DNA from: Patescibacteria group bacterium
GTDB lineage: Bacteria > Patescibacteriota > Patescibacteriia > UBA1558 > GWA2-36-10
Direction: 5' to 3'
DNA: 64,000 bases
Assembly (NCBI GenBank): GCA_018819405.1
Contig: JAHJQF010000001.1
Coordinates: 162,097-226,096 of the forward strand
Shown: in pieces, positions 1-64,000 of the stretch
How the letters are laid out: every line of letters begins with the position of its first letter
How positions within the stretch are numbered: position 1 is the stretch's first letter
The notes under the pieces: generated by a model
The model's input: the letters and a program-made list of their open reading frames with translations, nothing else
What the model was told of the DNA's origin: nothing
Databases searched by the model: none
Program-made: the position numbers and the translations under genes

Positions 1-145
1 CCGCCGGAGATCGGGGTGACTATTGCGAAGTAGCAAAGTAGTGGCAAACGAAATGCCAAAAGCCCGAGCCTTGAGAGCTCTAGTCCTTGTATACATTGCC
101 CGGACTTAGAGACGAAAGAGTCTTCTCCGGCGGCTCTTTCTTTTG
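1..145 (+). other. GC-rich structured element cut by the window edge. A long-range 10-bp pairing, 'ccgccggaga' at 1-10 with 'tctccggcgg' at 124-133, is followed by a T-rich tract.
   Basis: Seen in sequence. GC is well above the local background, the stem encloses nested hairpins such as 'tggcaaacgaaatgcca', and a T-rich tract follows. This may be the 3' part of an ncRNA or a large terminator. Confidence 0.25.
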
Positions 146-224
146 CCAATTTTGTTGTGCCTGAACATAGTAGGCGCTTACAAAATTTAGCACCCTGAGA
201 AGCTTTAGGCGTAGTGGATGATAT

Positions 225-977
225 TTATATAAAATCGCCTCGTAAAAATTTTTTGCGTTTACTCTCTTGCATTTTCTCTATGGCATAACGTAGCGTAGTG
301 CGTGGTAAATTTTTATAATTAACTTGCAAAAATTTTTCTACTCTGACGCTATCTTTTTTCCAGGACTCTCTGAGCATCCAGCCGACCGCCTTGTACATCA
401 AATCTTCTTTATCTTTCAAAAGTATTTTTGATAATCTAAAACAATCATCAAGTTTACCTTCTCTGATAAATATCCAGGTAGAAACTATAGACATCCGACG
501 CTGCCAAAGATTTTCACTTTTGGCGTATTTGTACAATATTTGTTTTGACTCTAAACCATCTAATATTGCCTGACCCAAAATATAGTGGACCGACAAATCA
601 ACTAAGTCCCAATTATTTACATAATGGCTATACTGAAGATAAAAATCTAAAATCTTTTTTTGACTTTTACTGTCTTTGAATCTCCTAGCTTGTTTGCTTT
701 TTTCAACCAAAATCAAAATAGCTACGAGTCTTATCTCGTGAATAGGAGATTTGATAAGCTTGGCAAGCTCTATAAAACTCAAATCCAAAAATTGCCTAGC
801 TACTAACCTAGTATTTGGTACTGTGATACCTATAAATTTATCACCCTCACCATATTGCCCTTGGCCGGTTTTAAAAAACCATTGATTGGTTTTTTGCCGT
901 TCAAGTGAAGAATATTTTTTTAGTTCTTTTATCAAATCATTGGCTCCTGCCCCCTTAGAAATTCTATTATTTTTCAT
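225..977 (-). CDS. DNA alkylation repair enzyme (AlkD-like HEAT-repeat DNA glycosylase family)
   Basis: A 250-aa ORF. The N-terminal 'QWFFKTGQGQYGEGDKFIGITVPNTRLVARQF' is typical of the DNA_alkylation repair (PF08713) family. Confidence 0.6.
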   Translation of the reverse strand: MKNNRISKGAGANDLIKELKKYSSLERQKTNQWFFKTGQGQYGEGDKFIGITVPNTRLVARQFLDLSFIELAKLIKSPIHEIRLVAILILVEKSKQARRFKDSKSQKKILDFYLQYSHYVNNWDLVDLSVHYILGQAILDGLESKQILYKYAKSENLWQRRMSIVSTWIFIREGKLDDCFRLSKILLKDKEDLMYKAVGWMLRESWKKDSVRVEKFLQVNYKNLPRTTLRYAIEKMQESKRKKFLRGDFI

Positions 978-1146
978 AACTATATTATTTATTTTGTCCC
1001 CAAAAAATTTTGTAAATTTCTAACGGGGTTTATAAATTATAATTTATATATAGCCTACTATAAAAATATATAACTTTGGTAAATAAAAAACAAGCTATAA
1101 TCCGGGCAACACACAAGTGGATTAGAGCTTGTTTTAAAAAGCAAAA

Positions 1147-1458
1147 TTATTTTTTTTCTTCGTTTTTTTGGCTAACAGCGGGAGTTGGTTTTGCTCCAGA
1201 CTTTTTGATCATCTTGGCAAATCTTACTTTTTTACGGTCAGCTGTGTTAGCTTTCAAGATGCCAGCTCTGACGGCCTTATCAACTGTTTTCTGCAGCTTG
1301 TGAGTAAGCTCACCAGCTTTTTTATCAATTTCACCGGCGGCAACTGCCTTTTGTCCGCTCTTGATAATTTCTTTGATACTTCTTTTAACCAAAGAATTAC
1401 GCTCAGTGCGCTTCTTGGTCTGTTTCAAGTGTTTTTCCTGTGCTTTACGATTTGGCAT
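1147..1458 (-). CDS. rpsT: 30S ribosomal protein S20
   Basis: A 103-aa, Lys/Arg-rich protein. The 'AQEKHLKQTKKRTERN...IDKKAGELTHKLQKTVDKAVRAGILKANTADRKK' layout matches S20. Confidence 0.85.
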   Translation of the reverse strand: MPNRKAQEKHLKQTKKRTERNSLVKRSIKEIIKSGQKAVAAGEIDKKAGELTHKLQKTVDKAVRAGILKANTADRKKVRFAKMIKKSGAKPTPAVSQKNEEKK

Positions 1459-1579
1459 AGCCCGTTAGAAATTAATTGTCTTTATTGTTGCCCCATCCGT
1501 AGAGAAATACTAGTATTTCTAAAGGGCATAAATATTTATCTTCTTAAGTTAAGACTTGTAAGATATTATCATAAAAATA

Positions 1580-2683
1580 CTAGTCCGTCAAGTCTAAGAA
1601 ATATCTATTTAAGCTGTCTATTACATACGGCGGTTCTATACGTTTTTTGGCTAATGTTGGCTTATCTATTTGGTCAAAAACAATAGCCTGGTCCACTGAA
1701 AAATCACCTATTTTATCTCTTCTGAGATCCGCTAAAAGAGCGCCTGTCTTCATAGCTTGGCCCAAATCATCAGCTAGACTACGGATATAAGTACCCACTG
1801 AGCAGCTTACTTCCAGCTTCAAATTTGGATATCTAAAACTTTTTATTTTCAAGTTATAAATTTCTATCTCCTTGGCGGGTCTAGCTACTTCCTTGCCTTG
1901 TCTAGCTAGCTTGTGTAATTTTTGTCCGCCTATTTTTTTGGCACTATAGATAGGGGCTAACTGAATTTGTCTGCCGACGAATTTTTGTAATACTTTTTCC
2001 AATTCATTTTGGGAAAAAGGTTTAGCTTTTTTATTTTGTGTTATTTTACCCTCCAAATCAAATGTATCTGATGTCTGACCAAATAAAATATCAGCTATAT
2101 ATATTTTTGGCCAAAAATGAAACCAATCAAGCAATCTAGTAGCAGAGCCAGTAGCTACTATCAAAAGACCAGAGGCAAGAGGATCAAGCGTGCCGGAAAA
2201 TCCAACTTTTTTTATATTTAAAATTTTTCTAAAAATAGTCACCACATTAAAAGAATTGACGCCTTTCTTTTTATCAACCAGATAAATACCAGTATTTCTA
2301 TCTTCCAAAACTGATCTTAATTTTGAACTTTTAAAAATCTCTGGGCTGACCAGGGGAATAATTTTTTTATTTTTAAAATCCGAAAAAATTTTATGGAGCA
2401 TCAACTGATCCTGACCAAAAACTAAAATATCCGGTTTTAAATCAGTTAAAATTTCTCCAGCGTTTTGCTTGTTTCTAAGATATACTTCAAGACCCAACTT
2501 TTGTAGTTGATTTTTTCGCAAACTTTCTTTGTTGTAGGGTAAATAATTTCTAAACTTGCCAATAGCTTGGTCTGATTCTAATACTACTGTCACCTGCCCT
2601 AATTTCCTAGCAGACCTGATGAGTTCCATATGCCCAGGATGTAATATATCAAATTTACCAAAAATTATAACACGCTTGGCCAT
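1580..2683 (-). CDS. truB: Fusion protein. The N-terminus is an FMN adenylyltransferase-like nucleotidyltransferase domain and the C-terminus is tRNA pseudouridine(55) synthase TruB.
   Basis: The N-terminal 'VIIFGKFDILHPGHMELI' matches the RibF N-domain (H/T)xGH motif. The C-terminus carries the TruB catalytic motif 'GTLDPLASGLLIV' and 'IYSAKKIGGQKLHKLARQG'. Confidence 0.8.
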   Translation of the reverse strand: MAKRVIIFGKFDILHPGHMELIRSARKLGQVTVVLESDQAIGKFRNYLPYNKESLRKNQLQKLGLEVYLRNKQNAGEILTDLKPDILVFGQDQLMLHKIFSDFKNKKIIPLVSPEIFKSSKLRSVLEDRNTGIYLVDKKKGVNSFNVVTIFRKILNIKKVGFSGTLDPLASGLLIVATGSATRLLDWFHFWPKIYIADILFGQTSDTFDLEGKITQNKKAKPFSQNELEKVLQKFVGRQIQLAPIYSAKKIGGQKLHKLARQGKEVARPAKEIEIYNLKIKSFRYPNLKLEVSCSVGTYIRSLADDLGQAMKTGALLADLRRDKIGDFSVDQAIVFDQIDKPTLAKKRIEPPYVIDSLNRYFLDLTD

Positions 2684-2688
2684 AGGTA

Positions 2689-5622
2689 TTATTCTTCCAG
2701 ATTAACTATTATACCAGGCGTGGTAATCAATCTGTCTGAAAGATCTTTGACCACCATAAACAATTTGTATATTCCTGGACCAAGATCTTTATCCCAAACA
2801 ACTGACAAATTATTTTGATAAGGATTTTCAATATAGGTAAACCAATGAGATTGATTTTCCGGATCAAGATAATAAAAATCTATTTTCTTTACTTGAGTTG
2901 GTTGATCAATATTTAATTCCAAAGTATAGGGAGCATTAGATAGTTTGAGATTAGCCCCATTAGCTGGTGAAATCCAAACTAAATTAAATTGTCTATCAGC
3001 GGCATCCAGATTGATGTCTATATTCATAGAAGTTTCTTTGAAATTATCCAGATCATCAAAAGCAATGGCTTTTAGAGCATGCTGTCCGTTGCTAACAAAA
3101 GGATTAACTTGATAATTAAGATTATATGGGGAATCATAAACTTTGCCGACTAGATTGTCATCCAAGAAAAATTCAACTCTGGAGATGCCACGAGGTGCAT
3201 CAGCATCTACCTGCATATTAAATACAGCCTCATTGATATTTTGATTTTGGCTTGGGCTAACCCAAGAAATTGACGGTCTAAGCTCTGGCCTATGAATATC
3301 ATCATATACTGTAGGGGCTCTTTCTGACTCAAAGCCCTGCTCTTCTGCCCAAGCCAGAATAGGACCCTCCCATAGATTGAACTGAGGCTCGTTGTTTGGA
3401 TCGTCAAGCGGGTCGCCCAAGGGATCATTTATATTTACATAATATAAAATACTATGAGTTTCTAAAAAATTCTTTTTTTCTCTGGTGGTATATGGCGTAT
3501 ATTCAGTGGCTAATTTACCACTCATGTTATCAATCTCTACTGGTTCTGCCCCAGACAGCTTACCGCAGACCATTGGTTTGGAGCAGCTATTAAGTTCTTG
3601 TTTTTTAAAATCTTTTACCTCCATACCAGCTGTGACTTCACGCATAAATTTGTTCCAAATTGGCGCAGCTACCACCGAACCGCTGGCTCCCTGTTTCATC
3701 TCAGTATTATTATTGTTGCCCACCCAAACACCCGTGGCAATCTGAGGAGTAAATCCAATAGTCCAAGCATCACGATAATCATTGGTAGTACCAGTCTTAG
3801 CGGCCACTGATCTATCAGGCAAAGTCAGATAATTACTCTCACCAAATACATAAGCTCTAGCAGCATTATCAGATAAAATATCATTGAGCATTCTGACATA
3901 TTCTTTATCAATCACCCTGCGTCCTTTTTCTTCTCCGTTTTCTTCTATAATCTTGCCCTTGGAATCTTTTATTTCCAAAACTGCTATGGTATTTTTATAA
4001 ACTCCTTCTCTGGCAAAAGTGGCATAACCATTGGTATGCTCCAGTAGTTTTACTTCAGCTCCTCCCAACACCAAAGATAAACCATAACGATCAGGATCGG
4101 TCAAAGTAGTATAGCCAAAATCAGCTGCTAAATCTGTTACATTTCTGACCCCGGCTAAATATAAAGCCTTTACTGCCGGGATATTAAGAGACCCCGCCAA
4201 GGCTTGTTTGATACTTACCGGGCCATGTTGTACCTGATCATAGTTACGCGGTTCATATTTGTCCCCTGAAGAGGCAAAATTGGTCAAAACATCATAAAGT
4301 ATAGTATCAGGCCTATACCCCTTTTCAAAAGCTTTTAGATAAACTAAAGGTTTGAGCGAACTACCAGGCTGTCTATCTGAAACGACCACATTTACCTGAC
4401 CATCTATCTCATCATCAAAATAGTTTTTGGAGCCTACCATAGCCAATATTTGAGCACTCTCTGTATCAAGAGAAACTAAGGCCGCATTGGAAGCATTATA
4501 ATTTTCGCTGTTTCTAGGAGCAATTTCATTTATAGCTGCCTCCGCTTTTTGTTGGGCTGACCAATCAAGTGAAGTCTTTATCTCCCAGCCGCTTTGTTGC
4601 ACCAAAGAGGCTCCATATTTTTGTTCCAAAAGTTCACGCACATACATCACAAAATGTGGTGCTTTTATTTGCTCAGCTCTTTTCTTAAATACTAATCCCT
4701 GGTTTTTGGCAGCCTCAGCCTCATCTTTTGTAATGTAACCCTGATCGACCATCAAATCCAAAATATATTGCTGACGACCAGTCAATAAATCACGATTATT
4801 TCCATAGGGTGAATAAAGAGTTGGCGCTTGTGGTAAAGCTGCTAGTATTGCCGCCTCAGCCAAAGTCAACTCTTGAACATGTTTATCAAAATAATATTGT
4901 GAAGCGGCTTCTACTCCATAAACTGCGCCGCCATAGGGTATTTCATTAAAATAAAATTCTAATATTTGGTCTTTGCTGAATTTTTGTTCAAGTCTATATG
5001 ACAAAATCCATTCTTTTATTTTTCTGGATATTTTTCTTTCGTCCGTTAGGATGGCATTTTTGACAAACTGTTGGGTGAGAGTAGATCCTCCCTGAGAACG
5101 TCTGCCTTGTAAGCGAGGGACAATTTGTCCTCGTATAATGCCCCAAACAGAAATACCTTGGTGGTCATAAAAATTTTTGTCCTCCATGGCAATGGTGGCA
5201 TTTTTGACATAGTCTGGAATCTCAGTAATAGATACCTGAGTTCTATTTTCAGCGCCATGTACTTCATAAAGTAAAACCTCGCCGGTCCTGTCATATATTT
5301 TAGTTGACAGTGCTACCGAACGATCAAGTAGCTTGCCCGGTTCTGGTAAATCTCGTGAGTACCAAGCCACCATTCCAATAAATACAATGCCTCCTAGGAA
5401 AATCAGACCCAGTATATGAGGCCAAAACCTCTTAAATAGCTTCCTAATCCAGCCTGAGCCATTAGATTTTTTAGGACCAGAACCCTTTTTATACAAAAAA
5501 CGCCCAGAAAAAACCTTTTTTTTGGCTTTTATACCATCAGTTATAGGCTTGTGAGCAAACTGAGGGATATTGTCACCAATCTTTTTTTTGGTGAAATTTG
5601 ACTGAAAATGTGGTATTGGCAT
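2689..5622 (-). CDS. Class A penicillin-binding protein (bifunctional transglycosylase/transpeptidase, PBP1A family) with a C-terminal extension of about 250 aa
   Basis: N-terminal TM helix. Transglycosylase motifs include 'QGGSTLTQQFVKN', and transpeptidase motifs are SxxK 'GSSLKP' and KTG 'KTGTTND'. The protein is 977 aa. Confidence 0.85.
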   Translation of the reverse strand: MPIPHFQSNFTKKKIGDNIPQFAHKPITDGIKAKKKVFSGRFLYKKGSGPKKSNGSGWIRKLFKRFWPHILGLIFLGGIVFIGMVAWYSRDLPEPGKLLDRSVALSTKIYDRTGEVLLYEVHGAENRTQVSITEIPDYVKNATIAMEDKNFYDHQGISVWGIIRGQIVPRLQGRRSQGGSTLTQQFVKNAILTDERKISRKIKEWILSYRLEQKFSKDQILEFYFNEIPYGGAVYGVEAASQYYFDKHVQELTLAEAAILAALPQAPTLYSPYGNNRDLLTGRQQYILDLMVDQGYITKDEAEAAKNQGLVFKKRAEQIKAPHFVMYVRELLEQKYGASLVQQSGWEIKTSLDWSAQQKAEAAINEIAPRNSENYNASNAALVSLDTESAQILAMVGSKNYFDDEIDGQVNVVVSDRQPGSSLKPLVYLKAFEKGYRPDTILYDVLTNFASSGDKYEPRNYDQVQHGPVSIKQALAGSLNIPAVKALYLAGVRNVTDLAADFGYTTLTDPDRYGLSLVLGGAEVKLLEHTNGYATFAREGVYKNTIAVLEIKDSKGKIIEENGEEKGRRVIDKEYVRMLNDILSDNAARAYVFGESNYLTLPDRSVAAKTGTTNDYRDAWTIGFTPQIATGVWVGNNNNTEMKQGASGSVVAAPIWNKFMREVTAGMEVKDFKKQELNSCSKPMVCGKLSGAEPVEIDNMSGKLATEYTPYTTREKKNFLETHSILYYVNINDPLGDPLDDPNNEPQFNLWEGPILAWAEEQGFESERAPTVYDDIHRPELRPSISWVSPSQNQNINEAVFNMQVDADAPRGISRVEFFLDDNLVGKVYDSPYNLNYQVNPFVSNGQHALKAIAFDDLDNFKETSMNIDINLDAADRQFNLVWISPANGANLKLSNAPYTLELNIDQPTQVKKIDFYYLDPENQSHWFTYIENPYQNNLSVVWDKDLGPGIYKLFMVVKDLSDRLITTPGIIVNLEE

Positions 5623-5952
5623 ATCCCGTTAGAAATTTAAATAATTTTTTAATCTATTTTTTATATATTTTTTACCCATTCCTGATTTTATAAATAACAC
5701 TTGACCAGAGCTATTCTTCTTTATTCTAGCATTAATATCATTACTAAGACCAGTATACCATTTTTTATCTACTAGACTAGACCATATATTGTTTGACTTT
5801 ATTTCTAACGGGACATAGTATTTCAATTATAGCAAAAATAAGCTATAATTTGAATACAAACCCCACACCTTTTTAGAGTTTAATACTCGTATAAAGTATA
5901 TAATAAATCAAAAAAGGTGCTGGGTGAAAGTATTAAAAATGAGAGTAAAAGT

Positions 5953-7149
5953 ATGTCTAAGATTAATACAGATACAGAAAAAATTCAAGAGCTATTGACC
6001 CGTGGGGTTGAGGAAGTGATTGATAAAAACAATTTAGAAAAAAAATTAAGGTCGGGCAAAATGCTCCGCGTTAAACTTGGTATTGATCCCACTAGCCCAA
6101 ATTTGCATCTTGGCCGCGCTATACCATTACTCAAACTAAGAGATTTCCAAGAACTGGGGCATAAAATAGTTTTTATTATTGGTGACTTCACTGGTGTCAT
6201 TGGTGATACCTCCGATAAAGAAAGCGAAAGACCAATGCTGGACGAAAAAACCATCCAGCAAAATATGAAAAATTATGTCAATCAAGTAAAAAAAATACTA
6301 GACATCAAAAAATGCGAAATCCGCTACAACAGCCAGTGGCTGAAAAAATTAAACTACCACAATATCGGTCAGCAAGCTGACATCTTTTCTCTCAATGAAT
6401 TCATCTCCCGAGAAAACATTGCCAAAAGATTAAAAGCCGGCAAACGCATTTCTTTGCGCGAACTTCTTTATCCTCTAATGCAGGGCTATGATTCGGTAGC
6501 TATTAAAGCTGATGTGGAAATAGGCGGCACTGACCAAAGATTCAATCTTTTGGCTGGTAGAGAATTGCAAAGACACTACCAACAAATTCCCCAAGATATC
6601 ATCACCAATCCCCTAATCGCTGGTTTGGACGGTCGCAAAATGAGCTCCAGCTGGGGCAATACCATAAACCTCTTGGACAATGCCAAAGATATGTACGGCA
6701 AAATCATGTCTTTGCGTGATGATTTAATTATTCAATATTTTACGCTATCCACTCGCCTGCCAATGGCTACTATTGATAAATACCAAAAAGAATTGACTGA
6801 GGGGAAAAATCCCCGCGACTATAAAATACAATTGGCCAAAGAAATTGTCGCCTTTTATCATTCCAGCTCAGAAGCGGAAAAAGCCAGTCAGGAATTTATT
6901 AAAATTTTTAGCAAAAAAGAAAAGCCAAGCGATATAGAAGAGTTTGCTATAAGCGCCAGCAAAATCAATCCGGCTGATTTGCTACTGCAAATGAAACTAA
7001 CCAATTCCAAAAGCGATGCCAGGCGCCTGATAGATGGTGGTGGCTTGAAACTAAATGACCAAAAAATAATTTCCTGGAAAAACGATATTACCATAAAATC
7101 CGGAGATATAATTCAGGCCGGCAAAAGGAAATTCGGAAAAGTAAAATAA
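5953..7149 (+). CDS. tyrS: Tyrosyl-tRNA synthetase. The ORF track begins at 5917, but the start is likely 5953.
   Basis: HIGH-like 'NLHLGR', KMSKS-like 'KMSSS', and a C-terminal S4 domain 'DARRLIDGGGLKLNDQKI'. Confidence 0.8.
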   Translation: MSKINTDTEKIQELLTRGVEEVIDKNNLEKKLRSGKMLRVKLGIDPTSPNLHLGRAIPLLKLRDFQELGHKIVFIIGDFTGVIGDTSDKESERPMLDEKTIQQNMKNYVNQVKKILDIKKCEIRYNSQWLKKLNYHNIGQQADIFSLNEFISRENIAKRLKAGKRISLRELLYPLMQGYDSVAIKADVEIGGTDQRFNLLAGRELQRHYQQIPQDIITNPLIAGLDGRKMSSSWGNTINLLDNAKDMYGKIMSLRDDLIIQYFTLSTRLPMATIDKYQKELTEGKNPRDYKIQLAKEIVAFYHSSSEAEKASQEFIKIFSKKEKPSDIEEFAISASKINPADLLLQMKLTNSKSDARRLIDGGGLKLNDQKIISWKNDITIKSGDIIQAGKRKFGKVK

Positions 7150-7176
7150 AAAAGTAATTTTAATATTAACTACATA

Positions 7177-7530
7177 TTGATGACACTATTTAAAAAAAGA
7201 GCCGCTTGGCGCATTGGGCCATTCTGGTTTTTTTGGATAAATATGGGATACCTTTTTGGAAAAATTGAAATTTTAGAAGATAAAATAAAAATTATCATTC
7301 CTTTTAAAACCTACGAAATTAAAAAACAAAATATACTGGCAATAGAGCAAGTAAAAAGTATCAAAGAAAAAGGATTGTATTATCGCCAATTTGGTTACCC
7401 TATGTTTAGAGTGCAACACAATGACCCGAGATACAAAAATATCAAATTTTTCTTTTCCCTCGGCGGTAAAAAAAATACTCAAAAATCACTACTAATGGCC
7501 TTAAAAAAAGCAAAAATAAAATATACATAA
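7177..7530 (+). CDS. hypothetical small protein (N-terminal hydrophobic segment)
   Basis: An ORF only, AT-rich like the host, with no recognisable motif. Confidence 0.3.
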   Translation: MMTLFKKRAAWRIGPFWFFWINMGYLFGKIEILEDKIKIIIPFKTYEIKKQNILAIEQVKSIKEKGLYYRQFGYPMFRVQHNDPRYKNIKFFFSLGGKKNTQKSLLMALKKAKIKYT

Positions 7531-7621
7531 AAATACAAAAAAAATGAAAAATGGGACAAGAAATAATACTCTTGCCCCACTTTGTTTTTTAGGGACCTCT
7601 TTCCCTTAAAAGGTTATACTA

Positions 7622-8563
7622 CTATTTCAAATCTTTTCTATAAAACTCAGCAGCGTCATCAGGATCTATTGGATTGATGATAAGTCCAGATCCAATCTCC
7701 ACTCCGGCCCAGACTGAACCGCGCGGTACTATTTTCATATAAAGATGTTGGTCATTGTCATTGATGACCTGATGAAAATAAAAATTATAAGGCAAATCAA
7801 GCTGACCAATTTTTATTAAAATATGTTTTAGGATTTTGGCAAATGAATTTCTCTCATCCTTTGTAAGCTCTGTGATATTGTCCCGATGAGCCAGAGGCAT
7901 AATCCAAACTTCATAATTGAACATGGAGGCATACGGGGTAAAGGCTACTACATTTTTATCTCTATAAATAAGCCGCGGCCCTTTTGATTCTTTATGTATT
8001 ACATCACAGTATACGCAGTGTCCGTGCTGAAGTTTATAAGCCTGCTGACGCTGACTTTTATCAAAAATATGTGGTGGTAAAAACTGAGTAGCAAATATCT
8101 GGCTATGAGAGTGCTGCAAACTAGCCCCAGCCACGCCACCATTATTTTTAAAAATCAAAATATATTCTATTTTTTTATCTTTGGAAATGGCTTTGGTCCT
8201 AGCCGCATAAGCTTCCAAAAGATCCGCTATCTGACTTACTGATAAATCCTCCAACTCTAGAGTATGATCAGATGTTTCTATCACTACTTCCTGATGACCG
8301 TAAGCTTTGGGGTTGTCTGTAGAGACTGCTGGATAAATATTTTTTATAATATTTATAGCCCAATCCTCTTTTCCGCCTTTGCGATATAAGCTCTTTACAT
8401 CCTTTAGATTTGACGGACAAAAAATACAACTTGCTTCCAATTTTTTCTTGTGTTCACCTGGACGGACAGTATCATGTGGTCTTTTACCACGCTTGGGAGC
8501 AATAATTACATACTTTTCTTGGATATAGTCTTTCCTTATTTCTGGTTTGGTCATTTTTGACAT
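7622..8563 (-). CDS. GalT-like hexose-1-phosphate nucleotidyltransferase (HIT superfamily; galactose-1-P uridylyltransferase or ADP-glucose phosphorylase type)
   Basis: Cys/His zinc motif 'CIFCP...HGHCVYCD' and active-site HxHxQ 'LQHSHSQIFA'. It is the last gene of the glycogen operon. Confidence 0.65.
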   Translation of the reverse strand: MSKMTKPEIRKDYIQEKYVIIAPKRGKRPHDTVRPGEHKKKLEASCIFCPSNLKDVKSLYRKGGKEDWAINIIKNIYPAVSTDNPKAYGHQEVVIETSDHTLELEDLSVSQIADLLEAYAARTKAISKDKKIEYILIFKNNGGVAGASLQHSHSQIFATQFLPPHIFDKSQRQQAYKLQHGHCVYCDVIHKESKGPRLIYRDKNVVAFTPYASMFNYEVWIMPLAHRDNITELTKDERNSFAKILKHILIKIGQLDLPYNFYFHQVINDNDQHLYMKIVPRGSVWAGVEIGSGLIINPIDPDDAAEFYRKDLK

Positions 8564-8587
8564 AATTATATTGAATTTATTGAAATA

Positions 8588-10051
8588 TTATTTTAACTTT
8601 TTATAAAGGCTTAGATATTTTTTGGCTGACATGTCCCAAGAAAAATCTTGTTTCATGCCATAAGTTATCATCTTTTTCATTTTAGCCTGATTCTGCCAAA
8701 TACGCAAAGAAATTTCTATAGCTTTGGCAGCTTCTGTTGGATTATATTTTTTAAAAACAATACCTGACTTATTATTTATCACAGTGTCTTTGAGACCGCC
8801 CGTAGCCCTGACAATAGGCACGGTACCATATCTCATAGCTATCATCTGCCCCAAACCGCAAGGCTCAAAACGAGACGGCATTAAGAAAAAATCTGAACCG
8901 GCATATATCTTTTGAGCCAAGGGGAGTGAAAAACTAATATTACTACTTACTTTTTCCGGATATTTTTTGGCCAGTTTTTTAAAAGCGTTTTCTATTTTGG
9001 GATGACCAGTGCCAAGCACTACTACTTGGAAGTCGTATTTTTTTAGATTTTTTTCCAAAGCTGGCACCAAAATATCAATGCCTTTTTGGCTAACCAAACG
9101 AGACACCAATCCCAAAACTGGTGTATCCTTAATTGGTAATTTTAGCTTCTTTTGCAAATCCTTTTTATTTATTTGCTTGGCTGAAACAAAATTTTGCAGA
9201 TTGTATTTCTTCTTCAAATTTTTGTCACGACTAGGATCAAACAATTTGGTATCAATCCCATTTAATATACCAAAAAGGTGTTTTTGACGCCGGCCGAGGT
9301 ATTCTTCAAGACCTTCACCATATTCTTTAGAAAGAATTTCTTTAGCATAGGTAGGACTGACAGTACTTATATAATCAGCCGATAAAATACCCACTTTCAT
9401 TGAGTCAATTTTTTGGCCATCTTTATCCAAATAATCCTCCATCAAAGCCGGAGTTAAGTGGGCATTTAAACCAGCGTAATCCAATATATCAAAACCGGTA
9501 ATACCCTGATGAGCTAGATTGTGAATAGTCAGGATACTTTTTATATTTTCAAAGTCTTTGTCACTCAAAGAATACTCATCTATAAAAGTCGGGGCCAAGG
9601 CCGTATGCCAATCATGAGCATGGATAATATCCGGTTTCCATTTCATGACTTTTATAGTTTCAATCACCGCCTTAGAAAAGAAAGCAAAGCGTTCTACGTC
9701 GCCCACTTTTTTCTTGGCACTTTGCTTGCTATCAATATAAACTTGTTTGGCATCAAAAATCCTATTTTTAATCAAATAAACAGGTACTTTGGAACCAGGT
9801 AAAAGACATTTATATAAATCGAACTTGTGCTCACGTTCGTTTATTTTGAGAGCAATATCCTTTTTATATAACTTAATATTATATTTTCTTTTATTTATCA
9901 AACCATAAAAAGGTAAAAATGTTTTTACATCCACTGAAAGCTTAACTAACGCCTGTGGCAATGAACCAACCACATCAGCCAATCCTCCTACTTTTACAAA
10001 TGGCGCCATTTCGGCGGCCATAAAAATAACTTGCATTTTATTTTTTGGCAT
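8588..10051 (-). CDS. glgA: Glycogen/starch synthase (GT5, GlgA)
   Basis: N-terminal 'MAPFVKVGGLADVVGSLPQAL' is the K-x-G-G-L signature; full GT-B length (487 aa). Confidence 0.85.
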   Translation of the reverse strand: MPKNKMQVIFMAAEMAPFVKVGGLADVVGSLPQALVKLSVDVKTFLPFYGLINKRKYNIKLYKKDIALKINEREHKFDLYKCLLPGSKVPVYLIKNRIFDAKQVYIDSKQSAKKKVGDVERFAFFSKAVIETIKVMKWKPDIIHAHDWHTALAPTFIDEYSLSDKDFENIKSILTIHNLAHQGITGFDILDYAGLNAHLTPALMEDYLDKDGQKIDSMKVGILSADYISTVSPTYAKEILSKEYGEGLEEYLGRRQKHLFGILNGIDTKLFDPSRDKNLKKKYNLQNFVSAKQINKKDLQKKLKLPIKDTPVLGLVSRLVSQKGIDILVPALEKNLKKYDFQVVVLGTGHPKIENAFKKLAKKYPEKVSSNISFSLPLAQKIYAGSDFFLMPSRFEPCGLGQMIAMRYGTVPIVRATGGLKDTVINNKSGIVFKKYNPTEAAKAIEISLRIWQNQAKMKKMITYGMKQDFSWDMSAKKYLSLYKKLK

Positions 10052-10053
10052 TT

Positions 10054-10632
10054 TTATTTTTCTTTTAAAAATTTTAGTATTTTCTCCGTCAATTTATCAT
10101 CAGGTAAGACTGAAGCATTTACAATCAGGTATTCCAATCGGCTTTTTTTGATTATTTCCATATAAGCCTGCTGTTGCCTAATATAATCTATTGGCTTTTG
10201 AGCAATTTTATTATAATGAGGATAAAGATTAAGTCTGTCGGTCAATCTCTTTTTTATCAAATCTTGATCTTCATCAAAAGTAACTAAAACAATCTTGGCC
10301 TTTATATTTTCTAATCTTTTTTCAATATCTGAAAAATCAAAATCCTGATTATTATATATTTTTTGATAGACCGCTTCTGTCAGATGGAATTTTTCTACCA
10401 TTACATTGGTATTATTTATTTCTTCCAAAAGCTCTAGGTACTTAAGTATAACACTTTTACCAAAACGGGTACCATACAATCCGACATCACAATTAAACCA
10501 ATGACAACCATCTAATATTTTACCGCCACTGTTATACTTTGGCTCCAAAAAATTGTAAACCCGGCTCATCAGATAGCTTTTGCCGGCCAATTCTGGTCCC
10601 TCAAATATTATATTATGTTTTGGTTTATCCAT
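10054..10632 (-). CDS. P-loop kinase of unknown substrate (deoxynucleoside/NMP kinase-like fold)
   Basis: Walker A 'FEGPELAGKSYL'. The 192-aa protein overlaps its neighbours by a few nt (translational coupling) inside the glycogen operon. Confidence 0.4.
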   Translation of the reverse strand: MDKPKHNIIFEGPELAGKSYLMSRVYNFLEPKYNSGGKILDGCHWFNCDVGLYGTRFGKSVILKYLELLEEINNTNVMVEKFHLTEAVYQKIYNNQDFDFSDIEKRLENIKAKIVLVTFDEDQDLIKKRLTDRLNLYPHYNKIAQKPIDYIRQQQAYMEIIKKSRLEYLIVNASVLPDDKLTEKILKFLKEK

Positions 10633-11707
10633 GGTGATACAAATTAATATTTCTATTGTTTTCTCTGGCCAGCTTCAAATGATTTATTGAATCCTCCAAC
10701 AAATCATCAATCGGATTTTCAATATCTTTCATATAAAAAAGAAATACCGCCGTACGAAGAGCCGTCCAACTCTGATATAGATTGATACGATTTATAAATT
10801 GTATATCAATCTGCTCAAAATCCTGCTCAAAATAACTTTCTACAAAATATTTTTTATATTCATTCATTTCCTTACGGGACAAAAAATTATGCCCCATAAA
10901 ATCCAGCTGCTGCAAAAAAGTACCCAAGTCCATCATTGGATCTCCCAAAGCAATATCAGTAAAATCTATCATCTCCAAATCCTTGGCCTCTAAACTCTTT
11001 ATCACTACATTTTCTGGGTGGTAATCTCCATAAATAATTGTCTTTTTTATGGTTTTATCATAGGCTTTTTTTGTTTTGGCCATATCCTTTACCAGCTTAT
11101 CAACCAGCTTGCCCTGACGCTTGTCAGTCAATAAAAAATCGCCCACAAAATGATTTGGTGATGGTACCATGTCATAAATATCAAAAATCGGCCATTTAAA
11201 ATTTGCCTTAAATTCTGTCTGGTGGAGTTTTTTAGCCCAACCAGCAATGAGTTTGAGCGAATGAGATAAATCAGCTTTAGGATTTTCAGTAAAAAAATAA
11301 AAAAAACTTCTACCTGGTGATGACTCATAAAAAAATGCTTTTTGTTCTGACAAGAAAAACAAAGGTTTAGTCACTCGAAATTGGCCTTTATCAAACCCAT
11401 GCTTGTACAAAGCCTTTGTTTTTTGGTAGGCTCCTTTTCTAGATCCGTCAGAATGCGCTGAGGCGAAAATATCTAAATTTTTCGTTTTGCCATGTTTATC
11501 CAAATATTTTATTTTGAACTCTACCACAAAAACTGCGCTAGTTACCCCCAGATGTCTTTTATAAGGATCTGAACTGATACTCAACATTGTTTTGAAATCA
11601 GGATAATATTTTGGTAAGTGCTGCCTAAATATTCCTTCGACAAAATCATGATCCACTAATCTGGCAATTTTTGCCTTGGATTTTTCTGATAATGCTCTTC
11701 TTTTCAT
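10625..11707 (-). CDS. APH/choline-kinase-like phosphotransferase (protein-kinase-like fold; candidate sugar kinase such as maltokinase)
   Basis: Brenner motif 'YGDYHPENVVI' and DFG-like 'IDFTDIALGDPMMDLG'. It sits between the GH57 gene and glgA. Confidence 0.55.
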   Translation of the reverse strand: MKRRALSEKSKAKIARLVDHDFVEGIFRQHLPKYYPDFKTMLSISSDPYKRHLGVTSAVFVVEFKIKYLDKHGKTKNLDIFASAHSDGSRKGAYQKTKALYKHGFDKGQFRVTKPLFFLSEQKAFFYESSPGRSFFYFFTENPKADLSHSLKLIAGWAKKLHQTEFKANFKWPIFDIYDMVPSPNHFVGDFLLTDKRQGKLVDKLVKDMAKTKKAYDKTIKKTIIYGDYHPENVVIKSLEAKDLEMIDFTDIALGDPMMDLGTFLQQLDFMGHNFLSRKEMNEYKKYFVESYFEQDFEQIDIQFINRINLYQSWTALRTAVFLFYMKDIENPIDDLLEDSINHLKLARENNRNINLYHHG

Positions 11708-11727
11708 ATCTTTACTACTCTAAAGTA

Positions 11728-12924
11728 TTATTTATGATACTTACGCCAGTGATCCAGCCAAGTATTCTTTTTTATATCAATATAAATTTTTTCTGCCCGT
11801 ATCTTTTCCTGATAACTAGCCTTAGATAGGGATCTGACAGCCTTAATAAGCTCCTCTGATCCATTGTCTATCATATCTGGGTTCCAGGTCAGTGGAGAAA
11901 AATCAGACGGTCTCTGAGCTGATGCCCACCAAAAAGTACAAGATGATTGTCCTCTGTCTAAATGTCTTCTGGCCCAATTCCAATTTTTGTCTTTTTTATA
12001 TTTATTTACCAGCTCAGTAGCCAAATCAACCAGACTCCACAATGACTTATGTATTTTATTTTTTGGACTATTCCACAAAGCATAAGGATTTTTCTTTTTC
12101 AACTCCTCCTCACTACTCTCCCAAGAGCCCGCTCTGAGCTCTATCCTTTTCTTTTCTTTTAATTTTTTTAAATACTGACCAACGGTTTCTACTCTCAAAT
12201 TTTTGTTGGCCATTATTTTTTCAATATGTCCCTGCCAATCCTGATGAAAGTGCCCATATATTTCTCCATCTGTACCCGTAATAATAGTGCCTTTTTCTAG
12301 ATTATTTAATTTATGAAAAATTATTTCAGCTGGGTAGCTTTTTGATATTTGCCTATCTCTAAAAACAACCTTTAAGCCTGTCTTATGATGTATATAAAGA
12401 AAATTATTATCTACTTTAGCTTTGTAGCAAATCGGATCCAAAATAATCCACTCAAATCCTTGTTTTTTTACTACTTTAGCCACCGTATCAGAGTAAGCCA
12501 TTTCTGGCATATAAAAACCTTTAATCTTTTTTTTATCAAAATACTGAGAAAGTATTTGTTTGTTCAGTTCAATCTGTCTTCTTATTTCTTTTTCTGACAA
12601 CATTGGCAAAAGAGCATGATATTTTGAACTACCAGTCAGCTCAATTTGATTATTTTTTACCAAAGCTTGCAGACGTTTTAAAATATCAGGATGGGCGTCT
12701 TCCAACTGCTCCACCAAATTACCAGAAATATTCAAACTAGCTTTGAATTTTGAATATTTTTCAAACAAAGAAAGCAAATACTCATAGCTTTCATTAGACA
12801 CTTGCTCTAAAATACCTTTATCTTGCCAGGGTGGTTGATAAATATGGAGAAAATTTACCCAATTTATTTTACCCGGCAACTTTTTATTATTAATTTTATT
12901 CATAAATCCACTTCCCAACACCAA
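11728..12924 (-). CDS. GH57-family alpha-glucan-active enzyme (small, 398 aa)
   Basis: Counterparts of GH57 conserved regions are present: 'FLHIYQPP' (region 1, HQP), 'NQIELTGSSKYHALLP' (region 2), 'GFYMPEMAY' (nucleophile Glu) and 'TGTDGEIYGHF' (acid/base Asp). Confidence 0.55.
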   Translation of the reverse strand: MVLGSGFMNKINNKKLPGKINWVNFLHIYQPPWQDKGILEQVSNESYEYLLSLFEKYSKFKASLNISGNLVEQLEDAHPDILKRLQALVKNNQIELTGSSKYHALLPMLSEKEIRRQIELNKQILSQYFDKKKIKGFYMPEMAYSDTVAKVVKKQGFEWIILDPICYKAKVDNNFLYIHHKTGLKVVFRDRQISKSYPAEIIFHKLNNLEKGTIITGTDGEIYGHFHQDWQGHIEKIMANKNLRVETVGQYLKKLKEKKRIELRAGSWESSEEELKKKNPYALWNSPKNKIHKSLWSLVDLATELVNKYKKDKNWNWARRHLDRGQSSCTFWWASAQRPSDFSPLTWNPDMIDNGSEELIKAVRSLSKASYQEKIRAEKIYIDIKKNTWLDHWRKYHK

Positions 12925-12937
12925 GAAGGCGTTGGAT

Positions 12938-14422
12938 TTATTTGATATTTTTTTTCTTAAATTTTATTGCTTCTTTGTACAAATCCTCATAACGTCTAGC
13001 CGGCAAGTCCCAAGAAAAAGATGGTTTCATACCACGACAGACCAAATCTCGCCAGACTTTTTTGTACTTGTATGTTTCAAGAGCTCTAGTGATTGCCACC
13101 AAAAACTCATTGGCATTATAATTTTTGAAAGTAAAACCATTGCCAGTATTTGTCTCTGGTTCAAAATTATCCACTGTATCACTCAAACCGCCCGTAGACC
13201 TGACAATCGGCACACAACCATAACGAAAGCTCTTCATCTGATTAATACCGCATGGCTCATGATGAGATGGCAAAAGAAGCATGTCTGCTCCAGCGTAAAC
13301 CTGTGTCTCGTATTTTTGATTCTTTTCATGAGAGGGAATTACAGCCAGCTTTTCCGGATATTTTTTGGCTACTTTTTTAAGCTCTTTGATAAAATCCTTA
13401 TCGCCACTACCAATTACCACTAGTTGCATATCAAAATGCATCAACTGAGGTATTATTTTTATCAATAAATCAAAACCTTTTTGAAAAGCTACGCGTGAAG
13501 TAGTACACAGTAAAGGGATCTCTTCATTAATTGGCAACTTAAAAAGCTTTTGGACAAATTTTTTATTTTCTTTCTTTCTTTTTATATTGCGATGATCATA
13601 ATTTTTAAAAATACTCTTGTCGTTTTTTGGATTGAATTCTTTATTATCAATGCCATTTACCACACCATATAGCTTGTGCTTTCGGTTGGTGAGAATCCTA
13701 TGCAAATCTTGGCCAAAATTTTTATTTAATATTTCTTCTGCATAAGTTTCTGAAACCGTATTGATGACATCGGCGCTTAATATACCTCTTTTGGCAAAAT
13801 TTATGTATTCAATATCAGGGTCATTAAACAAAGGCAAGGCTCCCTTGCCGTTATCTTTATGCTTTAGTGGTACTTCCCACCAATTCATACCAAGCTGAAA
13901 TACCAAATTATGAATAGTATAGACTGTAGCGGCATTGACCAAAGTCTGACTTTTTTTGAATCTAGTATTTTTTAAAAGTGGGATCAGTCCTGTCTGCCAA
14001 TCATGACAATGTATAATATCTGCTTTGAATTTTAAAAGAGAAATAAGCTTGAGGGCTGCAACTTGGAAAAGATAAAAACGAGTATTTTCATGATTGGATC
14101 CATAGACAGTGCTACGTCTGGAAAAATATTTGTCATTCCTGACAAAATAAACTTTCAAACCGGGCAAAAGCTCAGTACGATAATAGCTAACCTTTAGTTC
14201 ATTTTCTTTATCAATATAAAGATTGACATCATTATATATTTTTTCCAGTTTATACTTTTCTCTATCTATTATCTTTTTATAAAATGGGGTAATTATAATA
14301 ACATCATGACCCAAACGAAAAAGTGATTTGGGCAGTGACCTAGCAACATCGGCCAATCCACCTGTCTTGGAATATGGATCAACTTCTGAAGCAATTGATA
14401 CAATTTTTAAGCTTTTAGACAT
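12938..14422 (-). CDS. glgA: Glycogen synthase paralog (GT5, GlgA-like)
   Basis: 'IASEVDPYSKTGGLADVARSLPKSL' is a K-T-G-G-L signature; 494 aa. This is the second copy in the same operon. Confidence 0.8.
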   Translation of the reverse strand: MSKSLKIVSIASEVDPYSKTGGLADVARSLPKSLFRLGHDVIIITPFYKKIIDREKYKLEKIYNDVNLYIDKENELKVSYYRTELLPGLKVYFVRNDKYFSRRSTVYGSNHENTRFYLFQVAALKLISLLKFKADIIHCHDWQTGLIPLLKNTRFKKSQTLVNAATVYTIHNLVFQLGMNWWEVPLKHKDNGKGALPLFNDPDIEYINFAKRGILSADVINTVSETYAEEILNKNFGQDLHRILTNRKHKLYGVVNGIDNKEFNPKNDKSIFKNYDHRNIKRKKENKKFVQKLFKLPINEEIPLLCTTSRVAFQKGFDLLIKIIPQLMHFDMQLVVIGSGDKDFIKELKKVAKKYPEKLAVIPSHEKNQKYETQVYAGADMLLLPSHHEPCGINQMKSFRYGCVPIVRSTGGLSDTVDNFEPETNTGNGFTFKNYNANEFLVAITRALETYKYKKVWRDLVCRGMKPSFSWDLPARRYEDLYKEAIKFKKKNIK

Positions 14423-14916
14423 TAGGCTAATTTTTTATTAAAAAATGAAGCGCAGATAGCAATAGCCAAAGCATCGGCAGCATCATCGGAACGCGGTACT
14501 GCACTTAAGCTTAAAATAGTTTTGACCATCAACCCTACTTGCTGTTTGCTGGCACTGCCATTTGAGCAAACGGCTTGTTTTACCTGCAAAGGGGTAAACT
14601 CCAATATTTCTCTTTTATTTTGATAAATAGCCAACATCAATACTCCTCTGGCCTGGCCAACATCTAACGCTGTCTTGGCATTTTTGGCAAAATATAATTT
14701 TTCTACGGCTATTATATCCGGCTTATACTTTTTTATTAATTTTGAGACTTCTTTATAAATATCATCCAAGCGTTCAGGTAATTTTTTTCTTTTATCTGTC
14801 TGGATGCTACCCGTAGTCAAAAATTTTAGCTGATTGCCATTTTTTGAAATCACCCCAAATCCCGTATCAGCAATTCCTGGATCAAGCCCTAAAATAATTT
14901 TTTCAACCTGAGCCAT
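14422..14916 (-). CDS. ruvC: Holliday junction resolvase RuvC
   Basis: 'ILGLDPGIADTGFGVI' RuvC N-terminal catalytic motif; 164 aa. Confidence 0.85.
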   Translation of the reverse strand: MAQVEKIILGLDPGIADTGFGVISKNGNQLKFLTTGSIQTDKRKKLPERLDDIYKEVSKLIKKYKPDIIAVEKLYFAKNAKTALDVGQARGVLMLAIYQNKREILEFTPLQVKQAVCSNGSASKQQVGLMVKTILSLSAVPRSDDAADALAIAICASFFNKKLA

Positions 14917-15620
14917 TAGATACTTGCGTTAGTATAAATATTGTTTACATCATCATCATCGTCTAAATCATCAAATAACTTGATGAGTTTTTCATCGTCT
15001 TCTGGGTCTATTTTTTCTTTGGCTAGATATACCATGTCTGACGACTGTATTGTAAAAAAATTCGTCTGGAGTTTATTTTTGACATTTTCCAAATCATCAA
15101 TGGGACAAATAACCTTTACTTTATCCTCTACCACAATATCTTCTGCACCAGCTTCTATCACCTTGAGTTCTTCTTCCTCGCTCAACTTTTCTTTATCCAA
15201 AATTATTTCCCCTTTTATCTCAAACATCCATTGGACACTACCACTGCTACCCAAATTACCTCCGTGTTTGGATAAAATGTGCTTTATATTTGATACAGTC
15301 CTATTTTTATTGTCAGTTAATACTTCTATTATCAAGGCTACTCCTCCTGGTCCAAAACCTTCATACAACAAACTCTCAATCTGGGCACCCTCACCATCAC
15401 CGCTGCCTTTTTTGACCGCTCTTTCTATATTTTCTTTTGGCATAGAATAAGCCTTGGCCTTATCAATGGCCATCCTTAGCTTAAAATTGCTGTCTGGGTC
15501 AGCACCAGCTCTAGCCGCTACGCTAATATTTTTGGAAAGCTTAGTAAAAAGATTACTCCTTTTGGCATCCTTAGTCTCCTTAGCTCTCTTAGTTGTCGCC
15601 CACTTGCTGTGTCCACTCAT
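14916..15620 (-). CDS. yebC: YebC/PmpR family DNA-binding regulator
   Basis: 'MSGHSKWATTKRAKE' is the canonical YebC N-terminus. Confidence 0.85.
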   Translation of the reverse strand: MSGHSKWATTKRAKETKDAKRSNLFTKLSKNISVAARAGADPDSNFKLRMAIDKAKAYSMPKENIERAVKKGSGDGEGAQIESLLYEGFGPGGVALIIEVLTDNKNRTVSNIKHILSKHGGNLGSSGSVQWMFEIKGEIILDKEKLSEEEELKVIEAGAEDIVVEDKVKVICPIDDLENVKNKLQTNFFTIQSSDMVYLAKEKIDPEDDEKLIKLFDDLDDDDDVNNIYTNASI

Positions 15621-15840
15621 AAAAAATAAAAATTAGCCCTTTTTCTTGTATTATCTTACCAATTTTAAAGTAAAAAATCAATGGTAAATAACACAGACAA
15701 ATTAAGTCATTTTTTCCACTTGACGGAAAAGCAAATAAATAATAAGCTACTAATATCACCATTGATCAAGAATCCCCGCGTCCGTGCCTGGCGGGGATTT
15801 TTGTTTTACATAATTACTACTACCCGCGTCATTTTTTGAC

Positions 15841-15870
15841 GGAAAAAATGACGCGGGGTAAAATATAGCT
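15841..15870 (+). promoter_or_regulatory. Sigma70-like promoter TTGACG-N17-TAAAAT ending 6 nt before the ATG of the 15871 gene, giving a near-leaderless mRNA. It is embedded in a 35-nt palindrome at 15832-15866.
   Basis: 'cccgcgtcattttTTGACGgaaaaaatgacgcggggTAAAATatagctATG' has perfect 15-nt arms with the -35 in the centre. A paralogous element lies at 39964-40005. Confidence 0.45.
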
Positions 15871-17451
15871 ATGACTAAATTAATGAAAAAAATAACCGCT
15901 TGGAAAATTGATTATCTATTTCTATTTATCCTAATGTCTGTCTATTACTCCTGGATACAATGGAATAATTTTATAGGGGATCCAGACGGATTTTATCACG
16001 CCAAACTGGCCATTTGGTTAAGACAGGGTCATTTTATACAATCCTTGCCTTGGATGCAATTTTCCACACTACGTGATTCATTTACTGACCATCATCTACT
16101 CTATCATATATTACTGGCTCCATTTACTTATATACCCAACCCCCTGGTGGGTGTAAAAATCGCCACGGTTGTTTTTGCCGTTTTGATGGTCATGACTTTT
16201 TATTGGCTACTAAAAAGAATGAAAATTATCTGGCCAATAGCTTTTGCTTTGGCCTTTCTTACTTTAAATGGACTTAACTTTAGGATATCTTTGGTCAAAG
16301 CAAATAGTCTATCGCTGCTCATAATATGGCTTTTAATCTATGCCCTGTTCAACAAAAAAATATGGTTGAGTATGCTTTTGAGTTGGCTCTTTGTCTGGTT
16401 ATATGGTGGCTGGCCTTTGGCTATCTTGATATTAATTACTTATATAGTAAGTGAAAAAATATACACGCGCATTCATAGTAATAGAGTCAAAATATTTTGG
16501 GATAAAGCTATTCATTTTTTTGAAACAGACAGTAAGCACAAAACCCTAAAAATATCTACAGCTCTACTGACTGGATTAGCCTTGGGTGTAATCATTAATC
16601 CATATTGGCCACAGAACCTTTACTTCTATTATCAACAAGTCATCCAGATCGGATTGATAAATCAGGGACAAAATTTTGTCGTGGGCGGAGAGTGGTATGG
16701 TACCAGTATAATGAATATCATATCATCAGCTCCTCATGTTTTTGTCCTAGCCTGCCTATCTTTTCTGACCTTATTTTTTAATGTAAAGAAAGCCTCGCGA
16801 CTTAGTTGGTTTAGTTTTATATTAGTTTTTGGTTTTATGATACTAACTATAAAATCTAGGCGATATGTAGAATATTATATGCCCTTTGCTTTACTATTTA
16901 CCGCTAGCTCAATTACTGACTTAAAAGATTTTATAAAATTGGACAAAGTTATATCTATCTGGGAAAAACTTGGTCTTAACTTAAAAATATATTTATCAGT
17001 AGTTGCCATGGTCTTTTTTACTATGGTAATGCCCTCTATCTATGACCGTATTTTAAATGTAAAATTATCCGATAGCTGGACAATGGACAAATTTTTGCCT
17101 GCCACCAACTGGCTAGCTGAGAATACCCCACCTGATTCTATAGTTTTTCACAGTGATTGGGATGAATGGCCTGTTTTATTCTATCACAATGACCACAATT
17201 ATTATTTGATAGGCCTAGACCCAACTTTTATGGAAAATTATAATAGCCAGCTACACAAAACATACCGAGATATTACAAACGGTGAAACTAAATTTTCTGT
17301 GGCCAAACAAATAAAAAATTATTTTGGTGCTAATTATATTTTTGTAGATAAAAACGGCCATCAGGCCTTTATTGATAATCTTTCCCGAGATAAAGATGTA
17401 GAGCTTATGTTCAACGATAACGATAGTTCAATCTATAAAATAAATCTATAA
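15871..17451 (+). CDS. Polytopic membrane protein, putative GT-C-fold glycosyltransferase (PMT/ArnT-like)
   Basis: More than 10 predicted TM helices, and a first-loop acidic motif 'GDPDGFYHAK' reminiscent of the GT-C DxD/DE motif. Confidence 0.35.
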   Translation: MTKLMKKITAWKIDYLFLFILMSVYYSWIQWNNFIGDPDGFYHAKLAIWLRQGHFIQSLPWMQFSTLRDSFTDHHLLYHILLAPFTYIPNPLVGVKIATVVFAVLMVMTFYWLLKRMKIIWPIAFALAFLTLNGLNFRISLVKANSLSLLIIWLLIYALFNKKIWLSMLLSWLFVWLYGGWPLAILILITYIVSEKIYTRIHSNRVKIFWDKAIHFFETDSKHKTLKISTALLTGLALGVIINPYWPQNLYFYYQQVIQIGLINQGQNFVVGGEWYGTSIMNIISSAPHVFVLACLSFLTLFFNVKKASRLSWFSFILVFGFMILTIKSRRYVEYYMPFALLFTASSITDLKDFIKLDKVISIWEKLGLNLKIYLSVVAMVFFTMVMPSIYDRILNVKLSDSWTMDKFLPATNWLAENTPPDSIVFHSDWDEWPVLFYHNDHNYYLIGLDPTFMENYNSQLHKTYRDITNGETKFSVAKQIKNYFGANYIFVDKNGHQAFIDNLSRDKDVELMFNDNDSSIYKINL

Positions 17452-19320
17452 ATCTAGGTATATTATTTTACTAAGTGCTTCGGTCTTCATATCAAAGAAG
17501 GACGACCTCTTTTTGTCTAGAACACTTACACCGTCAAAAGCAAATATCTGAAAAGATTTTATACGATCTTCTAGATAATAAAAAAATATCATCTCTCTGT
17601 CCTGCCATTGACTGTCCGGAAATAATCCATAGTCAATAGGCAGGTCATAGCTATCATCGTCTGTATAAAAACGTATTATATAATATTGTTTATTTAGATT
17701 TGTTGGTTTAAAAGTTAAGGCTAATTTCTTTCCCTTATCCTGAATAAATTCTGATTTTTTAAAAACTAATTGTCCCTGTGTTTTTGAGCTCTTTTGGCCT
17801 GTCTGATACAGTATTTTATTTTCTAGCTGAGGATTAATATCCCGTTTTTGCCACAATAATATATTGGCTTTTACTTCCACTAAATTATAATTTTCTAGCT
17901 TCTTTCGAAAAGGCTCTGGCAAATTTATCTCTACCTTATCTTTGGCCAATAGCCACTTGGAATCTTGCAAAATATCTATAGATTCTCCATAGTCAAGTAT
18001 TATATAATCCACCAAGGGCCAGTCAAAGCTATTTATATAAAATTGACTACGGCCGATATAAGCGTAGCTAAATGGATAGACTACCTGTCTTTGGCTTAGT
18101 TGGGGTAAAAGATTTAAACTAGCAATCACACTACTATCACGACCAACAGTCTTTAACATATCATAACGTACATTATTGATATTTTTATCAAAATTTGCAG
18201 CTAGGACATCTTTGACGGGAGATAAAAATATGGAAAAATAGACTACGGCTACCAAAAACATACCTACAAAAATATCTTTATTTTTATAAATAAAATTGCT
18301 AGCCAAAAAAATTTTTTTTTCCAAAAGTAACCTGACTGAAAAAATAAAAGCAATAAAAATGGCCGGCAAAAAAACCAAAACATAGTGTAGAGAATAGACT
18401 ATAGAATTAAAGCCTTGGGCTGCTAATACAAATTGAATCAGAGGCACAAAAGCCAACCAAAAATATTTTGGTTTTAAAATTGGAATAAAAAATAAGGTTA
18501 TCAATAAAACGAAAATGCTTCCTATATTTTGTATAGTAAAAATATGAGCAAAAACTTCTAGCAGCCAGGTCCAGGGATTTTTCCAGGCTTCTATTATCCA
18601 ACTATAATAAACTACAAACTTATACCCTTGGCCATCGGCTATATGACCAATAGCCAACATTGCTAAAATAAAATATAAAATTGGTACAAAAAATGCAGCC
18701 ATTTTCCACTTGAGACTACGCTTATCTAAAATAGCCAAAGGCAAAAATCCCAAAAGCATCAAGGCAATATCTTCTCTTACTAATAAAGATAAAATCATAA
18801 ACAATATAAACAGCCCAAAAAATTTCTTATAATAAAAATAAAAAGCAAAAAATATAAAAAATATTGCCAAAGGCAACATATGAAATTCAAAAAGATTAGC
18901 ATTATGGACAAAAGGATTGATGAGCCAAAGCAAAGATATAAATAAAGCTAAATGTTTCTTTCCTATAGCCAATTCGGCAATCAAATAAATTGGCCAGGCG
19001 CAAAGGGCAAGAATAAAACTCTGAATGACCAGTAATATTTCCGGACCGGGGTGTATGGCATAAAAAGGAATTAAAAAAATAATAGCCAAAGCAAAATGAT
19101 CTGCCAAGTAATTGTTTAGATTGATAGTCAGATCAAACCAACGCCCCTGTAAGGTATTAAAAAATACTTGGTTAAAAATCGCCAAATCAAAAACATTATA
19201 AGCAAAATTATAATATTTTTTTAAACTCAAAAAAGAGAATAATAAAATATATAAAATAATAAAACCAGTCAAAAAAATAGCTGCTTTGCTATCAATATAT
19301 CTTTTTAAAACTTTATACAT
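17446..19320 (-). CDS. DUF2079-like integral membrane protein with a C-terminal soluble domain
   Basis: 'NVFDLAIFNQVFFN' is typical of DUF2079; there are many TM helices. Confidence 0.4.
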   Translation of the reverse strand: MYKVLKRYIDSKAAIFLTGFIILYILLFSFLSLKKYYNFAYNVFDLAIFNQVFFNTLQGRWFDLTINLNNYLADHFALAIIFLIPFYAIHPGPEILLVIQSFILALCAWPIYLIAELAIGKKHLALFISLLWLINPFVHNANLFEFHMLPLAIFFIFFAFYFYYKKFFGLFILFMILSLLVREDIALMLLGFLPLAILDKRSLKWKMAAFFVPILYFILAMLAIGHIADGQGYKFVVYYSWIIEAWKNPWTWLLEVFAHIFTIQNIGSIFVLLITLFFIPILKPKYFWLAFVPLIQFVLAAQGFNSIVYSLHYVLVFLPAIFIAFIFSVRLLLEKKIFLASNFIYKNKDIFVGMFLVAVVYFSIFLSPVKDVLAANFDKNINNVRYDMLKTVGRDSSVIASLNLLPQLSQRQVVYPFSYAYIGRSQFYINSFDWPLVDYIILDYGESIDILQDSKWLLAKDKVEINLPEPFRKKLENYNLVEVKANILLWQKRDINPQLENKILYQTGQKSSKTQGQLVFKKSEFIQDKGKKLALTFKPTNLNKQYYIIRFYTDDDSYDLPIDYGLFPDSQWQDREMIFFYYLEDRIKSFQIFAFDGVSVLDKKRSSFFDMKTEALSKIIYLDL

Positions 19321-19365
19321 AAATATATTATATCATAAATAATCACATTTTTATCTTTATTAAGA

Positions 19366-19394
19366 TTGACAAAATAGCTATATTATGATATAAA
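19366..19394 (+). promoter_or_regulatory. Promoter TTGACA-N17-TATAAA for the GC-rich lipoprotein cassette
   Basis: Seen in sequence: TTGACA at 19366-19371 and TATAAA at 19389-19394. Confidence 0.5.
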
Positions 19395-19459
19395 AATATG
19401 ATGGTCAACAATGCCCTTACTAGGGCTTTAACCTTTGTTCCCTTTCGAAAGGACAAGTC

Positions 19460-20230
19460 ATGAAAAAACTGCTGTTCTGCGCCATTTTGTTGGCGCTGGT
19501 GGCTGCCCTAGTCTCTGGCTGTACTACTCCCGGCAAAAAGTGGTACGGCTACGATCGCCAAAGCAAGGAATACATCCAGCTCGACAAGCAACCCTTTCAG
19601 CAGGCGGTTTACAACCTCTCCAGTTACACAATCTTCTTCACTCTGGAGGGCAAAGACGCCTGGTCTTGGACCGACCCCTACTACCAGATTGACCCTGGCT
19701 ACTCTGGATCTCTGGAAATACACCAGAGCTACACCAGCGACAAATTTCGCGCCTACTTCTGGTGCAAGGGTTGTCAGGATGTCCTGGGCACTACCGAAGA
19801 GATGATCGAGTTCGAGCTGCCCGGTCTGGCCACCATGCCGACCGATACACTGATTGTCACCGATGCCATGCTTATGGGCGATGCCCTCCAAGAGATGGCT
19901 GTCAAGAACATGACGGGTGTTGACTTGCACTACTACGACAATCGCGGCAACGACTTCGTGATAAAACATGGGCAAGCCTGGAGGCTACTGGTACTCTCCG
20001 GACCCTACAACTTCTGGGTTGAGCCTGTCATCAGACTCAAGTACGAAGCAGCCGCACCGGTAAAGCTGGGACAAGTAAGTTCCGACAAGCCGTTGATTAT
20101 TGACCGGCGACGCAATGCCTTGTGGACTGACCAGAACGGTCAACCCATTTATATCGGCGCCAAACGCATCATCGGTGCCGATGAAATTCCGCGCTTCTGG
20201 CGGGAAAGACGGCATTGGGCCGAGTACTAA
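19460..20230 (+). CDS. GC-rich (about 53% GC) lipoprotein of unknown function; compositionally foreign
   Basis: Signal peptide plus lipobox 'LVSGC'. Codon usage is biased to CTG/GGC/GCC, against roughly 32% GC in the flanks. The gene has its own promoter and terminator. Confidence 0.55.
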   Translation: MKKLLFCAILLALVAALVSGCTTPGKKWYGYDRQSKEYIQLDKQPFQQAVYNLSSYTIFFTLEGKDAWSWTDPYYQIDPGYSGSLEIHQSYTSDKFRAYFWCKGCQDVLGTTEEMIEFELPGLATMPTDTLIVTDAMLMGDALQEMAVKNMTGVDLHYYDNRGNDFVIKHGQAWRLLVLSGPYNFWVEPVIRLKYEAAAPVKLGQVSSDKPLIIDRRRNALWTDQNGQPIYIGAKRIIGADEIPRFWRERRHWAEY

Positions 20231-20233
20231 AAA

Positions 20234-20280
20234 CCCCCGCCTTGTTCTGCAACACAGAACAAGGCGGGGGAATTTTTTTA
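20234..20280. terminator. Bidirectional intrinsic terminator ('cccccgccttgttctg' / 'cagaacaaggcggggg' stem, T tracts on both sides)
   Basis: Perfect 16-bp stem, followed by 'aattttttta' on the plus strand and a T run on the minus strand. It lies between convergent genes. Confidence 0.7.
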
Positions 20281-20295
20281 TATAAATATTTTACA

Positions 20296-20691
20296 CTAAC
20301 CAGTAGCTTCACCACCACCGGTACCAGTACCAGCATTATCAGCTAGAGCTCTCAAAACAAAACTGGCAATTGCATAAGCCATGACAACTATTACTAGACC
20401 AATCACTGAGTTTTTTATAATGCTTTTAGCTTCATCAACTTGTTGGGAGTTTCCTTGGGAAGTCATCCACTTAAATCCTCCCCAAATAATCAAAACCGTA
20501 AAAAGCATGCCCAAAAGAGAAAGTAACGCGTTTATAATTCTGGCTATCATTTGTTGAGGGCTGACACCTTTTATAAGATTGCTGGCATTAGCCGCTTCTT
20601 CCAATCCGGTTTGAGCGGCATAATCAGAAGCTGATACTGCCAAAGGCAGTAATGCAACTAATAAGAAAATTGTATTTTTTATAGATTTCAT
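20296..20691 (-). CDS. TrbC/VirB2-like (T4SS-type) pilin paralog 1, with a Gly-rich C-terminal tail. An ATG start at 20691 is preferred over the track's TTG at 20697.
   Basis: Signal peptide and two TM helices flanking the conserved 'GGFKWMTSQGNSQQVDEAK' motif, plus an 'NAGTGTGGGEATG' tail. Confidence 0.5.
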   Translation of the reverse strand: MKSIKNTIFLLVALLPLAVSASDYAAQTGLEEAANASNLIKGVSPQQMIARIINALLSLLGMLFTVLIIWGGFKWMTSQGNSQQVDEAKSIIKNSVIGLVIVVMAYAIASFVLRALADNAGTGTGGGEATG

Positions 20692-20757
20692 ATGCAATAT
20701 AAGCTTTAGTAGGTCATCATGATAAATGACCCACTATAGTCTAGACTACATAGGTCG

Positions 20758-21108
20758 TTATATGGTCTCATTATAAAGTGACTGCAATACGAATCTAGAT
20801 ATCGCATAAGCGGTCAAAATTATAACCAAACCGACAATACCCGCACCGATAAGCTTTTTAGCTTCGTCAACTTTTTCAGTATTACCCTGAGAAGTCATCC
20901 ATTTGAATCCACCCAACAAAATAATCAAAGTAGCTAAAATGCCCAAAAAACCTAGCACAATATTTACTACTCCACCAATAGTATCTCTTAAGGGTTTTGA
21001 ACCCAAAGCAATATTGGTAGAGGTAAAATCATTAATACCCCATTGATCATCTGAAGCTGATGCCACTGCTGGGAAAAATGCTAGTAAAGAAATCAAGAAT
21101 TTTTTCAT
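20758..21108 (-). CDS. TrbC/VirB2-like pilin paralog 2
   Basis: Signal peptide, 'GGFKWMTSQGNTEKVDEAKK' and a second TM helix. Strong SD ('aaagggggtgaaaaaATG'). Confidence 0.5.
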   Translation of the reverse strand: MKKFLISLLAFFPAVASASDDQWGINDFTSTNIALGSKPLRDTIGGVVNIVLGFLGILATLIILLGGFKWMTSQGNTEKVDEAKKLIGAGIVGLVIILTAYAISRFVLQSLYNETI

Positions 21109-21192
21109 TTTTTCACCCCCTTTCTATTTTAGAAAAATATTACTTAAAGTATATACTAAAATAGCTTTTTTTTCAACGATTTGTCAATACTT

Positions 21193-21513
21193 TTAAGTAG
21201 TGCCCCGTAAAATGTCAAACACAAAGTTTATGACAATATAACTTAAAAATATTACTACCAAACCTAATATGGCCCAAACAATACTATCCTTGCCTTTTTT
21301 TACTCTCTCAGAGTTACCAGATGAAGTCATCCACAAAATGCCACCCCAGACTAGAAAAAATAAAGCCAAAGCACCCGATATACCAAGTAGGCCTCTGATC
21401 ATTTGTCCAGCTAATTCTGGAATACTGTCAGCACTTAATGGATTTGGTACTTCTACTGCTGCTTTAGCTGATAGTGGTAATAGTAACAACGAAAATAAAA
21501 CTATTTTTTTCAT
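21193..21513 (-). CDS. TrbC/VirB2-like pilin paralog 3
   Basis: Signal peptide and 'WGGILWMTSSGNSERVKKGKD'. Confidence 0.5.
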   Translation of the reverse strand: MKKIVLFSLLLLPLSAKAAVEVPNPLSADSIPELAGQMIRGLLGISGALALFFLVWGGILWMTSSGNSERVKKGKDSIVWAILGLVVIFLSYIVINFVFDILRGTT

Positions 21514-21554
21514 ATCTAATTTTTAATATTTGTTGAATATATAAAATACTAAGG

Positions 21555-22190
21555 TTAGTATATTTTAGAACCATCGGTAGCACAAACCTGTTCACCTGGA
21601 CAGCATGACGTACAACCAGAGACAGCATAAGCACCATTATAATCTTGCGGATTATAATTTTCTGGCAAACAAGCTGTTTTATAATTATTTTTTAGACCAG
21701 CATAAACACATTGTGATATACAAATTTCATTATAAACTACTAACTCTGCTTGCGAAAACGTCCCCGAGCACACCATTAAACTCCCTGGCTCTCCACATGG
21801 AGATCCAGGCCCCTTTCCTTGGCAAGAAATTGTAGTGATACGATATGGTTCTTTAACATTTAAAACCTGATTAACAAAAAAATCCAAAATTAGATAGCCG
21901 CCAAAAGCAACAATAATAGCAAAAATAGTGTTTGTCATTATATCTTTGCCTTTTTTTACTCTCTCAGCATTACCGGATGATATCAACCATTGAACACCTC
22001 CATAAACAAAATAGACCAAAGCTACCGCTCCCATAGCCCCCAACATCAACTTGATCAACAAAAGAAAACCTGTAGCAATATCTTCAAGGCCACAATTTCC
22101 ATATTCTATACATCCTAATCCATCCAAAAATCCCGCCCTGGCTATTAGAGGACTAGTTAAAAAAATTAAGCTAACAAAAAATTTTATCAT
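21555..22190 (-). CDS. TrbC/VirB2-like pilin paralog 4 with a Cys-rich C-terminal extension of about 110 aa
   Basis: 'YGGVQWLISSGNAERVKKGKD' core, followed by a domain with 14 Cys. Its start codon overlaps the upstream SBP stop (ATGA). Confidence 0.5.
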   Translation of the reverse strand: MIKFFVSLIFLTSPLIARAGFLDGLGCIEYGNCGLEDIATGFLLLIKLMLGAMGAVALVYFVYGGVQWLISSGNAERVKKGKDIMTNTIFAIIVAFGGYLILDFFVNQVLNVKEPYRITTISCQGKGPGSPCGEPGSLMVCSGTFSQAELVVYNEICISQCVYAGLKNNYKTACLPENYNPQDYNGAYAVSGCTSCCPGEQVCATDGSKIY

Positions 22191-23560
22191 TGCGGTTCTT
22201 TATATGTTTGATTTATCTGACCAACCAATAAACCTAGGCTTGCGTTTTTATCATCCAAAACATATTCTCCTGATAAAAGCTTGTCAATAAAATCTCCTAA
22301 GTATTGTTCAGCCAGATTAATATTGTAACCTCTATACCAAGTATCAGCAGTCAAAACCTGAGAAGCAAATATTGAAGTATCATAATTAGCAATCTGCTTG
22401 TCAATCAAAGAACGTAAAGCTGTTGGCTTTTTATTTTCAGTTAAATATTTTGATACCAAATCCTCTGAAGCTGTTGTCTGGACAAAATTCCAGGCTGCAT
22501 CCTGATTTTTTGATTTTTTGGCAACCACATTAACCCAAAAATTAGCATAATATTTGGTAATTTCTGCGCCTCTAGTTTGAGGAAAGTTTGTAATACCCCA
22601 ATCAAATTGAGTCTTTCTACGCCTTAATTCATCAGCATGATAACTATAGCCAAAAAAATAAGCTAGTTTGCCACCAGCAAACATCTCAAAGGCATTTTCC
22701 AAATCACTATTCCAGCTATAACTAGCTTTGCCCGGCTTGGCAAAATCTGTATAAAAAGCAAAGGCTTGAGCAAGTCTCTGTGCAGAGTCTTTATCGTCTA
22801 AAGGTGAAAAGGCCGTCTCTGATTTAGCGTTTACCCCATTTTGCATCATGATAGAAGAAAAAATATCAAAAAACCTAGGTATATTATCAGTACCACCAAG
22901 AGCAACTGCTGATTGAATTATTTGATTGCCCTCTGTTGCTTTAGTCAGCTTTGGAGTCTGATCCACTAAATCAAAAAAGTCAGTAATTGGTTCCGCTATA
23001 CCTGCTTTGGTAATCATGTCTAGATTATAAAAAGTAACTAGCGTATCTAATGAATACGGCAAACCATATATTTTTTCATCAACTATTATATTGTCATAAA
23101 CTGCTGGAACATACTTAATCTTTATATCTTGAGGAGACAAGCCGGCAAATTGTCGCATCACTATCACAGTTTCTGATTTTATAGAGCCCTGTATTTCATA
23201 TATTGGAATTTTGTGAGCTGAGGGCATAACTACTATCCTATGTTGATAAGCTTTTATCCAATTGGCTGGAATCGCAAAAATATCCGGTCCTCTGTCATCA
23301 GCCCAAGCTTCCAAAAGCTCGCGTTCGTATTCTTCATAACGAAAACGTCTATAATTTACTTTTACAGTCGGATGGGTTTTTTCATAATCTGCAATCAATG
23401 TTTTCAATTGAGCCTCTGTATCCCAAACACCCCAGTATTCCAAAGTAACCGGCTGGTAAAGCTCCTTATCTGATCGAAAAGGATTCCACTTGCAACCAAA
23501 GCCACTGTTTAAAACAAGGGTAAATAATAATAAAATTGTAAAAATTCTAAACCTTCTCAT
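22187..23560 (-). CDS. Extracellular solute-binding lipoprotein (SBP_bac_1 family, sugar-type), orphan with no permease or ATPase adjacent
   Basis: Lipobox 'NSGFGC'; 'GPDIFAIPANWIKAY' and 'YGLPYSLDTLVTFYNLDM' are typical of family-1 SBPs; 457 aa. Confidence 0.65.
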   Translation of the reverse strand: MRRFRIFTILLLFTLVLNSGFGCKWNPFRSDKELYQPVTLEYWGVWDTEAQLKTLIADYEKTHPTVKVNYRRFRYEEYERELLEAWADDRGPDIFAIPANWIKAYQHRIVVMPSAHKIPIYEIQGSIKSETVIVMRQFAGLSPQDIKIKYVPAVYDNIIVDEKIYGLPYSLDTLVTFYNLDMITKAGIAEPITDFFDLVDQTPKLTKATEGNQIIQSAVALGGTDNIPRFFDIFSSIMMQNGVNAKSETAFSPLDDKDSAQRLAQAFAFYTDFAKPGKASYSWNSDLENAFEMFAGGKLAYFFGYSYHADELRRRKTQFDWGITNFPQTRGAEITKYYANFWVNVVAKKSKNQDAAWNFVQTTASEDLVSKYLTENKKPTALRSLIDKQIANYDTSIFASQVLTADTWYRGYNINLAEQYLGDFIDKLLSGEYVLDDKNASLGLLVGQINQTYKEPQ

Positions 23561-24429
23561 TTTACTTTTTTAAAATAATCTTTCAAAAATTCTCTGAGCT
23601 CTTTTCTTTCCATGGCGTACTCCAGTGTGGCGCGCAATAAATTCAAAGGATCCCCAGTAGTCAGCCACTCTCCATCTTTTATTTCTTTGGCATAAAACTT
23701 TCCGCCGGATTTTATATAATTTCTGATAGCATCAACTATCCATAGTTCGTTGCCTTTTCCCAATCGTGTTTTTTGTAAAACATCGACTATGTCCTGATTC
23801 AAAATCATACGACCAAAATCAGCCAGATTAGAAGGAGCATCTTTGATAGATGGTTTTTCTATAATGTCATTTAGCTGCATTGTCTTTGTGTTTTTCAAAC
23901 TGACAATACCATATCTATCCACCTGATCACGCGGCACTTCTTGAACCCCAATCATCAAATGTCCGGTTTTGTTGTAATCATCTACCATTTGCTTGGCAAA
24001 AGGTATTTTTGATTTTACTAAATCATCACCCCAGACGTACATAAAAGGCTCATCATCAACCAAGCTAGCTGCCGAAAGAACTGGTGTGCCATTACCATAT
24101 GGCCCTTTTTGTCTTATATAAACAAAATTGGCCATTTCTGAGATTTTTTTAACTGCCGCTAGCTTATCTTTTTTTCCGGCTTTGGCCAGTTCATTTTCTA
24201 GAGCCCAAGAATGATCAAAATGATCCTCAAGAGGTTTTTTGTCCCACTTGGTCACAAGTATAATGTCCTCTATGCCAGCTGCCACCAATTCTTCAACTAC
24301 TAGCTGAATAACCGGCTTATCTACTATTGGCAACATTTCCTTGGGCATGGTTTTGGTAGCCGGCAAAAGCCTAGTACCTGATCCAGCTACAGCAACTACA
24401 GCTTTTCGGATTTTTTGATTTTTTTTCAT
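23557..24429 (-). CDS. galU: UTP--glucose-1-phosphate uridylyltransferase
   Basis: 'AVAGSGTRLLPATKTMPKEMLPIVDKPVIQ' is the GalU signature; 290 aa. Confidence 0.85.
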   Translation of the reverse strand: MKKNQKIRKAVVAVAGSGTRLLPATKTMPKEMLPIVDKPVIQLVVEELVAAGIEDIILVTKWDKKPLEDHFDHSWALENELAKAGKKDKLAAVKKISEMANFVYIRQKGPYGNGTPVLSAASLVDDEPFMYVWGDDLVKSKIPFAKQMVDDYNKTGHLMIGVQEVPRDQVDRYGIVSLKNTKTMQLNDIIEKPSIKDAPSNLADFGRMILNQDIVDVLQKTRLGKGNELWIVDAIRNYIKSGGKFYAKEIKDGEWLTTGDPLNLLRATLEYAMERKELREFLKDYFKKVK

Positions 24430-24551
24430 CCCGTTATTATTCTAAAATATTTACAACTATCTTATTTTTTTGTTCCCCGCAAAAAATCGTGAATTTCTGA
24501 CGGGATTAATGCTTTTATTATACTAAAATTTGACCTAAATGTAAATTGTTT

Positions 24552-25247
24552 TTACTTTAAAATAAGGCCTTTGTGTTCAGTAATATGAGCGGAAAAATCC
24601 ATAACTATCTTCAAAAATACCAAAATAATAACTGCTGACATACCAAAACCAAGCGCCGTGGCAAAAAATCCCCCAAAAATAATAGTCAAATGCATAGTTA
24701 CTATTCTTTTATATGGGGCAAACATCTGTTTATTTATGGTGGTCTTTAGATATTCTTGTTTTTTTATAAAATTATAAATATAAGATATGGCGTGACTCAA
24801 AAATAAAAAAGATAAAGATATAAATAGAGTTTTTAAATAAGAAAATACCGTGATAAAAGCCACGTCTGTATATGTCGTCTTTGGCAAATCGGGCTTGAAG
24901 AAAGTAACAATAAAAAATAAATGCCCAAACATAAACATAGAATAATGAATAATAAAAAAAACAATAAAAAATATCTTAGTCGGCTCAGATATTTTATCTG
25001 TTTTACTCTGCCTATTTTTCTTGGTCAAACCAATATCTTTTATATGTTGCATTTTCAAAACATTAAAAAATCCTACGACTGTACTTTCTAGCCAATACAA
25101 AATCAATATTGTGAAAATATCCCAACCAAAAAACAAAACTCCAAAAATAGGAATTAAGTTTACTAAAAACAGAGACAAAACTGTCGGATAAGCCAAATAA
25201 CTAAAATATTTTTTCAAATCCGCCATCTTTTTTATTTTTATAAACAA
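24552..25247 (-). CDS. hypothetical polytopic membrane protein
   Basis: An ORF with about 6 TM helices. It overlaps the upstream gene by roughly 45 nt, so the real start may be the internal Met. Confidence 0.3.
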   Translation of the reverse strand: MFIKIKKMADLKKYFSYLAYPTVLSLFLVNLIPIFGVLFFGWDIFTILILYWLESTVVGFFNVLKMQHIKDIGLTKKNRQSKTDKISEPTKIFFIVFFIIHYSMFMFGHLFFIVTFFKPDLPKTTYTDVAFITVFSYLKTLFISLSFLFLSHAISYIYNFIKKQEYLKTTINKQMFAPYKRIVTMHLTIIFGGFFATALGFGMSAVIILVFLKIVMDFSAHITEHKGLILK

Positions 25248-26502
25248 ATAAACTAAAAGCTAATAGTATAAAAAATAAGATGCTTAAATCATTTTTAAAA
25301 TAGGGTACATCTACCAAACCGTGTATGAACCAAGTAAGCCAGGCCAAGATTAGCGGCCAAGCAAAAATATTTTTATCAGCCAAAATCTTTTTTAAAATAT
25401 AATATATATAAGCCAACAATCCTAAAAATCCAAATAAACCAAGGAGGCCCATTTCTGTCCAAAAATTTAAAAATATATTATGAGGATAAAGATATATTTC
25501 TATCCAATCTATACGGTGATAATTATTCATAGCCACTTGATAGCCATTTAGACCACTACCTAAAACAAAATTATCTTTTAGCATAGCTAGAGTCTCTCGC
25601 CATTGCCAGCTCCTGATTTCCAATGAGCTAATGTCCAGTCCTTTACCTGGTGAAAAAAGTTGATAAAAACTATTTGGTAAAAATAATATAATTACTGATA
25701 GAGCTAGACAAGCTAGTAAGATACCCCATTTTCTTGTTTTTTTGGCTAATATAAGCCATATAAATATAGCTGCTAGCATAGCCAGCATTGCCCCCTCGCT
25801 GACCGCAAAATAAGATAAACTAACTCCCAAAATTCCCAACAATAAATAATGCCAATTGCGCCCCTTATTTTTTATCATTAGCCAGAGAGATAAGAAGAAT
25901 ATTGAGATAGGAGCGCTAATAAGTGCTAAGGCATTAGGATAAGAAAAAACGGCGGTCAGTCTTTTTGCGTGTGGGAAATTATATGCGGCAATATAGTTCC
26001 AGTCTGTAAAATTTTGATACATAGCCACTACAAACAACCAAGCCAATAGTAAGCCTAGCCCATTTATAATAATTTTTATATCTTCTTTATCCTTGACAGT
26101 ATAGATAAAAACCAAAAAAAACATAATTGGCTCCAAAAAATATGCCCGCCAGAGTCCAAGAGCACTATACGTAGGATTTACCAACCAAGCTAAGACGCTA
26201 GCTAAAATCCAAACAGATAAAAGTAGCCTAAGTTTATAAGGAACCTGATTTTCGGATTTCCTTTTTAAGAAAAAATTTATCTTTTTATATCTTTTCTCTT
26301 TTATCAACCAAATTATAAATAACAAAACAATCATTAATTCCAAAAAAGTAGTTGGCATTCCCAAAATATTGAAGCGCCACAAATAACTAGGTAAAAGAGT
26401 TATTATTGCTGCTATTGCCCAGATAGTTTTTTTATAAGCAGTGAAAATAAAAACCAAAAGCGAAGCAGTGAAAATAAAATTTAGTAGCAAATCAATGCTC
26501 AT
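25201..26502 (-). CDS. O-antigen ligase/polymerase-like (Wzy_C-type) membrane protein
   Basis: About 10-12 TM helices with a large periplasmic loop, in a polysaccharide locus next to wzx. Confidence 0.45.
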   Translation of the reverse strand: MSIDLLLNFIFTASLLVFIFTAYKKTIWAIAAIITLLPSYLWRFNILGMPTTFLELMIVLLFIIWLIKEKRYKKINFFLKRKSENQVPYKLRLLLSVWILASVLAWLVNPTYSALGLWRAYFLEPIMFFLVFIYTVKDKEDIKIIINGLGLLLAWLFVVAMYQNFTDWNYIAAYNFPHAKRLTAVFSYPNALALISAPISIFFLSLWLMIKNKGRNWHYLLLGILGVSLSYFAVSEGAMLAMLAAIFIWLILAKKTRKWGILLACLALSVIILFLPNSFYQLFSPGKGLDISSLEIRSWQWRETLAMLKDNFVLGSGLNGYQVAMNNYHRIDWIEIYLYPHNIFLNFWTEMGLLGLFGFLGLLAYIYYILKKILADKNIFAWPLILAWLTWFIHGLVDVPYFKNDLSILFFILLAFSLFVYKNKKDGGFEKIF

Positions 26503-27927
26503 TTATTTTTTATTAAATATTTCTTTAATAAGCGACTGATTGATTGCTTTAGTAAAAAATAAAACCAAGATATAAATTAAACCGGCAAGGATTGTCACTA
26601 GTATAATATTTTTATCCTCTAGCAAGCTAGCTACAAAAGAAGCAATGACTGCTGCTATGATACTTTTTATTAATACTTTGAAATTTAAATTAAGCGAAAC
26701 ATTCTTTTTTACTACCACAAAAGCAAAGACGACTATCAAAATCTCCACCAACAAAGTCATATACGCTGCTCCCCAATAAGAAAAACGGGGGATAAGGGTA
26801 AAATAACCCAAAATTCCTATGCCAGCTGTAATCAAAAAATATTTGACCATCTGCTTTTGCAAATTAAGAGCTACTACTAAATAAGTAAATAATGTTCCAA
26901 AAAATATAGCAGCTGTCGCTATTATCAAAATATTTAATATTGGCCCAGATTTGACAAATTCTTGCCCCGCCAACAGAGTCATCAATGGGCTGCTAATAAG
27001 CCAGGTGACAAAAATCATAGCCACACTAATAATACTAAAAAAATCAAAACTATGTTGTAGACTATTTTTTAATTTTTCTTTATTCTGAGTCACCCAAGCG
27101 GCTGTAAAAATGGGCAATATAAGACTCATAAACATATGGGGAAAAGTAGATAAAACTTCCAAAACTCTATAAGGCGCTCCATATATAGCTACATCTTCTG
27201 GGCTGTGATAAGCTGATAAAATTAAAGTATCAGCCTTGAAATAAACCAAATTCAATACCACTGTAATAGCTAGTGGCCAAGTACGATGAAATACCTGCTT
27301 CCAATATACAAAATCCCAAGCCAGTTGTAGACTCACATATTTTTTCAAAAATACCAAAAGTAAAATAAAAGCCGTGCCTTGTGTAATCACATTAAAAAAT
27401 AATATTTGATTGAGGTTGCCGGAAGTTTTAAAAAGATAAATCAAGGCTAAAGCGTATAGTGTTTTATTGACCAAATCTGTAATAGCTACTTTTGGCATAG
27501 CCAAATTTTTGGAAAAAACCGCGGTCAAAGTAGAAATTATACTTTGGAAAAAATAACAAAACATAAAAATAGTTACACCTATTTTTACTTCTTTAGTATA
27601 AGGGAAAAATTGAACAACCAAGGGTATCAAAATCAAAACCAGAACAGCCGAAACTATTCTGATAGTAAAAATATTATTTACAATTCTATTCTCATCTTTA
27701 CGTTCTTTGGCTGCCGAAATTTCCCTGAGCAAAGTAAGGTAGAGTCCCAGATCCACCAAAATCATAAACATCTGAACAAAAGCAAAAGCAGTGGTATAAT
27801 ATCCAAAACCAGCTTGACCCAATATCCTAGTGATAAGTGCCAAGGACAAAACACCTATAAAAATATTTAAAGCCCTGATAATAACCTGCCACAGGGTATT
27901 TTGAAAAATCTTATTAGCAATCGACAT
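26503..27927 (-). CDS. wzx: Polysaccharide/oligosaccharide flippase (Wzx/MOP superfamily)
   Basis: The N-terminus 'NTLWQVIIRALNIFIGVLSLALITRILGQAGFGYYTTAFAF' is typical of PF01943; about 12-14 TM helices. Confidence 0.6.
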   Translation of the reverse strand: MSIANKIFQNTLWQVIIRALNIFIGVLSLALITRILGQAGFGYYTTAFAFVQMFMILVDLGLYLTLLREISAAKERKDENRIVNNIFTIRIVSAVLVLILIPLVVQFFPYTKEVKIGVTIFMFCYFFQSIISTLTAVFSKNLAMPKVAITDLVNKTLYALALIYLFKTSGNLNQILFFNVITQGTAFILLLVFLKKYVSLQLAWDFVYWKQVFHRTWPLAITVVLNLVYFKADTLILSAYHSPEDVAIYGAPYRVLEVLSTFPHMFMSLILPIFTAAWVTQNKEKLKNSLQHSFDFFSIISVAMIFVTWLISSPLMTLLAGQEFVKSGPILNILIIATAAIFFGTLFTYLVVALNLQKQMVKYFLITAGIGILGYFTLIPRFSYWGAAYMTLLVEILIVVFAFVVVKKNVSLNLNFKVLIKSIIAAVIASFVASLLEDKNIILVTILAGLIYILVLFFTKAINQSLIKEIFNKK

Positions 27928-28063
27928 GCTCCGTTAGAAATATTAAATAATCTATTATATCCCCGATAGAACAGCTTGATTTCTAACGAGGCATATATCA
28001 AATTATACTAATAAAAAGAGCCCCTAGCAAGCTACGAGACTCTTTTGTATAAACAAATTATAA

Positions 28064-29071
28064 TTATTGTTCTGAGGAGCGGTATTCTTTCCAAACCTTA
28101 TCTTTTATCTCCTTTATAAGTTTTGGGTTTGCCCTCAAATACGATTTAGCATTTTCACGCCCTACGCCCAATTTTTCTTCTCCATATGTATAAGAATTGC
28201 CTGATTTTGAAATAATACCAAAAGCTAAGGCCGTATCCAAAACATCTCCAGCTACCGATATTCCTTCATTATACATAATATCAAAAACTGTACTCTTAAA
28301 TGGGGCCGCTACTTTATTTTTTACTACTTTGGCCTTGACTTGGTTACCAATTATCTTCTCACCCTGTTTTATTTGGGCACTGCGACGCACCTCAATCCTA
28401 AGAGATGAATAAAATTTTAGAGCATTACCGCCAGTAGTAGTTTCGGGATTGCCGAAAAATACACCAATCTTCATTCTTATTTGATTGATAAAAATGACAA
28501 TGGTTTTGCTCTTGTGCACAATACCAGCCAATTTTCTCAAAGCCTGGCTCATCAATCTGGCCTGCAGTCCCATATGACTATCACCCATTTCTCCCTCTAT
28601 TTCAGCTTTTGGGACTAAGGCAGCTACTGAGTCAATAACTATCACATCTATACCACCCGAGCGAACTAGTGTTTCTACAATTTCCAAAGCCTGTTCACCA
28701 GTGTCTGGCTGAGAAATGAGTAACTTATCAATATCAACGCCTATTTTTTTGGCATAATCAGGATCCAAAGCGTGCTCAGCATCAACAAAAGCCGCTACGC
28801 CTCCCAATCTTTGTACCTCAGCTACCACATGCTGAGCCAAAGTGGTTTTGCCTGATGCTTCAGGACCATAAATTTCAATAATCCTGCCGCGCGGCACTCC
28901 ACCAACTCCCAAAGCAATGTCCAAAGACAAACAGCCCGTGCTAACCGCCTCTACATTCATAGCTTTGGCCTCTCCTAAATTCATTATGGAGCCCTCACCA
29001 AAACGCGATCTTATTTGATCAATAGCGTTTTTAGTAGCTTGATCTAGGCCTTCTTTTTCTTTTTTAGCCAT
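28064..29071 (-). CDS. recA: Recombinase RecA
   Basis: Walker A 'GPEASGKTT', '[14 protein letters not shown]', and full-length conservation. Confidence 0.95.
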
Positions 29072-29141
29072 ATCACAATTCCTTTCTTAGTTTAGCAAAC
29101 TAGCCTGTTTTGCTTGCTTTTCTTACTTATTAATCTTTAAA

Positions 29142-29819
29142 CTAGTCTATAATATCCCTAAATATTATCAATTCTAAATTATTGATTTTACTATGTTTCT
29201 TTTTAGCATTTATTTGCAAATTATTCAAGCCGCTGACAAGATTTACTTCTTTGATAAAATTACCATCACTATCTAAAAGAACTGTTTCATTATTGATAGT
29301 TAGCTGAACTTCCGGCTTTGTCTGCCCCTTGATAAAGACGCTGCTTTCGCTGGTACGAAAATTGTTGTTTGGCTCGCTAATAATAACTTGCGGTGGTGAT
29401 ACAATATTATTTATCTCCCAAGCCAAATATCCCAAGAGAATTAATACCAAAAAACCAATAGATAAAATTTTCAAAAAATTTGGTTTCAAAATATTATAAT
29501 TGGGGATGCTTTTTGAGTCATTTGGTTTAGAAACTTTTATTAATTTATCTCTGACTGATTTCTCTATTTTATAATCTGCCAAAAGCTCGCTAATATCTAA
29601 AGACAAAAAATCGGCATAAAGTTTTAGCCATGCTTTGGCATAAATATCGCCCGGCAACTTTTGGTAATCTCCTTCTTCTAAAATCTCCAAATACTTTATC
29701 TGTATTTTAGTTGCCTGACTCATTTCCTCCAAAGAAACCTCTTGGCTGATTCTAGCTTGTTTTAATTTGTCAGACAAAGTCTGACCTCGGCTTATTTTCT
29801 TTTGTCTAAAGCTGGCCAT
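29142..29819 (-). CDS. RodZ-like cytoskeleton protein (XRE-type HTH, TM anchor and extracytoplasmic domain)
   Basis: HTH 'LSDKLKQARISQEVSLEEMSQATKIQIKYLEILEEGDY', followed by a single TM helix. Confidence 0.5.
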   Translation of the reverse strand: MASFRQKKISRGQTLSDKLKQARISQEVSLEEMSQATKIQIKYLEILEEGDYQKLPGDIYAKAWLKLYADFLSLDISELLADYKIEKSVRDKLIKVSKPNDSKSIPNYNILKPNFLKILSIGFLVLILLGYLAWEINNIVSPPQVIISEPNNNFRTSESSVFIKGQTKPEVQLTINNETVLLDSDGNFIKEVNLVSGLNNLQINAKKKHSKINNLELIIFRDIID

Positions 29820-29834
29820 ATAAATTTACAGGGT

Positions 29835-32063
29835 TTAATATCTGTCCCTTTCTTCATCTTCTTCCTCATCTGTCTCACCTTCAACCTCCTCATCAATATC
29901 TTCTTCATCAAGCGGTGATTCAAAATTCTCCTCCAGATCTTCTTGTGAGACCATAACCTCACGAGGCTTAGATCCTTCTGACGGCCCAACTACACCCATT
30001 TCTTCTAATATATCCAAGAGCCTAGCTGCTCTAGCATAGCCAATCCTTAATCTCCTCTGCAGCAAAGTAGCTGAAGCCTTGCCGGCTTTTATAACAACTT
30101 CTTTAGCCTCCAAAGATAAATCATCTTCATAGTCTCCGCCACCACCAAAACCAGCCACATGACCGCTTGGCTTTTCTGTCACATCATCATTATACTCTGG
30201 CTCAGCCTGATCTTTTAAGAAATCCACTACATCGTTTATTTCTTCATCGGATACATAGGCTCCCTGAATACGGCGAGGTTTGGAAAGCTCGGCTGTCATA
30301 AACAACATATCACCTTTGCCCAAAAGCTTTTCTGCTCCGGAAGTATCAATAATAGTACGGGAGTCCATGGCCGAGGCTACGGCAAAAGCAATACGGGAAG
30401 TAATATTGGCTTTGATAAGACCAGTAATAACATCTACTGACGGTCTTTGGGTGGCCAAAACCAGATGTATACCAACCGCCCTAGCCATCTGAGCCAAAGA
30501 AACAACGGCTGCTTCTATTTCTTTGGCTGCCAAAGACATCAGAGCCGCAAATTCATCAACAATCACCACTATATAAGGTAAACGATTAACAATAACGGCA
30601 CTATTATAACTATCAATGTTCCTTTTGCCGGCGGCTTGAAGTAATTTGTACCTTTCATGCATCTCCTTTACTACCCAACGGAGAGCATTGATAGCTTTAT
30701 CTGTTTCGTTGATAACTGGGGTCAGTAAATGTGGTATATTGTTGTATGATGAAAGTTCTACTCGTTTAGGATCAATTAAAATAAATTTTAATTCATCAGG
30801 AGAATTTTGATAGATCAAACTTAATATTATGTTATTAATACAAACTGACTTGCCACTACCAGTAGAGCCGGCTACCAAAAGATGGGGCATAGTAGCTAAG
30901 TTGGCCAAAATTGCACTACCAGCTACATCTTTACCCAAAGACAGCTGTAGACTGTTTTTTCTTTTTCTATAAGCGCTGCTTTCTAAAATTTCCCTGAGTT
31001 TAACTGTAGAGACAGTTTGATTTGGTACTTCTATACCCACCAAAGATTTGCCTGGAATAGGTGCTTCCATACGCAAAGGATGAGCCGCCAAAGACAAGGC
31101 CAAATCATTTTGCAAAGTAAGCATCTGAGAAAGCCTGACCCCTTCCGCCGGACGCAAAGTATATTGAGTGACTGTTGGTCCAACATTTACCTCTCCCATT
31201 GTCACGTCAATCCCAAAATTTTCCAAAGTCTTTTGAATCTTATTCATATTAGCGTTGATATCTCCGGAATCAGGCTTGGAATTTGATTTTGATAAAAGCT
31301 CAATTGGCACTACAATCTTGGGCCTAGCCTTTCTGACTTGAGGCTTTTCTTCCGTTTCTTCATCAACAAAATCTTCGGCCACCTCTTCTTTACTCTCTTC
31401 CATTTCTTCATCAGGAGAAAACTCTTCTTTGTTTTCTATCATGTCTTCATCAGGAGAAAACTCTTCTTTATCATCATTTTCTTCCTCTTCTTGCTCAGAC
31501 AAATCTGCCTCGGGCAAAAATTTTTCTTTTATTATACCCAAGACTTTACCCTTCTCAATCATATCCTTAAAAGAAGTGTTGAAAGCCAAAAATATTCCAA
31601 TAAATAAAAGTGCAAAAAGTATTACCATTGAACCCCAAAAACCTAAAAAGCTTTGAAGTGTCTGCCCTATAAAAAATCCCAAGGCCCCGCCGCCTTTACC
31701 AGCAGAAATTATTTCTTTTAGGCTAAATTCTGAAACAAAAAAATGAAATAAGCCGGAAAAAGCCAGCATCATCAAAACTAACCCAATATATCCCGATATT
31801 TTAATAGCATAACGACCACTTCTAACCAACAAATAGCCCAACCAGAGTAAAATCAAAATAAATATCCAATCAGCCCAACCAAAAGCATAAGATAGGCCAA
31901 AATTTAGATAGCGGCCAAAAGCGCCAGCTAAATCAAAAATTGATAAAATACTTAAAAAGGCTACTGTAAAAATAAGTATTGTAAAAATAGCCCCTTTAGT
32001 TTCTGGGTTTATACTAAAACCCTCTTCTTCATTTTGATAGACTCGTCTTTTTCTTCTAGCCAT
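29835..32063 (-). CDS. ftsK: DNA translocase FtsK/SpoIIIE
   Basis: N-terminal TM helices, an acidic linker, the motor 'LLVAGSTGSGKSV', and a C-terminal gamma winged-helix domain. Confidence 0.9.
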   Translation of the reverse strand: MARRKRRVYQNEEEGFSINPETKGAIFTILIFTVAFLSILSIFDLAGAFGRYLNFGLSYAFGWADWIFILILLWLGYLLVRSGRYAIKISGYIGLVLMMLAFSGLFHFFVSEFSLKEIISAGKGGGALGFFIGQTLQSFLGFWGSMVILFALLFIGIFLAFNTSFKDMIEKGKVLGIIKEKFLPEADLSEQEEEENDDKEEFSPDEDMIENKEEFSPDEEMEESKEEVAEDFVDEETEEKPQVRKARPKIVVPIELLSKSNSKPDSGDINANMNKIQKTLENFGIDVTMGEVNVGPTVTQYTLRPAEGVRLSQMLTLQNDLALSLAAHPLRMEAPIPGKSLVGIEVPNQTVSTVKLREILESSAYRKRKNSLQLSLGKDVAGSAILANLATMPHLLVAGSTGSGKSVCINNIILSLIYQNSPDELKFILIDPKRVELSSYNNIPHLLTPVINETDKAINALRWVVKEMHERYKLLQAAGKRNIDSYNSAVIVNRLPYIVVIVDEFAALMSLAAKEIEAAVVSLAQMARAVGIHLVLATQRPSVDVITGLIKANITSRIAFAVASAMDSRTIIDTSGAEKLLGKGDMLFMTAELSKPRRIQGAYVSDEEINDVVDFLKDQAEPEYNDDVTEKPSGHVAGFGGGGDYEDDLSLEAKEVVIKAGKASATLLQRRLRIGYARAARLLDILEEMGVVGPSEGSKPREVMVSQEDLEENFESPLDEEDIDEEVEGETDEEEDEERDRY

Positions 32064-32140
32064 TTTTGGTGAAAATTATCAGTTTATAATACCTATATTT
32101 TACCATATATAAGAATAAAATAAAATCCCCCCAACAAATC

Positions 32141-32168
32141 AAAAACCCCCAAAAATAGGGGGCTTTTG
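32141..32168 (-). terminator. Intrinsic terminator downstream of rpoC ('ccccc aaaaata ggggg' hairpin flanked by A/T runs)
   Basis: Seen in sequence: a 5-bp G/C stem at 32146-32150 / 32158-32162, with a T run on the minus strand. Confidence 0.5.
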
Positions 32169-32186
32169 CGAAAAAATATTCTTTTA

Positions 32187-35100
32187 TTATTTTATAAAAC
32201 CCGTGCCCGCTGGAATCTTGCGACCAATAATTACATTCTCCTTTAGACCCTTTAGATGATCTACTTTACCGGAAATTGCCGCATCAATGAGCACCCTAGC
32301 TGTTTCTTGGAAAGACGCTGCTGATAAGAATGAGTCTGAGGTAAGAGCGGCTTTGGTAATGCCCAAAAGTAGAGTGTCTCCAGTTGCTTTCTTACCCTTA
32401 GAATTAATATTGGCCTCTTGGAATTGAGTATAGGTTATCACCTCACCTGGCAATAGTTCAGTATCTCCCACATCTTTGACCAAGATTCTAGAAAACATCT
32501 GTCTGACAATAAGCTCAACGTGTTTATCATTTAGATTCTGGCCTTGTGAAGAATAAATATGTTTGATCTCACTAATAATATATTTTTGAACACTGAGCAT
32601 ATCTTTGAGATCATAGAGCTCTTGCAAGTCAATGCTTCCTTCGGTAATCTGCTGACCTTCTTCTACTAGATCCTTATTTTTAATCCAGAGATTATATCCA
32701 GCCGGTATTATGACTTCCTGCATACTTCCTTCTTTACTAATGACCTTAAGGGTTTTGTCTTTAATCTTTATAACACCATCTAGCTTAGTCCTGACTTTGT
32801 CTTTATTATCAAGCATGATGACCTGATCAACTTCTACTTCTTGACCATCTTTTACTTTAAGATCGGTATTATCTTTAATTTCATATTCTTCTACTCTGAT
32901 TTCCTGTGGTTTGATTTTGATGATTCTCTGATCTTTGGAAATAAGTTTTTGATCATCCTCAATATATACTACACCTGAAAGTGGCGCCAAGATAGCTGAT
33001 TTTTTAGGCGGCCTAGCTTCAAATAACTCCTCTACACGAGGCAAACCTTGAGTAATATCTCCTTCGGCTACACCGCCAGTATGAAAAGTTCTCATAGTAA
33101 GCTGTGTGCCGGGTTCACCAATACTTTGAGCAGCCACAATACCAACAGCTGTTCCTTGTTTGACTAACTCATTATAACCCAAATCAAAACCATAACATTT
33201 TTTACAAGCTCCGCGGATAGATTTACAAGTCAATATTGATCTTATTTTTATCTGATCGGGATTGGCTTTGGCTACTAATTCGGAAGCCTCTTTATCCACC
33301 AAAGTGCCTTTTTTGACAACTACTTTACCTTTAGCGTCTTTGATATCTTCTATTAGAACTCTACCTGTAGCTCTTTCGGCCAAGGTCTCGTTTATAGCAT
33401 CACTTTCTTCTTTAGTAATCACCAAACCCTCTTTGTCTTTACAATCATCTTCCAAAATTACCATATCCTGAGAAACGTCCACCAAACGCCTAGTCAAATA
33501 TCCGGCATTAGCCGTACGAAGAGCAGTATCTGATAGACCTTTTCTAGTACCATGAGTAGAGATAAAGTATTCCAGCACATCCAGACCCTCTTGAAAGTTG
33601 GCCTTGATAGGCAATTCGATAATATCACCAGCTGGATTAATCACCAAGCCTTTGATGCCCATGATCTGAATCATTTGTGACAAAGATCCTCTAGCGCCTG
33701 ACTCAATAATAGACGCTACGGAATTTTTTGGATCCAAAACTTCTTGAACCCTATCATAAATACGATTTTTTATTTCATTCCAAACTTCAATGACCTTGAT
33801 ATATCTTTCATTATTAGTCAAAAGTCCTTGATTATATTGTTCCTTAATTTCTTCTACTCTTCTTTCTCCTTCTTCAATCAATTCTTTTTTGATTTTTAAT
33901 TTTGGAATATCATCCATCCCCCAAGAAAGACCGGAAGCAGTAATATTTTTAAAGGCTACTTCTTTGATATCATCAAGTAGCTTGACTGTCTGGTCGTGGG
34001 GCAAAGTACGAAAAGCATCGGCTACAATATTTTTCATTCCTTTTTTATCGAGTGTCTTGTTCACATAACCCATCTTATCCGGCAGTATTCTATTAAATAT
34101 AATCCTACCAACCGATGTTTCCAAAATCTGATTCTTTTCTTTGGCAATTCTAACTTTGATAACATCCTGAAGACCAATCACTCCCAAGGCAAAAGCTTTT
34201 TCTGCCTCATCTTCATCACCAAAAGCCTTGGTCAATTTTGACTCTGGATGAATATAAGTCAAATAATAACATCCCCAAACAATATCCTGACTTGGCACAG
34301 TTACTGGATCACCGGTAGCCGGCTTCAGTAGGTTGTTTGATGATAGCATAATAGTACTAGCTTCTTCTTTGGCTTCTTCAGTCAAAGGAACATGAACAGC
34401 CATTTGATCTCCATCAAAGTCAGCATTAAAAGCCGTACAAACTAAAGGATGAAGCTGGATAGCTTTACCTTCTATAAGAGTCGGCTGGAAAGCCTGAATA
34501 CCCAAACGATGAAGGGTTGGAGCACGATTCAATAATACATGAGCATCTTTGATAATATCTTCCAGAATTGCCCATACCTCCTGGTGCCCAGCCTCAATAT
34601 AACGATTGGCACTACGGACATTATGAACCAATTCTTGTTTTATAAGTTGAGAAATTACAAATGGTCTAAAAAGTTCCAAGGCCATAGTCTTTGGCAAACC
34701 ACACTGATAAAGTTTTAAATGCGGACCAATGACAATAACACTACGTCCAGAATAATCAACACGTTTACCAAGCAAATTTTGTCTAAAACGTCCTTGCTTA
34801 CCTTTTAGCATGTCCGCAATACTCTTGAGAGTTCTCTTTTGACCAGTAGAAGCAGTAACTGTCTTACCATGACGGGCATTATTATCAATCAAAGCATCCA
34901 CTGCCTCCTGAAGCATTCTTTTTTCATTTCTTTGAATTACTTCTGGAGCATTGAGCTCTTTGAGTCTTTTTAGACGATTATTTCTATTGATGACACGACG
35001 ATACAAGTCATTCAAATCAGATGAAGCAAAACGCCCACCATCAAGCTGAACCATTGGTCTCAAATCTGGAGGAATGACTGGAATAGTGGTCATAATCATC

Positions 35101-36065
35101 CACTCGGGTCTAATTTTATTTATAATCAAGTTCTTGACCAGTCGTGACCTTCTAATAAGTTTTTTTCTCTTAGACGCTATGGAGTCTTCTATTTCTTTTT
35201 CCAAAGAATTATAGAGTTCTTTTAGATCAATCCTCTTGAGTAATTCCCTGACAGCCTCAGCCCCAATACTGGCCTCAAACACATGACCATAACGCAAGGC
35301 TAACTCCTGATATTTAGTCTCAGAAATTATTTGCAATTCTCTTAACTCACGCAATTCCTTTAGAGCCACATCAGCGGCTTCTTCCAAGGTTTTAATTTTA
35401 TCAATCTTAGCAACATTTAAATTCATCAAATCCTGCTCAATCTGTTTTTCTACTTTATCTTTTGGCTGGCCATCAGCGATGAGTTTGGTTTTACGATTAT
35501 TGGCTTCCTGAGTTCTTTGATTAAATTCATTATCAATCTGCTTGCGCTTGTTTTTTAATTCACCCTTTATCTGTTCTATGGTTTCTTTACGAGCAACATC
35601 ATCAACATTGGTAATAATAAAACTAGCAAAATAAATAACTTTTTCTAGAGACTGAATACTCAAATCCAAAACCAAACCGATCTTGGATGGAATACCACGT
35701 AAAAACCAAATATGAGATACAGGAGCGGCCAAATCAATGTGTCCCATTCTTTCACGACGAACAATAGCACGAGTCACTTCTACACCACACTTATCACAAA
35801 CAATTCCTTTGTAACGAATTCTTTTATATTTACCACAATAACACTCCCAGTCTTTGGTTGGTCCAAAAATCTTTTCACAAAACAAACCGTCTTTTTCTGG
35901 TTTTTGCGTTCGGTAGTTTATAGTTTCTGGTTTCAAAACCTCACCGTGTGACCAGTTGTGTATGTCTTCAGGAGAAGCCAATCTTAGTTTGATAGCATCA
36001 AATTCTAAGACGGTATTTTTTTCCTGTGACATAAAGGTAGTTTTTGTTGATGATGGAGTAGGCAT
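32187..36065 (-). CDS. rpoC: DNA-directed RNA polymerase beta' subunit
   Basis: Full conservation, including the 'NADFDGDQM' catalytic loop and the zinc-binding N-terminus; 1292 aa. Confidence 0.97.
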
Positions 36066-36091
36066 ATTTTTAAATTTATAATTTACAAAAA

Positions 36092-39000
36092 TTATTTTTC
36101 TGACTCAGACGCTACTTCTTCTGACAAACTCAAGTCAGCTACAACAGGAGCTTCTTCTTTGAGTATTTCTTGAGTTTCCCGGTCAACGTCTTCAATCTTG
36201 GCCTCTCTTTCTCCGACGAGCTCTACTTCCAATCCAAGGCCTTTTAGCTCTCGAACCAAAACATTGAATGATTCAGGTATATTTAAACGCTTGATAGGTT
36301 CACCTTTGATGATTGACTCATAAGCCTTGGATCTACCTGGCACATCATCAGATTTGATAGTTATCATTTCCTGCAAAGTGCTGGCAGCACCATAAGCTTC
36401 TAAAGCCCAGACTTCCATCTCACCAAAACGCTGACCACCAAACTGAGCCTTACCACCCAACGGTTGTTGAGTAACAAGAGAGTATGGTCCGATAGACCTC
36501 TGATGAATTTTGTCTTCTACCAAATGATTTAGTTTCAACATATAAGCCACGCCAACAGTTGTCTTGTTGTCAAATGGCTGACCAGTGCGGCCATCATATA
36601 ATTGCAATTTACCATCTTCCGGCCAACCAGCTTTGGCTAGCTCCCCTCTGATGATTTCTTCGGACACTCCGTTTAGAGCCGGACTAGCCACTTTATAGCC
36701 AGCGGTTCTAGCCGCCAAACCTAAATGAGTTTCTAGTAGCTGCCCCAGGTTCATACGAGAAATAACACCCAGCGGATTCAAAATAATATCAACTGGTGTA
36801 CCATCAGCCAAAAATGGCATATCTTCTATTGGTACTACACGGGATATTACACCTTTATTTCCATGTCGGCCGGCCATCTTGTCACCGACTTGCACTCTTC
36901 TGAGTTGAGCAATAGTAATCTGAATAGTCTTGATTACTCCGGCCGGTAGTTTATCACCCTTATCACGAGAAAATACCTTAACTCCGATTACCTTACCTCG
37001 TTCTCCATGCTTCAAATAAAGAGATGTGTCTCTGACGTCTTTGGCTTTTTCACCAAAGATAGCTCGCAAAAGTTTTTCTTCAGCTGACAATTCGGTTTCA
37101 CCTTTAGGAGTAATTTTACCTACCAGAATATCTCCCGATGAGACATTGGCCCCAATTCTGACTACTCCTTCACGATCAAGGTCTTTTAATTTTTCTTCGC
37201 TGACATTTGGAATATCACGAGTGACCACTTCTGGACCAAGCTTGGTATCACGGATATCAATAGAGTAATCCTCAATACTAATAGAAGTATAATTATCATT
37301 TTTTACAACTCTTTCTGATATCAAAATAGCATCCTCATAATTTCCTCCATCCCAAGTCATATAAGCAACCAACATGTTTTGGCCTAGAGCCAACTCTCCT
37401 TGATCAGTAGCTGCTCCATCAGCAATTACCTCACCCTTTTTGACTTTTTGTCCTTTATCAACTATCGGGTGCTGATTCATACTAGTAGAAGTATTGGAAC
37501 GAGAAAATTTATTTAAGTTATAAATTATTGTTTCTCCTTTTTTATTGCTTACTTCAATACGGCGACTATCAACATAAGTAACCTCACCGTCATCTTTGAC
37601 TACAATCACCTGTCCAGAATCCATAGCTGCCTTAGCCTCAACACCAGTACCAACTACAGGAGCTTGCGGACGAATAACCGAAACTGCCTGACGTTGCATG
37701 TTTGTGCCCATAAGCGCTCTGACCGCATCGTCATGTTCCAAAAATGGAATTAAAGATGTAGCAATGGAAATAATTTGATTTGGAGCAACATCCAACAAAT
37801 CAATTCTTTCTACTTTATCATAAGTAGGATTTCCCTTAACTCTAATTTCAGAATAATCATTTATAAAATAACCTTTTTCATCAATCGGTGTAGTGGCCGC
37901 GGCGGTGTTATATCTTTCCTCTTCAAAAGCATCAAAATAAACTATTTCATTGGTCACCAATGGTTTGATGGGGACTATTTCAATTTCTGTATGCTTGGCC
38001 AATTCTTTAGCTACGCTAGCGGTGATAGTTTGTCCAGCGCCAACAATTGTTTTTTTGCCATCTGGGGTTTTGATGTCTTCTCTGGCTATTTTATCAGTGG
38101 TTACCTTTGGATCATTATCTATATCATGAAGTACTCGCCTAAAAGGAGTTTCAATAAAACCAAAATCATTTACTTTGGCGTAAGATGCCAAATGCCCGAC
38201 TAGTCCGATATTTGGACCTTCGGGAGTGGCAATCGGACAAATACGACCATAGTGAGTACGATGTACATCACGGACTTCAAAGCCCGCTCTTTCACGAGAT
38301 AGACCACCTGGTCCCATAGCTGACAAACGACGTTTGTGCTCTAGCTCAGCCAAAGGATTTACCTGGTCCATGAATTGAGAAAGTTGTGAGCTCATAAAAA
38401 ATTCTTTGATCACACCAATCACTGGACGGGCATTGATAAGCTGATTTGGAGTAATACTTGTCATGTCCAAAGTGCTCATCCTGTCTTTGACAATGCGCTC
38501 CATACGAGCCAAGCCAATCCTAAACCTGTTTTGGACAAGTTCTCCGATAGCTCTGACCCGCCTGTTGCCCAAGTGATCAATGTCATCAGCATCTTCTTGG
38601 CTAAGATTTAATTTGATAATTTCTTTGACCACCAAAATCAAATCTTCTTTTCGTAAGACTCTGGTATTTTTATTATTTGGAATGTCTAGTGCAAATCTAG
38701 AATTGATTTTGTATCTACCAACCCGACCAAAATCATAACGATCAAAATCAAAAAACATAGAATGAATAAGAGATCTGGCATTTTCAGTAGTAGCCAAATC
38801 GCCCGGCCTAATACGACGATAAATTTCTTTTAAGCCCTCGGCTTCGTTTGTAGAAATATCTTTGTTGATTGTAGCCTTGATAAATTTTACCTCTGGGTGA
38901 GTGTCAACATCTTTAAATAAATCTGTTATTTCTTCATCGGTAAAATACCCAAAGGCGCGCAAGAGTGCGGTGATAGGTACTTTTCTTTTTCTATCTATCT

Positions 39001-39535
39001 TTACGTAAATGACATTGTTGACATCAGTCTCAATTTCCAACCAAGCACCACGATTTGGTATAAGCTTGGCTCCATAGTATTTGCGACCACGCATGACCGA
39101 AGATGTAAAAAACACACCAGCACTTCTGATAAGCTGAGAAACAACTACACGTTCTACACCATTGATAATAAAAGTACCGCGATCAGTCATCAATGGAAAA
39201 TCTCCCAAATATATTTCTTGTTCTTTGACTTCGCTGGTTCTTTTGTTGACCAGCCTTATGTTGACTCGCAGTGGAGCCTCAAAAGTAATATTTTTATCTT
39301 TGGCTTTGACTTCGTCAAATTTTGGCTCGTCCAAATAGTAGTCTTGAAAATAAAGCTCAAGATCACGACCAATAAAATCTTTGATTGGAGAGATTTCCTC
39401 AAAAAGTTCTTTTAGTCCTTCTCTAAAAAACCAGTCATAGGACTTTTTCTGAACCTCAATAAGGTCCGTCAAAGGAATGGCTTCACGCAGATCAGTAAAA
39501 TACTTGCGCGAAGTAGAAGTTTTTACTTGGGGCAT
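36092..39535 (-). CDS. rpoB: DNA-directed RNA polymerase beta subunit
   Basis: Full conservation ('[18 protein letters not shown]' and others); 1147 aa. Confidence 0.97.
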
Positions 39536-40010
39536 AAAGATAGTGCTAACTAGATTGTTTAATTAGCCTTATAGTATAAGGGCTTTATATTATAGAAAGT
39601 TTGCAGTCACAAAAAAGAACTCACCCGATTTTGGGTCAGTTATTTACATTAATTTTCATTTAAAATAGGCTTGGGGCCAAAAATTGCATAGCCCAATGGT
39701 ATCAAATTTGACACCTATTGTCAAGGTCTTGTCCTCATCACTCAGAAACAACAGGCTATTTTTAAGTTTTTTTATCTAATATTAGATAAAAAGTTGCTAT
39801 ATATAAAAGAAAAAATTTGTCAAATTTTATATGTTTTACCAATAAATAAAGGCTATATATACACATATATAGTCATTTACCTACACTTTATCCACACCGT
39901 ACAACCTCGCTACGCTCGGTCTACGGTGCAAGCGTCTTTATTTTTGACTGATTTTAGATAAATCCCGCACCATTTTTGAGTATTAAAAAATGGTGCGGGG
40001 TAAAAAAATA

Positions 40011-40048
40011 GGACGGGGGTCACACGATGCACGTGTGACTTCCCGTCC
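40011..40048 (-). terminator. Intrinsic terminator of the GC-rich pilin gene (hairpin 'ggacggg...cccgtcc' with inner 'gtcacacg/cgtgtgac', followed by a T7 tract on the minus strand)
   Basis: Seen in sequence. It is preceded by a second perfect 11-bp hairpin at 40052-40077 that overlaps the stop codon. Confidence 0.6.
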
Positions 40049-40070
40049 TTTCTCCTAGTACCTGCTGGTA

Positions 40071-40493
40071 CTAGGAGCCACTGGTGAGCTCGACAATCTG
40101 CTGACTGTCAGCTCCGTAGCCGGTGATGACATATCCGATGTTGATGTTCCCTTGCTTGATGGGCTGGTAAAAGACCTGACCCGGACCGGGAACCTCGTCG
40201 GTCATGATCGCGTCACGCGGCTCGGTCACTTGGTTAGTGAAGGCGTTTTCCAGCAGTTGCTCAGCGGGCAGCAAATACAGGAAATAGACCACCTTCTCGG
40301 GGTAGCGACCGTCGTTTCTGACGACGTAGTCCTCGACGGCCAGCTGCACGGTGTGGCAGACGCCCTTGGTCTTGGCCTCCATGGCCCGGTTCTGCATGCT
40401 GATGAAGTTGGGGATGGCGATGGCCGCCAGGAGACCGAGGATGACCACAACGATCATCAGCTCGATGAGAGTAAAGCCCTTGCGATTGAACAT
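40071..40493 (-). CDS. Type IV pilin / pseudopilin (prepilin-peptidase-processed), GC-rich and compositionally foreign
   Basis: 'MFNRKG|FTLIELMIVVVILGLLAAIAIPNF' is a class III signal with Glu+5. GC is about 58%. It has an AGGAGG SD, and its promoter TTGACA-N17-TAAGAT is at 40601-40630. Confidence 0.75.
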   Translation of the reverse strand: MFNRKGFTLIELMIVVVILGLLAAIAIPNFISMQNRAMEAKTKGVCHTVQLAVEDYVVRNDGRYPEKVVYFLYLLPAEQLLENAFTNQVTEPRDAIMTDEVPGPGQVFYQPIKQGNINIGYVITGYGADSQQIVELTSGS

Positions 40494-40600
40494 TAGACAT
40501 TCCTCCTAGAAAGGGTGAAACTGCCAAGAACAACGAAACAATCTATTTTTAGCCAATTTCGGCATTGTATATAGAACAAACGCTAAAAGCGAATCATATC

Positions 40601-40630
40601 ATCTTATCACAAAATAAGTCTTTTGTCAAG
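40601..40630 (-). promoter_or_regulatory. Pilin promoter (minus strand) with its -35 inside an imperfect palindrome 'ataagtcttTTGTCaagacttat' at 40614-40636
   Basis: On the minus strand the sequence reads TTGACA-aaagacttattttgtga-TAAGAT. The 9-bp palindrome arms suggest an operator. Confidence 0.45.
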
Positions 40631-40662
40631 ACTTATTTACACAAAACTAGCTCTTTTATTAG

Positions 40663-41949
40663 TTATTTCAACAATTCTTTAAAAACTCGTCTATCATCCC
40701 AAGGAATTTTTTGACCATTTGCCACACATATAAATTGTTCTGAACCTTTACCAGTAATAAGTATTAGGTCGTTAACTTGAGCCAATTCTATTGATTTTTG
40801 AATAGCCTCACGTCTATCTTCTACTTTAAACAAATCTTTATCCAGTGTTTTGCCAACCTCAATAGCTCCACGGGCAACATTGTTTATAATTTCTATTGGA
40901 TCATCATCATATGGGTCTTCGTTTGTTACAATTACTATATCAGCGTTCTCTCCCGCCATTTTACCAAGTACTGGTTGACGAGCTTTATCTCTTCCTCCAC
41001 CGCATGATCCCAAGATATGAATCAATCTATTTTTTTTTATTTTTTTCAAAGTCTGATAAAGTTGGCCTAAACCCTCTGGCTCAGGAGCATAATCAACTAA
41101 TACTTTAAAATCCTGTCCCTCATCAATCCATTCCTGACGACCTGGTACATTTTTTAATTTTGTTTGTACTAAATTTTTGAGATCAAAACCTAACTCTGCT
41201 ATTGCTACCATAGCTGACAAAACATTATAAACATTAAATTTAGCAATAAATTTTGTATCTATCCTATTACCATGCACAGAAAATGACACTCCGTTTTCCA
41301 AATCAATATCCTGTGCCTGATAATCAGATTGTTTATCAATAGAGTAAGTGACAAATTTATCAACTTTTATTTTTTTGAGCCTCTCTGTTTCCATATCATC
41401 ATTATTGGACACAACTATTTTGATTATTTTCTCACCATCTATTATTTTTATCTTGCTAGTTGATAGGTGTTTAAAAAGTTTTTCTTTATACATTCGATAA
41501 TTTTCAAAACTACCATGAGCCTCGATATGCTCGGGTGTCAGATTGGTAAAAATAACTGTATCATAATTTATCCCCGCATGACGAAATTGTTCTACACCTT
41601 GAGACGATGTTTCAATCACCGCATATTTACAACCAGCTTTGACCATATCAGATAAAAGTCTTTGTGTTTGCATGCGCCCAAGCATTGTCATTTTTTTGTC
41701 ATTGAGCCATTCTTTTTTAGCGACTTTAAAATTAGCAGTTGAAGCCAAACCAACTTTTTGATTTTGGGACTGCAAAAACTGAGCTACAAAATTAACAGTC
41801 GCTGTCTTACCATTGGTGCCGGTCACGCCTATCACAATCAATTTGTCACTAGGGTTTCCAAAAACAAAAGCCGCCAACTTGGCCAAAGTGTGATGATAAG
41901 CCAAGATGATTTTTTTGCCCAATATTTTTTTTATTAACTTTTTAAGCAT
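40663..41949 (-). CDS. Mur ligase family protein (MurE-like, lacking the N-terminal domain)
   Basis: 'VIGVTGTNGKTAT' P-loop and the C-terminal Mur ligase domain; 428 aa. Confidence 0.55.
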   Translation of the reverse strand: MLKKLIKKILGKKIILAYHHTLAKLAAFVFGNPSDKLIVIGVTGTNGKTATVNFVAQFLQSQNQKVGLASTANFKVAKKEWLNDKKMTMLGRMQTQRLLSDMVKAGCKYAVIETSSQGVEQFRHAGINYDTVIFTNLTPEHIEAHGSFENYRMYKEKLFKHLSTSKIKIIDGEKIIKIVVSNNDDMETERLKKIKVDKFVTYSIDKQSDYQAQDIDLENGVSFSVHGNRIDTKFIAKFNVYNVLSAMVAIAELGFDLKNLVQTKLKNVPGRQEWIDEGQDFKVLVDYAPEPEGLGQLYQTLKKIKKNRLIHILGSCGGGRDKARQPVLGKMAGENADIVIVTNEDPYDDDPIEIINNVARGAIEVGKTLDKDLFKVEDRREAIQKSIELAQVNDLILITGKGSEQFICVANGQKIPWDDRRVFKELLK

Positions 41950-41962
41950 CCTAATATGGTTG

Positions 41963-42679
41963 CTAATTATTATTTAAATAATCTTCTACTCTCTGGACAT
42001 CTTCCGGCTTGCCAAAATCAAGCCAGACACCTTTGAGGTCAATTACTTTTACCTTGCCCTGTTTGGCTAAAAGATTTATGACATCTGTCAGCTCATATTC
42101 ACCGCGAGGAGAAATATCTATCTTATCTAAATAATCAAAAACTTCTGGAGTAAATTTGTATAATCCAGTATTAATCAAATTACCAACTGGCTGAGCAGGT
42201 TTTTCTACTATTTGTTTCAAAAAACTATTTTTATCCACTGCTAGCACACCATAATTTTCTGGGTGCTGGTGGGCTAAGCCAGCTATATAATTGTAATCAT
42301 CATCAATATTTAATCTTTTCAAATCTTCAACCGAATATAGATTATCTCCGTAGACTGCCAAAAAACTTTGACCTTTCAAAATATCTTTGACACACTCCAG
42401 AGGACAAGCTGTGCCATACTTCTCTTCACCGAGTATTTCAAATTGATTAACTAGCTGGATTTTAAATTCTGGATATTTGGTCAAAAATTCTTCCATAAAT
42501 TCTTTTTTGTAACCAACGACCATTATAATTTCTTCAAAACCAGCGGCTTTTAGATTTGATAAAAGATAATAAAGAAAGGGACGACCATTAGCCTCTATGA
42601 GATGTTTTGGTTTGTCTTTGGACAACTCTAGCATCCTAGTACCGCGTCCAGCAGCTGAAATAAGTACTTTTCTAATCAT
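41963..42679 (-). CDS. Sugar-phosphate nucleotidyltransferase (NTP_transferase family)
   Basis: 'VLISAAGRGTRMLELSKDKPKHL' is the G-x-G-T-R-x motif; 238 aa. Confidence 0.65.
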   Translation of the reverse strand: MIRKVLISAAGRGTRMLELSKDKPKHLIEANGRPFLYYLLSNLKAAGFEEIIMVVGYKKEFMEEFLTKYPEFKIQLVNQFEILGEEKYGTACPLECVKDILKGQSFLAVYGDNLYSVEDLKRLNIDDDYNYIAGLAHQHPENYGVLAVDKNSFLKQIVEKPAQPVGNLINTGLYKFTPEVFDYLDKIDISPRGEYELTDVINLLAKQGKVKVIDLKGVWLDFGKPEDVQRVEDYLNNN

Positions 42680-42700
42680 ATTTCAATAAATTTAATATAA

Positions 42701-43705
42701 CTATTTTCTTAAAATAATTTTGGCAAGTTTATATATGCTATACCAGCTATTGTTATAAATCAAGTTGTAGGCCCCTGGTGAATATACCACCTGACCGCCA
42801 AAACCTTTTTTAAAACGACTAATACCAACCCATTTTGGTTTGGATCCGTCTTCTGGGGCAATACCCCAAAAATCATAAATCTCCGCGCCCAGAGTTTTGG
42901 CTTTTTTTATACTCTCCCACTGCAAAAGATGTGGTGCCATATAATTTCTGAATTCATAATCTGAAGCACCATGCAAATAGGTCATAGCTTGACCAAAATA
43001 AATCAAAATATTGGCCGCTACCGGCTGACCGTTTACTGTGGCTATAGCTAGATGAGCAACTTTATGATCAAGTAAGGTTTTAAAAAGTAAACGATAATAA
43101 TCATCGTCATGAATTTTTATTTCTTTTCTATCGGCTGTTTTTCTATTCAACGCCAAAAAAATTTCTATATCTTTTTCGTCTTGAGAAAAAAATACTGACA
43201 CTCCTTTTTTCTTGGCCAAAGCAATATTGTATCTGGTCTTAGTGTGCATATTGGCTAGTAATTTTTTTTCTTCATCTTTGATATCAAGAATCCAAGTATC
43301 ACGCGGTTGGACATCTGGACACTTTTGTAGTTCTGGCAAAATCAAATTACTATTTTCTGGTTCTAACTTAAAAAATATTTCTTCCTTTTTTTTGGTTTCA
43401 ATAGTAATCTCTCGTGCTTGTGACAAAATAAATCTTAAAACATCCTTTCTTTTTTCTTCGCTTATACCCTGACTAATGACCGGTCCCTTGGGACTATAAA
43501 GATAAGTCCTGTCAAAAGGTAATTTGTTTTCATACAAAAGACAAAGACCTATTAATTTATCCTCTTCTAAGACCGCTGCTTGCCAATATCTTTTGCCCTG
43601 TCTAGATAAAAAATTTCTCCAAACACTAGACTGTAAAAAATTACCAGAGACAAATCTGGTAGTTAAAAAATCATCATAATTTTCTTTATTACAAACTAAC
43701 TTCAT
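42701..43705 (-). CDS. FemAB-family peptidoglycan interpeptide-bridge aminoacyltransferase
   Basis: PF02388-like, with C-terminal 'YDFWGIAPEDGSKPKWVGISRFKKGFGG'. Confidence 0.6.
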   Translation of the reverse strand: MKLVCNKENYDDFLTTRFVSGNFLQSSVWRNFLSRQGKRYWQAAVLEEDKLIGLCLLYENKLPFDRTYLYSPKGPVISQGISEEKRKDVLRFILSQAREITIETKKKEEIFFKLEPENSNLILPELQKCPDVQPRDTWILDIKDEEKKLLANMHTKTRYNIALAKKKGVSVFFSQDEKDIEIFLALNRKTADRKEIKIHDDDYYRLLFKTLLDHKVAHLAIATVNGQPVAANILIYFGQAMTYLHGASDYEFRNYMAPHLLQWESIKKAKTLGAEIYDFWGIAPEDGSKPKWVGISRFKKGFGGQVVYSPGAYNLIYNNSWYSIYKLAKIILRK

Positions 43706-44268
43706 TTGTTTATATATTTAAGAGCTTCTTTGATACGCGTGGCCAGATCATCACTCTTGGGCAAAGTCTTTAATACTTCTTGAGCCTCACTTTGTTTGTA
43801 GCCCAGTGACATCAAAGCTTCGGCTACTTGCTTGTCGCTATCACTGGTCATAGATGGTTGGCTCAAGTCCACAATAAATTTTTCTTTGAGGTCTACCACT
43901 AGTCTCTCAGCAGTCTTCTTACCAATACCAGACACTTTTTGTAGCATAGTAGAATCTCCACTAGTAATAGCCCGCTTGAGATCATCAAGTGAGGCTAGAG
44001 CCAAGACATTTAAAGCACTCTTTGGTCCGACGCCTGACACAGAAATAAGTTTTTTGAAAAAATCCAACTCCTCTAAACTGGAAAAACCATAAAGATCAAA
44101 AGCATCCTCTTTGATATAAGAATGAATAAAAAAATCCACCTCATCCTGCTCACGGCATTTTTCTAGAGTTTTGGTTGGCAAAAAAACATCATAACCTATC
44201 CCACCAACCAAAACAATGGCGGATCTAGTAGCTTTTTTGATTATCTTACCTTTTAAATAGGCTATCAT
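43702..44268 (-). CDS. ruvA: Holliday junction branch-migration protein RuvA
   Basis: 'MIAYLKGKI...IVLVGGIGYDVFLP' and a helix-hairpin-helix middle domain. Confidence 0.85.
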   Translation of the reverse strand: MIAYLKGKIIKKATRSAIVLVGGIGYDVFLPTKTLEKCREQDEVDFFIHSYIKEDAFDLYGFSSLEELDFFKKLISVSGVGPKSALNVLALASLDDLKRAITSGDSTMLQKVSGIGKKTAERLVVDLKEKFIVDLSQPSMTSDSDKQVAEALMSLGYKQSEAQEVLKTLPKSDDLATRIKEALKYINK

Positions 44269-44405
44269 AATAATCTTATTCTACCAGACTTAGCCCTCTT
44301 TTTCAATTGACAAAAAATATCTTATATATTAAATTATTTTTGCAACTTGCTTTACTACTATACTTCTGCCCAGTGAGTCTGTACCCTCACAGAAAGGAAG
44401 GATCC

Positions 44406-45185
44406 ATGATCCACTATGAACTACGCAACCCTCTACTTGGTCGCTGGTTTGTAACCACTCTTATCCTCGCCCTAGTCACCACCCTCATCCCAACACTGCA
44501 TTTCCAACCAACAAGTAGCTATTCGCTGATTCTGCCCCAGATAACCCCCGACTGGCTCATCTGGCCACTCAATCTGGCGCTCTTTGTCGCCACGCTGGTC
44601 TGGCTGATCACCAACCGCTTCAGCGTCTGGATTGCCGGCGCCTACAACCACTGGCTCTACCATCTGCTCTGGCTGGCTATGGCCAAGGTTGTTTGGCTGC
44701 TCTTTGGCCCGGTGCTGTCGCTTAATACCCTGATGATCACTAGTTTTGTGGTCGTATTCACTCTCATCACCTACCTAGCTATCAGGAAAATCGGCCAAGA
44801 CATCTACTGGCACTTGCCAACTGTCTTTGTCGTCTACCTGATGGCTCTGCGCCTGATGCATGATGTCAGTCTACTTGGCTGGGGCAAGCCGCTCACTCTG
44901 CTAAGCAAGCAGACCATCCTGCTTTGGACTTGCTTGAAGGTAGTCAGCCTCCCCATCCTCGGTCTCCTGGCCTTGGTCTACATTGCCAGCGGCCTTTACT
45001 TGTTCGGGCAAAAAATCAAAAACAGCTGGGACAACAATCTGGATGAAAGCGAGGAAATAATCGGCCTTTTCATGTTGCTGATTGGCATCATGATTTTCCT
45101 AATCATCTTTGAACTCCCTTACCAAATCAAAGAACACCTCATCAAGCCTACTTGGCATTGGCTCTTTCCCGACTACTCCTACTAG
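44406..45185 (+). CDS. GC-rich (about 52% GC) polytopic membrane protein, unknown function; compositionally foreign. The start is reassigned to 44406; the track ORF at 44307 begins inside the promoter.
   Basis: SD 'aaaggaagg' 6 nt before ATG 44406. Six to eight TM helices. The promoter TTGACA is at 44307-44312, and the terminator at 45198-45245. Confidence 0.5.
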   Translation: MIHYELRNPLLGRWFVTTLILALVTTLIPTLHFQPTSSYSLILPQITPDWLIWPLNLALFVATLVWLITNRFSVWIAGAYNHWLYHLLWLAMAKVVWLLFGPVLSLNTLMITSFVVVFTLITYLAIRKIGQDIYWHLPTVFVVYLMALRLMHDVSLLGWGKPLTLLSKQTILLWTCLKVVSLPILGLLALVYIASGLYLFGQKIKNSWDNNLDESEEIIGLFMLLIGIMIFLIIFELPYQIKEHLIKPTWHWLFPDYSY

Positions 45186-45197
45186 GAGACTGGTCTG

Positions 45198-45245
45198 CCC
45201 CCGCCCGATTCTGTAAAACAGAATCGGGCGGGGGAATTTTTTATT
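45198..45245 (+). terminator. Intrinsic terminator 'cccccgcccgattctg-taaaa-cagaatcgggcggggg aatttttt', a near-duplicate of the terminator at 20234-20280
   Basis: Perfect 16-bp stem plus T tract. The stem ends and the 'gggggaatttttt' tail are identical to the 20234 terminator. Confidence 0.7.
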
Positions 45246-45476
45246 TTAAAAATCAAAATTTGCCTAAACCAAAAAACGCCCCATCGCGCAAGGGAGTTTT
45301 TCGGCTGTCCTATGTGACAGATACCTAGCAAAGACCCTCTCGACTAGGGCATCTGAAGGTATTGATATTATAGCAAATTTAAAAAAGCTTGAAAAGACCC
45401 CTGTGAATAAAATAGCTATTTATCCGCAAAAAATGGCTAAAACTAGAAAAATTTTAAAAGTTTTATATATACTCAA

Positions 45477-45505
45477 TTGACAGCCGAAAAAGAATAATAT
45501 AAAAT
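45477..45505 (+). promoter_or_regulatory. Promoter TTGACA-N17-TAAAAT driving the GC-rich ncRNA candidate
   Basis: TTGACA at 45477-45482 and TAAAAT at 45500-45505. The predicted TSS of about 45512 coincides with the start of the GC-rich block. Confidence 0.5.
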
Positions 45506-45511
45506 CTTTGT

Positions 45512-45805
45512 GGGGCTGCGTGGCAAACGCCACACGCTACGCGATCAGCATCCATGCTGGGCAAGTCGGTTTAGGTGCACCATCAACGCGTCCTAAGAGT
45601 GCTTCTTCCAGCTGATAATGGAAGCCGTTGATAACCGACACTGCGTAGCGCAGCCCCACCAACTCGGGCAAAAGGCAAGGGAGATAAACCTCCTAACGTT
45701 TCAAACCGCGTCAGCGGTGGGAGGCGACCTCGCCAATTTGCCCGCGGAGGGGAGAGTGTGCCGGACACTAATAGTCCGACAAACCTCCCCTCCCTCTTTT
45801 TTTAT
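45512..45805 (+). ncRNA. Candidate structured ncRNA of about 295 nt (about 58% GC) bounded by a promoter and an intrinsic terminator; class unknown
   Basis: Nested long-range helices (512-518/651-657, 535-542/643-650, 563-569/632-638, 580-586/625-631) and a terminal 'ggaggggag...ctcccctcc'+T7 terminator at 45748-45805. There is no plausible ORF; the track ORFs on both strands look spurious. Confidence 0.4.
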
Positions 45806-45860
45806 AAAAATTTTAAACCATTTACCATAATGATGCAGGGTTATTTTTTTTATTTAATAC

Positions 45861-45901
45861 AAAAAAGCCCCCTTGTCTGGTTATGAACCAGACAAGGGGG
45901 C
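45861..45901 (-). terminator. Intrinsic terminator of the small GC-rich membrane-protein gene ('gcccccttgtctggtt / aaccagacaagggggc' with an A/T tract)
   Basis: Seen in sequence: a 16-bp stem and a T run on the minus strand. Confidence 0.6.
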
Positions 45902-45925
45902 GCGAAGTTCTCAAGCCGAAATCGG

Positions 45926-46204
45926 CTACTCGTCAAAGGTCTCTTCGGATTCGTAATTCCGCGCCTGCAGACTACGAACCCTTTTGTAGATAGCCCGACC
46001 GGGCCAGCTCAGTAGACTCACCAACCCAAGACCAATGGGTATGAGCAGGATGTAGGTGACGTAGAAAAACGCCACAACATAAGCAGCCCACTGAGCAGCT
46101 GCCTGAAAACTCGGCAAAAGACCGAGCCCCCACAGACCTACACAGGCCAACAGACAGACACCGTAAAAAAGCACCAAACTAACGACAAAGAGCACAAAGC
46201 GCAT
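45926..46204 (-). CDS. GC-rich small membrane protein with 3 TM helices (92 aa). The ATG at 46204 is preferred over the track's GTG at 46210.
   Basis: AGGAGG SD 9 nt upstream of ATG 46204. The promoter TTGACA-N17-TATCTT (minus) is at 46254-46282. The gene is hydrophobic and about 60% GC. Confidence 0.45.
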   Translation of the reverse strand: MRFVLFVVSLVLFYGVCLLACVGLWGLGLLPSFQAAAQWAAYVVAFFYVTYILLIPIGLGLVSLLSWPGRAIYKRVRSLQARNYESEETFDE

Positions 46205-46285
46205 TACCACCTACCTCCTAAAAAGAGTGAATTGTTCGTACGTTTAACGCTGTAAGATAACATTATTAAAATATTTTGTCAATTC

Positions 46286-46314
46286 AAAAAACCCCGCTTC
46301 GGCGGGGCTTTTAT
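46286..46314. terminator. Bidirectional terminator 'ccccgc-ttcg-gcgggg' (UUCG tetraloop) flanked by A and T runs
   Basis: Seen in sequence, downstream of the minus-strand gene 46318-46686. Confidence 0.55.
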
Positions 46315-46317
46315 CTT

Positions 46318-46686
46318 TTATAAATAACTAAAGTCTTTTCTTCTATCAATCAACTCATAAGCCTTCTTCATTTCTTCGGGTGTGTTTATATAAATAATTT
46401 TGTATTTTCCAGAGGTGGTATTTTTTTCATGATCATGGAAAATTTCCAAAATATGTATCAATCCCCAATACAACCATTTACCGTTTATATTCTGCACTAA
46501 AAAATTTCTAACAGGGGGTCTATGATATATTCTAATATCCTCTTTATCTTTAAAATCAAATATTTTTCCTTCAAAATCCTCGGCCTTGATCTTATTTTTC
46601 AGGTGTTCTTGATAATTCAGTTCCTTTGGAAAACCCTGTTCTGAAGTTATTTGTAAGGTATCATTTATTTTTATAAAACCACCCAT
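46318..46686 (-). CDS. hypothetical protein (122 aa, AT-rich, native)
   Basis: An ORF with no assignable motif. It lies between dnaN and the GC-rich island. Confidence 0.4.
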   Translation of the reverse strand: MGGFIKINDTLQITSEQGFPKELNYQEHLKNKIKAEDFEGKIFDFKDKEDIRIYHRPPVRNFLVQNINGKWLYWGLIHILEIFHDHEKNTTSGKYKIIYINTPEEMKKAYELIDRRKDFSYL

Positions 46687-46690
46687 AAAT

Positions 46691-47791
46691 TTATTGCCTA
46701 ATAGGCATTACCAAATAAATATATTTGTCATTACCAACTGGCTGAAGTAGCCCTGGTGATGAATTATTGTTTATCTTCATATTTACTTCACTGGTACCCA
46801 GCTGATTAAGGCCATCTAGTAAATAGCGGTAGTTAAAGACAATATCATTTTCTTCTCCTTTTATTTCTGCTGAGACATTGGCAATTGAAGTACCAGTATT
46901 TGATGAAGCAGTAGCGATAATTATTTTTTGAGACTTGGCATCAAAACTAAGTCTTATATCATTAATACCTTGTTTGCAAAACAGAGCCACTGATTTTATA
47001 GCTGGGACAAGCTTACTAATATTGCACTTGGCTTCAGTTTTGAATTCAGCTGGAATAATTTGACTATAATCTGGGTATTTACCATCTATTACACGCGATA
47101 TGAGCTCTACTCCATCAAGCTCAAACATTATCTGATTTTCATTAAAAAATATTTTGAGTTTTTTGTCCTGCTGGTCATTTAGAATCCTAGCTAATTCTTG
47201 TAAAGTTTTGAGAGGAATTATTAGGTTTTTGTTTTCCCCGTTTTCTACTGGGATTTTCTTTTCAGCCAAACGGTAGCTATCAGTAGCTGCTAGAGTAAGT
47301 TCATTTTTTTGAAAGTTGAAGTTTACAGCATTTATTTCAATCCTTGAGACATCTAGTGACGCGGCTAGTAGCACTTGAGAAAGACTTTTTTTCAAGTCAG
47401 CGATTGAGATTTCTACCATGTTATGTTTTTCTATTTCTGGTATCAGAGGAAAGTCTTCAGCAAGCATGCCTTTGATAGAGGTTTCTTGGTTGGCACTTTT
47501 TATTTCTAGGTTATCTCCGTCCAAGTTGATTTCAATATTTTCTCTGGGAAGAAAAGAAACAAAGTTGTGAATCAATTTAGCATCTACTGTAAACTCGCCT
47601 GACTTTTCTATTTTTCCTCTAATTGATGCTTTGATACCAATTTCCAAATCAGTAGTGATCAAAGTGAGATCGTTTTTTTCTGCTTTCAATAATACATTAT
47701 TCAAAATTGGCAAGTTGGAACTTTTGTTGGCAATGTTTGATACCAAAGATAATCCTTTATTCAAATTTTCCTGAGTGCAAACAATTTTCAT
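46691..47791 (-). CDS. dnaN: DNA polymerase III beta sliding clamp
   Basis: Three-domain clamp of 366 aa, immediately downstream of dnaA. Confidence 0.93.
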   Translation of the reverse strand: MKIVCTQENLNKGLSLVSNIANKSSNLPILNNVLLKAEKNDLTLITTDLEIGIKASIRGKIEKSGEFTVDAKLIHNFVSFLPRENIEINLDGDNLEIKSANQETSIKGMLAEDFPLIPEIEKHNMVEISIADLKKSLSQVLLAASLDVSRIEINAVNFNFQKNELTLAATDSYRLAEKKIPVENGENKNLIIPLKTLQELARILNDQQDKKLKIFFNENQIMFELDGVELISRVIDGKYPDYSQIIPAEFKTEAKCNISKLVPAIKSVALFCKQGINDIRLSFDAKSQKIIIATASSNTGTSIANVSAEIKGEENDIVFNYRYLLDGLNQLGTSEVNMKINNNSSPGLLQPVGNDKYIYLVMPIRQ

Positions 47792-48088
47792 ATTATTATT
47801 GTTTAATTATTTATATATAAAATTTAGTAGTAGTTATAGGCACGGTGGATATGTTTATAAGTGGAGAAAAATTTTGGTAAAGCCTAGGAAAATTTGTTTT
47901 TATTTTGGATTTTAGCTGGTGGACAATCAGTTCACAAAAATGTTGATAAGAGGTTTTTTTGTGAATAAGTTTTGAGACTTTATTTTGATCGGTGGATAAG
48001 CTGGTGTTTATACACAGTTAGTTATAAAACTTTACACAAGGTTATAAAAAACTTATAAACAATTTATTCACGCAATTTTTGTGAATCT
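47792..48088. promoter_or_regulatory. oriC-type region: a cluster of DnaA-box-like 9-mers between dnaA and dnaN, plus an A/T-rich unwinding tract
   Basis: 'ggtggataa' at 47991-47999, 'tgtgaataa' at 47961-47969, 'tgttgataa' at 47941-47949, 'ggtggacaa' at 47918-47926, 'ttattcacg' at 48065-48073 and 'tgtgaatct' at 48081-48089. Two perfect tandem 'tgtggataa' boxes lie upstream of dnaA at 49573-49591. Confidence 0.6.
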
Positions 48089-49471
48089 TTAATTGCGTTC
48101 ATAGATTTTTGTCTTTAAAACTAAGATGTCATTTTTAATTCTATCATCAGATTCAATTAAGGTGGTTACTTTGACACAGGCGTGCATGGCAGTGGTGTGA
48201 TCTCGTCCGCCTATTTCTTGCCCGATGTTTGGGTAAGAGGCTTTAAGCTCTTCTCTCATCAAAAACATAGCAATTTGTCGGGGCACTACCAATTCTTTTT
48301 TGCGGCTGGCGCCCAAGAGATTTTCCATGCTAATGTCGTAAAATTCTGAAATGACTGTCAAAAGTCTTTTGGGGGTCAGTCCCGCCTTTCTAGGATTGGC
48401 AGCAATACCTCCCAAAATGGATTTTACGCTCTCTAAACTAGGAGTGGTGTTGTTGAGTTGATGAAAAGCAATAATTCTATTTAGAGCGCCTTCTAACTCG
48501 CGGATATTTTCTTGAATAGTTTCAGCAATATATTGAACTATCTTTGGGTCAAGATTATATTTTTTTTCTTGGGCCTTAATTTCTAAAATAGCCACTCTAG
48601 TTTCTAGATCAGGAGAAGAAATATCGGCAATCATCCCCCACTCAAAACGGGAAATCAACCTGTTCTCTACTTCTTGGATAGCTTTTGGTGGTCTATCAGA
48701 AGATATAACTATTTGTTTATTGTTTTGGTGAAGGGCATTGAAAGTATGGAAAAATTCCTCTTGAGTTTGTTCTTTTCCGGCTATAAACTGGATATCATCA
48801 ATCAAAAGCACGTCAATATTTCTATACATTTGCTTAAATTTGTCAGTTTGTCCCGATTTTATAGCAAAAATAAAGTCATTGGTAAATTTTTCGCTATTAA
48901 TATAAAGGACCCTTTTACTAGGATCTTTGGCTAATATATAATTACCAACAGCTTGGACTAGGTGAGTTTTTCCCAAACCTACACCACCATATATAAATAA
49001 AGGATTGTAGATTTCACCAGGTTTTTGAGCAGCCGCATGAGCAGCCGCTTGGGCCAACTCATTGCCTGGTCCAACAACAAAGGTTTCAAACTTATAGTGA
49101 GGATTTAGGCCAAATTTACTGACACTTTGGCCATTAGAAGGATTGCTGGAGTTATGCACATAGGAGGTTTTTTCTTTATTAATATTTTCAACATTTTCGC
49201 TAATGTCAGCCATCTTTTCCTTTGTTATGACCCTGTAGATAACCTGTAGATTATTTTTTGATAACACATTTTCCAGAGCTGATATAATTTTGTCGTGGTA
49301 CTTCTTTTCCAACCATACTTTGGTAAAGGCATTGGGCACTCCAACCACCACTTGGTCTGATTCAACACTGGCAATAAAGGTATTTTTAAACCAAGTAGTA
49401 AAGTTTGCTTTACTGATTAAAAGTTCTAATTCACCCAGGGTATTTTCCCAGATTTTATCGTAATTTTCCAT
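48089..49471 (-). CDS. dnaA: Chromosomal replication initiator DnaA
   Basis: AAA+ 'GGVGLGKTHL' and the C-terminal DnaA-box-binding domain; 460 aa. Confidence 0.95.
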   Translation of the reverse strand: MENYDKIWENTLGELELLISKANFTTWFKNTFIASVESDQVVVGVPNAFTKVWLEKKYHDKIISALENVLSKNNLQVIYRVITKEKMADISENVENINKEKTSYVHNSSNPSNGQSVSKFGLNPHYKFETFVVGPGNELAQAAAHAAAQKPGEIYNPLFIYGGVGLGKTHLVQAVGNYILAKDPSKRVLYINSEKFTNDFIFAIKSGQTDKFKQMYRNIDVLLIDDIQFIAGKEQTQEEFFHTFNALHQNNKQIVISSDRPPKAIQEVENRLISRFEWGMIADISSPDLETRVAILEIKAQEKKYNLDPKIVQYIAETIQENIRELEGALNRIIAFHQLNNTTPSLESVKSILGGIAANPRKAGLTPKRLLTVISEFYDISMENLLGASRKKELVVPRQIAMFLMREELKASYPNIGQEIGGRDHTTAMHACVKVTTLIESDDRIKNDILVLKTKIYERN

Positions 49472-49572
49472 ATTTTTAGCTTTGTTTTAGCCCGAAAACT
49501 TAGTCTATATTACTATAGCACAAATAAAACTTTACCAAAATACAGACTTTAGTTGAAAAAATGTGAACAGCT

Positions 49573-49591
49573 TGTGGATAATTGTGGATAA
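49573..49591. promoter_or_regulatory. Two perfect tandem DnaA boxes ('tgtggataa' twice, TTATCCACA on the complement) upstream of dnaA
   Basis: Seen in sequence, in a 10-bp register. This is the dnaA autoregulation/oriC flank. Confidence 0.65.
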
Positions 49592-49679
49592 CTTTCAAGA
49601 CTCTGTTAGTCTTGATAAATAGGGTGGAATATGTTATTGTTCAGACGTTATAATTATTAAAGATAGCTAGGTATTTTAT

Positions 49680-49817
49680 ATGACCAAAAGAACCTATCAG
49701 CCAAAAACCAGAAAAAGAGCCAAGACTCATGGTTTTCGTGCCCGCATGTCTAGCAAAAGCGGTCGCCAAGTATTGTCTAGCCGCAGAAAAAAAGGCAGAA
49801 AAAGCCTGGCTGTTTAA
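49680..49817 (+). CDS. rpmH: 50S ribosomal protein L34 (not in the ORF track because it is under 60 aa)
   Basis: Translates to '[45 protein letters not shown]', the canonical L34. It lies just upstream of rnpA. Confidence 0.88.
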
Positions 49818-49841
49818 TTTACCTAATATTAGGCAAAAACT

Positions 49842-50222
49842 ATGTTGCCTAAAATTTTTAGACTTCATCAAGATAAGGAAATAAAAGACTTGGTTAAGAA
49901 TGGCCAAAGCTTTTTTTTGCCGCAACTAGTGATTAAGTATAAAAAAAATCAAGAGGGGCCTAGTCGTTTTGCTTTTGTGGTTTCTACTAAGGTTGATAAG
50001 CGGGCAGTAATCAGAAATAGATTGCAAAGACAAATGCGTGAAATTGTCCGGATAGCGCTACCAAAGCTTAAGACAGGGTATGTTGTGCTAATAATAGCCA
50101 AAAAATCTGCCTTGGAGTTGGATTTTAGCACTTTGGGTCGGCAACTAGACTTTGCTTTTAAAAAAATAAGCCTTTATAATCAAGGTCAAAATGATAAAAA
50201 AACTAGTTTTAAAACTAATTAG
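49842..50222 (+). CDS. rnpA: Ribonuclease P protein component
   Basis: 'FAFVVSTKVDKRAVIRNRLQRQMRE' is the RnpA RNR motif region. Confidence 0.85.
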   Translation: MLPKIFRLHQDKEIKDLVKNGQSFFLPQLVIKYKKNQEGPSRFAFVVSTKVDKRAVIRNRLQRQMREIVRIALPKLKTGYVVLIIAKKSALELDFSTLGRQLDFAFKKISLYNQGQNDKKTSFKTN

Positions 50223-50427
50223 GCTTTATCAAAAGACTTTATCTCCGGACACGGGCTGGTTTAAGGTGTTTTATCCTCATGGTTATTGCCGATTTTACCC
50301 GCATTGTAGCGAATATGGCTATCAGGCTATAGATAAATATGGACTTTTAAAAGGTGGATCAAAAGCTGTTTGGCGGGTTATAAGATGCAATCCCTTATCA
50401 AGCGGTGGCCATGATCCAGTAAAATAA
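50191..50427 (+). CDS. yidD: Membrane protein insertion efficiency factor YidD
   Basis: 'LIRLYQKTLSP...CRFYPHCSEYGYQAI...YGLLKGG' is the YidD signature. Confidence 0.8.
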   Translation: MIKKLVLKLIRLYQKTLSPDTGWFKVFYPHGYCRFYPHCSEYGYQAIDKYGLLKGGSKAVWRVIRCNPLSSGGHDPVK

Positions 50428-50441
50428 TTAAAATAACTTTC

Positions 50442-51185
50442 ATGTGGATTTTTAACAAATTTTTCTACGAACCAATTTTCAATCTTTTGGTTTATATATA
50501 CAATAGTATTCCTGGCCATGATTTGGGTCTGGCAATTATTATTTTGACTTTGATCATCAGACTGCTTCTTTATATCCCTTCCAAAAAATCTATCAAAGCT
50601 CAAAAAGAATTGGCCACCTTACAACCGGAGATAGAAGAGCTCAAAGAAAAATATAAAGCGGACAAAGAAAAGATGGGTCCGGAGCTGATGGCACTTTACA
50701 AAAAAAGAGGAGTCAATCCCCTTTCGTCTTGTCTGCCAATGGTCATTCAGTTGCCATTTCTTTTTGCCATCTATAGAGTTTTCTTCAATGGCCTGACTGA
50801 TGAGCACGCCACAGATGTCTTGTATTCTTTTGTTACTAACCCCGGTGTACTCAATCCTTTAGCTTTTGGATTTTTTAATCTAGCAGAAAAAAGTATTTTG
50901 CTGGCAGTGTTGGCTGGTTTGGCTCAGTTTTGGCAATCTAAAATGATGATGGCCAAAAAAAGACCAGGCAGCAGCTCGGTCATGGCTGGTATGAGCGGAC
51001 AGATGTTGTATATATTTCCTGTGATTACAATTTTTATTGGTTCTAGTTTTCCAGCTGGTTTGACATTTTATTGGTTACTGACAACTATATTTTCTATTGT
51101 TCAACAATACATTGTTTTGGGCACTCGTAAAGCTAAAACTAGTGATGAAAAAACAGTCGAAAATACTAGTGAAAAAAAAGAATAA
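50442..51185 (+). CDS. yidC: Membrane protein insertase YidC (short Oxa1-type)
   Basis: A 247-aa protein with a conserved 'PLSSCLPMVIQLPFLFAIYRVF' TM core, in rnpA-yidD-yidC synteny. Confidence 0.8.
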   Translation: MWIFNKFFYEPIFNLLVYIYNSIPGHDLGLAIIILTLIIRLLLYIPSKKSIKAQKELATLQPEIEELKEKYKADKEKMGPELMALYKKRGVNPLSSCLPMVIQLPFLFAIYRVFFNGLTDEHATDVLYSFVTNPGVLNPLAFGFFNLAEKSILLAVLAGLAQFWQSKMMMAKKRPGSSSVMAGMSGQMLYIFPVITIFIGSSFPAGLTFYWLLTTIFSIVQQYIVLGTRKAKTSDEKTVENTSEKKE

Positions 51186-51263
51186 AATATTTGTTCAATA
51201 TTTTATAAATATATAAAAAACCCTTTATTTAAAGGGTTTTTTCTTATAGTAATATGATAGTTT

Positions 51264-52007
51264 TTAGGCAAAGGTTCGGTCGCTACCGACTATGATTTTT
51301 AATTTTTCCGGGATTACTTTTATCTCAGCTGGAGTTTTCATAATCACCTGATCATCAGTTACAATAGCAACTTGGTCTTCGGCTAGAGAGCCGATTTTTA
51401 TTTTGGTAAATTGTAGCACTGTCTCCTCTATTTTCTTTTTACCAAACACTCCAGAGCGTATGGGAGTAATCACTGCTTCTAGTATTCCATCAATCGGAGA
51501 AGAATAAGAATTTTTTTCATCGGAAAAATTGTATAAAGTTATTTTGCTTTTTTCAGTGACGGGAGAGACTTTATAGTCATTGTACTCTATTGTGACATCA
51601 CCGCTTTCAATTTGAGCAGTATTTACAAAATAATAATTATTTATTTTTCCTAGGTCTATTTTTTTTATAATGCGTGAAGCCAAAACGTCACAAGCCAAGA
51701 TTTTGGGAGGTATACCCAGCGTCTTGGCAATAGGGTTGTCGTTATCAATTGGTATCAGTCCGAGTGTAACATCCAAATCAGCCACCACATTGATGACCTT
51801 GGCAAAAGTTTGAGCGTTTCCAATCGCTACGACAGTTTGTACTCCCTCTTTGACACCATCAGTAATCATCTCTTTCATATTTTTGAGAACTGACAACCTA
51901 GCAATCTTTCCTTTGATGCCTAGGTCAGTCAATCTCTTTTCAATTTTTACCAAAAGGTCGCTATATTTTTTGTCGCTCAGAAAGGAGTCATAAATATAAA
52001 GATACAT
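51264..52007 (-). CDS. DAGK_cat-family lipid-kinase-like protein with a degenerate glycine-rich motif
   Basis: 'LGLIPIDNDNPIAKTLGIP' resembles the DAGK 'GxxPxGTGNDxAR' motif. 'VVAIGNAQT' replaces the GGDGT motif; 247 aa. Confidence 0.45.
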   Translation of the reverse strand: MYLYIYDSFLSDKKYSDLLVKIEKRLTDLGIKGKIARLSVLKNMKEMITDGVKEGVQTVVAIGNAQTFAKVINVVADLDVTLGLIPIDNDNPIAKTLGIPPKILACDVLASRIIKKIDLGKINNYYFVNTAQIESGDVTIEYNDYKVSPVTEKSKITLYNFSDEKNSYSSPIDGILEAVITPIRSGVFGKKKIEETVLQFTKIKIGSLAEDQVAIVTDDQVIMKTPAEIKVIPEKLKIIVGSDRTFA

Positions 52008-52029
52008 AAAGCTTGGCTCCTAGAAATTT

Positions 52030-52455
52030 TTATTTCTCGTTTTCTTCTTTTCTAATTGGCTCGGCCTTTTTATTTTCTTTGGGCTCTTCAGTGGAAATAT
52101 TGCCAATTGGCATATCCAGAGTGCCTTTGAGTAGTGCGCCACTTTCAATGGAAATAATTTGAGCCTTGATGTCGCCCAAAATCATGGCCGTACCGGTTAT
52201 TTCCAGCTTTCCTTTAACATTAATATTTCCTCTAACCTTACCGGAAATAAAGGCATTGTTGGCCTTGATATTGGCATCAACTACAGCATTTTGGCCTATT
52301 TTTAGGTTATTTTTGGTTTGTAAGTTACCTACCAAAATACCTTCTATGACCAAATCCCCTTCGCCTTTAAAATCTCCCTCTACTTTGACTGAAGGGCCAA
52401 TAATGGTTTCAATACTCTTTGAGTTTGGGGCAACTGATTGATTTTTAGAAAACAT
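52030..52455 (-). CDS. Bactofilin (polymer-forming cytoskeletal protein)
   Basis: Beta-helical repeats 'VKVEGDFKGEGDLVIEGILVGNL...VVDANIKANNAFISGKVRGNINVKGKLEI' are typical of the DUF583/bactofilin family. Confidence 0.75.
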   Translation of the reverse strand: MFSKNQSVAPNSKSIETIIGPSVKVEGDFKGEGDLVIEGILVGNLQTKNNLKIGQNAVVDANIKANNAFISGKVRGNINVKGKLEITGTAMILGDIKAQIISIESGALLKGTLDMPIGNISTEEPKENKKAEPIRKEENEK

Positions 52456-52619
52456 AGATTTTATATTATAATTAAATTTTAGGTAGTTTCTGTCCCTTAA
52501 TAGTAGCCAATTCGAGCATTAATGTAAAGAGATAAAACCCCTGATCAAAGCCTTAGTATAGACATTTTATACCTTATATATTAGAATAACTACGTTTTTA
52601 AAAATATACTAGTTAAAAT

Positions 52620-53189
52620 ATGGGCTTAATAAAGGATGCTAGAAATTATGCTATTGAACAAATAAATCAATATGGTAGCCCAGCTATTGAGCTTTTTGAA
52701 ATATCAGAGAAAAAAGCTCTAGAGTTAGCCAAAAAATTAAATCTTGAGATAGAGACTGTTTTAGTCGGTATAGCTCTTATGGACATAAGGCTCGGACAAG
52801 CCTTGTCAGAAGGAAGGATCAGCGAGCACGTTGCTATGAGTGTTGAGGCTAGCCGAGATTTTTTGGCTAATTATAATATTGATGAGAAAAAGAAAGAAAA
52901 TATTATAAATTGTGTGGCTGCTCACCATAAAGACGTAGAATTCACTTGTCCGGAGGCTGAGCTCTGTGCTAATGCTGATAGTTATCGTTTTTTGACGCCA
53001 AGAGGCATATTTATATATTTTCATTTATTAGTCAGTGAAAGACAAGTTAGTTTTTTAGAAACACTGGCCGCTGTCGAGGCTAAAATGGATGAAAAATATA
53101 ATATTTTGTCTTTAGAAATTTGTAAGAATGAGCTTGAAGAAAATTATAAAATGTTTAAAAAAATCTTTGCTCAAGTCAGAGAAAAGTAA
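52620..53189 (+). CDS. HD-domain phosphohydrolase-like protein
   Basis: 'VAAHHKD' and a downstream 'ANADSYRF' (HD...D pattern); 189 aa. Confidence 0.4.
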   Translation: MGLIKDARNYAIEQINQYGSPAIELFEISEKKALELAKKLNLEIETVLVGIALMDIRLGQALSEGRISEHVAMSVEASRDFLANYNIDEKKKENIINCVAAHHKDVEFTCPEAELCANADSYRFLTPRGIFIYFHLLVSERQVSFLETLAAVEAKMDEKYNILSLEICKNELEENYKMFKKIFAQVREK

Positions 53190-53274
53190 AGGATAAAAAT
53201 CGTATCACGACACATTTTATAAACTAAAATTAGACAAAAAGAAAAGAATAAGTAAAAAATAAGATTTTTATTTA

Positions 53275-53349
53275 GACCCCATAGTTTAATGGATAAAACA
53301 AGAACCTCCTAAGTTCTAGATCCAGGTTCGATTCCTGGTGGGGTCACCA
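53275..53349 (+). tRNA. tRNA-Arg (anticodon CCU) with an encoded CCA
   Basis: Folded by hand: acceptor 'gacccca'/'tggggtc', D-arm 'gttt-aatggata-aaac', anticodon arm 'agaac-cuCCUaa-gttct', T-arm 'ccagg-ttcgatt-cctgg', discriminator A and CCA; 75 nt. Confidence 0.85.
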
Positions 53350-53481
53350 GATAGTCAAGGCTTTAATTATTAGAAAAGATCTGCTATTATATAAATATGA
53401 AAAACTTGGACGAGCCCAGTCCTAATAAAATATCTAAAACAAGCTAATTTTTAAAAGCCTTTTTTGGGCTATTTTTAATAT

Positions 53482-54444
53482 ATGACATTTTTTGTACTAT
53501 TAATCTTACTTATCTTATCTTCATGGTTTTCTGGTATGGAGATTGCTTTATTTTCTTTGTCTTCATCAAAGGTAAAAGAGTTGGTAATGGCGAAAAAACC
53601 AAATGCGAATTTATTGCAGAAATTATTGGAAAATAAAAATAGGTTGTTAGTAGTAGTTTTATTGGGTAATAATTTGGTAAATATTGGTGCGGCTTCTTTA
53701 GCTACTGTGGCAGCTGTTAAAGTTTTTGGTGATTTGGGGGTTGGTCTGGCAACTGGAGCTATGACAGTCCTTATTCTCGTTTTTGGAGAAATGTATCCCA
53801 AGGCTTATTTTCAAATTCACGCTACGCGAGTAGCCTTGTTTTTTGCGCCGGCCATATATACTCTGCAAATTATTTTGTATCCAATAGTGCTAATTTTAGA
53901 GAAAATGTTGCATTTTTTGACCAGAGGCAGGGGCAAAAAAATAGTTTCAGAAGGGGAGTTTAGGGCTTTTAGTCGTTTAGCAGTAGAACAAGGGGCACTT
54001 GATTTTGCTGAGCACGAGATGATTATGAATATTTTGGAGTTCAATGATATAAGTGCCAAAGAAATAATGACACCACGATATCGCATGGCTGTTTTAAATG
54101 ATGATGCCGATGTTGATCAGGTAGCTTATTTTGTGGCCCAAGATGGACACAGCAGATATCCGGTTTATCATAATCAAAAGGATAATATTATTGGCTATGT
54201 GCACGTCAAAGAAATAATGAGAGTTTTAAATAGTGAGAAACGCGAAGAAACCTTGGAAAAATTTGTAAAACCAGTTATAAAAGTAAAAGAAAAGACCAAA
54301 ATTAACATTATTTTTAATAAAATGAGACGCCGTAAAAGCCACATGGCCTTAGTTTTAAGAGGGGATGATTTGATTGGTTTGATTACTATGGAGGATATTT
54401 TGGAGCACATTGTGGGAGACATCTTTGATGAGGACGATGATTAG
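53482..54444 (+). CDS. CNNM/CorC/HlyC-family transporter-associated protein (DUF21 TM domain plus tandem CBS domains)
   Basis: N-terminal four-TM DUF21 and C-terminal CBS pair 'ITMEDILEHIVGDIFDEDDD'; 320 aa. Confidence 0.75.
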   Translation: MTFFVLLILLILSSWFSGMEIALFSLSSSKVKELVMAKKPNANLLQKLLENKNRLLVVVLLGNNLVNIGAASLATVAAVKVFGDLGVGLATGAMTVLILVFGEMYPKAYFQIHATRVALFFAPAIYTLQIILYPIVLILEKMLHFLTRGRGKKIVSEGEFRAFSRLAVEQGALDFAEHEMIMNILEFNDISAKEIMTPRYRMAVLNDDADVDQVAYFVAQDGHSRYPVYHNQKDNIIGYVHVKEIMRVLNSEKREETLEKFVKPVIKVKEKTKINIIFNKMRRRKSHMALVLRGDDLIGLITMEDILEHIVGDIFDEDDD

Positions 54445-54576
54445 AAATAGCCGTTTCCAAGAGAAATAAAGTTAATACACAAATATTAGCCAAATTAAAT
54501 AGGCCGCTACGGAGCTATTTGGCCTCTCAGACAATAAACAAACACTTGTGAGCTACACTGGGGCGTAGCTATTTTC

Positions 54577-54605
54577 TTGACAATCCTCATAAAAAGATAT
54601 ATAAG
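54577..54605 (+). promoter_or_regulatory. Promoter TTGACA-N17-TATAAG. It is the first copy of a 25-nt direct repeat 'ctggggc.(3-4 nt).ttattttcttgaca', at 54558-54582 (phased from the TTGACA position).
   Basis: TTGACA at 54577-54582 and TATAAG at 54600-54605. The repeat copy at 55077-55100 carries the promoter of the CsoR-like gene. Confidence 0.45.
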
Positions 54606-54611
54606 AAAAGG

Positions 54612-54895
54612 ATTCTTTGAAATATCTTGGCCAATATGGCCCTAGCGTCTAGTTTGGATAAAAAGGATATCTGATTTGGCTGCTGTGGCTATAAAAGTCA
54701 AAGCCGTGAAAGCTAAAGCGTAATTTGACCTTATAGTCAGAATTTAGTTCTTTATGGTAATTTTTGAGTGAGAGAGCTAGGGTAAGGGGTTCGCGCCCAG
54801 CATCCTTTACGGAGGGTGTCCGAGGACATACTCGGAGGAACTTCTTCCCTGCTGGCCCCACTGACTTCGGTTGGTGGGGCTATTTTATTTGACCC
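54612..54895 (+). ncRNA. Candidate promoter-to-terminator transcript of about 285 nt with a GC-rich structured 3' half; class unknown
   Basis: No credible ORF. The 3' half carries a three-way junction (stem 54797-54802/54850-54855 enclosing hairpins 54819-54836 and 54837-54848). It ends at terminator 'gcccca-ctgacttcggttgg-tggggc' (54855-54880) followed by 'tattttattt'. Confidence 0.3.
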
Positions 54896-55169
54896 CATAA
54901 TCGACAGACCTCAATATCAAGTATTGGGTGAGGATAGTTTAGTTTTGAAGGGATAGTATCATATCAGGGCTGAAATAGAACAGTGGTCTGTCGCTACGGG
55001 GCGGGACGTGGTGTTTAGTTAACCTTAGACAATAAATAAGCTCCAGTGTTTGCCTGCCCGCCATAGCCGGCACGGCAGGCGGGGAACTGGGGCAGACTTA
55101 TTTTCTTGACACATTTTGGACAATATGATAGTATACCCCCATAGGGTATATAAGTATTTAGCTAAATCA

Positions 55170-55430
55170 ATGAAAAAAGCTTGTTGTCCAGAAAAAATAA
55201 TTTCTCAACTTCATAGGATTGAAGGCCAGATTCGGTCGGTAGAAAAAATGTACAATGAAAAACGTGATATTGAAGAAATCATTCGAGTAGTAAAAGCAGC
55301 TAGGGCGTCTATGGATTCTCTAAGTAAGCTTTTGGTGGACGATAAAGTCAGTGGATGTTATGATGGTAAAAAGGTGATTGATAAAAAACAATTGTCCAAA
55401 TTAATTAATATCTTATTTGATTTAAAATAA
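55170..55430 (+). CDS. CsoR/RcnR/FrmR-family metal- or stress-sensing transcriptional repressor. An internal start at 55170 is preferred over the track's 55116.
   Basis: 'KACCPEKIISQLHRIEGQIRSVEKM' and a downstream 'SGCYDG', giving the Cys/His/Cys pattern of the DUF156 family. It lies upstream of trxA-trxB. The promoter is TTGACA at 55095-55100. Confidence 0.65.
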   Translation: MKKACCPEKIISQLHRIEGQIRSVEKMYNEKRDIEEIIRVVKAARASMDSLSKLLVDDKVSGCYDGKKVIDKKQLSKLINILFDLK

Positions 55431-55464
55431 TAATTTAATTGTAAAATAATTAATAATAAAAAAT

Positions 55465-55788
55465 ATGCCATTAGAACTTACAGATCAGACTTTTGAAAAA
55501 GAAGTCAAATCATTTTCAGGTGTAGTCTTAGTAGATTTTTGGGCGCCTTGGTGCGGACCATGCAAAATGCAGGGACCGATTATAGAAGAGGTAGCCAATG
55601 AGCTAAAAGATAAAGAAGGTGTAAAAGTAGCCAAATTAGATGTTGATCAAAATAGTGCTACTGCTCAGGCTTTTAGCGTGATGAGTATCCCGACTTTAAA
55701 AATTTTTAAAAACGGTGAAGTAGTAGAAAATATGGTTGGTCTTCAAAGCAAAGAAGTCCTTCTAGATCTTATAAAAAAACATTCATAA
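55465..55788 (+). CDS. trxA: Thioredoxin
   Basis: 'FWAPWCGPCKM' active site; 107 aa. Confidence 0.9.
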   Translation: MPLELTDQTFEKEVKSFSGVVLVDFWAPWCGPCKMQGPIIEEVANELKDKEGVKVAKLDVDQNSATAQAFSVMSIPTLKIFKNGEVVENMVGLQSKEVLLDLIKKHS

Positions 55789-55794
55789 ATAATT

Positions 55795-56748
55795 ATGGCA
55801 GAACAAAATTATGATGTAATAATTGTCGGGGCTGGCCCAGCAGGACTGACAGCGGCAATTTATACTTCTCGTCGTGCTCTCAAGACCCTAGTCATTTCCA
55901 AAGATGTTGGCGGTCAGCTTGCTTTGACTGATGATGTAGAAAACTATCCTGGTTTTAATACAATTGGCGGTTTGGAATTGTCACAAAAATTTCAAGAGCA
56001 GGCGGCTAAGACCGGTGTAGAATTTTTGTTTGAAGGAGCAGAAAAAATAACCAAAGACGGCAATAATTTTTTGCTGGAAACTAGCACTGGTAAAAAGCTT
56101 GGCGCTAGAACAATTATTTTATGTTTTGGTCTTACACCGCGTACATTGGATGTGCCGGGTGAAAAAGAATTGACCGGCCGAGGTGTCAGCTACTGCGCTA
56201 CTTGTGACGGGCCATTGTATAGAGGCAAAAATGTAGTGGTAGTAGGTGGGGGTAATTCAGCTCTTGATGCTGCGGAGTATTCTTCCAAGCTAGCCAAAAA
56301 GGTGTATATGTTGGTTCGCAAAGATGCTTTTCGCGGTGAGCAGGTTTTGATTGACCACGTCAACAATGCCGAAAATGTAGAAATTATTTTCAATGCCGCG
56401 GCCAAAGAAGTCAAAGGCACAGACAGGGTGGAGAAGTTGGTTTATGAGACCGCAGATGGTCAGCAAAAAGAAATAGAGGTAGAAGGTATTTTTGTAGAGA
56501 TTGGTCATGTGGCCAAGACGGGTTGGTTGGACAATCTTGGTTTGGACATGACAAACAGAAAAGAAATTATTATTAGCCGTGACAATGAGACTAATATTAA
56601 AGGTATTTTTGCGGCTGGTGATATTACTGATATTACTTATAAACAAGCGGTGATTTCAGCCGGGGAAGGATCCAAAGCAGCCTTGCAAGCTTACAAATAT
56701 TTGCAGGGTGATAAGCCGATAGTCCCTGACTGGACACCAAAGAAATAG
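55795..56748 (+). CDS. trxB: Thioredoxin-disulfide reductase
   Basis: FAD motif 'VIIVGAGPAG', redox-active 'CATCDG' and NADPH motif 'VVVVGGGNSA'. Confidence 0.9.
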   Translation: MAEQNYDVIIVGAGPAGLTAAIYTSRRALKTLVISKDVGGQLALTDDVENYPGFNTIGGLELSQKFQEQAAKTGVEFLFEGAEKITKDGNNFLLETSTGKKLGARTIILCFGLTPRTLDVPGEKELTGRGVSYCATCDGPLYRGKNVVVVGGGNSALDAAEYSSKLAKKVYMLVRKDAFRGEQVLIDHVNNAENVEIIFNAAAKEVKGTDRVEKLVYETADGQQKEIEVEGIFVEIGHVAKTGWLDNLGLDMTNRKEIIISRDNETNIKGIFAAGDITDITYKQAVISAGEGSKAALQAYKYLQGDKPIVPDWTPKK

Positions 56749-56879
56749 CCAAGTCATCCTGAATTCCTGCCCGACATGCCTGATGGCAGTGTGGTGGCAG
56801 GTGGGCACTTCAGGATTTAGTCGATTATTTTAATCATTAAGTAGATCCCGGATCAAGTCCGGGATGACAATGTATAGTT

Positions 56880-58109
56880 ATGAATGCTTATGATAATGCA
56901 ATGAGGCAACTGGAAAAAGCCTCAAAGCTTATGAACCTCGACAAAGACGTGTTGTCGAGATTGTCTTCTCCAGAAAGGGTAGTAATGGCTTCTTTACCTG
57001 TCAAAATGGATGACGGAAGTCTTAGAATTTTTCAGGCCTATAGAGTACAGTACAATTCTGCTCGCGGACCATACAAAGGAGGAATTCGCTTTCATCCCCA
57101 AGTTGATTTGGACGAAGTAAAAGCATTGGCTTTTTGGATGACTATTAAGACTTCGGTAGTTGGCATCCCTATGGGCGGTGGCAAAGGGGGAGTGATAGTA
57201 GATCCAAAATCTTTGTCAGTTTCAGAAATTGAAAGATTATCTCGGGCTTGGATTAGAGCCTTTCGCTCAGTGATTGGGCCAGAAAAAGATGTGCCTGCTC
57301 CAGATGTTTATACCACTCCACAAATTATGGCTTGGATGGCTGATGAATTTTCTCAATTGGAAGGCAAGGCCAGTCTAGGCGTAGTAACTGGCAAGCCTCT
57401 AGAATATGGCGGCTCAAAAGGACGCGGTACTTCTACGGCTATGGGTGGATTCTATGTCCTGACGGAAGCAATAAAAGAACTTGGCTTGGAAGCAAAAAAA
57501 ACTAAAGTAGCTATCCAGGGTTTTGGTAATGCCGGAGCAACTATGGCTCATCTTTTGCATGAGGCAGGATATAAGGTAGTAGCTTTGGCTGATTCCAAGT
57601 CCATTGTCTACAATGACAAAGGCATTGATATTGATGAAGCTGAAAATTATAAAAAAGACAAAGGTTCTTTGGCTGGATTAGCTGGTACCAAAGATATAAA
57701 TATCAAAGAATTCTTTGCACTGGATGTTGATGTGATAGTGCCAGCTGCACTTGAAAACCAAATCAGCAAAGATAATGCCAACGACATCAAAGCCAAGATT
57801 GTGTTGGAATTGGCTAATGGTCCGACTACTCCTGAAGCTGATGAAATAATGTTTGAAAAAGGTATTATGTTGATTCCAGATGTACTAGCTAATGCTGGTG
57901 GGGTGACAGTATCTTATTTTGAATGGTTACAAAATATTTCTAACAACTACTGGAGCGAAGAAGAAGTAGATAGTGAACTCAAAGAAAGGATGATTCCGTC
58001 TTTTCAGACAATACTAGAGATGTCCAAAGAATATAAAACTGATTTAAGGACAGCCGCTTTTATTTCGGCTCTTCGTCGCATAGAAGCAGCTAGTAAAGTA
58101 AGAAATTAA
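56880..58109 (+). CDS. gdhA: Glutamate dehydrogenase (Glu/Leu/Phe/Val dehydrogenase family)
   Basis: 'PMGGGKGGVIVDPK' catalytic lysine motif and NAD(P) Rossmann 'GFGNAGA'; 409 aa. Confidence 0.88.
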   Translation: MNAYDNAMRQLEKASKLMNLDKDVLSRLSSPERVVMASLPVKMDDGSLRIFQAYRVQYNSARGPYKGGIRFHPQVDLDEVKALAFWMTIKTSVVGIPMGGGKGGVIVDPKSLSVSEIERLSRAWIRAFRSVIGPEKDVPAPDVYTTPQIMAWMADEFSQLEGKASLGVVTGKPLEYGGSKGRGTSTAMGGFYVLTEAIKELGLEAKKTKVAIQGFGNAGATMAHLLHEAGYKVVALADSKSIVYNDKGIDIDEAENYKKDKGSLAGLAGTKDINIKEFFALDVDVIVPAALENQISKDNANDIKAKIVLELANGPTTPEADEIMFEKGIMLIPDVLANAGGVTVSYFEWLQNISNNYWSEEEVDSELKERMIPSFQTILEMSKEYKTDLRTAAFISALRRIEAASKVRN

Positions 58110-58130
58110 ATTTTTATATAAAAAGAAGAA

Positions 58131-58163
58131 GCACCCCAAGACATGGCAAGGGGTGCTTTTTTG
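58131..58163. terminator. Bidirectional intrinsic terminator 'gcacccc-(12 nt)-ggggtgc' + T6
   Basis: Seen in sequence, between gdh (+) and the GC-rich Cys-rich gene (-). Confidence 0.6.
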
Positions 58164-58184
58164 TTGCGGCGCTTGTGGTGGCGC

Positions 58185-58457
58185 CTAGTTGTTGTCCGGT
58201 TCGGGCTCGGGATCCTGGCGGGGGCGGGGATCACGGGGATCCTGCTGCGGTGGGGCAGCCTCATAGAGAGGCTCTTTCTTCGACTGGAAACATCCGCAAC
58301 TTTCGTTGCAACTTTCCTTGCCACACTGGCACCTGCTCATGGGGAGCCTCCTCGGGATTGGGTGATGAAGTCCATTAGATCCCATGATTGGAATGCCGGC
58401 GAGATCATCTCTGCCTTCGGTTTCGTACCAATCGCCGGTTCCAAAACAACCGCCCAT
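58185..58457 (-). CDS. GC-rich (about 63% GC) small Cys-rich, Pro/acidic-tailed protein (90 aa), unknown function; compositionally foreign
   Basis: AGGAGG SD 6 nt before the ATG, and a perfect TTGACA-N17-TATAAT promoter on the minus strand (58499-58527). 'CQCGKESCNESCGC' is a putative metal-binding cluster, and the tail is '...DPRDPRPRQDPEPEPDNN'. The overlapping plus-strand ORF 58143-58472 is judged spurious. Confidence 0.4.
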   Translation of the reverse strand: MGGCFGTGDWYETEGRDDLAGIPIMGSNGLHHPIPRRLPMSRCQCGKESCNESCGCFQSKKEPLYEAAPPQQDPRDPRPRQDPEPEPDNN

Positions 58458-58498
58458 AGGGCACCTCCTTAAAGATAATAGTGGTAGTCAGTTATAAG

Positions 58499-58527
58499 AT
58501 TATAACCAGCCTTATATTTTTTGTCAA
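58499..58527 (-). promoter_or_regulatory. Consensus sigma70 promoter TTGACA-N17-TATAAT (minus strand) for the Cys-rich gene
   Basis: Seen in sequence: 'ttgacaaaaaatataaggctggtTATAAT'. Confidence 0.55.
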
Positions 58528-58566
58528 AAGTAAAACACCGAGCTTCCGTGGAGAGGTTCGGTGTTT

Positions 58567-59190
58567 TTATGATGGTAGGTCTTGCCGACAAGTGACAGCA
58601 AATGGATTGCTGGTCAGCACCTTATCTAGATCAAAACCTTGCAATAAGTGGAATCCGTTTTCACTGGTCTCCGGCAGATCGTCTAGACAGTGAAATATAA
58701 GGTAGCTTTTGAGGCAGACAACTTTGGGACAGTTGGCAAAGGCTTGGCCAAGGTCAAATTCGTAGAGAAAGTCTAGCTCGCTTGGGGGTTGGTATATTTC
58801 TAGCAAATAATCTCTGGCCATTATTTGAGCAGTCATTTCCGATTTTGTTTCGGGATCACTTATGGACTCTACAAACATTTCCAATACCTCATCCATACTG
58901 GGTTCTATAGCAATGAGGTCGTCTAGACCGTTTAGATTACGGTCATAAGTGTCTTCCGGAAAAATCGGTAGACCGCATTCTTCCAGGTCAAACCAGTCTG
59001 GCGGGCAGCTAGTATCTTGGGTAGTTTTTTCTTCATCAGAAAAAACAAGTGTTTCCTCCTGGTCTAGTTCTCTGAGGTGATCGTAACCGTCAGTCAGGGG
59101 CAAGATTATAAGGTAATTTTTGTCCAGTTGAGCCATCATTCCCTCCTTGGTGTCAATGTTCGCGACTTCCATCTTAATTATACCCAGCAT
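58567..59190 (-). CDS. hypothetical highly acidic protein (207 aa, intermediate GC of about 43%)
   Basis: An ORF rich in Asp/Glu with no known motif. The start is ambiguous (59190, or an internal Met at 59139/59136 next to a 'ggaggg' SD). Confidence 0.35.
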   Translation of the reverse strand: MLGIIKMEVANIDTKEGMMAQLDKNYLIILPLTDGYDHLRELDQEETLVFSDEEKTTQDTSCPPDWFDLEECGLPIFPEDTYDRNLNGLDDLIAIEPSMDEVLEMFVESISDPETKSEMTAQIMARDYLLEIYQPPSELDFLYEFDLGQAFANCPKVVCLKSYLIFHCLDDLPETSENGFHLLQGFDLDKVLTSNPFAVTCRQDLPS

Positions 59191-59224
59191 TTCTTTTTTC
59201 TGTCAAAAATTATATAATTTTATT

Positions 59225-59836
59225 ATGTCAAAATATATCATCGGAATAGACGAGGCTGGTCGCGGGCCACTGGCTGGACCAATAGTAGCGGCTGGTATAA
59301 TCTTTCGTGGCTCAAAAAGGGAAAAGCAAATTTTGGATTTAGTAGATGATAGTAAAAAACTTAGCCTCAAGAGGCGAGAGGATTTATTTTTACCAATTAT
59401 CAAAAATTTTATTTGGTCAGTCAGGATGTATGATAATAATTTTATAGATAAATATGGCATTCAAAGAGCCAATATACTTTTATTTCACGATATTGTAGAA
59501 GATTTAGGAAAATATTTTGGTAAAACAAATGATGTGGTGGCTGATTATGTGGGGGGAGGGGAAACAGTTTTGAAAAATATAAATTTTTTTAAGTCTGGTG
59601 AAAGTCAATTCAAAGAAATTGCTGCTGCTTCGATATTGGCTAAGGTATATCGTGATAGATTGATGATGGATATAGATAAAAATTATCCGCATTATGAATT
59701 TGGGCTGCACAAAGGCTATGGTACTCGAAGACATTTTGAAGCAATCTCTAGACATGGCTTGTCACCAATTCATAGAAAAAGCTTTCTAAAAAATTCAGCC
59801 CTTGCGTATTTTGATACTACAAGGGCTAAGATTTAG
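59225..59836 (+). CDS. rnhB: Ribonuclease HII. The start is reassigned to 59225; the track ORF begins at 59147.
   Basis: 'MSKYIIGIDEAGRGPLAGPIVAAG' is the canonical RNase HII N-terminus with the DEDD catalytic residues. Confidence 0.85.
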   Translation: MSKYIIGIDEAGRGPLAGPIVAAGIIFRGSKREKQILDLVDDSKKLSLKRREDLFLPIIKNFIWSVRMYDNNFIDKYGIQRANILLFHDIVEDLGKYFGKTNDVVADYVGGGETVLKNINFFKSGESQFKEIAAASILAKVYRDRLMMDIDKNYPHYEFGLHKGYGTRRHFEAISRHGLSPIHRKSFLKNSALAYFDTTRAKI

Positions 59837-60177
59837 TTGGAGCCTGCTCCGTTGAGAGAGCGAGGTTCTACTACGCGACCTTCTTTGATTGCTCGGATGA
59901 TACCTTGGATCATACCGTCGGAAATACCTCGATCAATATAGACTACAGTGGCTTGAGCTTGGTGTCCCCAAGCCAAGCCGGCTTCAATACCAAGTCTTCT
60001 TTGTTCGGGTACAGTATCGTCTAAGATGCCTTCTTGGGTATAGAGTAGGTGCGAGGCATAAGGAGCTTCACCGCGTTTGAGACAATCAAGGACACAAGCT
60101 CTAGCGTAGCGAATGTTGGCTTGTACTTCCTCGGGAGTGCCGGCAAAGGGGCTTTCTATTATTACTAGACGGTGCAT
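59833..60177 (-). CDS. GC-rich (about 52% GC) hypothetical protein, possibly a DUF4406-like fold (nucleoside 2-deoxyribosyltransferase-like, common in phages)
   Basis: 'LVIIESPFAG...EAPYASH...YIDRGISDGMIQGIIRAIKEG' loosely matches the DUF4406 pattern. AGGAG SD. The gene is convergent with rnhB and overlaps it by 4 nt. Confidence 0.35.
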   Translation of the reverse strand: MHRLVIIESPFAGTPEEVQANIRYARACVLDCLKRGEAPYASHLLYTQEGILDDTVPEQRRLGIEAGLAWGHQAQATVVYIDRGISDGMIQGIIRAIKEGRVVEPRSLNGAGSN

Positions 60178-60262
60178 GTTTTTCTCCTGTCTGAAAGTTT
60201 GTTGTACGAAGTGGGCAGGACACTAATATTTATTAACATAGAAAAAATATTTGAGCAAGTTC

Positions 60263-60368
60263 TTGACAGACAAAATAAATTTGTTGTAAGATAGAAGAAC
60301 AAATAAAGCCGTCTATTTTTTGAGAGACGGCTATACATACAAAAGCCCCCACATTGTGGGGGCTTTTG
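60263..60368 (+). promoter_or_regulatory. Compact promoter-hairpin-terminator unit: TTGACA-N18-TAAGAT (60263-60292), a roughly 70-nt transcript with hairpin 'gccgtct-attttttgag-agacggc' (60308-60331), and intrinsic terminator 'gccccca-cattg-tgggggc' + T4 (60345-60368)
   Basis: Seen in sequence. It contains no ORF and lies between the DUF4406-like gene and ssb. It is a candidate sRNA or an insulating terminator. Confidence 0.35.
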
Positions 60369-60490
60369 CGAAGAAAAGCGATTTTGAGAGCTAACTAGGT
60401 TAGTCTCAACAGAATCATACGACAAATTGAGAGATTTGTCAATATTTATTAGTAATTCCACAATATGTGGATAGGAAAGGAAAAGTGATT

Positions 60491-60898
60491 ATGGACTTAA
60501 ACAAAGTAAGTCTAATCGGCAATTTAGTAGCCGATCCAGAGGCCAGGACATTGCCCTCCGGGCAAAATCTAGCAGTATTTAAGATTGCGACCAATTATGT
60601 TTGGCGTGATCAGCAAAGCAAAGAAAAAAAGACCAGGGCTGATTTTCACCGGGCTGTGGCTTGGGGGCACTTGGCAGATATTATCAATACCTACCTAAAA
60701 AAAGGCTCCAAGGTTTTTTTGGAAGGGCGTTTGCAAAATCGTTCTTGGGAAGATAAAAATAAAAACAAAAGATATACCACAGAGATTGTGGCTAGTGATT
60801 TGATAATGCTAGGTGGCAGCAACAAAAAAACTGTTACTGGTGACGAAACAGCTAGAGAGGATGTTGATGTACAGACTATAGAGCTAGACGATAATTAA
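60491..60898 (+). CDS. ssb: Single-stranded DNA-binding protein. The start is reassigned to 60491; the track ORF begins at 60467.
   Basis: OB-fold 'VSLIGNLVADPEARTLPSGQNLAVFKIATN...FHRAVAWGHLAD' and an acidic C-terminus. SD 'aggaaagga'. Confidence 0.85.
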   Translation: MDLNKVSLIGNLVADPEARTLPSGQNLAVFKIATNYVWRDQQSKEKKTRADFHRAVAWGHLADIINTYLKKGSKVFLEGRLQNRSWEDKNKNKRYTTEIVASDLIMLGGSNKKTVTGDETAREDVDVQTIELDDN

Positions 60899-61142
60899 TT
60901 GTCTTTTCAAGGTCTGAAGTTTGCCTGTATCTTCAGGCCTTCAATAAGACAATTAGAAGAAAGCGATTTTTCTGTCTCAGGGAGCATCTTTTTGGTGGGA
61001 GAGCTAAATTGTCCTAGGTTAGTTTTTTGTGTTCGTGCAAAAAGCTAACCACGATGTTCATTGACAAAACCAAAGGAGGAAAACAGCACTAGTCCATTCT
61101 AGTTTTTGGTCACCGGTTCCCACAAAACAAAAGGAGAGGGTC

Positions 61143-61826
61143 ATGAAAGGTAAAGTGTGTTGGCTCAGCTTGTTGATTATGGCCATGGTCACTTTTTGGC
61201 TTATTGGCTGTGATCGCGAGGAAGCGGGAGTGGTGTCTCCCGTTGAGGTGGAGCAAGTCGTTGCCAGCCCAAGTGAGCAGGCGGAGAAAGCTTATCCACC
61301 CTATTCATTCTCGCTCAGGGTTCCGTTTCTCACGCAGGTTCCGCCTGGAGATTGGCTCAACACCAAAAACTGTGGGCAGACTTGTGCTGTCATGTTGGGT
61401 GGCTATTTTAATAATAGCCCAGTCAACTCAAGTCAAATTACAGCTCAGAATGTCTGGTTGGCAAACTATACTGGCAATTCTTGCTATAATCGGGCCAATG
61501 GTTGCGATACCTCAATTTATCGATTGAAAACGCTACTGGAACAGAAACATAAATTGCGCACTTCATATCCCGCTTGCAGTACGCTAGAGCAACTGATCAA
61601 TATAGTTGCTAGCGGTAAACCTTGTGTAGTCGGGGTGATGATCAAGAGCGGCAACTTGGTTTCAAGCGGTGGGTATCCTCATTGGGCCATTGTAGTTGGC
61701 TGGAATGGCAACGTGATCATCAATGATCCGGGCTCTTCCCGTGGCAATCATCGCAGCTATTCCATAGCCGCTTTTGATGCCTCTTGGGCAACTCAAGGCA
61801 GAACATATTTTTCTGTCTCGCGTTAG
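61143..61826 (+). CDS. GC-rich (about 50% GC) lipoprotein with a C39-like (papain-fold) peptidase domain; compositionally foreign
   Basis: Signal peptide plus lipobox 'LIGC'. Candidate catalytic Cys 'TKNCGQTCAVML' and His 'YPHWAIVVGWNGNVIINDPG' (Peptidase_C39_2 / YvpB-like layout). SD 'aaaaggagagggtc'. Confidence 0.5.
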   Translation: MKGKVCWLSLLIMAMVTFWLIGCDREEAGVVSPVEVEQVVASPSEQAEKAYPPYSFSLRVPFLTQVPPGDWLNTKNCGQTCAVMLGGYFNNSPVNSSQITAQNVWLANYTGNSCYNRANGCDTSIYRLKTLLEQKHKLRTSYPACSTLEQLINIVASGKPCVVGVMIKSGNLVSSGGYPHWAIVVGWNGNVIINDPGSSRGNHRSYSIAAFDASWATQGRTYFSVSR

Positions 61827-61832
61827 CCTAGT

Positions 61833-61870
61833 GGGGCGAGTCAAATTTTTAACTCGCCCCCCATATCTTT
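61833..61870 (+). terminator. Hairpin 'ggggcgagt-(10 nt)-actcgcccc' downstream of the C39-like gene
   Basis: A 9-bp G/C stem with a weak T tract after it. Confidence 0.4.
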
Positions 61871-61906
61871 ATTATGATATAATTATTTATAGTTTAAATA
61901 TATTTT

Positions 61907-62404
61907 ATGAGTAGAAAAAAAGCACTAAAAATTTTAATAATTTTTTTGATAATAATTATTTTAGTTATTATTTATTTTTTGTTAGTCAAGAAAAAGAAAA
62001 ACAATACAATAGAGATGGTAGAAAATTTTACTTTGTATCAAGAAATAATTGATCCAAATGAAAAATCATTTGACAAATCTTGTCCCAATGAAGAATTTAA
62101 TAAATTTCTTTTACTGACGGAGCAGGGTAGTATAAAGAGTTTGAAGTTGCCGGGCGGACTACTGACAATAATAACACCAAATTATTATAATTGGAGTAAC
62201 AAAAAATTTTTGAGTTTTAATACTATTGAGCCAGAGGCATTTTGTAATGCTGGCGGGACTTATCCACTTCACGCTTATAAAGATAAGCTATTGTGGAAGC
62301 AAGGTTGTAGCACTGGCGCGATGCCCGAGCCAGACGCCCCAAATTATCAGGAGTTTATGAAGTGTATAGAAACAGAAGAAACAATTATAAATTTTTTTAA
62401 ATAG
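61907..62404 (+). CDS. hypothetical membrane-anchored extracytoplasmic protein (165 aa, 4 Cys)
   Basis: N-terminal TM anchor 'ILIIFLIIIILVIIYFLLV'. AT-rich and native. Confidence 0.35.
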   Translation: MSRKKALKILIIFLIIIILVIIYFLLVKKKKNNTIEMVENFTLYQEIIDPNEKSFDKSCPNEEFNKFLLLTEQGSIKSLKLPGGLLTIITPNYYNWSNKKFLSFNTIEPEAFCNAGGTYPLHAYKDKLLWKQGCSTGAMPEPDAPNYQEFMKCIETEETIINFFK

Positions 62405-62492
62405 AAATAGCATAGTGAAGAAAATAGAGAAATTCTTAATAATATGTTAGTGACTTTAAAATTTGTGTAATAATTATAATTAAAAACTAAAT

Positions 62493-64000
62493 ATGCAAAG
62501 AAAAGTGATTTTCCCGTTTATCGGGGCCGTCCTTTGGACGATTCTAATTTGTTTTTTCACGCTGACTTTAAAAGTTGAAGCCAGTGAAAGCGATTTGCTA
62601 TTTTCAGAGATAATGTATGACGCCTCTGGTGCTGATAGTGGTCATGAGTGGATTGAAATTTTTAATTCTGGACAGGAAGATGTGGTAGCTAGCAGTACCT
62701 GGAGATTTTTTGATGGGGCTAATCATAATATTAATCTATATCAAGGCACCACTACTATTGCTTCTCAAGAATATTTTGTTTTGGCCGACAACGCTGAGAA
62801 TTTTTTAGTTGATTATCCAGATTTTAATGGTACTGTTTTTGATACAGTGATGAGTTTGCCAAATAGTAGTTCTACTATTGGGCTGAGTTTTGACAATGGT
62901 CAGTCGTATTTAATAGAAAGTTTTTATGATGCTAGTTGGGGAGGGGGCGATGGCTTTTCTCTGGAGAAAATTTTAGAGACATGGCAACAATCCTGTTTGT
63001 TAGGAGGTAGTCCTGGTGTTGCCAACCAAGAATGTGAAACAGATGAGCCTAGTCAGGATAGTGAACCAGAAATAAATTATTGGTCGCAGATTGTAATTTC
63101 AGAATTTTTACCTAATCCAGAAGGTAGCGACGACAATGAATGGATTGAATTGTATAATCTAGGCCCAGAAATAATTGACCTATCTGGCTTTGTACTAGGC
63201 GATGATTCTAGCCGGCGCTTTACATTAGATCAAGACGCGGGTATTGATTTAGGGCTGTTACCAAATAGCTATTTAGTGGTTTATAAAAATATAAGTGGCA
63301 TATCTTTGAATAATTCTGGTACAGACTCGGTCAGGCTATATACGCCAGAAGAAATACTACAAGAAAGAGTAGAGTATAATGGTCCGGCTTTGGAAAATAG
63401 AAGCTATGCCAGAAGTGATAGTGGTTTTGTCTGGACCAAAAATCCTACTCCTGGCCAAGCCAATCAAATAGTAGAAAATCAGGCTCCAATTGCCCAGATT
63501 TTGGCAGAAGGAACTTTTAATATTAGCCAAAAGATTAGTTTTTCGGGGGAAAACTCTAGTGACCCAGAAGGGGAAGATTTGGACTATTTCTGGGATTTTG
63601 GGGATGGTCAGACCAGCTCCAAGGCCAGCTTGACTCACAAATTTGAACAAGCTGGACATTATACAATAGTATTGACCGTAACTGATCCTGAGGGACTTGG
63701 TGATAGGGCAGAATTTGTCATAGATATTTATCCTATAAATGAGACAAGTCAGGATATTACGGAAGTAGAGAAGGTACAAAGTGAAGAAAAAATTTTTGAA
63801 ACAAATTTGGTTGAGGATGATTTGATAATTTCAGAAATAATGCCCAATCCCAAAGGCAGTGATGATAATGAATGGATTGAGCTGTACAATGCTACGGATA
63901 ATGATATAAATTTGTTTGACTGGAGCATAGACGATGCAGAGGGAGGGTCCAAGCCATATCAATTTGCTACCACAACCATAAAGGCTAATAGCTTTTTAAT
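62493..64000 (+). CDS. Secreted surface protein with repeated lamin-tail domains (LTD) and a PKD domain. It is partial and runs off the window end.
   Basis: Translated by hand with no stop to the window end. Signal peptide. Three LTD cores ('SEIMYDASGADSGHEWIEIFNSG', 'ISEFLPNPEGSDDNEWIELYNLG', 'ISEIMPNPKGSDDNEWIELYNAT') and a PKD core 'DYFWDFGDGQTS...GHYTIVLTVTDPEG'. The minus-strand track ORFs 63357-63952 are spurious. Confidence 0.7.
   Translation, partial: MQRKVIFPFIGAVLWTILICFFTLTLKVEASESDLLFSEIMYDASGADSGHEWIEIFNSGQEDVVASSTWRFFDGANHNINLYQGTTTIASQEYFVLADNAENFLVDYPDFNGTVFDTVMSLPNSSSTIGLSFDNGQSYLIESFYDASWGGGDGFSLEKILETWQQSCLLGGSPGVANQECETDEPSQDSEPEINYWSQIVISEFLPNPEGSDDNEWIELYNLGPEIIDLSGFVLGDDSSRRFTLDQDAGIDLGLLPNSYLVVYKNISGISLNNSGTDSVRLYTPEEILQERVEYNGPALENRSYARSDSGFVWTKNPTPGQANQIVENQAPIAQILAEGTFNISQKISFSGENSSDPEGEDLDYFWDFGDGQTSSKASLTHKFEQAGHYTIVLTVTDPEGLGDRAEFVIDIYPINETSQDITEVEKVQSEEKIFETNLVEDDLIISEIMPNPKGSDDNEWIELYNATDNDINLFDWSIDDAEGGSKPYQFATTTIKANSFL

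Follow-up and report, generated by a model that had tools for sequence, protein, structure and literature searches.

A gene for a carbohydrate-type solute-binding protein (SBP) lipoprotein and genes for VirB2-like pilins are found side by side in a broad set of related genomes. Judged from the sequences, this conserved pairing is real and new here, although pilin arrays as such have already been published. The initial annotation of the locus considered the arrangement to be undescribed. This view holds for the linkage of SBP and pilin, for which our literature searches found no description, but not for the array itself. We lean toward the explanation that the locus encodes structural subunits of a patescibacterial T4SS-type (VirB2-like) pilus or a related filament, along with a dedicated extracellular partner protein. 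The conserved lipoprotein-pilin pairing provides a testable clue to the role of the patescibacterial pilus.

Organization of the locus

The window, which denotes the entire 64,000-nucleotide stretch of DNA that was analyzed, comes from a 1.04-Mb MAG of an ultrasmall bacterium of the Patescibacteria (CPR). Four consecutive open reading frames (P1 through P4) span positions 20296-22190 on the reverse strand, downstream of galU and the SBP lipoprotein gene, such that the order in the direction of transcription is galU, SBP, P4, P3, P2, and P1. The array is chromosomal and is located approximately 27 kb from dnaA, with no relaxase nearby. The galU-like gene (23557-24429, reverse strand) encodes a UTP-glucose-1-phosphate uridylyltransferase of 290 amino acids (PF00483, 104 bits), and galU is likewise found upstream of the SBP gene in 41 related loci. 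Its stop codon overlaps the start codon of the SBP gene (22187-23560, reverse strand; 457 amino acids) in an ATGA at 23557-23560, and a second ATGA at 22187-22190 connects the SBP gene to P4. Both overlaps had been pointed out in the initial annotation and were read directly here. The SBP is translationally coupled to P4, the first pilin.

The pilin genes, all on the reverse strand, encode proteins of 211 amino acids for P4 (21555-22190), 106 for P3 (21193-21513), and 116 for P2 (20758-21108). The true start codon of P1 (20296-20697) is likely the ATG at 20691, which gives a protein of 131 amino acids. The P3-P2 interval (21113-21187, reverse strand) contains a pair of overlapping promoter-like sites (21187-21148) and, preceding P2, a Shine-Dalgarno sequence (GGGGGTGA, 21120-21113) that is the only clear one in the array. 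A bidirectional intrinsic terminator (20229-20275), with a GC-rich stem of 16-17 bp and T-runs on both strands, closes both the pilin unit and a convergent gene (19460-20230, forward strand) for a 256-amino-acid lipoprotein of no known family. The GC content of this gene is anomalously high (0.54, with a GC3 of 0.68 versus 0.25-0.29 in adjacent genes). A GC-enriched lipoprotein reading frame occupies the equivalent position in about 25 related loci, and just 11 representatives of the protein are present in a 1.84-billion-protein library. Perhaps this gene is also part of the SBP-pilin module.

Upstream of galU and co-oriented with it are genes (24552-27927, reverse strand) for a DUF6498 membrane protein, a Wzy_C protein of the O-antigen ligase/O-oligosaccharyltransferase family, and a Wzx-type flippase, in agreement with the membrane protein, O-antigen-ligase-like, and wzx genes originally described. 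This upstream context is kept in the majority of type I loci (defined below), though not in every one. The pilin genes had been placed at the end of this surface-polysaccharide operon. However, the 122-nt gap separating DUF6498 from galU contains a promoter-like site (24545-24517, reverse strand) of the form TTTACA-17-TATAAT, with 11 of 12 consensus matches. This site is probably the start of the galU-SBP-pilin transcription unit. Because it is near consensus and lies in the 5′ gap of galU, the unit, which is bounded at its other end by the strong terminator, may be transcribed separately from the wzx and Wzy_C genes. As first reported, no VirB4, VirB6, or VirD4 is encoded in the window. None was found within 10 kb past its low-coordinate end or within the ~4 kb past its high-coordinate end, where the returned contig stops, and VirB3 was not found in the window or in these same readable flanks.

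Family membership and classes of the pilins

The proposal that all four proteins are TrbC/VirB2-like pilins fared well, and profile and topology evidence supports their assignment to the patescibacterial type of the VirB2/TrbC superfamily. Each exceeds the Pfam gathering cut-off for PF18895 (T4SS_pilin; 26.6 bits), and their scores of 49.5 (P1), 38.5 (P2), 53.2 (P3), and 28.1 (P4) bits are far beyond chance. Matches to TrbC (PF04956; 24.0 bits for P2) fall under the gathering cut-off, and P1 through P3 score 35.7-39.1 bits with NF045849 (NCBIfam), just short of its 40-bit cut-off. In all of them, a cleavable signal peptide with a terminal AxA or VxA precedes two hydrophobic helices, which are separated by a loop with the motif GG(F/I/V)xW(M/L)(T/I)SxGNxx(x)V(D/K)(E/K)(A/G)K. 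The resulting helical hairpin is confidently predicted by AF2 (pLDDT 90-98 for P3 and 83-93 for P4). An hhalign comparison of a CPR pilin profile with seven annotated VirB2/TrbC proteins, six on plasmids typed as conjugative (MPF_T) and one from an untyped record, yielded a colinear 63-column hairpin match (E = 1.3e-4, probability 53%). Foldseek found no significant match to a solved T4SS pilin in the PDB (best relevant hit 8dfu, E = 2.3) and did not discriminate helical hairpins from one another, and a profile search of PDB sequences recovered VirB2 (8cue) at E = 6.6 only. Of the four proteins, P3 and P4 were checked at NCBI, where both already carry the name "pilin."

P1 and P2 do share the GGFKWMTSQGN and VDEAK core recognized in the initial annotation. 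However, overall protein identity between the two is just 43-47%, and the recent duplication deduced from this core is contradicted by comparison with other genomes. The class order P4, P3, P2, P1 is fixed across about 35 species, and each pilin more closely resembles its positional orthologues (median identity 43-61%) than its paralogues in the same genome (27-47%). DNA identity among paralogues reaches at most 72%, over only about 100 nt (the best 100 nt of P1 and P2). The paralogues thus belong to four old classes rather than being recent duplicates, an observation that is also new here.

By its sequence features, the pilin adjacent to the SBP is a distinct class, which is new here. P4 carries a Cys-loop, GFLDGLGCIEYGNCGLED, before helix 1, and the corresponding class motif is present in 63 of 83 first (SBP-adjacent) pilins versus 4 of 233 others. 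Similarly, a Cys pair precedes helix 1 in 57 of 85 SBP-adjacent pilins and in 0 of 163 others. A Cys-rich C-terminal domain is also often present in this class. In P4, this domain had been described as about 110 amino acids with 14 Cys, figures that we correct to about 100 amino acids and 10 Cys, out of 12 in P4 as a whole. It has predicted beta-strands, with AF2 pLDDT values mostly of 53-81. Four type I genomes lack the P4 class, and there P3 directly follows the SBP.

C-terminal tails also differ by class. P3 represents a short class with no tail, whose positional orthologues are 49-88% identical. P1 ends in the Gly-rich tail noted at the outset, more precisely a Gly/Ser/Thr-rich sequence (NAGTGTGGGEATG), and similar low-complexity tails are present in P1-class orthologues of many species. 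P2 belongs to the most conserved class (median identity to orthologues of 61%), and Shine-Dalgarno-like motifs precede 32 of 42 P2-class genes (76%) versus 0-8% of genes in the other classes. Because it is the sole class with a regular site of this kind and is the most conserved, P2 is probably the major pilin subunit. The differences in tail, Cys-loop, and ribosome-binding site argue for distinct roles among the classes.

The SBP-pilin pairing and its possible meaning

The SBP is a typical CUT1 (MalE-like) protein of the carbohydrate type by Pfam (PF01547, E = 1.6e-19) and by a profile search of the PDB, and its closest solved structures are all oligosaccharide-binding SBPs. Among the 68 invariant columns of its alignment are many aromatic residues and the lipobox Cys, with G20, F21, and C23 of the lipobox being invariant. 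Its description as an orphan was confirmed in that the gene tables for the window and for four related loci list no ABC permease or ATPase. Of 80 species-level genomes (SBP identity 38-68%), 77 have a pilin gene directly after the SBP gene; in two of the remaining three the contig is too short to include a following gene, and the third is a genuine exception. The pairing occurs in two unrelated contexts, namely the galU-SBP-pilin array (type I) and an SMC-ComM-SBP-pilin-RodZ-like arrangement (type II) in which the SBP is accompanied by a single pilin. Since the whole neighborhood is syntenic within each clade, the number of independent contexts behind the pairing is small, perhaps two or three.

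In the explanation that we prefer, the four Sec-exported, helical-hairpin PF18895 pilins would supply the subunits of a pilus, with P2 as the major subunit and P3, P1, and P4 as minor or specialized subunits. Both termini of VirB2-type pilins face outwards. If this is true here, then the P4 Cys-loop, the P4 Cys-rich domain, and the P1 tail would be located outside the cell or filament. The membrane-anchored SBP might bind or cooperate with the P4-class pilin outside the cell, coupling recognition of a glycan (e.g., a host-surface oligosaccharide) to pilus function through attachment or gating of exchange. The SBP may serve as glycan receptor, adhesin, or assembly factor, with glycan recognition being the most plausible role and assistance in assembly a less plausible one. 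For the pilus to be assembled, another part of the genome would have to encode a VirB4/VirB6-type machine. The lack of T4SS genes in the window and readable flanks, the results of the PDB searches, the sub-threshold TrbC scores, the few independent contexts of the pairing, and the type I genomes without P4 count against this explanation.

The alternative that deserves the most consideration, even though we judge it unlikely, is that the SBP is an ordinary receptor that works in a sugar ABC importer with a permease and an ATPase from elsewhere in the genome. In a genome as streamlined as this one, its adjacency to pilins would then result from the inheritance of gene order and from envelope genes being expressed together, with no physical or functional link. 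The typical CUT1 character of the protein is agreeable with this possibility, and small genomes often group unrelated genes into operons. Moreover, synteny within the clades is so extensive that YebC, RuvC, glgA, and numerous other neighbors are retained although they have no functional link. However, the pair persists at ~40% SBP identity when all other neighbors have changed from galU/Wzy_C to SMC/ComM/RodZ-like genes, at most loci the two genes either overlap or are separated by just a few bases, the pilin next to the SBP forms a dedicated class marked by an extracellular motif of its own, and the transporter components are missing from the gene tables noted above. It is considerably less probable that the PF18895 proteins are two-helix membrane partners of the SBP in a new SBP-dependent transporter or sensor that acts independently of a T4SS and forms no filament. 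The lack of T4SS machinery in the window and readable flanks, the single pilin of type II loci, the indiscriminate fold search, and a DctQ match of P1 (E = 5e-4; 20.3 bits versus a cut-off of 28.3) could all be cited in its favor. That sub-threshold match probably reflects hydrophobic composition, however, and all four proteins pass the curated PF18895 cut-off, align colinearly with VirB2/TrbC, and have the topology of pilins, in which a hairpin comes after a cleavable signal peptide. PF18895 genes are also found beside virB4 in more than 1,000 Patescibacteria assemblies and in an essential T4SS cluster of Southlakia epibionticum.

The type IV pilins of Neisseria and Pseudomonas receive their glycans from Wzy_C-family enzymes, and galU, Wzy_C, and Wzx genes are immediately upstream and co-oriented in most type I loci. 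One could therefore imagine a pilin glycosylation module in which galU provides UDP-glucose, Wzx flips a lipid-linked glycan, a PglL/TfpO-like Wzy_C protein decorates the Ser/Thr-rich tail of P1, and the SBP handles the glycan or its precursor. The Gly/Ser/Thr-rich tails of the P1 class would suit this scheme, but we find it very improbable. The SBP-pilin pair persists where upstream Wzy_C and Wzx are absent, as they are from every type II locus and from six type I loci (L008, L024, L027, L032, L035, and L039). Furthermore, no feature sets the Wzy_C protein apart from an O-antigen ligase or polymerase, and we know of no glycosylation role for SBPs. Least probable of all is that the array consists of interchangeable, recently duplicated variants that serve antigenic or host-range variation, as has been suggested for such arrays (PMC12102498). 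The identical loop motif in P1 and P2, the duplication of P1- and P2-class genes in some lineages (e.g., three P1-type copies in L020 and L037), and the finding that variability is greatest in mature N-terminal segments that would be surface-exposed fit with this proposal. For the four core classes, though, it is largely refuted by the positional-orthologue comparison, the low DNA identity of paralogues, and the class-specific features described above.

Comparison with known systems

VirB2-like pilin genes occur in arrays of 2-11 in 383 Patescibacteria assemblies (Quinonero-Coronel et al. 2025, PMC12102498), and PF18895/PF04956 pilins are located near virB4 in 1,135 assemblies (PMC12102498). 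In S. epibionticum, six pilin genes form an array that is essential (Wang et al. 2023, PMC10633639), and the essential T4SS cluster of this species includes PF18895-family pilins (PMC12102498). The array described here falls within this size range and is alike in Pfam family (PF18895, with weak PF04956), in chromosomal site, in position relative to dnaA (about 27 kb), and in the absence of a nearby relaxase. Paralogue identity is also low in both: 27-47% here, and on average 25% and at most 54% in the published arrays (PMC12102498). In contrast, our array has no adjoining virB4 or other T4SS gene, is headed by galU and a translationally coupled SBP lipoprotein gene, and comprises four classes in fixed order, including the SBP-adjacent class with its Cys-loop and Cys-rich domain. 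Neither the heading genes nor the classes are present in those two reports (PMC12102498, PMC10633639).

In Agrobacterium VirB2 and IncP TrbC (PF04956), which are major pilins of the T-pilus type, a signal peptide likewise precedes two hydrophobic helices that a short polar loop joins into a hairpin, and over this hairpin the profiles align colinearly. The pilins here differ in falling below the PF04956 cut-off and in having a loop that is ~7 residues longer, with the motif TSxGNxExVKKGK. Unlike the hosts of VirB2 and TrbC, patescibacterial cells are usually considered to have a single membrane and thus to be monoderm (PMC12857230). Each of the seven VirB2/TrbC genes fetched is followed by virB3, whereas no VirB1, VirB3, or VirB4 gene adjoins the array. 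The Mycoplasma ICE family NF045849 (Mbov_0395) is similar in being a small, pilin-like conjugal-transfer membrane protein of cells without an outer membrane. Members of that family are ICE-borne, single-copy, and encoded beside VirB4/VirD4 homologues, whereas P1 through P3 score under its cut-off and belong to a chromosomal four-class array with an SBP.

Precedents also exist for SBPs that serve T4SS-related systems. PrgZ (pCF10) and TraC (pAD1) are orphan solute-binding lipoproteins encoded in Gram-positive conjugation loci, where they bind peptides as OppA-type SBPs and feed the host Opp permease. ChvE is a sugar-binding protein that is encoded in the gguABC transporter operon and modulates Agrobacterium vir induction via the VirA kinase. 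The likeness would lie in an SBP-fold sensor or receptor acting for a T4SS-related system outside its own ABC operon, a sensing role that we propose here as a hypothesis. The SBP of this locus differs from these examples in being of the CUT1 sugar type and in being translationally coupled to a pilin gene.

A galU-SBP-pilin unit in an envelope-glycan region

In the direction of transcription, the minus strand carries genes for a Wzx-type flippase (26503-27927, 474 aa), a Wzy_C protein (25201-26502, 433 aa), a DUF6498 membrane protein (24552-25247, 231 aa), a galU-like nucleotidyltransferase (23557-24429, 290 aa), a CUT1-type solute-binding lipoprotein of the SBP_bac_1 family (SBP; 22187-23560, 457 aa) and four tandem pilins, namely P4 (21555-22190, 211 aa), P3 (21193-21513, 106 aa), P2 (20758-21108, 116 aa) and P1 (20296-20697, 133 aa, or 131 aa from an ATG at 20691). 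These assignments were made with Pfam and agree with the precomputed annotation of a syntenic contig. ATGA overlaps occur at both the galU/SBP and SBP/P4 junctions, and the gaps within the array are 41, 84 and 60 nt. The initial annotation, which described four pilin-like genes following galU and the SBP gene with an ATGA overlap, is therefore correct with regard to the genes, their assignment as pilins and the overlaps. Because a near-consensus promoter-like site (TTTACA-17-TATAAT) lies within the 122-nt gap ahead of galU and a GC-rich bidirectional terminator of 16-17 bp (20234-20270) closes the pilin unit, the predicted transcription unit is likely galU-SBP-P4-P3-P2-P1. Read-through from wzx/Wzy_C into this unit is possible and not required. 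The only Rfam feature in the window is a single tRNA, and PADLOC found no defence-system match there.

It had also been reported that VirB4, VirD4 and VirB6 are absent from the window, and this observation holds. There are no VirB4 or VirB3/VirB6-type genes in the 64 kb, where every large ORF is otherwise assigned (PBP1, TyrRS, GalT, two glycogen synthases, GH57, YebC, RuvC, RecA, FtsK, RpoB/C, a MurC-like ligase, DnaA/N, YidC, DUF2079 and others). Likewise, no T4SS machinery was found within 10 kb past the low-coordinate end or about 4 kb past the high-coordinate end (contig readable there, 14.6 kb), and VirB4/VirB3/VirB6-type genes are absent from the annotated related loci L001, L003, L008 and L079. 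By analogy with published genomes, a VirB4/VirB6 machine is presumably encoded somewhere in the source organism. The dnaN, dnaA, rnpA, yidD and yidC genes are grouped at 46691-51185, the cumulative GC-skew minimum of the window falls in the 46-48 kb bin, and a replication origin near the dnaA cluster is suggested. The pilin array is about 27 kb from dnaA, and the strand of the pilin unit would be consistent with transcription co-directional with replication if the origin is located there. This position echoes the origin-proximal T4SS genes remarked on by Quinonero-Coronel et al. (2025; PMC12102498).

Together with galT, two glycogen synthases and GH57, the wzx, Wzy_C and galU genes mark a chromosomal segment dedicated to the metabolism of sugars and envelope glycans. 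The downstream flank of the pilin locus encodes two large multi-pass proteins (15871-17451 (+) and 17446-19320 (-)), a DUF2079 protein and a 526-aa familyless protein that, by eye, we take to resemble GT-C-type glycosyltransferases. Directly past the pilin array is a convergent lipoprotein gene (19460-20230 (+), 256 aa, lipobox LVSGC) that belongs to no Pfam or NCBIfam family. Its GC content is 0.54 and its GC3 is 0.68, compared with GC3 values of 0.25-0.29 for the adjoining genes. Counterparts occupy the matching position at L001 (11285-12055), L003 (9962-10621), L030 (13774-14433) and about 20 other loci. A lipoprotein ORF of 203-257 aa is kept in position in about 25 related species, with GC above that of its own locus in all of them (e.g., 0.59 versus 0.37, and 0.36 versus 0.26). 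Sequence divergence is rapid, and a library of 1.84 billion proteins contains just 11 representatives. A GC offset that persists from species to species speaks against one recent transfer; candidate causes are selection on codon usage, repeated transfer and a recombination hot spot subject to GC-biased gene conversion.

Other envelope genes in the window, whose overall GC is 36%, are likewise GC3-rich. These encode a type IV pilin bearing the N_methyl motif (40071-40493 (-), GC 0.57, GC3 0.81), a familyless multi-pass membrane protein (44340-45185 (+), GC3 0.65 as calculated for the longer ORF 44307-45185) and a Peptidase_C39_2 lipoprotein (61143-61826 (+), GC3 0.49). The GC3 range for RpoB/C, RecA, DnaA and the four T4SS-type pilins is 0.25-0.34, and a subset of surface-protein genes therefore has a different codon composition. 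We reject the idea that the GC-rich island next to the array shaped the Gly-rich tail of P1, since this tail is conserved in the P1 class of many species and the island ends at the shared terminator.

Pilin family, fold and positional classes

All four proteins score above the curated gathering cut-off (26.6 bits) of the T4SS_pilin family PF18895, with 49.5 bits for P1, 38.5 for P2, 53.2 for P3 and 28.1 for P4. Membership in PF18895, which is also present as a precomputed assignment on homologues, is therefore established, and the possibility that these are generic small membrane proteins is rejected by the same scores. The suggested match to TrbC/VirB2 (PF04956) did not materialize at the gathering cut-off of 27.9 bits: P1 (23.1 bits) and P2 (24.0 bits) give sub-threshold matches with E values of about 5e-5 to 9e-5, and P3 and P4 give no match. 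P1-P3 also fall slightly under the cut-off of NF045849, a Mycoplasma ICE pilin-like family.

Topology was read by eye from an alignment of the pilins, which displays a signal peptide with an AxA-type site, a variable mature N-terminus, helix 1, a loop and helix 2, with the loop between the two hydrophobic helices conserved as GGxxWMTSxGNxExVKKGK. AlphaFold2 (AF2) predicts hairpins for P3 (helices 31-62/68-105, pLDDT 90-98) and P4 (helices 35-70/75-109, pLDDT 83-93). The architecture originally proposed, a signal peptide followed by two transmembrane segments, is thus borne out.

The pilins were compared with classical systems through seven VirB2/TrbC genes annotated in plasmid records; virB3 follows each of them, and six of the records are typed MPF_T. 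Alignment of the CPR (Patescibacteria) pilins with these seven by hhalign yields 63 colinear columns spanning the whole hairpin (E 1.3e-4, probability 53%), in which the CPR loop is about 7 residues longer than the VirB2 loop. A profile search of PDB sequences recovered VirB2 (8cue) only at E 6.6, beside spurious matches to designed "Pizza" proteins. PDB structure searches were uninformative because simple helical hairpins weakly match many things. These profile comparisons are consistent with a remote kinship to classical VirB2/TrbC.

After the SBP gene, pilins of the P4, P3, P2 and P1 types follow in this order in about 35 species with the same gene context as the window (type I, described below), and each pilin resembles its positional orthologue more closely than it does any paralogue from the same genome. 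Median identity to the window protein is 61% for the P2 class, 58% for P3, 50% for P1 and 43% for P4, whereas the window paralogues are 27-47% identical to one another. At the DNA level, paralogues reach at most 72% identity, across a stretch of about 100 nt in the loop region. These values lead us to reject the recent duplication of P1 and P2 that the initial annotation deduced from their common GGFKWMTSQGN..VDEAK core; this core reflects largely family-wide conservation of the loop. Extra P2-type or P1-type copies are present in some lineages.

The classes also differ in their C-terminal tails. P3 is tailless, P2 terminates in ETI/ETV/ATT, and in many species P1 has a tail of 10-15 residues rich in Gly, Ser, Thr and Pro. 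A Shine-Dalgarno-like motif precedes 32 of 42 P2-class genes, compared with 3/36 for P3, 0/32 for P4 and 0/37 for P1, and in the window GGGGGTGA and promoter-like hexamers are found upstream of P2 alone. P2 is probably the abundant major subunit, with the other classes minor or specialised. The fixed four-class order argues that the members of such arrays are subunits with distinct roles and do not form a pool of antigenic variants.

The SBP and its adjacent pilin

The SBP scores 71.5 bits against PF01547 (SBP_bac_1; gathering cut-off 26), and its profile matches the oligosaccharide-binding proteins 4r9f, 3uor, 4qrz, 4g68 and 5ysb in the PDB with E values of 7e-21 to 1e-17. The ligands of these closest solved relatives are manno-, xylo- and beta-1,2-gluco-oligosaccharides, maltose/acarbose and sulfoquinovosyl glycerol. 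Compared with 3uor, about 20 extra residues are inserted at roughly 118-140. The protein is intact, with 68 invariant columns over 16 sequences at identities down to 41%, and the invariant positions include G20, F21 and C23 of the lipobox as well as many aromatic residues. The latter are an indirect indication that the SBP is a putative carbohydrate binder. The family numbers 1,057 database proteins at E <= 1e-5, and every named relative among the 120 matches listed is from CPR/Patescibacteria or unclassified bacteria.

To assess how general the pairing with pilins is, one genome per GTDB species was scanned, giving 507 loci with an SBP relative, and a pilin HMM built from the window's four proteins was iterated across every ORF of the loci. 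In the best 80 of the 507 loci, SBP identity is 38-68%, and labels are mainly Komeilibacteria, Parcubacteria, Falkowbacteria and unclassified Patescibacteria, many titles being uninformative or implausible. In 77 of these 80 loci, the gene immediately after the SBP gene is a same-strand pilin gene, which usually overlaps it or starts within 30 nt. Two of the remaining loci (L040 and L067) end at the SBP gene, which leaves L078 as the only true exception. The gene upstream of SBP in this set is galU, ComM or SMC, and no ABC permease or ATPase (ABC_tran, BPD_transp) is present in the gene tables of L001, L003, L008 and L079, which cover both types of gene context.

In type I, (wzx-Wzy_C-DUF6498)-galU-SBP is followed by three to eight or more pilins, and often then by the convergent lipoprotein gene and DUF2079. 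This arrangement occurs in the window and its closer relatives, plus a few loci at about 40% SBP identity. In type II, labelled mainly Falkowbacteria, the order is SMC-(ComM)-SBP-one pilin-RodZ-like HTH_25 protein-methyltransferase, and about six more pilins form an array of their own 1-8 kb downstream. The SBP-pilin pair is the sole element common to the two. Because each clade is internally syntenic, there are few independent contexts, perhaps two or three, and this small number limits the strength of the inference that can be drawn from the pairing.

The second array is a feature of loci labelled mainly Falkowbacteria (L044, L052, L058, L062, L065, L069, L070, L073, L076, L079, L082 and L084), where six tandem pilin genes are located 1-8 kb downstream of the SBP-adjacent pilin (e.g., L079 16308-18834). 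The intervening genes encode a RodZ-like protein, a methyltransferase, UPF0102, a GT2 glycosyltransferase and a conserved familyless protein of about 530 aa. The presence of a separate array past housekeeping genes suggests that the SBP-linked pilin and the bulk pilin array can be uncoupled.

The pilin next to the SBP gene is also distinct as a class. Mature P4 has GFLDGLGCIEYGNCGLED at its N-terminus, directly ahead of helix 1. A Cys-x4-7-Cys arrangement precedes helix 1 in 57 of 85 SBP-adjacent pilins and in none of 163 others, and the motif [GS]x[CY]x[LVI]x[DE] is found in 63/83 versus 4/233. Type I members usually have a C-terminal extension and contain 10-24 Cys per whole protein. The Cys-rich C-terminal domain noted previously in P4 is indeed present, with its dimensions revised from about 110 aa with 14 Cys to about 100 residues with 10 Cys. 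AF2 models this domain with moderate confidence as beta-strands and one short helix, and no match was found in Pfam or among PDB sequences. Three distant P4-class homologues of 260-357 aa (P0151-P0153), one of which is named Magasanikbacteria by NCBI, have the Cys-rich domain at the N-terminus, between signal peptide and hairpin, and keep the Cys-loop ahead of helix 1. With the domain C-terminal in P4 and N-terminal in these homologues, it therefore appears to be a display domain added at either outward-facing end. In VirB2-type pilins (F and T pili), the two termini face outward from both the membrane and the pilus. If this topology applies, the Cys-loop and either extension would be extracellular, on the same side as the SBP lipoprotein, and the extracellular side is where disulfides are expected.

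Interpretation and relation to known pilin arrays

The best-supported reading is that the galU-SBP-pilin unit would encode patescibacterial VirB2-type pilus subunits together with an extracellular SBP partner of the first pilin class. The gene-level observations are shown directly; from them we infer that the pilins form a filament, that P2 is its major component and P4 a specialised one, and that the SBP is a glycan receptor or adhesin; a role for the SBP as an assembly factor is a weaker alternative. The main rival explanation treats the SBP as a normal receptor of an importer, retained beside the pilins through inherited gene order. Three observations weaken it: the pair persists across gene contexts, its two genes overlap or lie close together, and the pilin next to the SBP belongs to a dedicated class.

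A reasonable side hypothesis links pilin O-glycosylation to the upstream genes, given that galU, Wzy_C and Wzx precede the pilins and that the P1 tail is Ser/Thr-rich, although the linkage of those upstream genes is not universal. A bolder version of the pilus-partner reading, which we consider improbable, is that a carbohydrate ABC receptor whose gene is now coupled to the pilin genes has parted from its transporter and been recruited to a pilus derived from a T4SS, with SBP-P4 as a substrate- or host-recognition head. If so, the pilus would either be an attachment organelle directed by glycans or form an SBP-dependent channel for taking in host material without an ABC permease.

The pilin array as a kind of object is already known. 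Scanning 3,035 genomes of Patescibacteria for PF04956 and PF18895, Quinonero-Coronel et al. (2025; PMC12102498) found VirB2-like pilins in 1,948 VirB4-containing assemblies, with a pilin gene near virB4 in 1,135 of them. They reported 441 arrays of 2-11 pilin genes each across 383 assemblies, an array being defined as 2-11 PF04956/PF18895 genes in tandem or with one non-pilin gene between. P1-P4, as four tandem PF18895 genes, fit this definition. Moreover, the products of the two genes checked, P3 and P4, are identical to MBU1202588.1 and MBU1202589.1, both already named "pilin" by NCBI. In S. epibionticum, the sole species tested, Wang et al. (2023; PMC10633639) showed that the pilin array is essential and that the T4SS and its array are needed for epibiotic growth.

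An SBP alongside these pilins is unmentioned in PMC12102498, PMC10633639, a 2025 T4SS review and full-text literature searches. The operon was initially regarded as an undescribed arrangement, and no description of the conserved SBP-pilin pairing, the SBP-adjacent pilin class or the fixed four-class order was found in these sources. A 2024 perspective (PMC11665869) described what the T4SS does in Saccharibacteria as "completely unknown". The pairing offers a concrete starting point on this role: it singles out the SBP and the adjacent pilin as a pair whose binding can be assayed, oligosaccharides as a candidate ligand class and P2 as the probable major subunit to seek in filaments. Finally, reading these arrays as sets of differentiated subunits changes the way they should be annotated across hundreds of CPR genomes.

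Follow-up and report, generated by a model that had tools for sequence, protein, structure and literature searches.

A candidate structured RNA gene in the slot next to dnaN

The window, by which we mean the whole 64-kb stretch of DNA analysed, comes from a Komeilibacteria-like genome (Patescibacteria) and covers its origin region. A domain scan of ten ORFs (40663-51185) identified dnaA, dnaN, rnpA, yidC, ruvA and FemAB as neighbours, and cumulative GC skew reaches its minimum near 47 kb of the window. A candidate RNA gene, ∼1-2 kb away from the dnaA-dnaN origin region, occupies a slot between the 3' end of dnaN and a conserved small RNA (sRNA) gene and is oriented opposite to both, an arrangement also seen in relatives. 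The features are as follows.

45271-45395, minus strand: conserved sRNA gene of ∼90-100 nt, the other boundary of the slot, divergent from the structured RNA and with its own terminator
45477-45505, plus strand: sigma-70-type promoter from the promoter scan, TTGACA (45477-82), 17-nt spacer, TAAAAT (45500-05)
45512-45803, plus strand: predicted primary transcript of ∼292 nt, with its 5' end placed at 45509-45512 and its 3' end in a U7 run
45512-45657, plus strand: predicted domain 1, a 146-nt multi-branched, variable orphan module closed by GGGGCUGC/GCAGCCCC
45658-45664, plus strand: G-free linker ACCAACU between the domains, single-stranded (exterior loop) in the minimum free energy (MFE) structure
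45665-45744, plus strand: predicted domain 2, an 80-nt conserved module closed by CGGGCAAA/UUUGCCCG
45746-45803, plus strand: intrinsic terminator from sequence and MFE, a 9-bp stem with a hairpin nested inside it, followed by CUC and U7
45867-46282, minus strand: GC-rich orf94 cassette encoding a 92-94-aa hydrophobic protein, convergent with the RNA gene
46691-47791, minus strand: dnaN, the gene bounding the slot

We infer transcription of this RNA, its transcript ends and its abundance from sequence signals. The promoter matches 11 of 12 positions and is the top promoter-like site within 44000-47000, and GC content over 45512-45745 is 0.58 compared with ∼0.36 window-wide; the predicted transcription start coincides with the first base of this GC-rich body. 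In the terminator, GGAGGGGAG (45746-54) pairs with CUCCCCUCC (45785-93), and the U7 run follows at 45797-45803; a simple scanner missed this terminator because its loop is longer than 8 nt. Neither the ORF list nor direct reading revealed an ORF with a ribosome-binding site in the RNA gene, and the only longer ORFs (70 aa, 45618-45830; 42 aa, 45758-45886) cross the terminator. On the same strand, no gene lies downstream of the RNA, the next feature being the 3' end of the convergent orf94. An earlier note on this DNA had proposed a structured RNA of just this kind, ORF-less and running from promoter to terminator, and the promoter, the 58%-GC body, the hairpin with U7 and the lack of a credible ORF all bear it out.

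The GC-rich membrane-protein cassettes that the same note placed on either side are real genes, and orf94 has its own promoter (46282-46254), an AGGAGG ribosome-binding site and a terminator (45901-45867). Searches with orf94, orf122 and orf292 gave no informative match in Pfam, NCBIfam, PADLOC or PHROGs; an exact-protein look-up returned no record for orf94 and, with DnaN, only the identical contig L055. Adjoining ruvA, relatives appear to carry fast-evolving positional counterparts of orf292, a resemblance judged by eye, and tblastn at 1e-5 found no match to orf292 in them. Unannotated genes of 270-320 aa occupy the orf292-like position in relatives.

A predicted two-domain fold

The whole RNA folded with an MFE of −135.9 kcal/mol (z = −7.5), which none of 200 shuffles equalled. 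Without the terminator, the body had a z of −6.2, compared with −4.1 for the reverse complement. GC-rich coding controls from the same window gave z values of −0.85 to −2.4 and orf94 gave −4.2; given the orf94 value, the GC-rich DNA of this region is somewhat self-complementary in general. The MFE structure contains helices 45512-19/45650-57, 45536-43/45642-49, 45565-71/45633-39 and 45582-88/45626-32, and the four helices drawn in the earlier note match them with shifts of 0-2 nt. The second domain that it had placed downstream is likewise present, closed on itself at 45665-45744. Overall, the RNA is predicted to fold as two independently closed domains joined by the ACCAACU linker (z = −5.1 for domain 1 alone and −4.9 for domain 2 alone), with very little single-stranded sequence.

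Content of the dnaN slot turns over between relatives

In relatives, the gap between dnaN and ruvA is between 5 nt and 6.7 kb long. It may contain structured GC-rich RNAs unrelated to this one, genes for small proteins, or neither, with zero to three units per genome. Relatives with 70-89% identical DnaN have unrelated sequence in place of the RNA, and in many others dnaN abuts ruvA or the sRNA directly, with no such unit. Structured, ORF-less, GC-rich cassettes in the same slot, on the same strand and with the same promoter architecture are found at the loci L001, L004, L005, L006, L007, L032, L059, L060, L063, L064, L066, L068, L074, L084 and L086. An exact TTGACA-N17-TAnnnT stands in front of each of the 19 slot cassettes from relatives that were compared. 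Protein genes also occur in the slot behind the same promoter type, encoding an 85-aa protein in L076 and an RNA-ligase-like protein in L009. No integrase or other mobility gene appeared among the ORFs listed for the gaps under study.

The window RNA has the promoter, the GC-rich ORF-less structured body and the strong intrinsic terminator that mark the slot cassettes, and GGRGGGG...CCCCYCC-like terminators are also present in the L001, L005a and L086 cassettes. We treat the cassettes as one putative class on the basis of position, orientation, promoter, terminator and architecture. Within the set L032, L063 and L066, 92.7% of cells were paired compared with at most 51% with slid partners, and 13 compensatory pairs were counted compared with 1-4 with slid partners; judged from these pairs, the predicted structure is under selection in these sister cassettes. 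Conserved ends with replaced interiors recur in L007/L059, in L074A/L086-1 and in the B-type core set. The earlier note had suggested a novel non-coding RNA (ncRNA) belonging to a foreign island: the novel ncRNA stands, and in place of a single foreign island we find a conserved slot whose content turns over.

A 3' module is shared with L074 and domain 1 is an orphan

With the closest relative, L074, whose DnaN is 89% identical, the RNA has only its 3' part in common, namely the ACCA linker, the 80-nt domain 2 and the terminator stem. This 3' module is 88% identical over 103 nt to unit B of L074 (8152-8254, minus strand), where the linker reads ACCACAU, with ACCA kept; the terminator stem and U-run are conserved and the hairpin enclosed by the stem is replaced. 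As two MFE hairpins of domain 2 (GGGAG/CUCCU and CGUUUC/GAGGCG) are broken by the L074 substitutions, they were rejected and the two-sequence consensus was used. Domain 2 and its L074 counterpart have 26 pairs in common and 10 differences, all 10 in unpaired columns (hypergeometric P ∼1.4e-5, a test that is partly circular, the structure being derived from the same two sequences). The substitution pattern of the shared module thus described is one that preserves the predicted base pairs. Two of the 10 differences are 1-nt indels, and a coding frame is therefore ruled out in domain 2.

Covariance model (CM) R1, which describes domain 2, strongly recovered the window and L074 only, with weak 3'-end matches elsewhere in L084, L063 and L032 (E 0.025-0.3), and L074 was the sole true homolog found for any part of the RNA. 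By nhmmer and blastn, the RNA was absent from 54 DnaN-anchored loci of related species, including ±10 kb around them. A 'distant' blastn search of phage genomes returned no match, nor did a 21-nt stretch of domain 2 in IMG/VR, where the pattern GGGGCTGCG-N-CGCAGCCCCACCA gave one chance match in a high-GC repetitive coding region.

For domain 1, no homolog was detected by BLAST, nhmmer, the single-sequence CM R2, the B-type core CM R3 or an A-type HMM. A global alignment to unit A of L074 gave a z of 4.7, but this likeness was unsupported by MAFFT/alifold or R2 and, with the A-type HMM and local alignment giving z of 0.9 and 0.0, was rejected as unproven. Three short blocks resembling the B-type core were seen by eye, but R3, which was built without the window sequence, recovered its own members at 117-126 bits and nothing in the window. 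As far as sequence comparison can tell, the gene is a mosaic, its 3' module being common with L074 and its domain 1 a different module. Domain 1 could be recently acquired or neutral.

Alternative readings of the locus

We think it unlikely that the cassette is non-functional, whether as the decaying remnant of an acquired GC-rich cassette (for example, a former membrane-protein gene) or as neutral foreign DNA keeping a promoter and terminator. Small protein genes driven from the same slot by the same promoter type (L076, L009), the similar orf94 cassette next door, the fast turnover, the lack of a homolog for domain 1 and the good folding of GC-rich coding DNA such as orf94 would all fit a remnant. 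However, the body (z = −6.2) folds better than every coding control and its sense strand better than the antisense, the differences to L074 in domain 2 avoid paired positions, and compensatory changes keep the structure of sister cassettes. ORF-less structured cassettes with promoter and terminator intact are moreover present in at least 12 genomes, which is unexpected for decay in genomes of ∼1 Mb.

A tRNA-like or RNase P-processed RNA is a quite unlikely reading. Here the closing helix and A-CCA would mimic an acceptor stem, and cleavage by RNase P with 3' trimming would free a stable domain 1 RNA with a CCA end, perhaps along with a separate domain 2. RNase P accepts hairpins that carry a 3' NCCA, among them precursor 4.5S RNA, the C4 RNA of phages P1/P7 and the CI RNA of phage P4. 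In the window RNA, ACCA follows the GGGGCUGC/GCAGCCCC helix, and the only tRNA gene that Rfam and ARAGORN found in the window (tRNA-Arg, 53275-53349) encodes its own CCA (...GGGGUC-A-CCA). ACCA directly after the closing helix recurs in L074B, L007 and L059, with near-variants in L004, L001 and L074A; C/A-rich linkers follow the closing helices of other cassettes too, and several sister cassettes have 5' leaders of 10-25 nt ahead of the closing helix. Yet the RNA lacks a T-arm and a D-arm and gives no tRNA or tmRNA signal by CM or ARAGORN, and an upstream GU lets the helix extend into the 'AC' of ACCA, which is then maybe not single-stranded. The independent ACCA cases number only ∼2-3, as window/L074B and L007/L059 are homologous pairs, and other cassettes have UCAUAUC or CUAAAACCAC instead. 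The pairing of 5' GGGG... with ...CCCC followed by ACCA is shared with the 4.5S precursor, tmRNA, P1/P7 C4 and P4 CI RNAs, but in the window RNA another ∼140 nt lie beyond ACCA, and no family model matches.

It is very unlikely that the RNA acts by base pairing, as a sponge or antisense partner of the neighbouring sRNA or of the adjacent membrane-protein genes, or with orf94 in the manner of a type I toxin-antitoxin pair. The gene adjoins the sRNA gene in divergent orientation and converges on a gene for a small hydrophobic protein, and its variable 5' part and conserved 3' terminator module recall Hfq-type sRNAs. In such sRNAs a variable seed is combined with a conserved terminator module, and in Y RNAs/YrlA a conserved closing stem with a variable module. 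The window RNA resembles both in its conserved 3' module and terminal helices, its otherwise variable sequence and its own promoter and terminator. Its variable part, however, is a 146-nt closed GC-rich domain and not an accessible seed, and no Ro/Rsr gene, tRNA-like T-arm or D-arm, target complementarity or Rfam Y RNA match was found. Duplex energies with the neighbouring sRNA were no better than those of shuffles in seven genomes (z −0.5 to +0.7), and those with the 5' regions of orf94, orf292, orf122, ruvA and a pilin-like gene were shuffle-like (z −0.5 to +1.8), in calculations by RNAduplex, which ignores intramolecular structure, with neighbours as targets. Type I antitoxin RNAs overlap, or are complementary to, the message for a small hydrophobic toxin encoded next to them; the window RNA has no overlap with orf94 (5' duplex z = −0.46) and offers little single-stranded sequence, and a type I or cis-antisense toxin-antitoxin RNA was rejected.

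A diverged 6S, SRP or RNase P RNA or tmRNA that the Rfam models miss, a housekeeping identity that the earlier note had entertained, is most improbable. The reduced Patescibacteria genome, in which atypical RNAs are possible, would leave room for one, no other housekeeping RNA was detected by Rfam in the 64-kb window, the promoter is strong and the fold stable, and 5' GGGGCUG with 3' CAGCCCC-ACCA recalls a terminal helix of the tmRNA/4.5S type. However, Rfam 15 gave no match in the RNA body, either at the gathering score (whole window) or at E ≤ 10 (700-nt query, 45300-46000), in a check of the kind the earlier note had proposed; seven loci of relatives and the L074 and L084 cassettes likewise had no match. 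ARAGORN found no tRNA or tmRNA at the locus and no tmRNA anywhere in the window, in line with the note's view that the tRNA/tmRNA likeness is superficial. In 54 related species, neither the orthologous site nor the surrounding ±10 kb contains the RNA, and some genomes have only a protein gene or nothing in the slot, where copy number is 0-3. Relatives with 70-89% identical DnaN carry unrelated sequence in its place, which cannot be squared with a conserved housekeeping gene at this position. We infer that the RNA is accessory, not housekeeping.

The individual families were rejected as follows. tmRNA is recognised by its acceptor stem, T-arm, G3:U70, tag-peptide reading frame and pseudoknots; here the third pair is G:C, a GGUUCGAAUCC-type T-arm is lacking and the tmRNA clan had no match at E ≤ 10. 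For tRNA, neither covariance model nor ARAGORN returned a cloverleaf, and 45300-46000 was empty at E ≤ 10. Bacterial RNase P RNA is ∼330-400 nt long with a conserved P4 core recognised by RF00010/RF00011; the window RNA gave no match at E ≤ 10, is too short at ∼292 nt including the terminator and is not conserved in relatives. SRP RNA is kept across species and is recognised by helix 8, with its GNRA tetraloop and its conserved loops, both symmetric and asymmetric; no SRP-clan match appeared at E ≤ 10, and unrelated sequence replaces the RNA in relatives. 6S RNA, a single rod of ∼180-200 nt with a large central bubble and single-copy within a lineage, had no match at E ≤ 10; the window RNA forms two closed multi-branched domains, not one rod with a central bubble, and 0-3 unrelated units per genome stand at the locus. 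Riboswitches and cis-regulatory leaders lie upstream of their target gene on the same strand, with a terminator/anti-terminator controlling read-through; no riboswitch family matched, and the terminator is followed by the 3' end of the convergent orf94. Large or ornate ncRNAs are associated with oapA, with prophage or tRNA arrays, or with IscB/TnpB; OLE, ROOL, GOLLD, HEARO/omega RNA and raiA had no Rfam match at the gathering score or E ≤ 10, and no IscB, TnpB or RT domain was present in the ten ORFs scanned (40663-51185).

Finally, that the act of transcription or the DNA itself matters, for example as a strongly transcribed unit, bounded by a terminator, that insulates convergent dnaN transcription or modulates supercoiling next to oriC with the RNA sequence irrelevant, would fit a unit ∼1-2 kb from the dnaA-dnaN origin region whose content is replaceable and whose promoter and terminator are always retained, but it is extremely unlikely, as it leaves the constant GC-rich structured bodies and preserved pairs unexplained and many relatives have dnaN abutting ruvA or the sRNA with no unit.

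A model of exchangeable RNA cassettes at dnaN

In our judgement, there is an even chance that the locus truly encodes, as a gene of its own, a stable and highly structured ncRNA and belongs to an undescribed class of variable RNA cassettes in the dnaN/oriC slot of Komeilibacteria-like Patescibacteria. Under this reading of a cassette-borne ncRNA, cassettes would be swapped by recombination between the conserved flanks (dnaN and the sRNA gene) and at conserved helix ends. The RNA would not work by coding, by antisense pairing with its neighbours or as a cis-regulatory leader, and may instead act in trans as a folded particle, for example as a protein-binding scaffold or decoy, a mechanism proposed by exclusion. 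Domain 2 with the terminator would form a common handle and domain 1 the variable part that confers specificity.

A broader proposal, which we put forward tentatively and regard as rather unlikely, is that the dnaN slot is an accessory locus that varies at the level of RNA. A pool of structured RNA modules, every one a closed domain bounded by conserved helix ends and C/A-rich 'ACCA'-type linkers, would be shuffled and exchanged among Komeilibacteria populations under diversifying selection, with 3' handles docking a common partner and hypervariable 5' domains setting specificity, for example in conflicts with phages, hosts or neighbours. If such shuffling of modules takes place, the locus would be a new modular, fast-evolving RNA system and not a one-off orphan sRNA.

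A large part of bacterial diversity belongs to the Patescibacteria (CPR), whose genomes are ∼1 Mb in size, and to our knowledge almost none of their ncRNAs has been characterised; our literature search found nothing relevant on CPR/Patescibacteria structured ncRNAs. A streamlined genome here devotes a strong promoter and ∼300 bp beside its replication origin to an ORF-less folded RNA, and relatives retain the 'socket' (promoter, terminator and flanks) and exchange the RNA body. If functional, the gene would be an accessible case of structured RNAs evolving via domain replacement and a candidate for a part in symbiont conflicts or physiology. If it is not functional, it would caution against taking a promoter, a terminator and a strong fold as proof of function.

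Comparison with known systems

Searches of AT-rich genomes for intergenic regions of high GC content, the GC-IGR approach (PMC6429828, PMC11109978), have turned up orphan structured ncRNAs. The window RNA has this GC-versus-IGR signature and, like raiA, OLE, ROOL and GOLLD-type RNAs, is a stand-alone, GC-rich, structured RNA in an AT-rich genome whose function is unreadable from its context. It is far smaller than OLE, ROOL and GOLLD and matches none of them in sequence or structure (Rfam 15), and whereas the raiA, OLE, ROOL and GOLLD families are kept across many species, the window RNA is mosaic and replaced between close relatives. With its conserved flanks (dnaN, sRNA, ruvA), differing content and mosaic alleles, the slot resembles capsule, O-antigen, defence-island and tRNA/tmRNA-adjacent hotspots. 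In contrast to such accessory-gene hotspots, its cargo often consists of ORF-less structured RNA genes and not of proteins, and no mobility gene was seen in the gaps examined.

The sRNA gene at the other boundary had no relevant Rfam match at E ≤ 10 (45180-45480), and its conserved pattern no match in IMG/VR. It has a promoter at 45395-45367 (TTTTCA-17-TATAAT; promoter scan), and its 3' half, AUAGGACAG(A)CCGGAAAACACUCUUGCGCGAUUGGGGUGUUUUUUG, is nearly invariant across 25 distinct sequences. This near-invariant, unannotated sRNA of ∼100 nt marks the slot and could be used to find the locus in metagenomes.

Predicted transcription unit and fold of the window RNA

The window RNA, a predicted transcript of ~292 nt (45512-45803, plus strand), has yidC and rnpA, then dnaA and dnaN, on one side, and ruvA, a FemAB-family gene, a nucleotidyltransferase and a Mur ligase on the other. 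These neighbours, together with a cumulative GC skew minimum near 47 kb, identify the chromosomal origin region.

48089-49471, minus strand: dnaA
46691-47791, minus strand: dnaN

The TTGACA-N17-TAAAAT promoter described in an earlier note (45477-45505) proved to be the best promoter-like site across 44000-47000, matching 11 of 12 positions, and the reported jump in GC was evident in the following ~290 nt (56-58% GC versus a window mean of ~36%). The proposed terminator was found at 45746-45803 as a hairpin, GGAGGGGAG...CUCCCCUCC, followed by CUC and U7; no same-strand gene lies downstream. All four long-range helices drawn in that note recurred in the MFE fold, offset by 0-2 nt; the fold also has a second closed domain (45665-45744). 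The whole RNA had an MFE of -135.9 kcal/mol (z = -7.5), and none of 200 dinucleotide shuffles was equally stable. Without the terminator the body gave z = -6.2 and its reverse complement z = -4.1, compared with z = -0.85 to -2.4 for control GC-rich coding regions of the window and -4.2 for the neighbouring protein gene orf94. The claim that no ORF is present also held: none has a ribosome-binding site, and the longer ones all run through the terminator. A promoter-to-terminator structured RNA without an ORF is therefore confirmed as a sequence feature, from which we infer transcription. Sequence signals and predicted structure read as a self-contained transcription unit with a two-domain fold.

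Mosaic relationship to the closest relative

The closest relative found was locus L074 (DnaN 89% identical), which carries two tandem units, A and B. Unit B and the window RNA have in common the ACCA linker, domain 2 (45665-45744) and the terminator stem with its U-run (88% over 103 nt). The hairpin inside the terminator stem is replaced in unit B, and 5' of the linker ~330 nt of unrelated structured sequence stand in place of the window's. Domain 2 has a 26-pair structure in common between the two, and all ten differences (eight substitutions and two single-base indels) fall in unpaired columns, a bias with hypergeometric P ~1.4e-5 for a structure derived from the same two sequences. Because of the indels, a conserved reading frame is excluded. 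The window's own MFE fold for domain 2 was incompatible with L074 and was dropped. A CM of the domain 2 module (R1) strongly recovered the window and L074 only.

Domain 1 (45512-45657) is an orphan: negative results came from its single-sequence CM (R2), from R3, a CM for the B-type core drawn from four other genomes, and from an HMM for the A-type units, L074A and L086-1. An early global alignment of domain 1 with L074A (z = 4.7) was not upheld, and only the 7-nt closing-helix strands GGGCUGC/GCAGCCC are common to domain 1 and A-type units. Read directly from these comparisons, the window RNA is of mosaic ancestry, with L074 as its one partial homolog found.

A variable slot next to a conserved small RNA gene

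Comparison loci were anchored on DnaN in GTDB genomes named Candidatus Komeilibacteria, Parcubacteria or Patescibacteria. When the dnaN-ruvA gaps were compared all-versus-all, a conserved element came to light (window 45244-45400, minus), containing an unannotated gene:

45271-45395, minus strand: small RNA gene (sRNA), ~90-100 nt, with its own promoter TTTTCA-17-TATAAT (45395-45367) and its own terminator

Among 25 distinct sequences from Komeilibacteria-like genomes, the 3' half of the sRNA, AUAGGACAG(A)CCGGAAAACACUCUUGCGCGAUUGGGGUGUUUUUUG, hardly varies. The 5' hairpins covary, several GGA motifs are present, and the sRNA has no Rfam match. Between this gene and the convergent orf292 (plus) lies a GC-rich hairpin of 17 perfect base pairs, bordered by an A-run and a T-run (45198-45234); it is probably a bidirectional terminator for both. 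Scanning metagenomes with the conserved 3' half as a pattern yielded 17 more loci, and others were added through exact-protein look-ups of close DnaN relatives.

None of 54 related loci had a counterpart of the window RNA, which is accessory in distribution. The dnaN-ruvA distance ranged from 5 nt to 6.7 kb across relatives, and in many of them 1-3 units occupy the stretch from dnaN to the sRNA promoter (the slot), on the strand opposite to dnaN and the sRNA. In every slot unit an exact TTGACA-N17-TAnnnT promoter precedes a GC-rich body (130-640 nt) that lacks an ORF, is predicted to fold strongly and is followed by an intrinsic terminator. The slot promoter instead drives a small secreted or membrane protein in L076, and in L009 an RNA-ligase-like gene with six paralogous genes (150-190 aa) behind it; the slot is empty in L078, L081, L079 and L083. 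BLAST between bodies of different cassette groups found no similarity.

The whole dnaN-ruvA interval (window 44269-46690; gaps of the relatives' loci L001-L091) is an accessory-gene hotspot. A ferredoxin and peptidase U32 pair is frequent in relatives' gaps and missing from the window; the gaps also carry a membrane protein family of 190-280 aa and, in L022, a 271-aa hypothetical protein. Directly downstream of dnaN, orf122 (46318-46686, minus) had no match in Pfam, NCBIfam, PADLOC or PHROG; its only homolog among the 54 related loci (L027, 68% identity) lies elsewhere, ~7.6 kb upstream of dnaN.

Kept ends and swapped interiors in sister cassettes

The sister cassettes L032, L063 and L066 gave a consensus structure of 82 pairs. 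Tested on these three sequences only, from which the structure was itself derived, 92.7% of cells were paired versus at most 51% with partners slid by 1-3 columns, and 13 pairs were compensatory versus 1-4 in slid controls and 4.5 +/- 1.7 in shuffles. Across subfamilies a recurrent mode was seen, in which terminal helices, some apical elements and terminators are kept and interiors are swapped (L007/L059; L074A/L086-1, ends conserved with z = 14; the B-type set). Short G-free, C/A-rich linkers follow closed domains (ACCAACU, ACCACAUC, ACCAAUC, CCCAACCAUC, UCCCCACCC). The subfamilies are grouped by position and architecture, and may have a common ancestry.

A leader motif, GUUC(U/C)(A/U)U..., lies 10-25 nt past the -10 element, ahead of the first closing helix, in L001, L004, L032, L063, L066, L060, L062, L064, L068 and L074B, and is missing from the window RNA and L074A. 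Several genomes also conserve a second, smaller RNA-like unit (~130-150 nt, own promoter and terminator) downstream of the large cassette:

L005, ~4786-4910, minus strand: smaller RNA-like unit
L060 and L064: smaller RNA-like unit
L084, 5480-5640, minus strand: smaller RNA-like unit

Its common blocks include GGUGGCUAGACC and UCUCCCUCCAAWCCCCC. As block GGUCUAGCCACC also occurs within a 220-280-aa membrane-protein gene of L003/L073, part of this unit may derive from that gene. A family of ORF-less GC-rich transcripts of ~430-640 nt (L060/L005 unit b, L064, and L084 5660-6100, minus), with common blocks such as CUAGCUCUCUAG and CCGAGCGUARUCGGAG and a 5' leader CGCGUUCAUC/CGUUCCAUUC, is a candidate large structured RNA.

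Possible modes of action

The window RNA is a stand-alone structured ncRNA, unusual in that it is a mosaic cassette, varying between strains, in a socket that is conserved. The nearest known comparisons are the orphan structured RNAs detected in AT-rich genomes as intergenic regions of high GC content (PMC6429828, PMC11109978); modular RNAs in which a handle is conserved (Hfq-type sRNAs, Y RNAs); hairpins that are processed by RNase P and have a CCA-like tail; and variable hotspots between core genes. We propose that the window RNA would work in trans, as a particle with a stable fold, for example a protein-binding scaffold or decoy; domain 2 together with the terminator would serve as a common handle, and domain 1 would be the module that can be replaced. 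Allele exchange would occur through homologous recombination at the conserved flanks and helix ends. An attractive sub-hypothesis, with ~2-3 independent occurrences behind it, is that the helix-ACCA junction serves as an RNase P/CCA-type processing site.

A predicted transcript with one partial homolog, the window RNA is real, undescribed and oddly dynamic, and we consider it unlikely to be an inert remnant. A tRNA-like processed element is slightly less likely again: the GGGGCUG...CAGCCCC-ACCA ends do look like an acceptor stem plus discriminator and CCA, and CCA is also gene-encoded in the window's tRNA-Arg, but T-arm, D-arm and tag frame are all missing and ARAGORN found no tRNA or tmRNA here, so that the likeness is superficial, as the earlier note had judged. 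A base-pairing regulator is improbable, as complementarity to the neighbouring sRNA or neighbouring 5' regions did not exceed that of shuffles. Screening the whole 64 kb against Rfam 15 at the gathering score returned tRNA-Arg only, and at E<=10 the interval 45300-46000 gave nothing but meaningless hairpin matches on terminators; the window RNA belongs to none of the families tested, and we give very little credence to a housekeeping RNA and equally little to a transcription-only or DNA-level role.

Other GC-rich regions of the window

A second long GC-rich intergenic region (54445-55115; 671 nt), where GC reaches 60% per 100 nt, had no Rfam match and no similarity in relatives' loci. It contains a TTGACA promoter-like site (~54577), terminator-like hairpins such as GGCCCCACUGACUUCGGUUGGUGGGGCU with a U-run (~54847-54885), together with an element, ...CTGGGGC..TTATTTTCTTGACA, that is present twice (~54550-54583 and ~55078-55111). 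Other GC-rich islands are protein-coding (40071-40493, minus; 19460-20230; 58143-58472). From its N-terminus, MFNRKGFTLIELMIVVVILGLLAAIAIPNF..., the first reads as a putative type IV prepilin, and it has a GC-rich terminator resembling in style the terminators of the slot cassettes. High GC in this genome is therefore a mark of several fast-evolving genes of surface type, not of RNAs alone.

Follow-up and report, generated by a model that had tools for sequence, protein, structure and literature searches.

The segment at positions 58120 to 61870 of the window (the whole 64 kb stretch of DNA that was analysed) is probably a conserved origin-proximal backbone with three intergenic slots and not one acquired mosaic, a reading that includes the roles proposed below for the slot genes. 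Unrelated accessory genes would come and go in these slots between lineages, and the gene in the second slot is the only good case of recent transfer in the segment. The region overall is mostly ordinary, with a few modest new leads.

Backbone genes and intergenic slots

The window is part of a Patescibacteria contig of ~1.04 Mb, with dnaA/oriC ~10 kb away. The six ORFs that an earlier note on this DNA placed in the segment are present at or close to the positions given there. The arrangement is not an assembly chimera, because it recurs with 100% identity on two independently assembled contigs, one from ENA (1,035,872 bp) and one from Logan (14.6 kb).

Backbone and slots were defined from the gene orders in four relatives (L004, L007, L010 and L011), all of which have in common the order CsoR–Trx–TrxR–GDH–rnhB–ssb–LTD/PKD. 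The genes that had been called foreign occupy three gaps in this backbone, between GDH and rnhB (slot 1), between rnhB and the ssb leader (slot 2) and between ssb and LTD/PKD (slot 3); what was described as one mosaic segment is the content of three separate slots. The identities of the backbone proteins yield the tree (((W,A),C),(B,D)), in which W stands for the window and A, B, C and D for L004, L007, L010 and L011. Hotspots for accessory genes between conserved core genes are a general concept for bacterial chromosomes, and the region resembles them in its conserved flanks, in content that varies among close relatives and in having no dedicated recombinase. It differs from them in that the slots are tiny (one or two genes) and their occupants are mostly old and clade-restricted, not recent imports.

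The non-coding element upstream of ssb (Table 1) consists of a promoter-like site, two hairpins (the second, at 60340–60368, terminator-like), then the invariant AAGAAAAGCGATTTTGAGA and another hairpin. Some compensatory changes are seen in the five-lineage alignment, and no match to the element was found in Rfam.

Table 1. Features of the segment and its downstream flank, with base composition of the genes
Feature	Positions	Strand	GC	GC3	Remarks
Hairpin, bidirectional-terminator-like	58130..58163	.			GC-rich, T-runs on both sides; AGCACCCC…GGGGTGCT then TTTTTT; also in RNA fold
Small Cys-rich protein	58185..58457	-	0.575	0.60	ORF of 90 aa
Promoter of Cys-rich gene	58499..58527	-			perfect sigma-70, TTGACA-17-TATAAT; AAGGAGG ribosome-binding site ~58470
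Hairpin, terminator-like	58532..58567	.			between acidic gene end and Cys-rich promoter; inverted repeat I25 and sequence
Acidic cytoplasmic protein	58567..59139	-	0.438	0.45	190 aa; pI 4.05; 41 Asp+Glu
Promoter of acidic gene	59177..59206	-			perfect sigma-70, TTGACA-18-TATAAT; AAGGAGG ribosome-binding site at 59148
rnhB (RNase HII)	59225..59836	+	0.348	0.27	backbone gene; PF01351 at 3.7e-30
DUF7768 protein	59833..60177	-	0.493	0.39	PF24963 at E=2.5e-28
Conserved non-coding element 5' of ssb	60263..60466	+			aligns across five lineages
ssb	60491..60898	+	0.407	0.39	backbone gene; PF00436 at 2.8e-34; at this position in all relatives
ssb terminator hairpin	60910–60940				conserved
GAA(A)AG[CT]GATTT, first copy	60957..60975	+			just 3' of ssb terminator
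Peptidase_C39_2 (papain-like) lipoprotein	61143..61826	+	0.481	0.49	putative catalytic Cys77, His180, Asp195 and Gln65
Membrane-anchored 165-aa protein	61907..62404	+			four invariant cysteines; 3' of the C39_2 gene, beyond the segment
GAA(A)AG[CT]GATTT, second copy	62494–62512				at LTD/PKD start

Base composition and the origin of the slot genes

The GC content had been described as alternating between about 30% and 50–63%. The alternation itself is confirmed, but the extremes are not: rnhB and ssb lie above 30% (Table 1), and the maximum over 200-nt windows is 0.59, not 0.63. Relative to the 56 ORFs of the window (median GC3 0.31, robust s.d. 0.044), GC3 z-scores are +6.5 for the Cys-rich gene, +4.0 for the C39 gene and +3.1 for the acidic gene, while the DUF7768 gene and ssb, at about +1.8 each, fall under the cut-off of an absolute z above 2. 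Three window genes outside the segment are even stronger GC3 outliers and therefore the pattern is not special to the segment.

Raised GC3 in three genes (z = 3–6.5) is what would be expected if the entire 58.1–61.9 kb segment, or all four of its high-GC genes, had come in recently as foreign DNA and now alternated with native genes; horizontal transfer of single genes is reported to be common in Patescibacteria (PMC12455944) and, in one lineage, the C39 module lies inside an element with recombinases and a Rep gene. However, three of the four recur as homologues in the same slot and with equally raised GC (the Cys-rich gene in L009 and L010, the acidic gene in L004 and the C39 gene in L007), in genomes whose backbone proteins are only 50–80% identical. 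The earlier note had itself named same-position homologues of similar composition as a sign of ancestry, and on that ground the foreign origin that it proposed is largely refuted. Furthermore, the C39 gene and its low-GC partner (see below) diverge in parallel yet keep their GC3 step, so that composition cannot be a donor signature, and att-like repeats, an integrase and a transposase were looked for at the region and none was found. Recent acquisition on this scale is highly unlikely; the raised GC of most slot genes is a gene-specific property kept across lineages and not a sign of recent foreign origin.

The gene in slot 2 had been taken for a DUF4406-like passenger of phage or mobile-element type. 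Its phage matches and its absence from all four relatives (L004, L007, L010 and L011) support the passenger idea in substance, but the family is another: DUF4406 is not among the Pfam matches listed up to E=1, and the best of them is DUF7768. Its PHROG matches are phrog_24212 (8e-39) and phrog_355 (nucleoside 2-deoxyribosyltransferase, 3.8e-20), and it shows 60–67% identity with proteins from 17 IMG/VR viral contigs and 345 phage records, among them Rhizobium phages, Yersinia T4-like phages and jumbo phages. The likeness to DUF7768 and phage nucleoside 2-deoxyribosyltransferase-like proteins is full-length (E=2.5e-28 and 8e-39) and includes the common motifs ESP[FY]AG…ASHLLYTQEGILDD, so that the protein is predicted to be a phage-type relative of nucleoside 2-deoxyribosyltransferases. 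It differs from its phage counterparts in lying by itself in a bacterial chromosome, where none of its neighbours is a phage gene. In the viral contigs the GC of the gene tracks that of the contig (0.35–0.67); in the present genome, of GC 0.36, it is 0.49.

The insertion extends from about 59800 to 60253. The last ~11 codons of rnhB, which end in …FLKNSALAYFDTTRAKI here and in …FLxKYL or …FLKNYNIS (each followed by the stop) elsewhere, are unlike those of all relatives because the adjacent insertion has rewritten them, and homology to the relatives resumes at the conserved promoter near 60254. A phage-type DUF7768 gene would thus have landed on the rnhB 3' end in the window lineage only, arriving by transformation or with phage DNA and then joined by illegitimate recombination, a route suggested because no recombinase is present.

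The two proteins of slot 1

Slot 1 would encode two acidic proteins of the cytoplasm, under the strongest expression signals of the window. The 64 kb contain just two perfect TTGACA-N17/18-TATAAT sites and just two AAGGAGG-plus-start sites, one of each in front of the Cys-rich gene and one of each in front of the acidic gene. The strongest promoter and SD of the window, which the earlier note assigned to the Cys-rich gene, are confirmed for it, but the acidic gene is its equal. By its sequence, the hairpin at the other end of the Cys-rich gene looks like a bidirectional terminator common to GDH (+) and the Cys-rich gene (−).

The conserved core of the Cys-rich protein is its C-terminal 51 aa (58185–58340), beginning at Met40 (58340), which has a GAGGAGG ribosome-binding site of its own. 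The motif of the core is M-x-C-x(1-2)-C-G-[KR]-x-S-C-[NQ]-E-x-C, after which comes a tail rich in Pro, Asp and Glu. A search of 5.8 billion sequence clusters returned only the protein itself; a full HMMER scan gave a single homologue (P0046, 49 aa, E=2.7e-5), and an uncalled one lies in L010 at 9726–9911. All three genes (window, L009 and L010) have a GC of 0.56–0.59 and adjoin rnhB, and the promoter/UTR/SD architecture is the same in L009 and L010. No match was found in Pfam, NCBIfam, PHROG, PADLOC or PDB, no metal-binding family was matched and there is no signal sequence. The core may form a four-cysteine knuckle with a disordered acidic/proline tail, and such a protein could bind metal (Zn or Cu) or act as a thiol-redox protein.

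Alternatively, the GC-rich DNA of 58.1–58.5 kb might specify a structured non-coding RNA and no protein, since it stands out as an island from an AT-rich genome, has a perfect promoter and a terminator and shows a flat GC1/GC2/GC3 profile (0.60/0.52/0.60). This is extremely improbable, given that Rfam returned no match even at E≤1, that the fold energy z-score is only −1.76 and that a strong SD is properly spaced before an ATG in all three lineages. Amino acids are conserved, and many of the conserved residues are encoded by different synonymous codons between homologues, which supports protein coding; the tail varies in sequence and keeps its Pro/Asp/Glu character. The antisense ORF at this locus is not conserved. 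Although L010 is the nearer relative and L009 the distant one, the tail of the window protein resembles the L009 tail more, a hint that some lateral exchange has taken place inside the clade.

For the acidic gene the most likely start is 59139 (MMAQ…, 190 aa) and not 59190 as first noted, because the promoter at 59206–59177 overlaps the first ATG of the ORF and the homologue starts at MMAK. This one homologue, P0045, is 67% identical, lies in the same slot in L004 with a GC of 0.43 and conserves five of the cysteines. No family match was obtained in Pfam, PHROG and other family searches, and the AF2 model, with a pLDDT of just 32.7, is unusable. Since both genes sit in the same gap with the same raised GC in relatives, the Cys-rich and acidic proteins appear to be old residents of slot 1 in the clade and not recent imports.

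The peptidase lipoprotein and its neighbour

Slot 3 would hold a two-gene extracytoplasmic module: a lipid-anchored C39_2/YvpB-type papain-like cysteine peptidase, then, from its obligate neighbour, a membrane protein with one span and two probable disulfides. The C39-like assignment of the first gene, its Cys/His dyad and its lipoprotein nature, all proposed in the earlier note, were borne out. PF13529 is matched at 30.5 bits against a cut-off of 24, PF12385 is also matched in Pfam, and the best PDB match of the AF2 model (pLDDT 88.7) is 3erv, a putative C39-like peptidase of papain-like fold; the structural matches also include staphopain and a CdiA-CT domain. Across 42 homologues N76-C77-G78-Q79 never varies, and the conservation of H180 and D195 is 90% or more, Asp195 completing a triad. 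The protein has a LIGC lipobox whose N-terminal Cys is in the alignment consensus. Its subfamily, of 42 clusters, is Patescibacteria-restricted in that the named ones are all CPR.

With the C39_2/YvpB-like papain-fold peptidases (PF13529; PDB 3erv, from Bacillus anthracis) the window protein thus has in common a score above the Pfam gathering cut-off, its best structural match, the conserved Cys/His/Asp triad and Gln, and being secreted or anchored and not transporter-fused; it differs as a lipoprotein of a restricted subfamily that is paired with a four-Cys membrane protein. The C39 domains of ComA/LagD-type ABC transporters (PF03412) belong likewise to the papain-like clan and use Cys/His catalysis, but the window protein has no fused or adjacent ABC transporter, is extracytoplasmic and lipid-anchored, and has neither PF03412 nor another ABC-transporter-type C39 domain among its Pfam matches; the homologues of the candidate substrate have no double-glycine leader and do not co-occur with the peptidase.

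The association of C39 with bacteriocin processing has been repeated for a CPR genome (PMC7143001), and the earlier note had linked the peptidase functionally to the Cys-rich peptide. A stretch of 3.7 kb contains both genes, the peptide is rich in Cys and predicted to be strongly expressed, and its 90-aa form has a 39-residue N-terminal extension before the Cys motif, ending near 'IMGS', all of which would suit the processing of a secreted bacteriocin- or RiPP-like precursor. Yet the two genes are never together in relatives: L007 has the C39 gene without the peptide and L010 the peptide without C39 (L009, a contig of only 662 bp, is uninformative on C39). The short homologues start directly at the Cys motif (MCRYCG…, MACQFCG…) and therefore there is no leader to cleave. 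Moreover, the enzyme is of the PF13529 and PF12385 type, the peptide lacks an export signal although the peptidase is a lipoprotein outside the cytoplasm, no transporter is adjacent, and the constant partner of the peptidase is the downstream 165-aa membrane protein. The link is not supported, and processing of this kind has a very slight chance of being correct.

A homologue of the membrane protein follows the C39 gene in 6/6 contexts (the window, L007, L090, L092, L110 and L114), one of which is flanked by serine recombinases and a Rep gene. It also occurs without the C39 gene (L011, L112, L113 and L115), which fits, but does not prove, a role as immunity protein or regulator. The membrane protein has no Pfam match above cut-off and no PDB match. 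The same-slot C39 gene of L007 encodes a protein 71% identical to that of the window, with 65–69% for the partner; the corresponding values are 53% and 36% for L092 and 46% and 29% for L090, so that divergence follows the same order in both where both were compared. GC3 is 0.49–0.69 for C39 versus 0.25–0.43 for the partner in 5/6 lineages. A hairpin and then a weak promoter-like site lie between the two genes and therefore co-transcription may not hold.

From this arrangement we infer an enzyme–partner pair at the cell envelope, a protease whose partner would be an inhibitor, an immunity protein or a regulator. An analogy of gene arrangement only is offered by the staphopain–staphostatin pair and by papain-like toxin–immunity pairs (CdiA-CT/CdiI): a small partner gene lies immediately 3' of a papain-fold enzyme gene and, in the contexts of the window family, the enzyme is never without the partner and the partner sometimes alone. 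The window partner differs in being membrane-anchored and extracytoplasmic, and no resemblance to staphostatins or known immunity proteins was detected in it. C39_2 is listed among the catalytic domains found in phage endolysins, and the module may possibly act on peptidoglycan. All functional assignments beyond fold and family are inferred.

The two GAA(A)AG[CT]GATTT copies flank the C39–partner block as direct repeats, and in L004 and L010 the LTD/PKD start, with its copy of the motif, directly abuts the ssb terminator. The module is probably ancestral and would have been deleted in these two relatives between the short direct repeats. Alternatively, the block was lost once, in the ancestor of the window, L004 and L010, and regained by the window lineage from related Patescibacteria through homologous recombination in ssb and LTD/PKD. 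On the tree each history takes two events; the 71% C39 identity to L007 is at the upper end of the 42–72% range of their backbone proteins, the module is mobile elsewhere, and natural transformation is mentioned as exploited for genetic manipulation of Patescibacteria in PMC10633639. Regain is nevertheless rather unlikely: no closer donor appeared in the 5.8 billion sequence clusters (best 74%), whereas a motif relic after the ssb terminator is common to the window, L007 and L011 and the flanking direct repeats provide a simple route for deletion.

Gene content of the segment and its relatives

Contexts were fetched through homologous proteins and by scanning GTDB genomes for rnhB; they comprise four relatives (L004, L007, L010 and L011) and one short fragment (L009). 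Backbone identities give the tree (((window, L004), L010), (L007, L011)). The order CsoR–Trx–TrxR–GDH–rnhB–ssb–LTD/PKD–DUF218 is common to the window and all four relatives, and variable genes are confined to three gaps. In the first, between GDH and rnhB, the window carries the Cys-rich and acidic genes, L004 an acidic gene only (67% identical), L010 only an uncalled Cys-rich homologue, L007 nothing (33 bp) and L011 an unrelated acidic ORF, without significant similarity to the window acidic protein. The second gap, between rnhB and the ssb leader, holds the DUF7768 gene in the window and is empty in all four relatives. The third lies between ssb and LTD/PKD; here the window has the C39 gene and a 165-aa membrane protein, L007 has C39, a 162-aa homologue of that protein and a 203-aa gene, L011 has a different high-GC lipoprotein, a 338-aa gene, a 171-aa homologue and a 232-aa gene, and in L004 and L010 LTD/PKD directly follows the ssb terminator. 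The segment (58120-61870) is probably an ordinary set of accessory-gene slots within a conserved backbone, with some modest leads besides; these (the C39_2–partner module, the Cys-rich family and the ssb leader) amount to no major surprise on present evidence. The earlier note had called the segment a foreign mosaic; three of the four genes concerned recur in relatives, and by that note's own comparison the proposal fails for them.

An integrative mobile element or genomic island was also rejected. As the earlier note had observed, no integrase or transposase is present, and no recombinase lies in the neighbourhood; no att-like repeats flank the Cys-rich, acidic or DUF7768 genes, and the sole tRNA in the window is at 53275. 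No template-like repeat of any segment gene occurs elsewhere in the window, disposing of a diversity-generating retroelement, and a PADLOC defence-system search gave no match.

The named ORFs were confirmed in the sequence and by exact-sequence look-ups, which recovered them on an ENA contig of 1,035,872 bp. Pfam matches bear out the identities of rnhB (RNase HII) and ssb (SSB). Since an independent 14.6-kb Logan contig has the identical arrangement, an assembly artefact is ruled out for the gene order. Some 10 kb separate the segment from dnaA, where GC skew changes sign and near which rnpA, yidD and yidC are found; this marks a probable replication origin. The CNNM–CsoR intergenic region has no ORF above 70 aa and no Rfam match, and in the relatives the same gap has different GC-rich content, including a 139-aa ORF in L004; it looks like a fourth variable slot.

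Features of the segment, of the rest of the window and of related loci
Feature	Locus	Coordinates	Strand	GC	GC3	Remark
Cys-rich gene	window	58185-58457	-	0.575	0.60	slot 1
Acidic gene	window	58567-59139	-	0.438	0.45	slot 1
rnhB	window	59225-59836	+	0.348	0.27	backbone
DUF7768 gene	window	59833-60177	-	0.493	0.39	slot 2
ssb-leader conserved non-coding element	window	60263-60466				promoter-like TTGACA-18-TAAGAT
ssb	window	60491-60898	+	0.407	0.39	backbone
C39 gene	window	61143-61826	+	0.481	0.49	slot 3
165-aa partner gene	window	61907-62404	+			slot 3
Lipoprotein gene	window	19460-20230	+		0.68	
Type IV secretion system pilin	window	20296-20697	-			PF18895, 4.4e-13
Type IV pilin	window	40071-40493	-		0.81	N_methyl motif
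Polytopic membrane protein	window	44307-45185	+		0.65	
Probable replication origin	window	~47000-49500				
dnaA	window	48089-49471	-			
CNNM–CsoR intergenic region	window	54445-55115		0.435		670 nt, peak GC 0.49
Lipoprotein after ssb	L011	2605-3228			0.67	lipobox GCDR[KE]E
Separate second downstream gene	L007	5969-6580				
Separate second downstream gene	L011	4780-5478				
Partner–second domain fusion	L112	1322-2491				
Partner–second domain fusion	L114	3989-4981				
23S_rRNA_IVP gene	L110	2249-2605				PF05635
23S_rRNA_IVP gene	L113	930-1292				PF05635
23S_rRNA_IVP gene	L114	2486-2878				PF05635

Base composition and transfer

Third-position GC (GC3) was compared with a baseline of 56 window ORFs (median 0.31, robust sd 0.044). 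The Cys-rich, C39 and acidic genes are clear outliers in the segment, and the rise in DUF7768 and ssb is mild. The GC alternation claimed earlier is therefore real, but its description as 30% versus 50–63% is too strong for the per-gene values. Furthermore, the lipoprotein, type IV pilin and polytopic membrane protein genes, which lie elsewhere in the window, deviate more strongly than any gene of the segment, and envelope proteins make up four of the seven outliers (|z|>2) when C39 is counted. The high-GC lipoprotein gene adjoins a type IV secretion system pilin. Codons ending in C but not G are enriched in the DUF7768 and acidic genes, and both classes are enriched in the Cys-rich gene and in the pilin and lipoprotein outliers; across these segment genes and window outliers the bias does not discriminate between causes of raised GC3.

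In five of six lineages C39 has a GC3 of 0.49–0.69 against 0.25–0.43 for the adjacent partner gene, and the two genes diverge in the same order wherever both were compared (L007, L092, L090). This step cannot come from a donor genome, since the two genes diverge in parallel. The raised GC of the Cys-rich and acidic genes is likewise retained across relatives, and gene-level selection and biased gene conversion are candidate causes of persistently high GC3. Because slot homologues stay GC-raised across lineages that are 50–60% identical in protein, “foreign-looking” GC is no proof of recent transfer in these small AT-rich genomes, where composition-based island predictors would over-call it.

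DUF7768 is the sole gene of the segment for which recent transfer is well supported. The DUF7768 profile (PF24963) matches it over its full length (residues 4–103; 98.7 bits against a cut-off of 26; 2.5e-28). It had been labelled DUF4406-like, but DUF4406 is absent from its Pfam matches at E≤1, and the kinship survives only through the annotation of PHROG 355 (phrog_355, nucleoside 2-deoxyribosyltransferase, 3.8e-20), the stronger match being phrog_24212 (8e-39). The further suggestion that it is a phage passenger is supported: besides these PHROGs, it shares 60–67% identity with proteins from 345 phage records, among them Rhizobium, Yersinia T4-like and jumbo phages, and it matches 17 IMG/VR contigs. 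In the viral contigs the GC of the gene tracks that of the contig, from 0.35 to 0.67; in the window it is 0.49 versus 0.36 for the genome. The insertion changed the final codons of rnhB: inserted DNA supplies its C-terminus (…NSALAYFDTTRAKI), which resembles that of no relative; the convergent genes overlap by 4 nt (59833-59836), and the insert ends just before the conserved ssb-leader promoter. No recombinase or att repeat accompanies the gene.

The C39_2 peptidase and its partner

The lipoprotein matches Peptidase_C39_2 (PF13529) over profile positions 1–142 of 143 (30.5 bits against a cut-off of 24), an annotation carried by most of its 42 homologues. Among these N76-C77-G78-Q79 is invariant, and conservation is at least 90% for Q65, H180 and D195-P196-G197. 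The AF2 model (pLDDT 88.7, domain above 97) has as its top Foldseek match 3erv, a putative C39-like peptidase (E=1e-6), followed by a papain-like CdiA-CT toxin, a primitive phytochelatin synthase and staphopain, with cathepsins also matched. The model thus points to a papain-like fold with predicted Cys/His/Asp catalytic residues, and the C39-like assignment and Cys/His dyad proposed from the sequence are upheld by the profile score, the fold match and the conservation of C77 and H180. Sequence searches of the PDB brought no useful match for C39, DUF7768, the partner or the Cys-rich profile.

The proposed link between this peptidase and the Cys-rich peptide is not supported. Bacteriocin-processing C39 peptidases are fused to or encoded with an ABC exporter, whereas this one is a standalone 227-aa lipoprotein with no ABC transporter within 10 kb on either side. 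Double-glycine systems have a leader ending in GG, GA or GS, whereas the short Cys-rich homologues begin at the Cys motif, so there is no leader for the enzyme to remove; nor do the two genes co-occur in relatives. The listed catalytic domains of phage endolysins include C39_2, and by analogy a cell-wall substrate would be plausible.

The gene after C39 is a homologue of the 165-aa protein in all six contexts (the window, L007, L090, L092, L110 and L114). Four cysteines are invariant in this partner, which has a membrane helix at its N-terminus; the partner is also found without a C39 gene, in L011, L112, L113 and L115. Serine recombinases and a Rep gene bracket the pair in L090. In L011 the lipoprotein that precedes the partner has only the signal, lipobox and linker in common with the window C39 (E=4e-5); its mature domain is unrelated, with Cys and His residues of its own (NCKDW…HTFIV), which suggests that effector domains may have been swapped behind a common leader.

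In two lineages (L112 and L114) the partner domain is fused to a domain that is separate in L007 and L011, where the product of the downstream gene has a weak PsbP_2-like match; this fusion implies a functional link between the two domains. The window lacks this second downstream gene. Genes of the 23S_rRNA_IVP four-helix-bundle family lie 5' of the partner in three loci: ahead of C39 in L110 and L114, and, in L113, directly ahead of the partner and downstream of a different high-GC ORF. The window has no member of this family.

A system resembling LapG/LapD/LapA, with the peptidase, a membrane regulator and the LTD/PKD surface protein, is not supported by co-occurrence, because the other C39–partner loci have no LTD/PKD gene. 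The C39_2–partner module may act on the cell envelope, and as such is a lead for Patescibacteria biology. A joint reading, which we consider doubtful as a whole, would make a clade-specific lipid-anchored C39_2 peptidase and its obligate membrane-anchored four-Cys partner an effector–immunity or protease–inhibitor pair at the episymbiont–host contact surface, with the high GC3 of C39 beside a low-GC3 partner held by gene-specific selection and not foreign origin, alongside an unannotated family of ~50-aa four-Cys acidic-tailed proteins with consensus promoters.

Copies of GAA(A)AG[CT]GATTT flank the C39–partner block, at 60957 after the ssb terminator and at 62498 at the start of LTD/PKD, and in L004 and L010 the LTD/PKD start, with its copy of the motif, comes right after the ssb terminator. 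Two deletions between the repeats would account for where the block is present and absent. Alternatively, the block may have been lost and then regained in the window, which costs the same number of events as two deletions. The slightly shorter GAA(A)AG[CT]GATT occurs five times within 2.3 kb, at 60371 (ssb leader), 60479 (ssb ribosome-binding region), those two flanking sites and 62586 (90 nt into LTD/PKD); a 15-nt form with at most two mismatches is found four times in the window versus 0.77 expected.

Slot 1 proteins and the ssb leader

The Cys-rich protein appeared to be an orphan in an indexed search, and a full HMMER scan then gave P0046 (E=2.7e-5), the 49-aa homologue adjoining rnhB in the 662-bp fragment L009. 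A third member, missed by gene callers, was found by reading L010. The conserved core is M-x-C-x(1–2)-C-G-[KR]-x-S-C-[NQ]-E-x-C, and a variable tail rich in Pro, Asp and Glu comes after it. All three copies have a GC of 0.56–0.59 amid AT-rich surroundings. Each is preceded by a promoter of the form TTGACA-17-TATAAT or TATACT and a UTR of roughly 35 nt, and opens with AAGGAGG-N6-ATG. Synonymous codon differences are frequent at conserved residues, which speaks for a protein product; a structured ncRNA at 58.1–58.5 kb was rejected (no Rfam match, fold z-score −1.76). In the window homology sets in at Met40, a start with a separate GAGGAGG, and the first 39 residues are lineage-specific; the product could be either the 90-aa or the 51-aa form starting at Met40. 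The idea that the 39-aa extension is a decayed tandem copy of the 5' end of the gene is not supported, 518 of 2000 shuffles having reached its local alignment score.

A metagenome DNA scan with the three-protein alignment found no further homologues, and an HMM and regex scan of 25,523 ORFs of the fetched loci found the family only in the same three lineages. Neither the Cys-rich nor the acidic protein has a Pfam, NCBIfam, PHROGs or PADLOC match, and a test of the Cys-rich protein as a metallothionein or zinc knuckle gave no Pfam, NCBIfam or PDB profile match. Judged by sequence, these ~50-aa four-cysteine acidic-tailed proteins appear to be a tiny, previously unannotated family that gene callers miss.

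The perfect promoter of the acidic gene overlaps its annotated first ATG, so translation likely starts at MMAQ, giving a 190-aa protein of pI 4.05 with five cysteines that are kept in the homologue; its AF2 model (pLDDT 32.7) was unusable. The Cys-rich gene does have the strongest promoter and Shine–Dalgarno sequence, as had been claimed, but shares that distinction with the acidic gene: the two carry the only perfect sigma-70 promoters and the only AAGGAGG-plus-start sites in the 64 kb.

The ssb leader aligns in five lineages, with some compensatory changes (rnhB is ~51% identical). It has no Rfam match. Its elements are two hairpins, the second terminator-like (60340–60368), an invariant AAGAAAAGCGATTTTGAGA and then a third hairpin, making it a candidate ssb leader/attenuator or small RNA.
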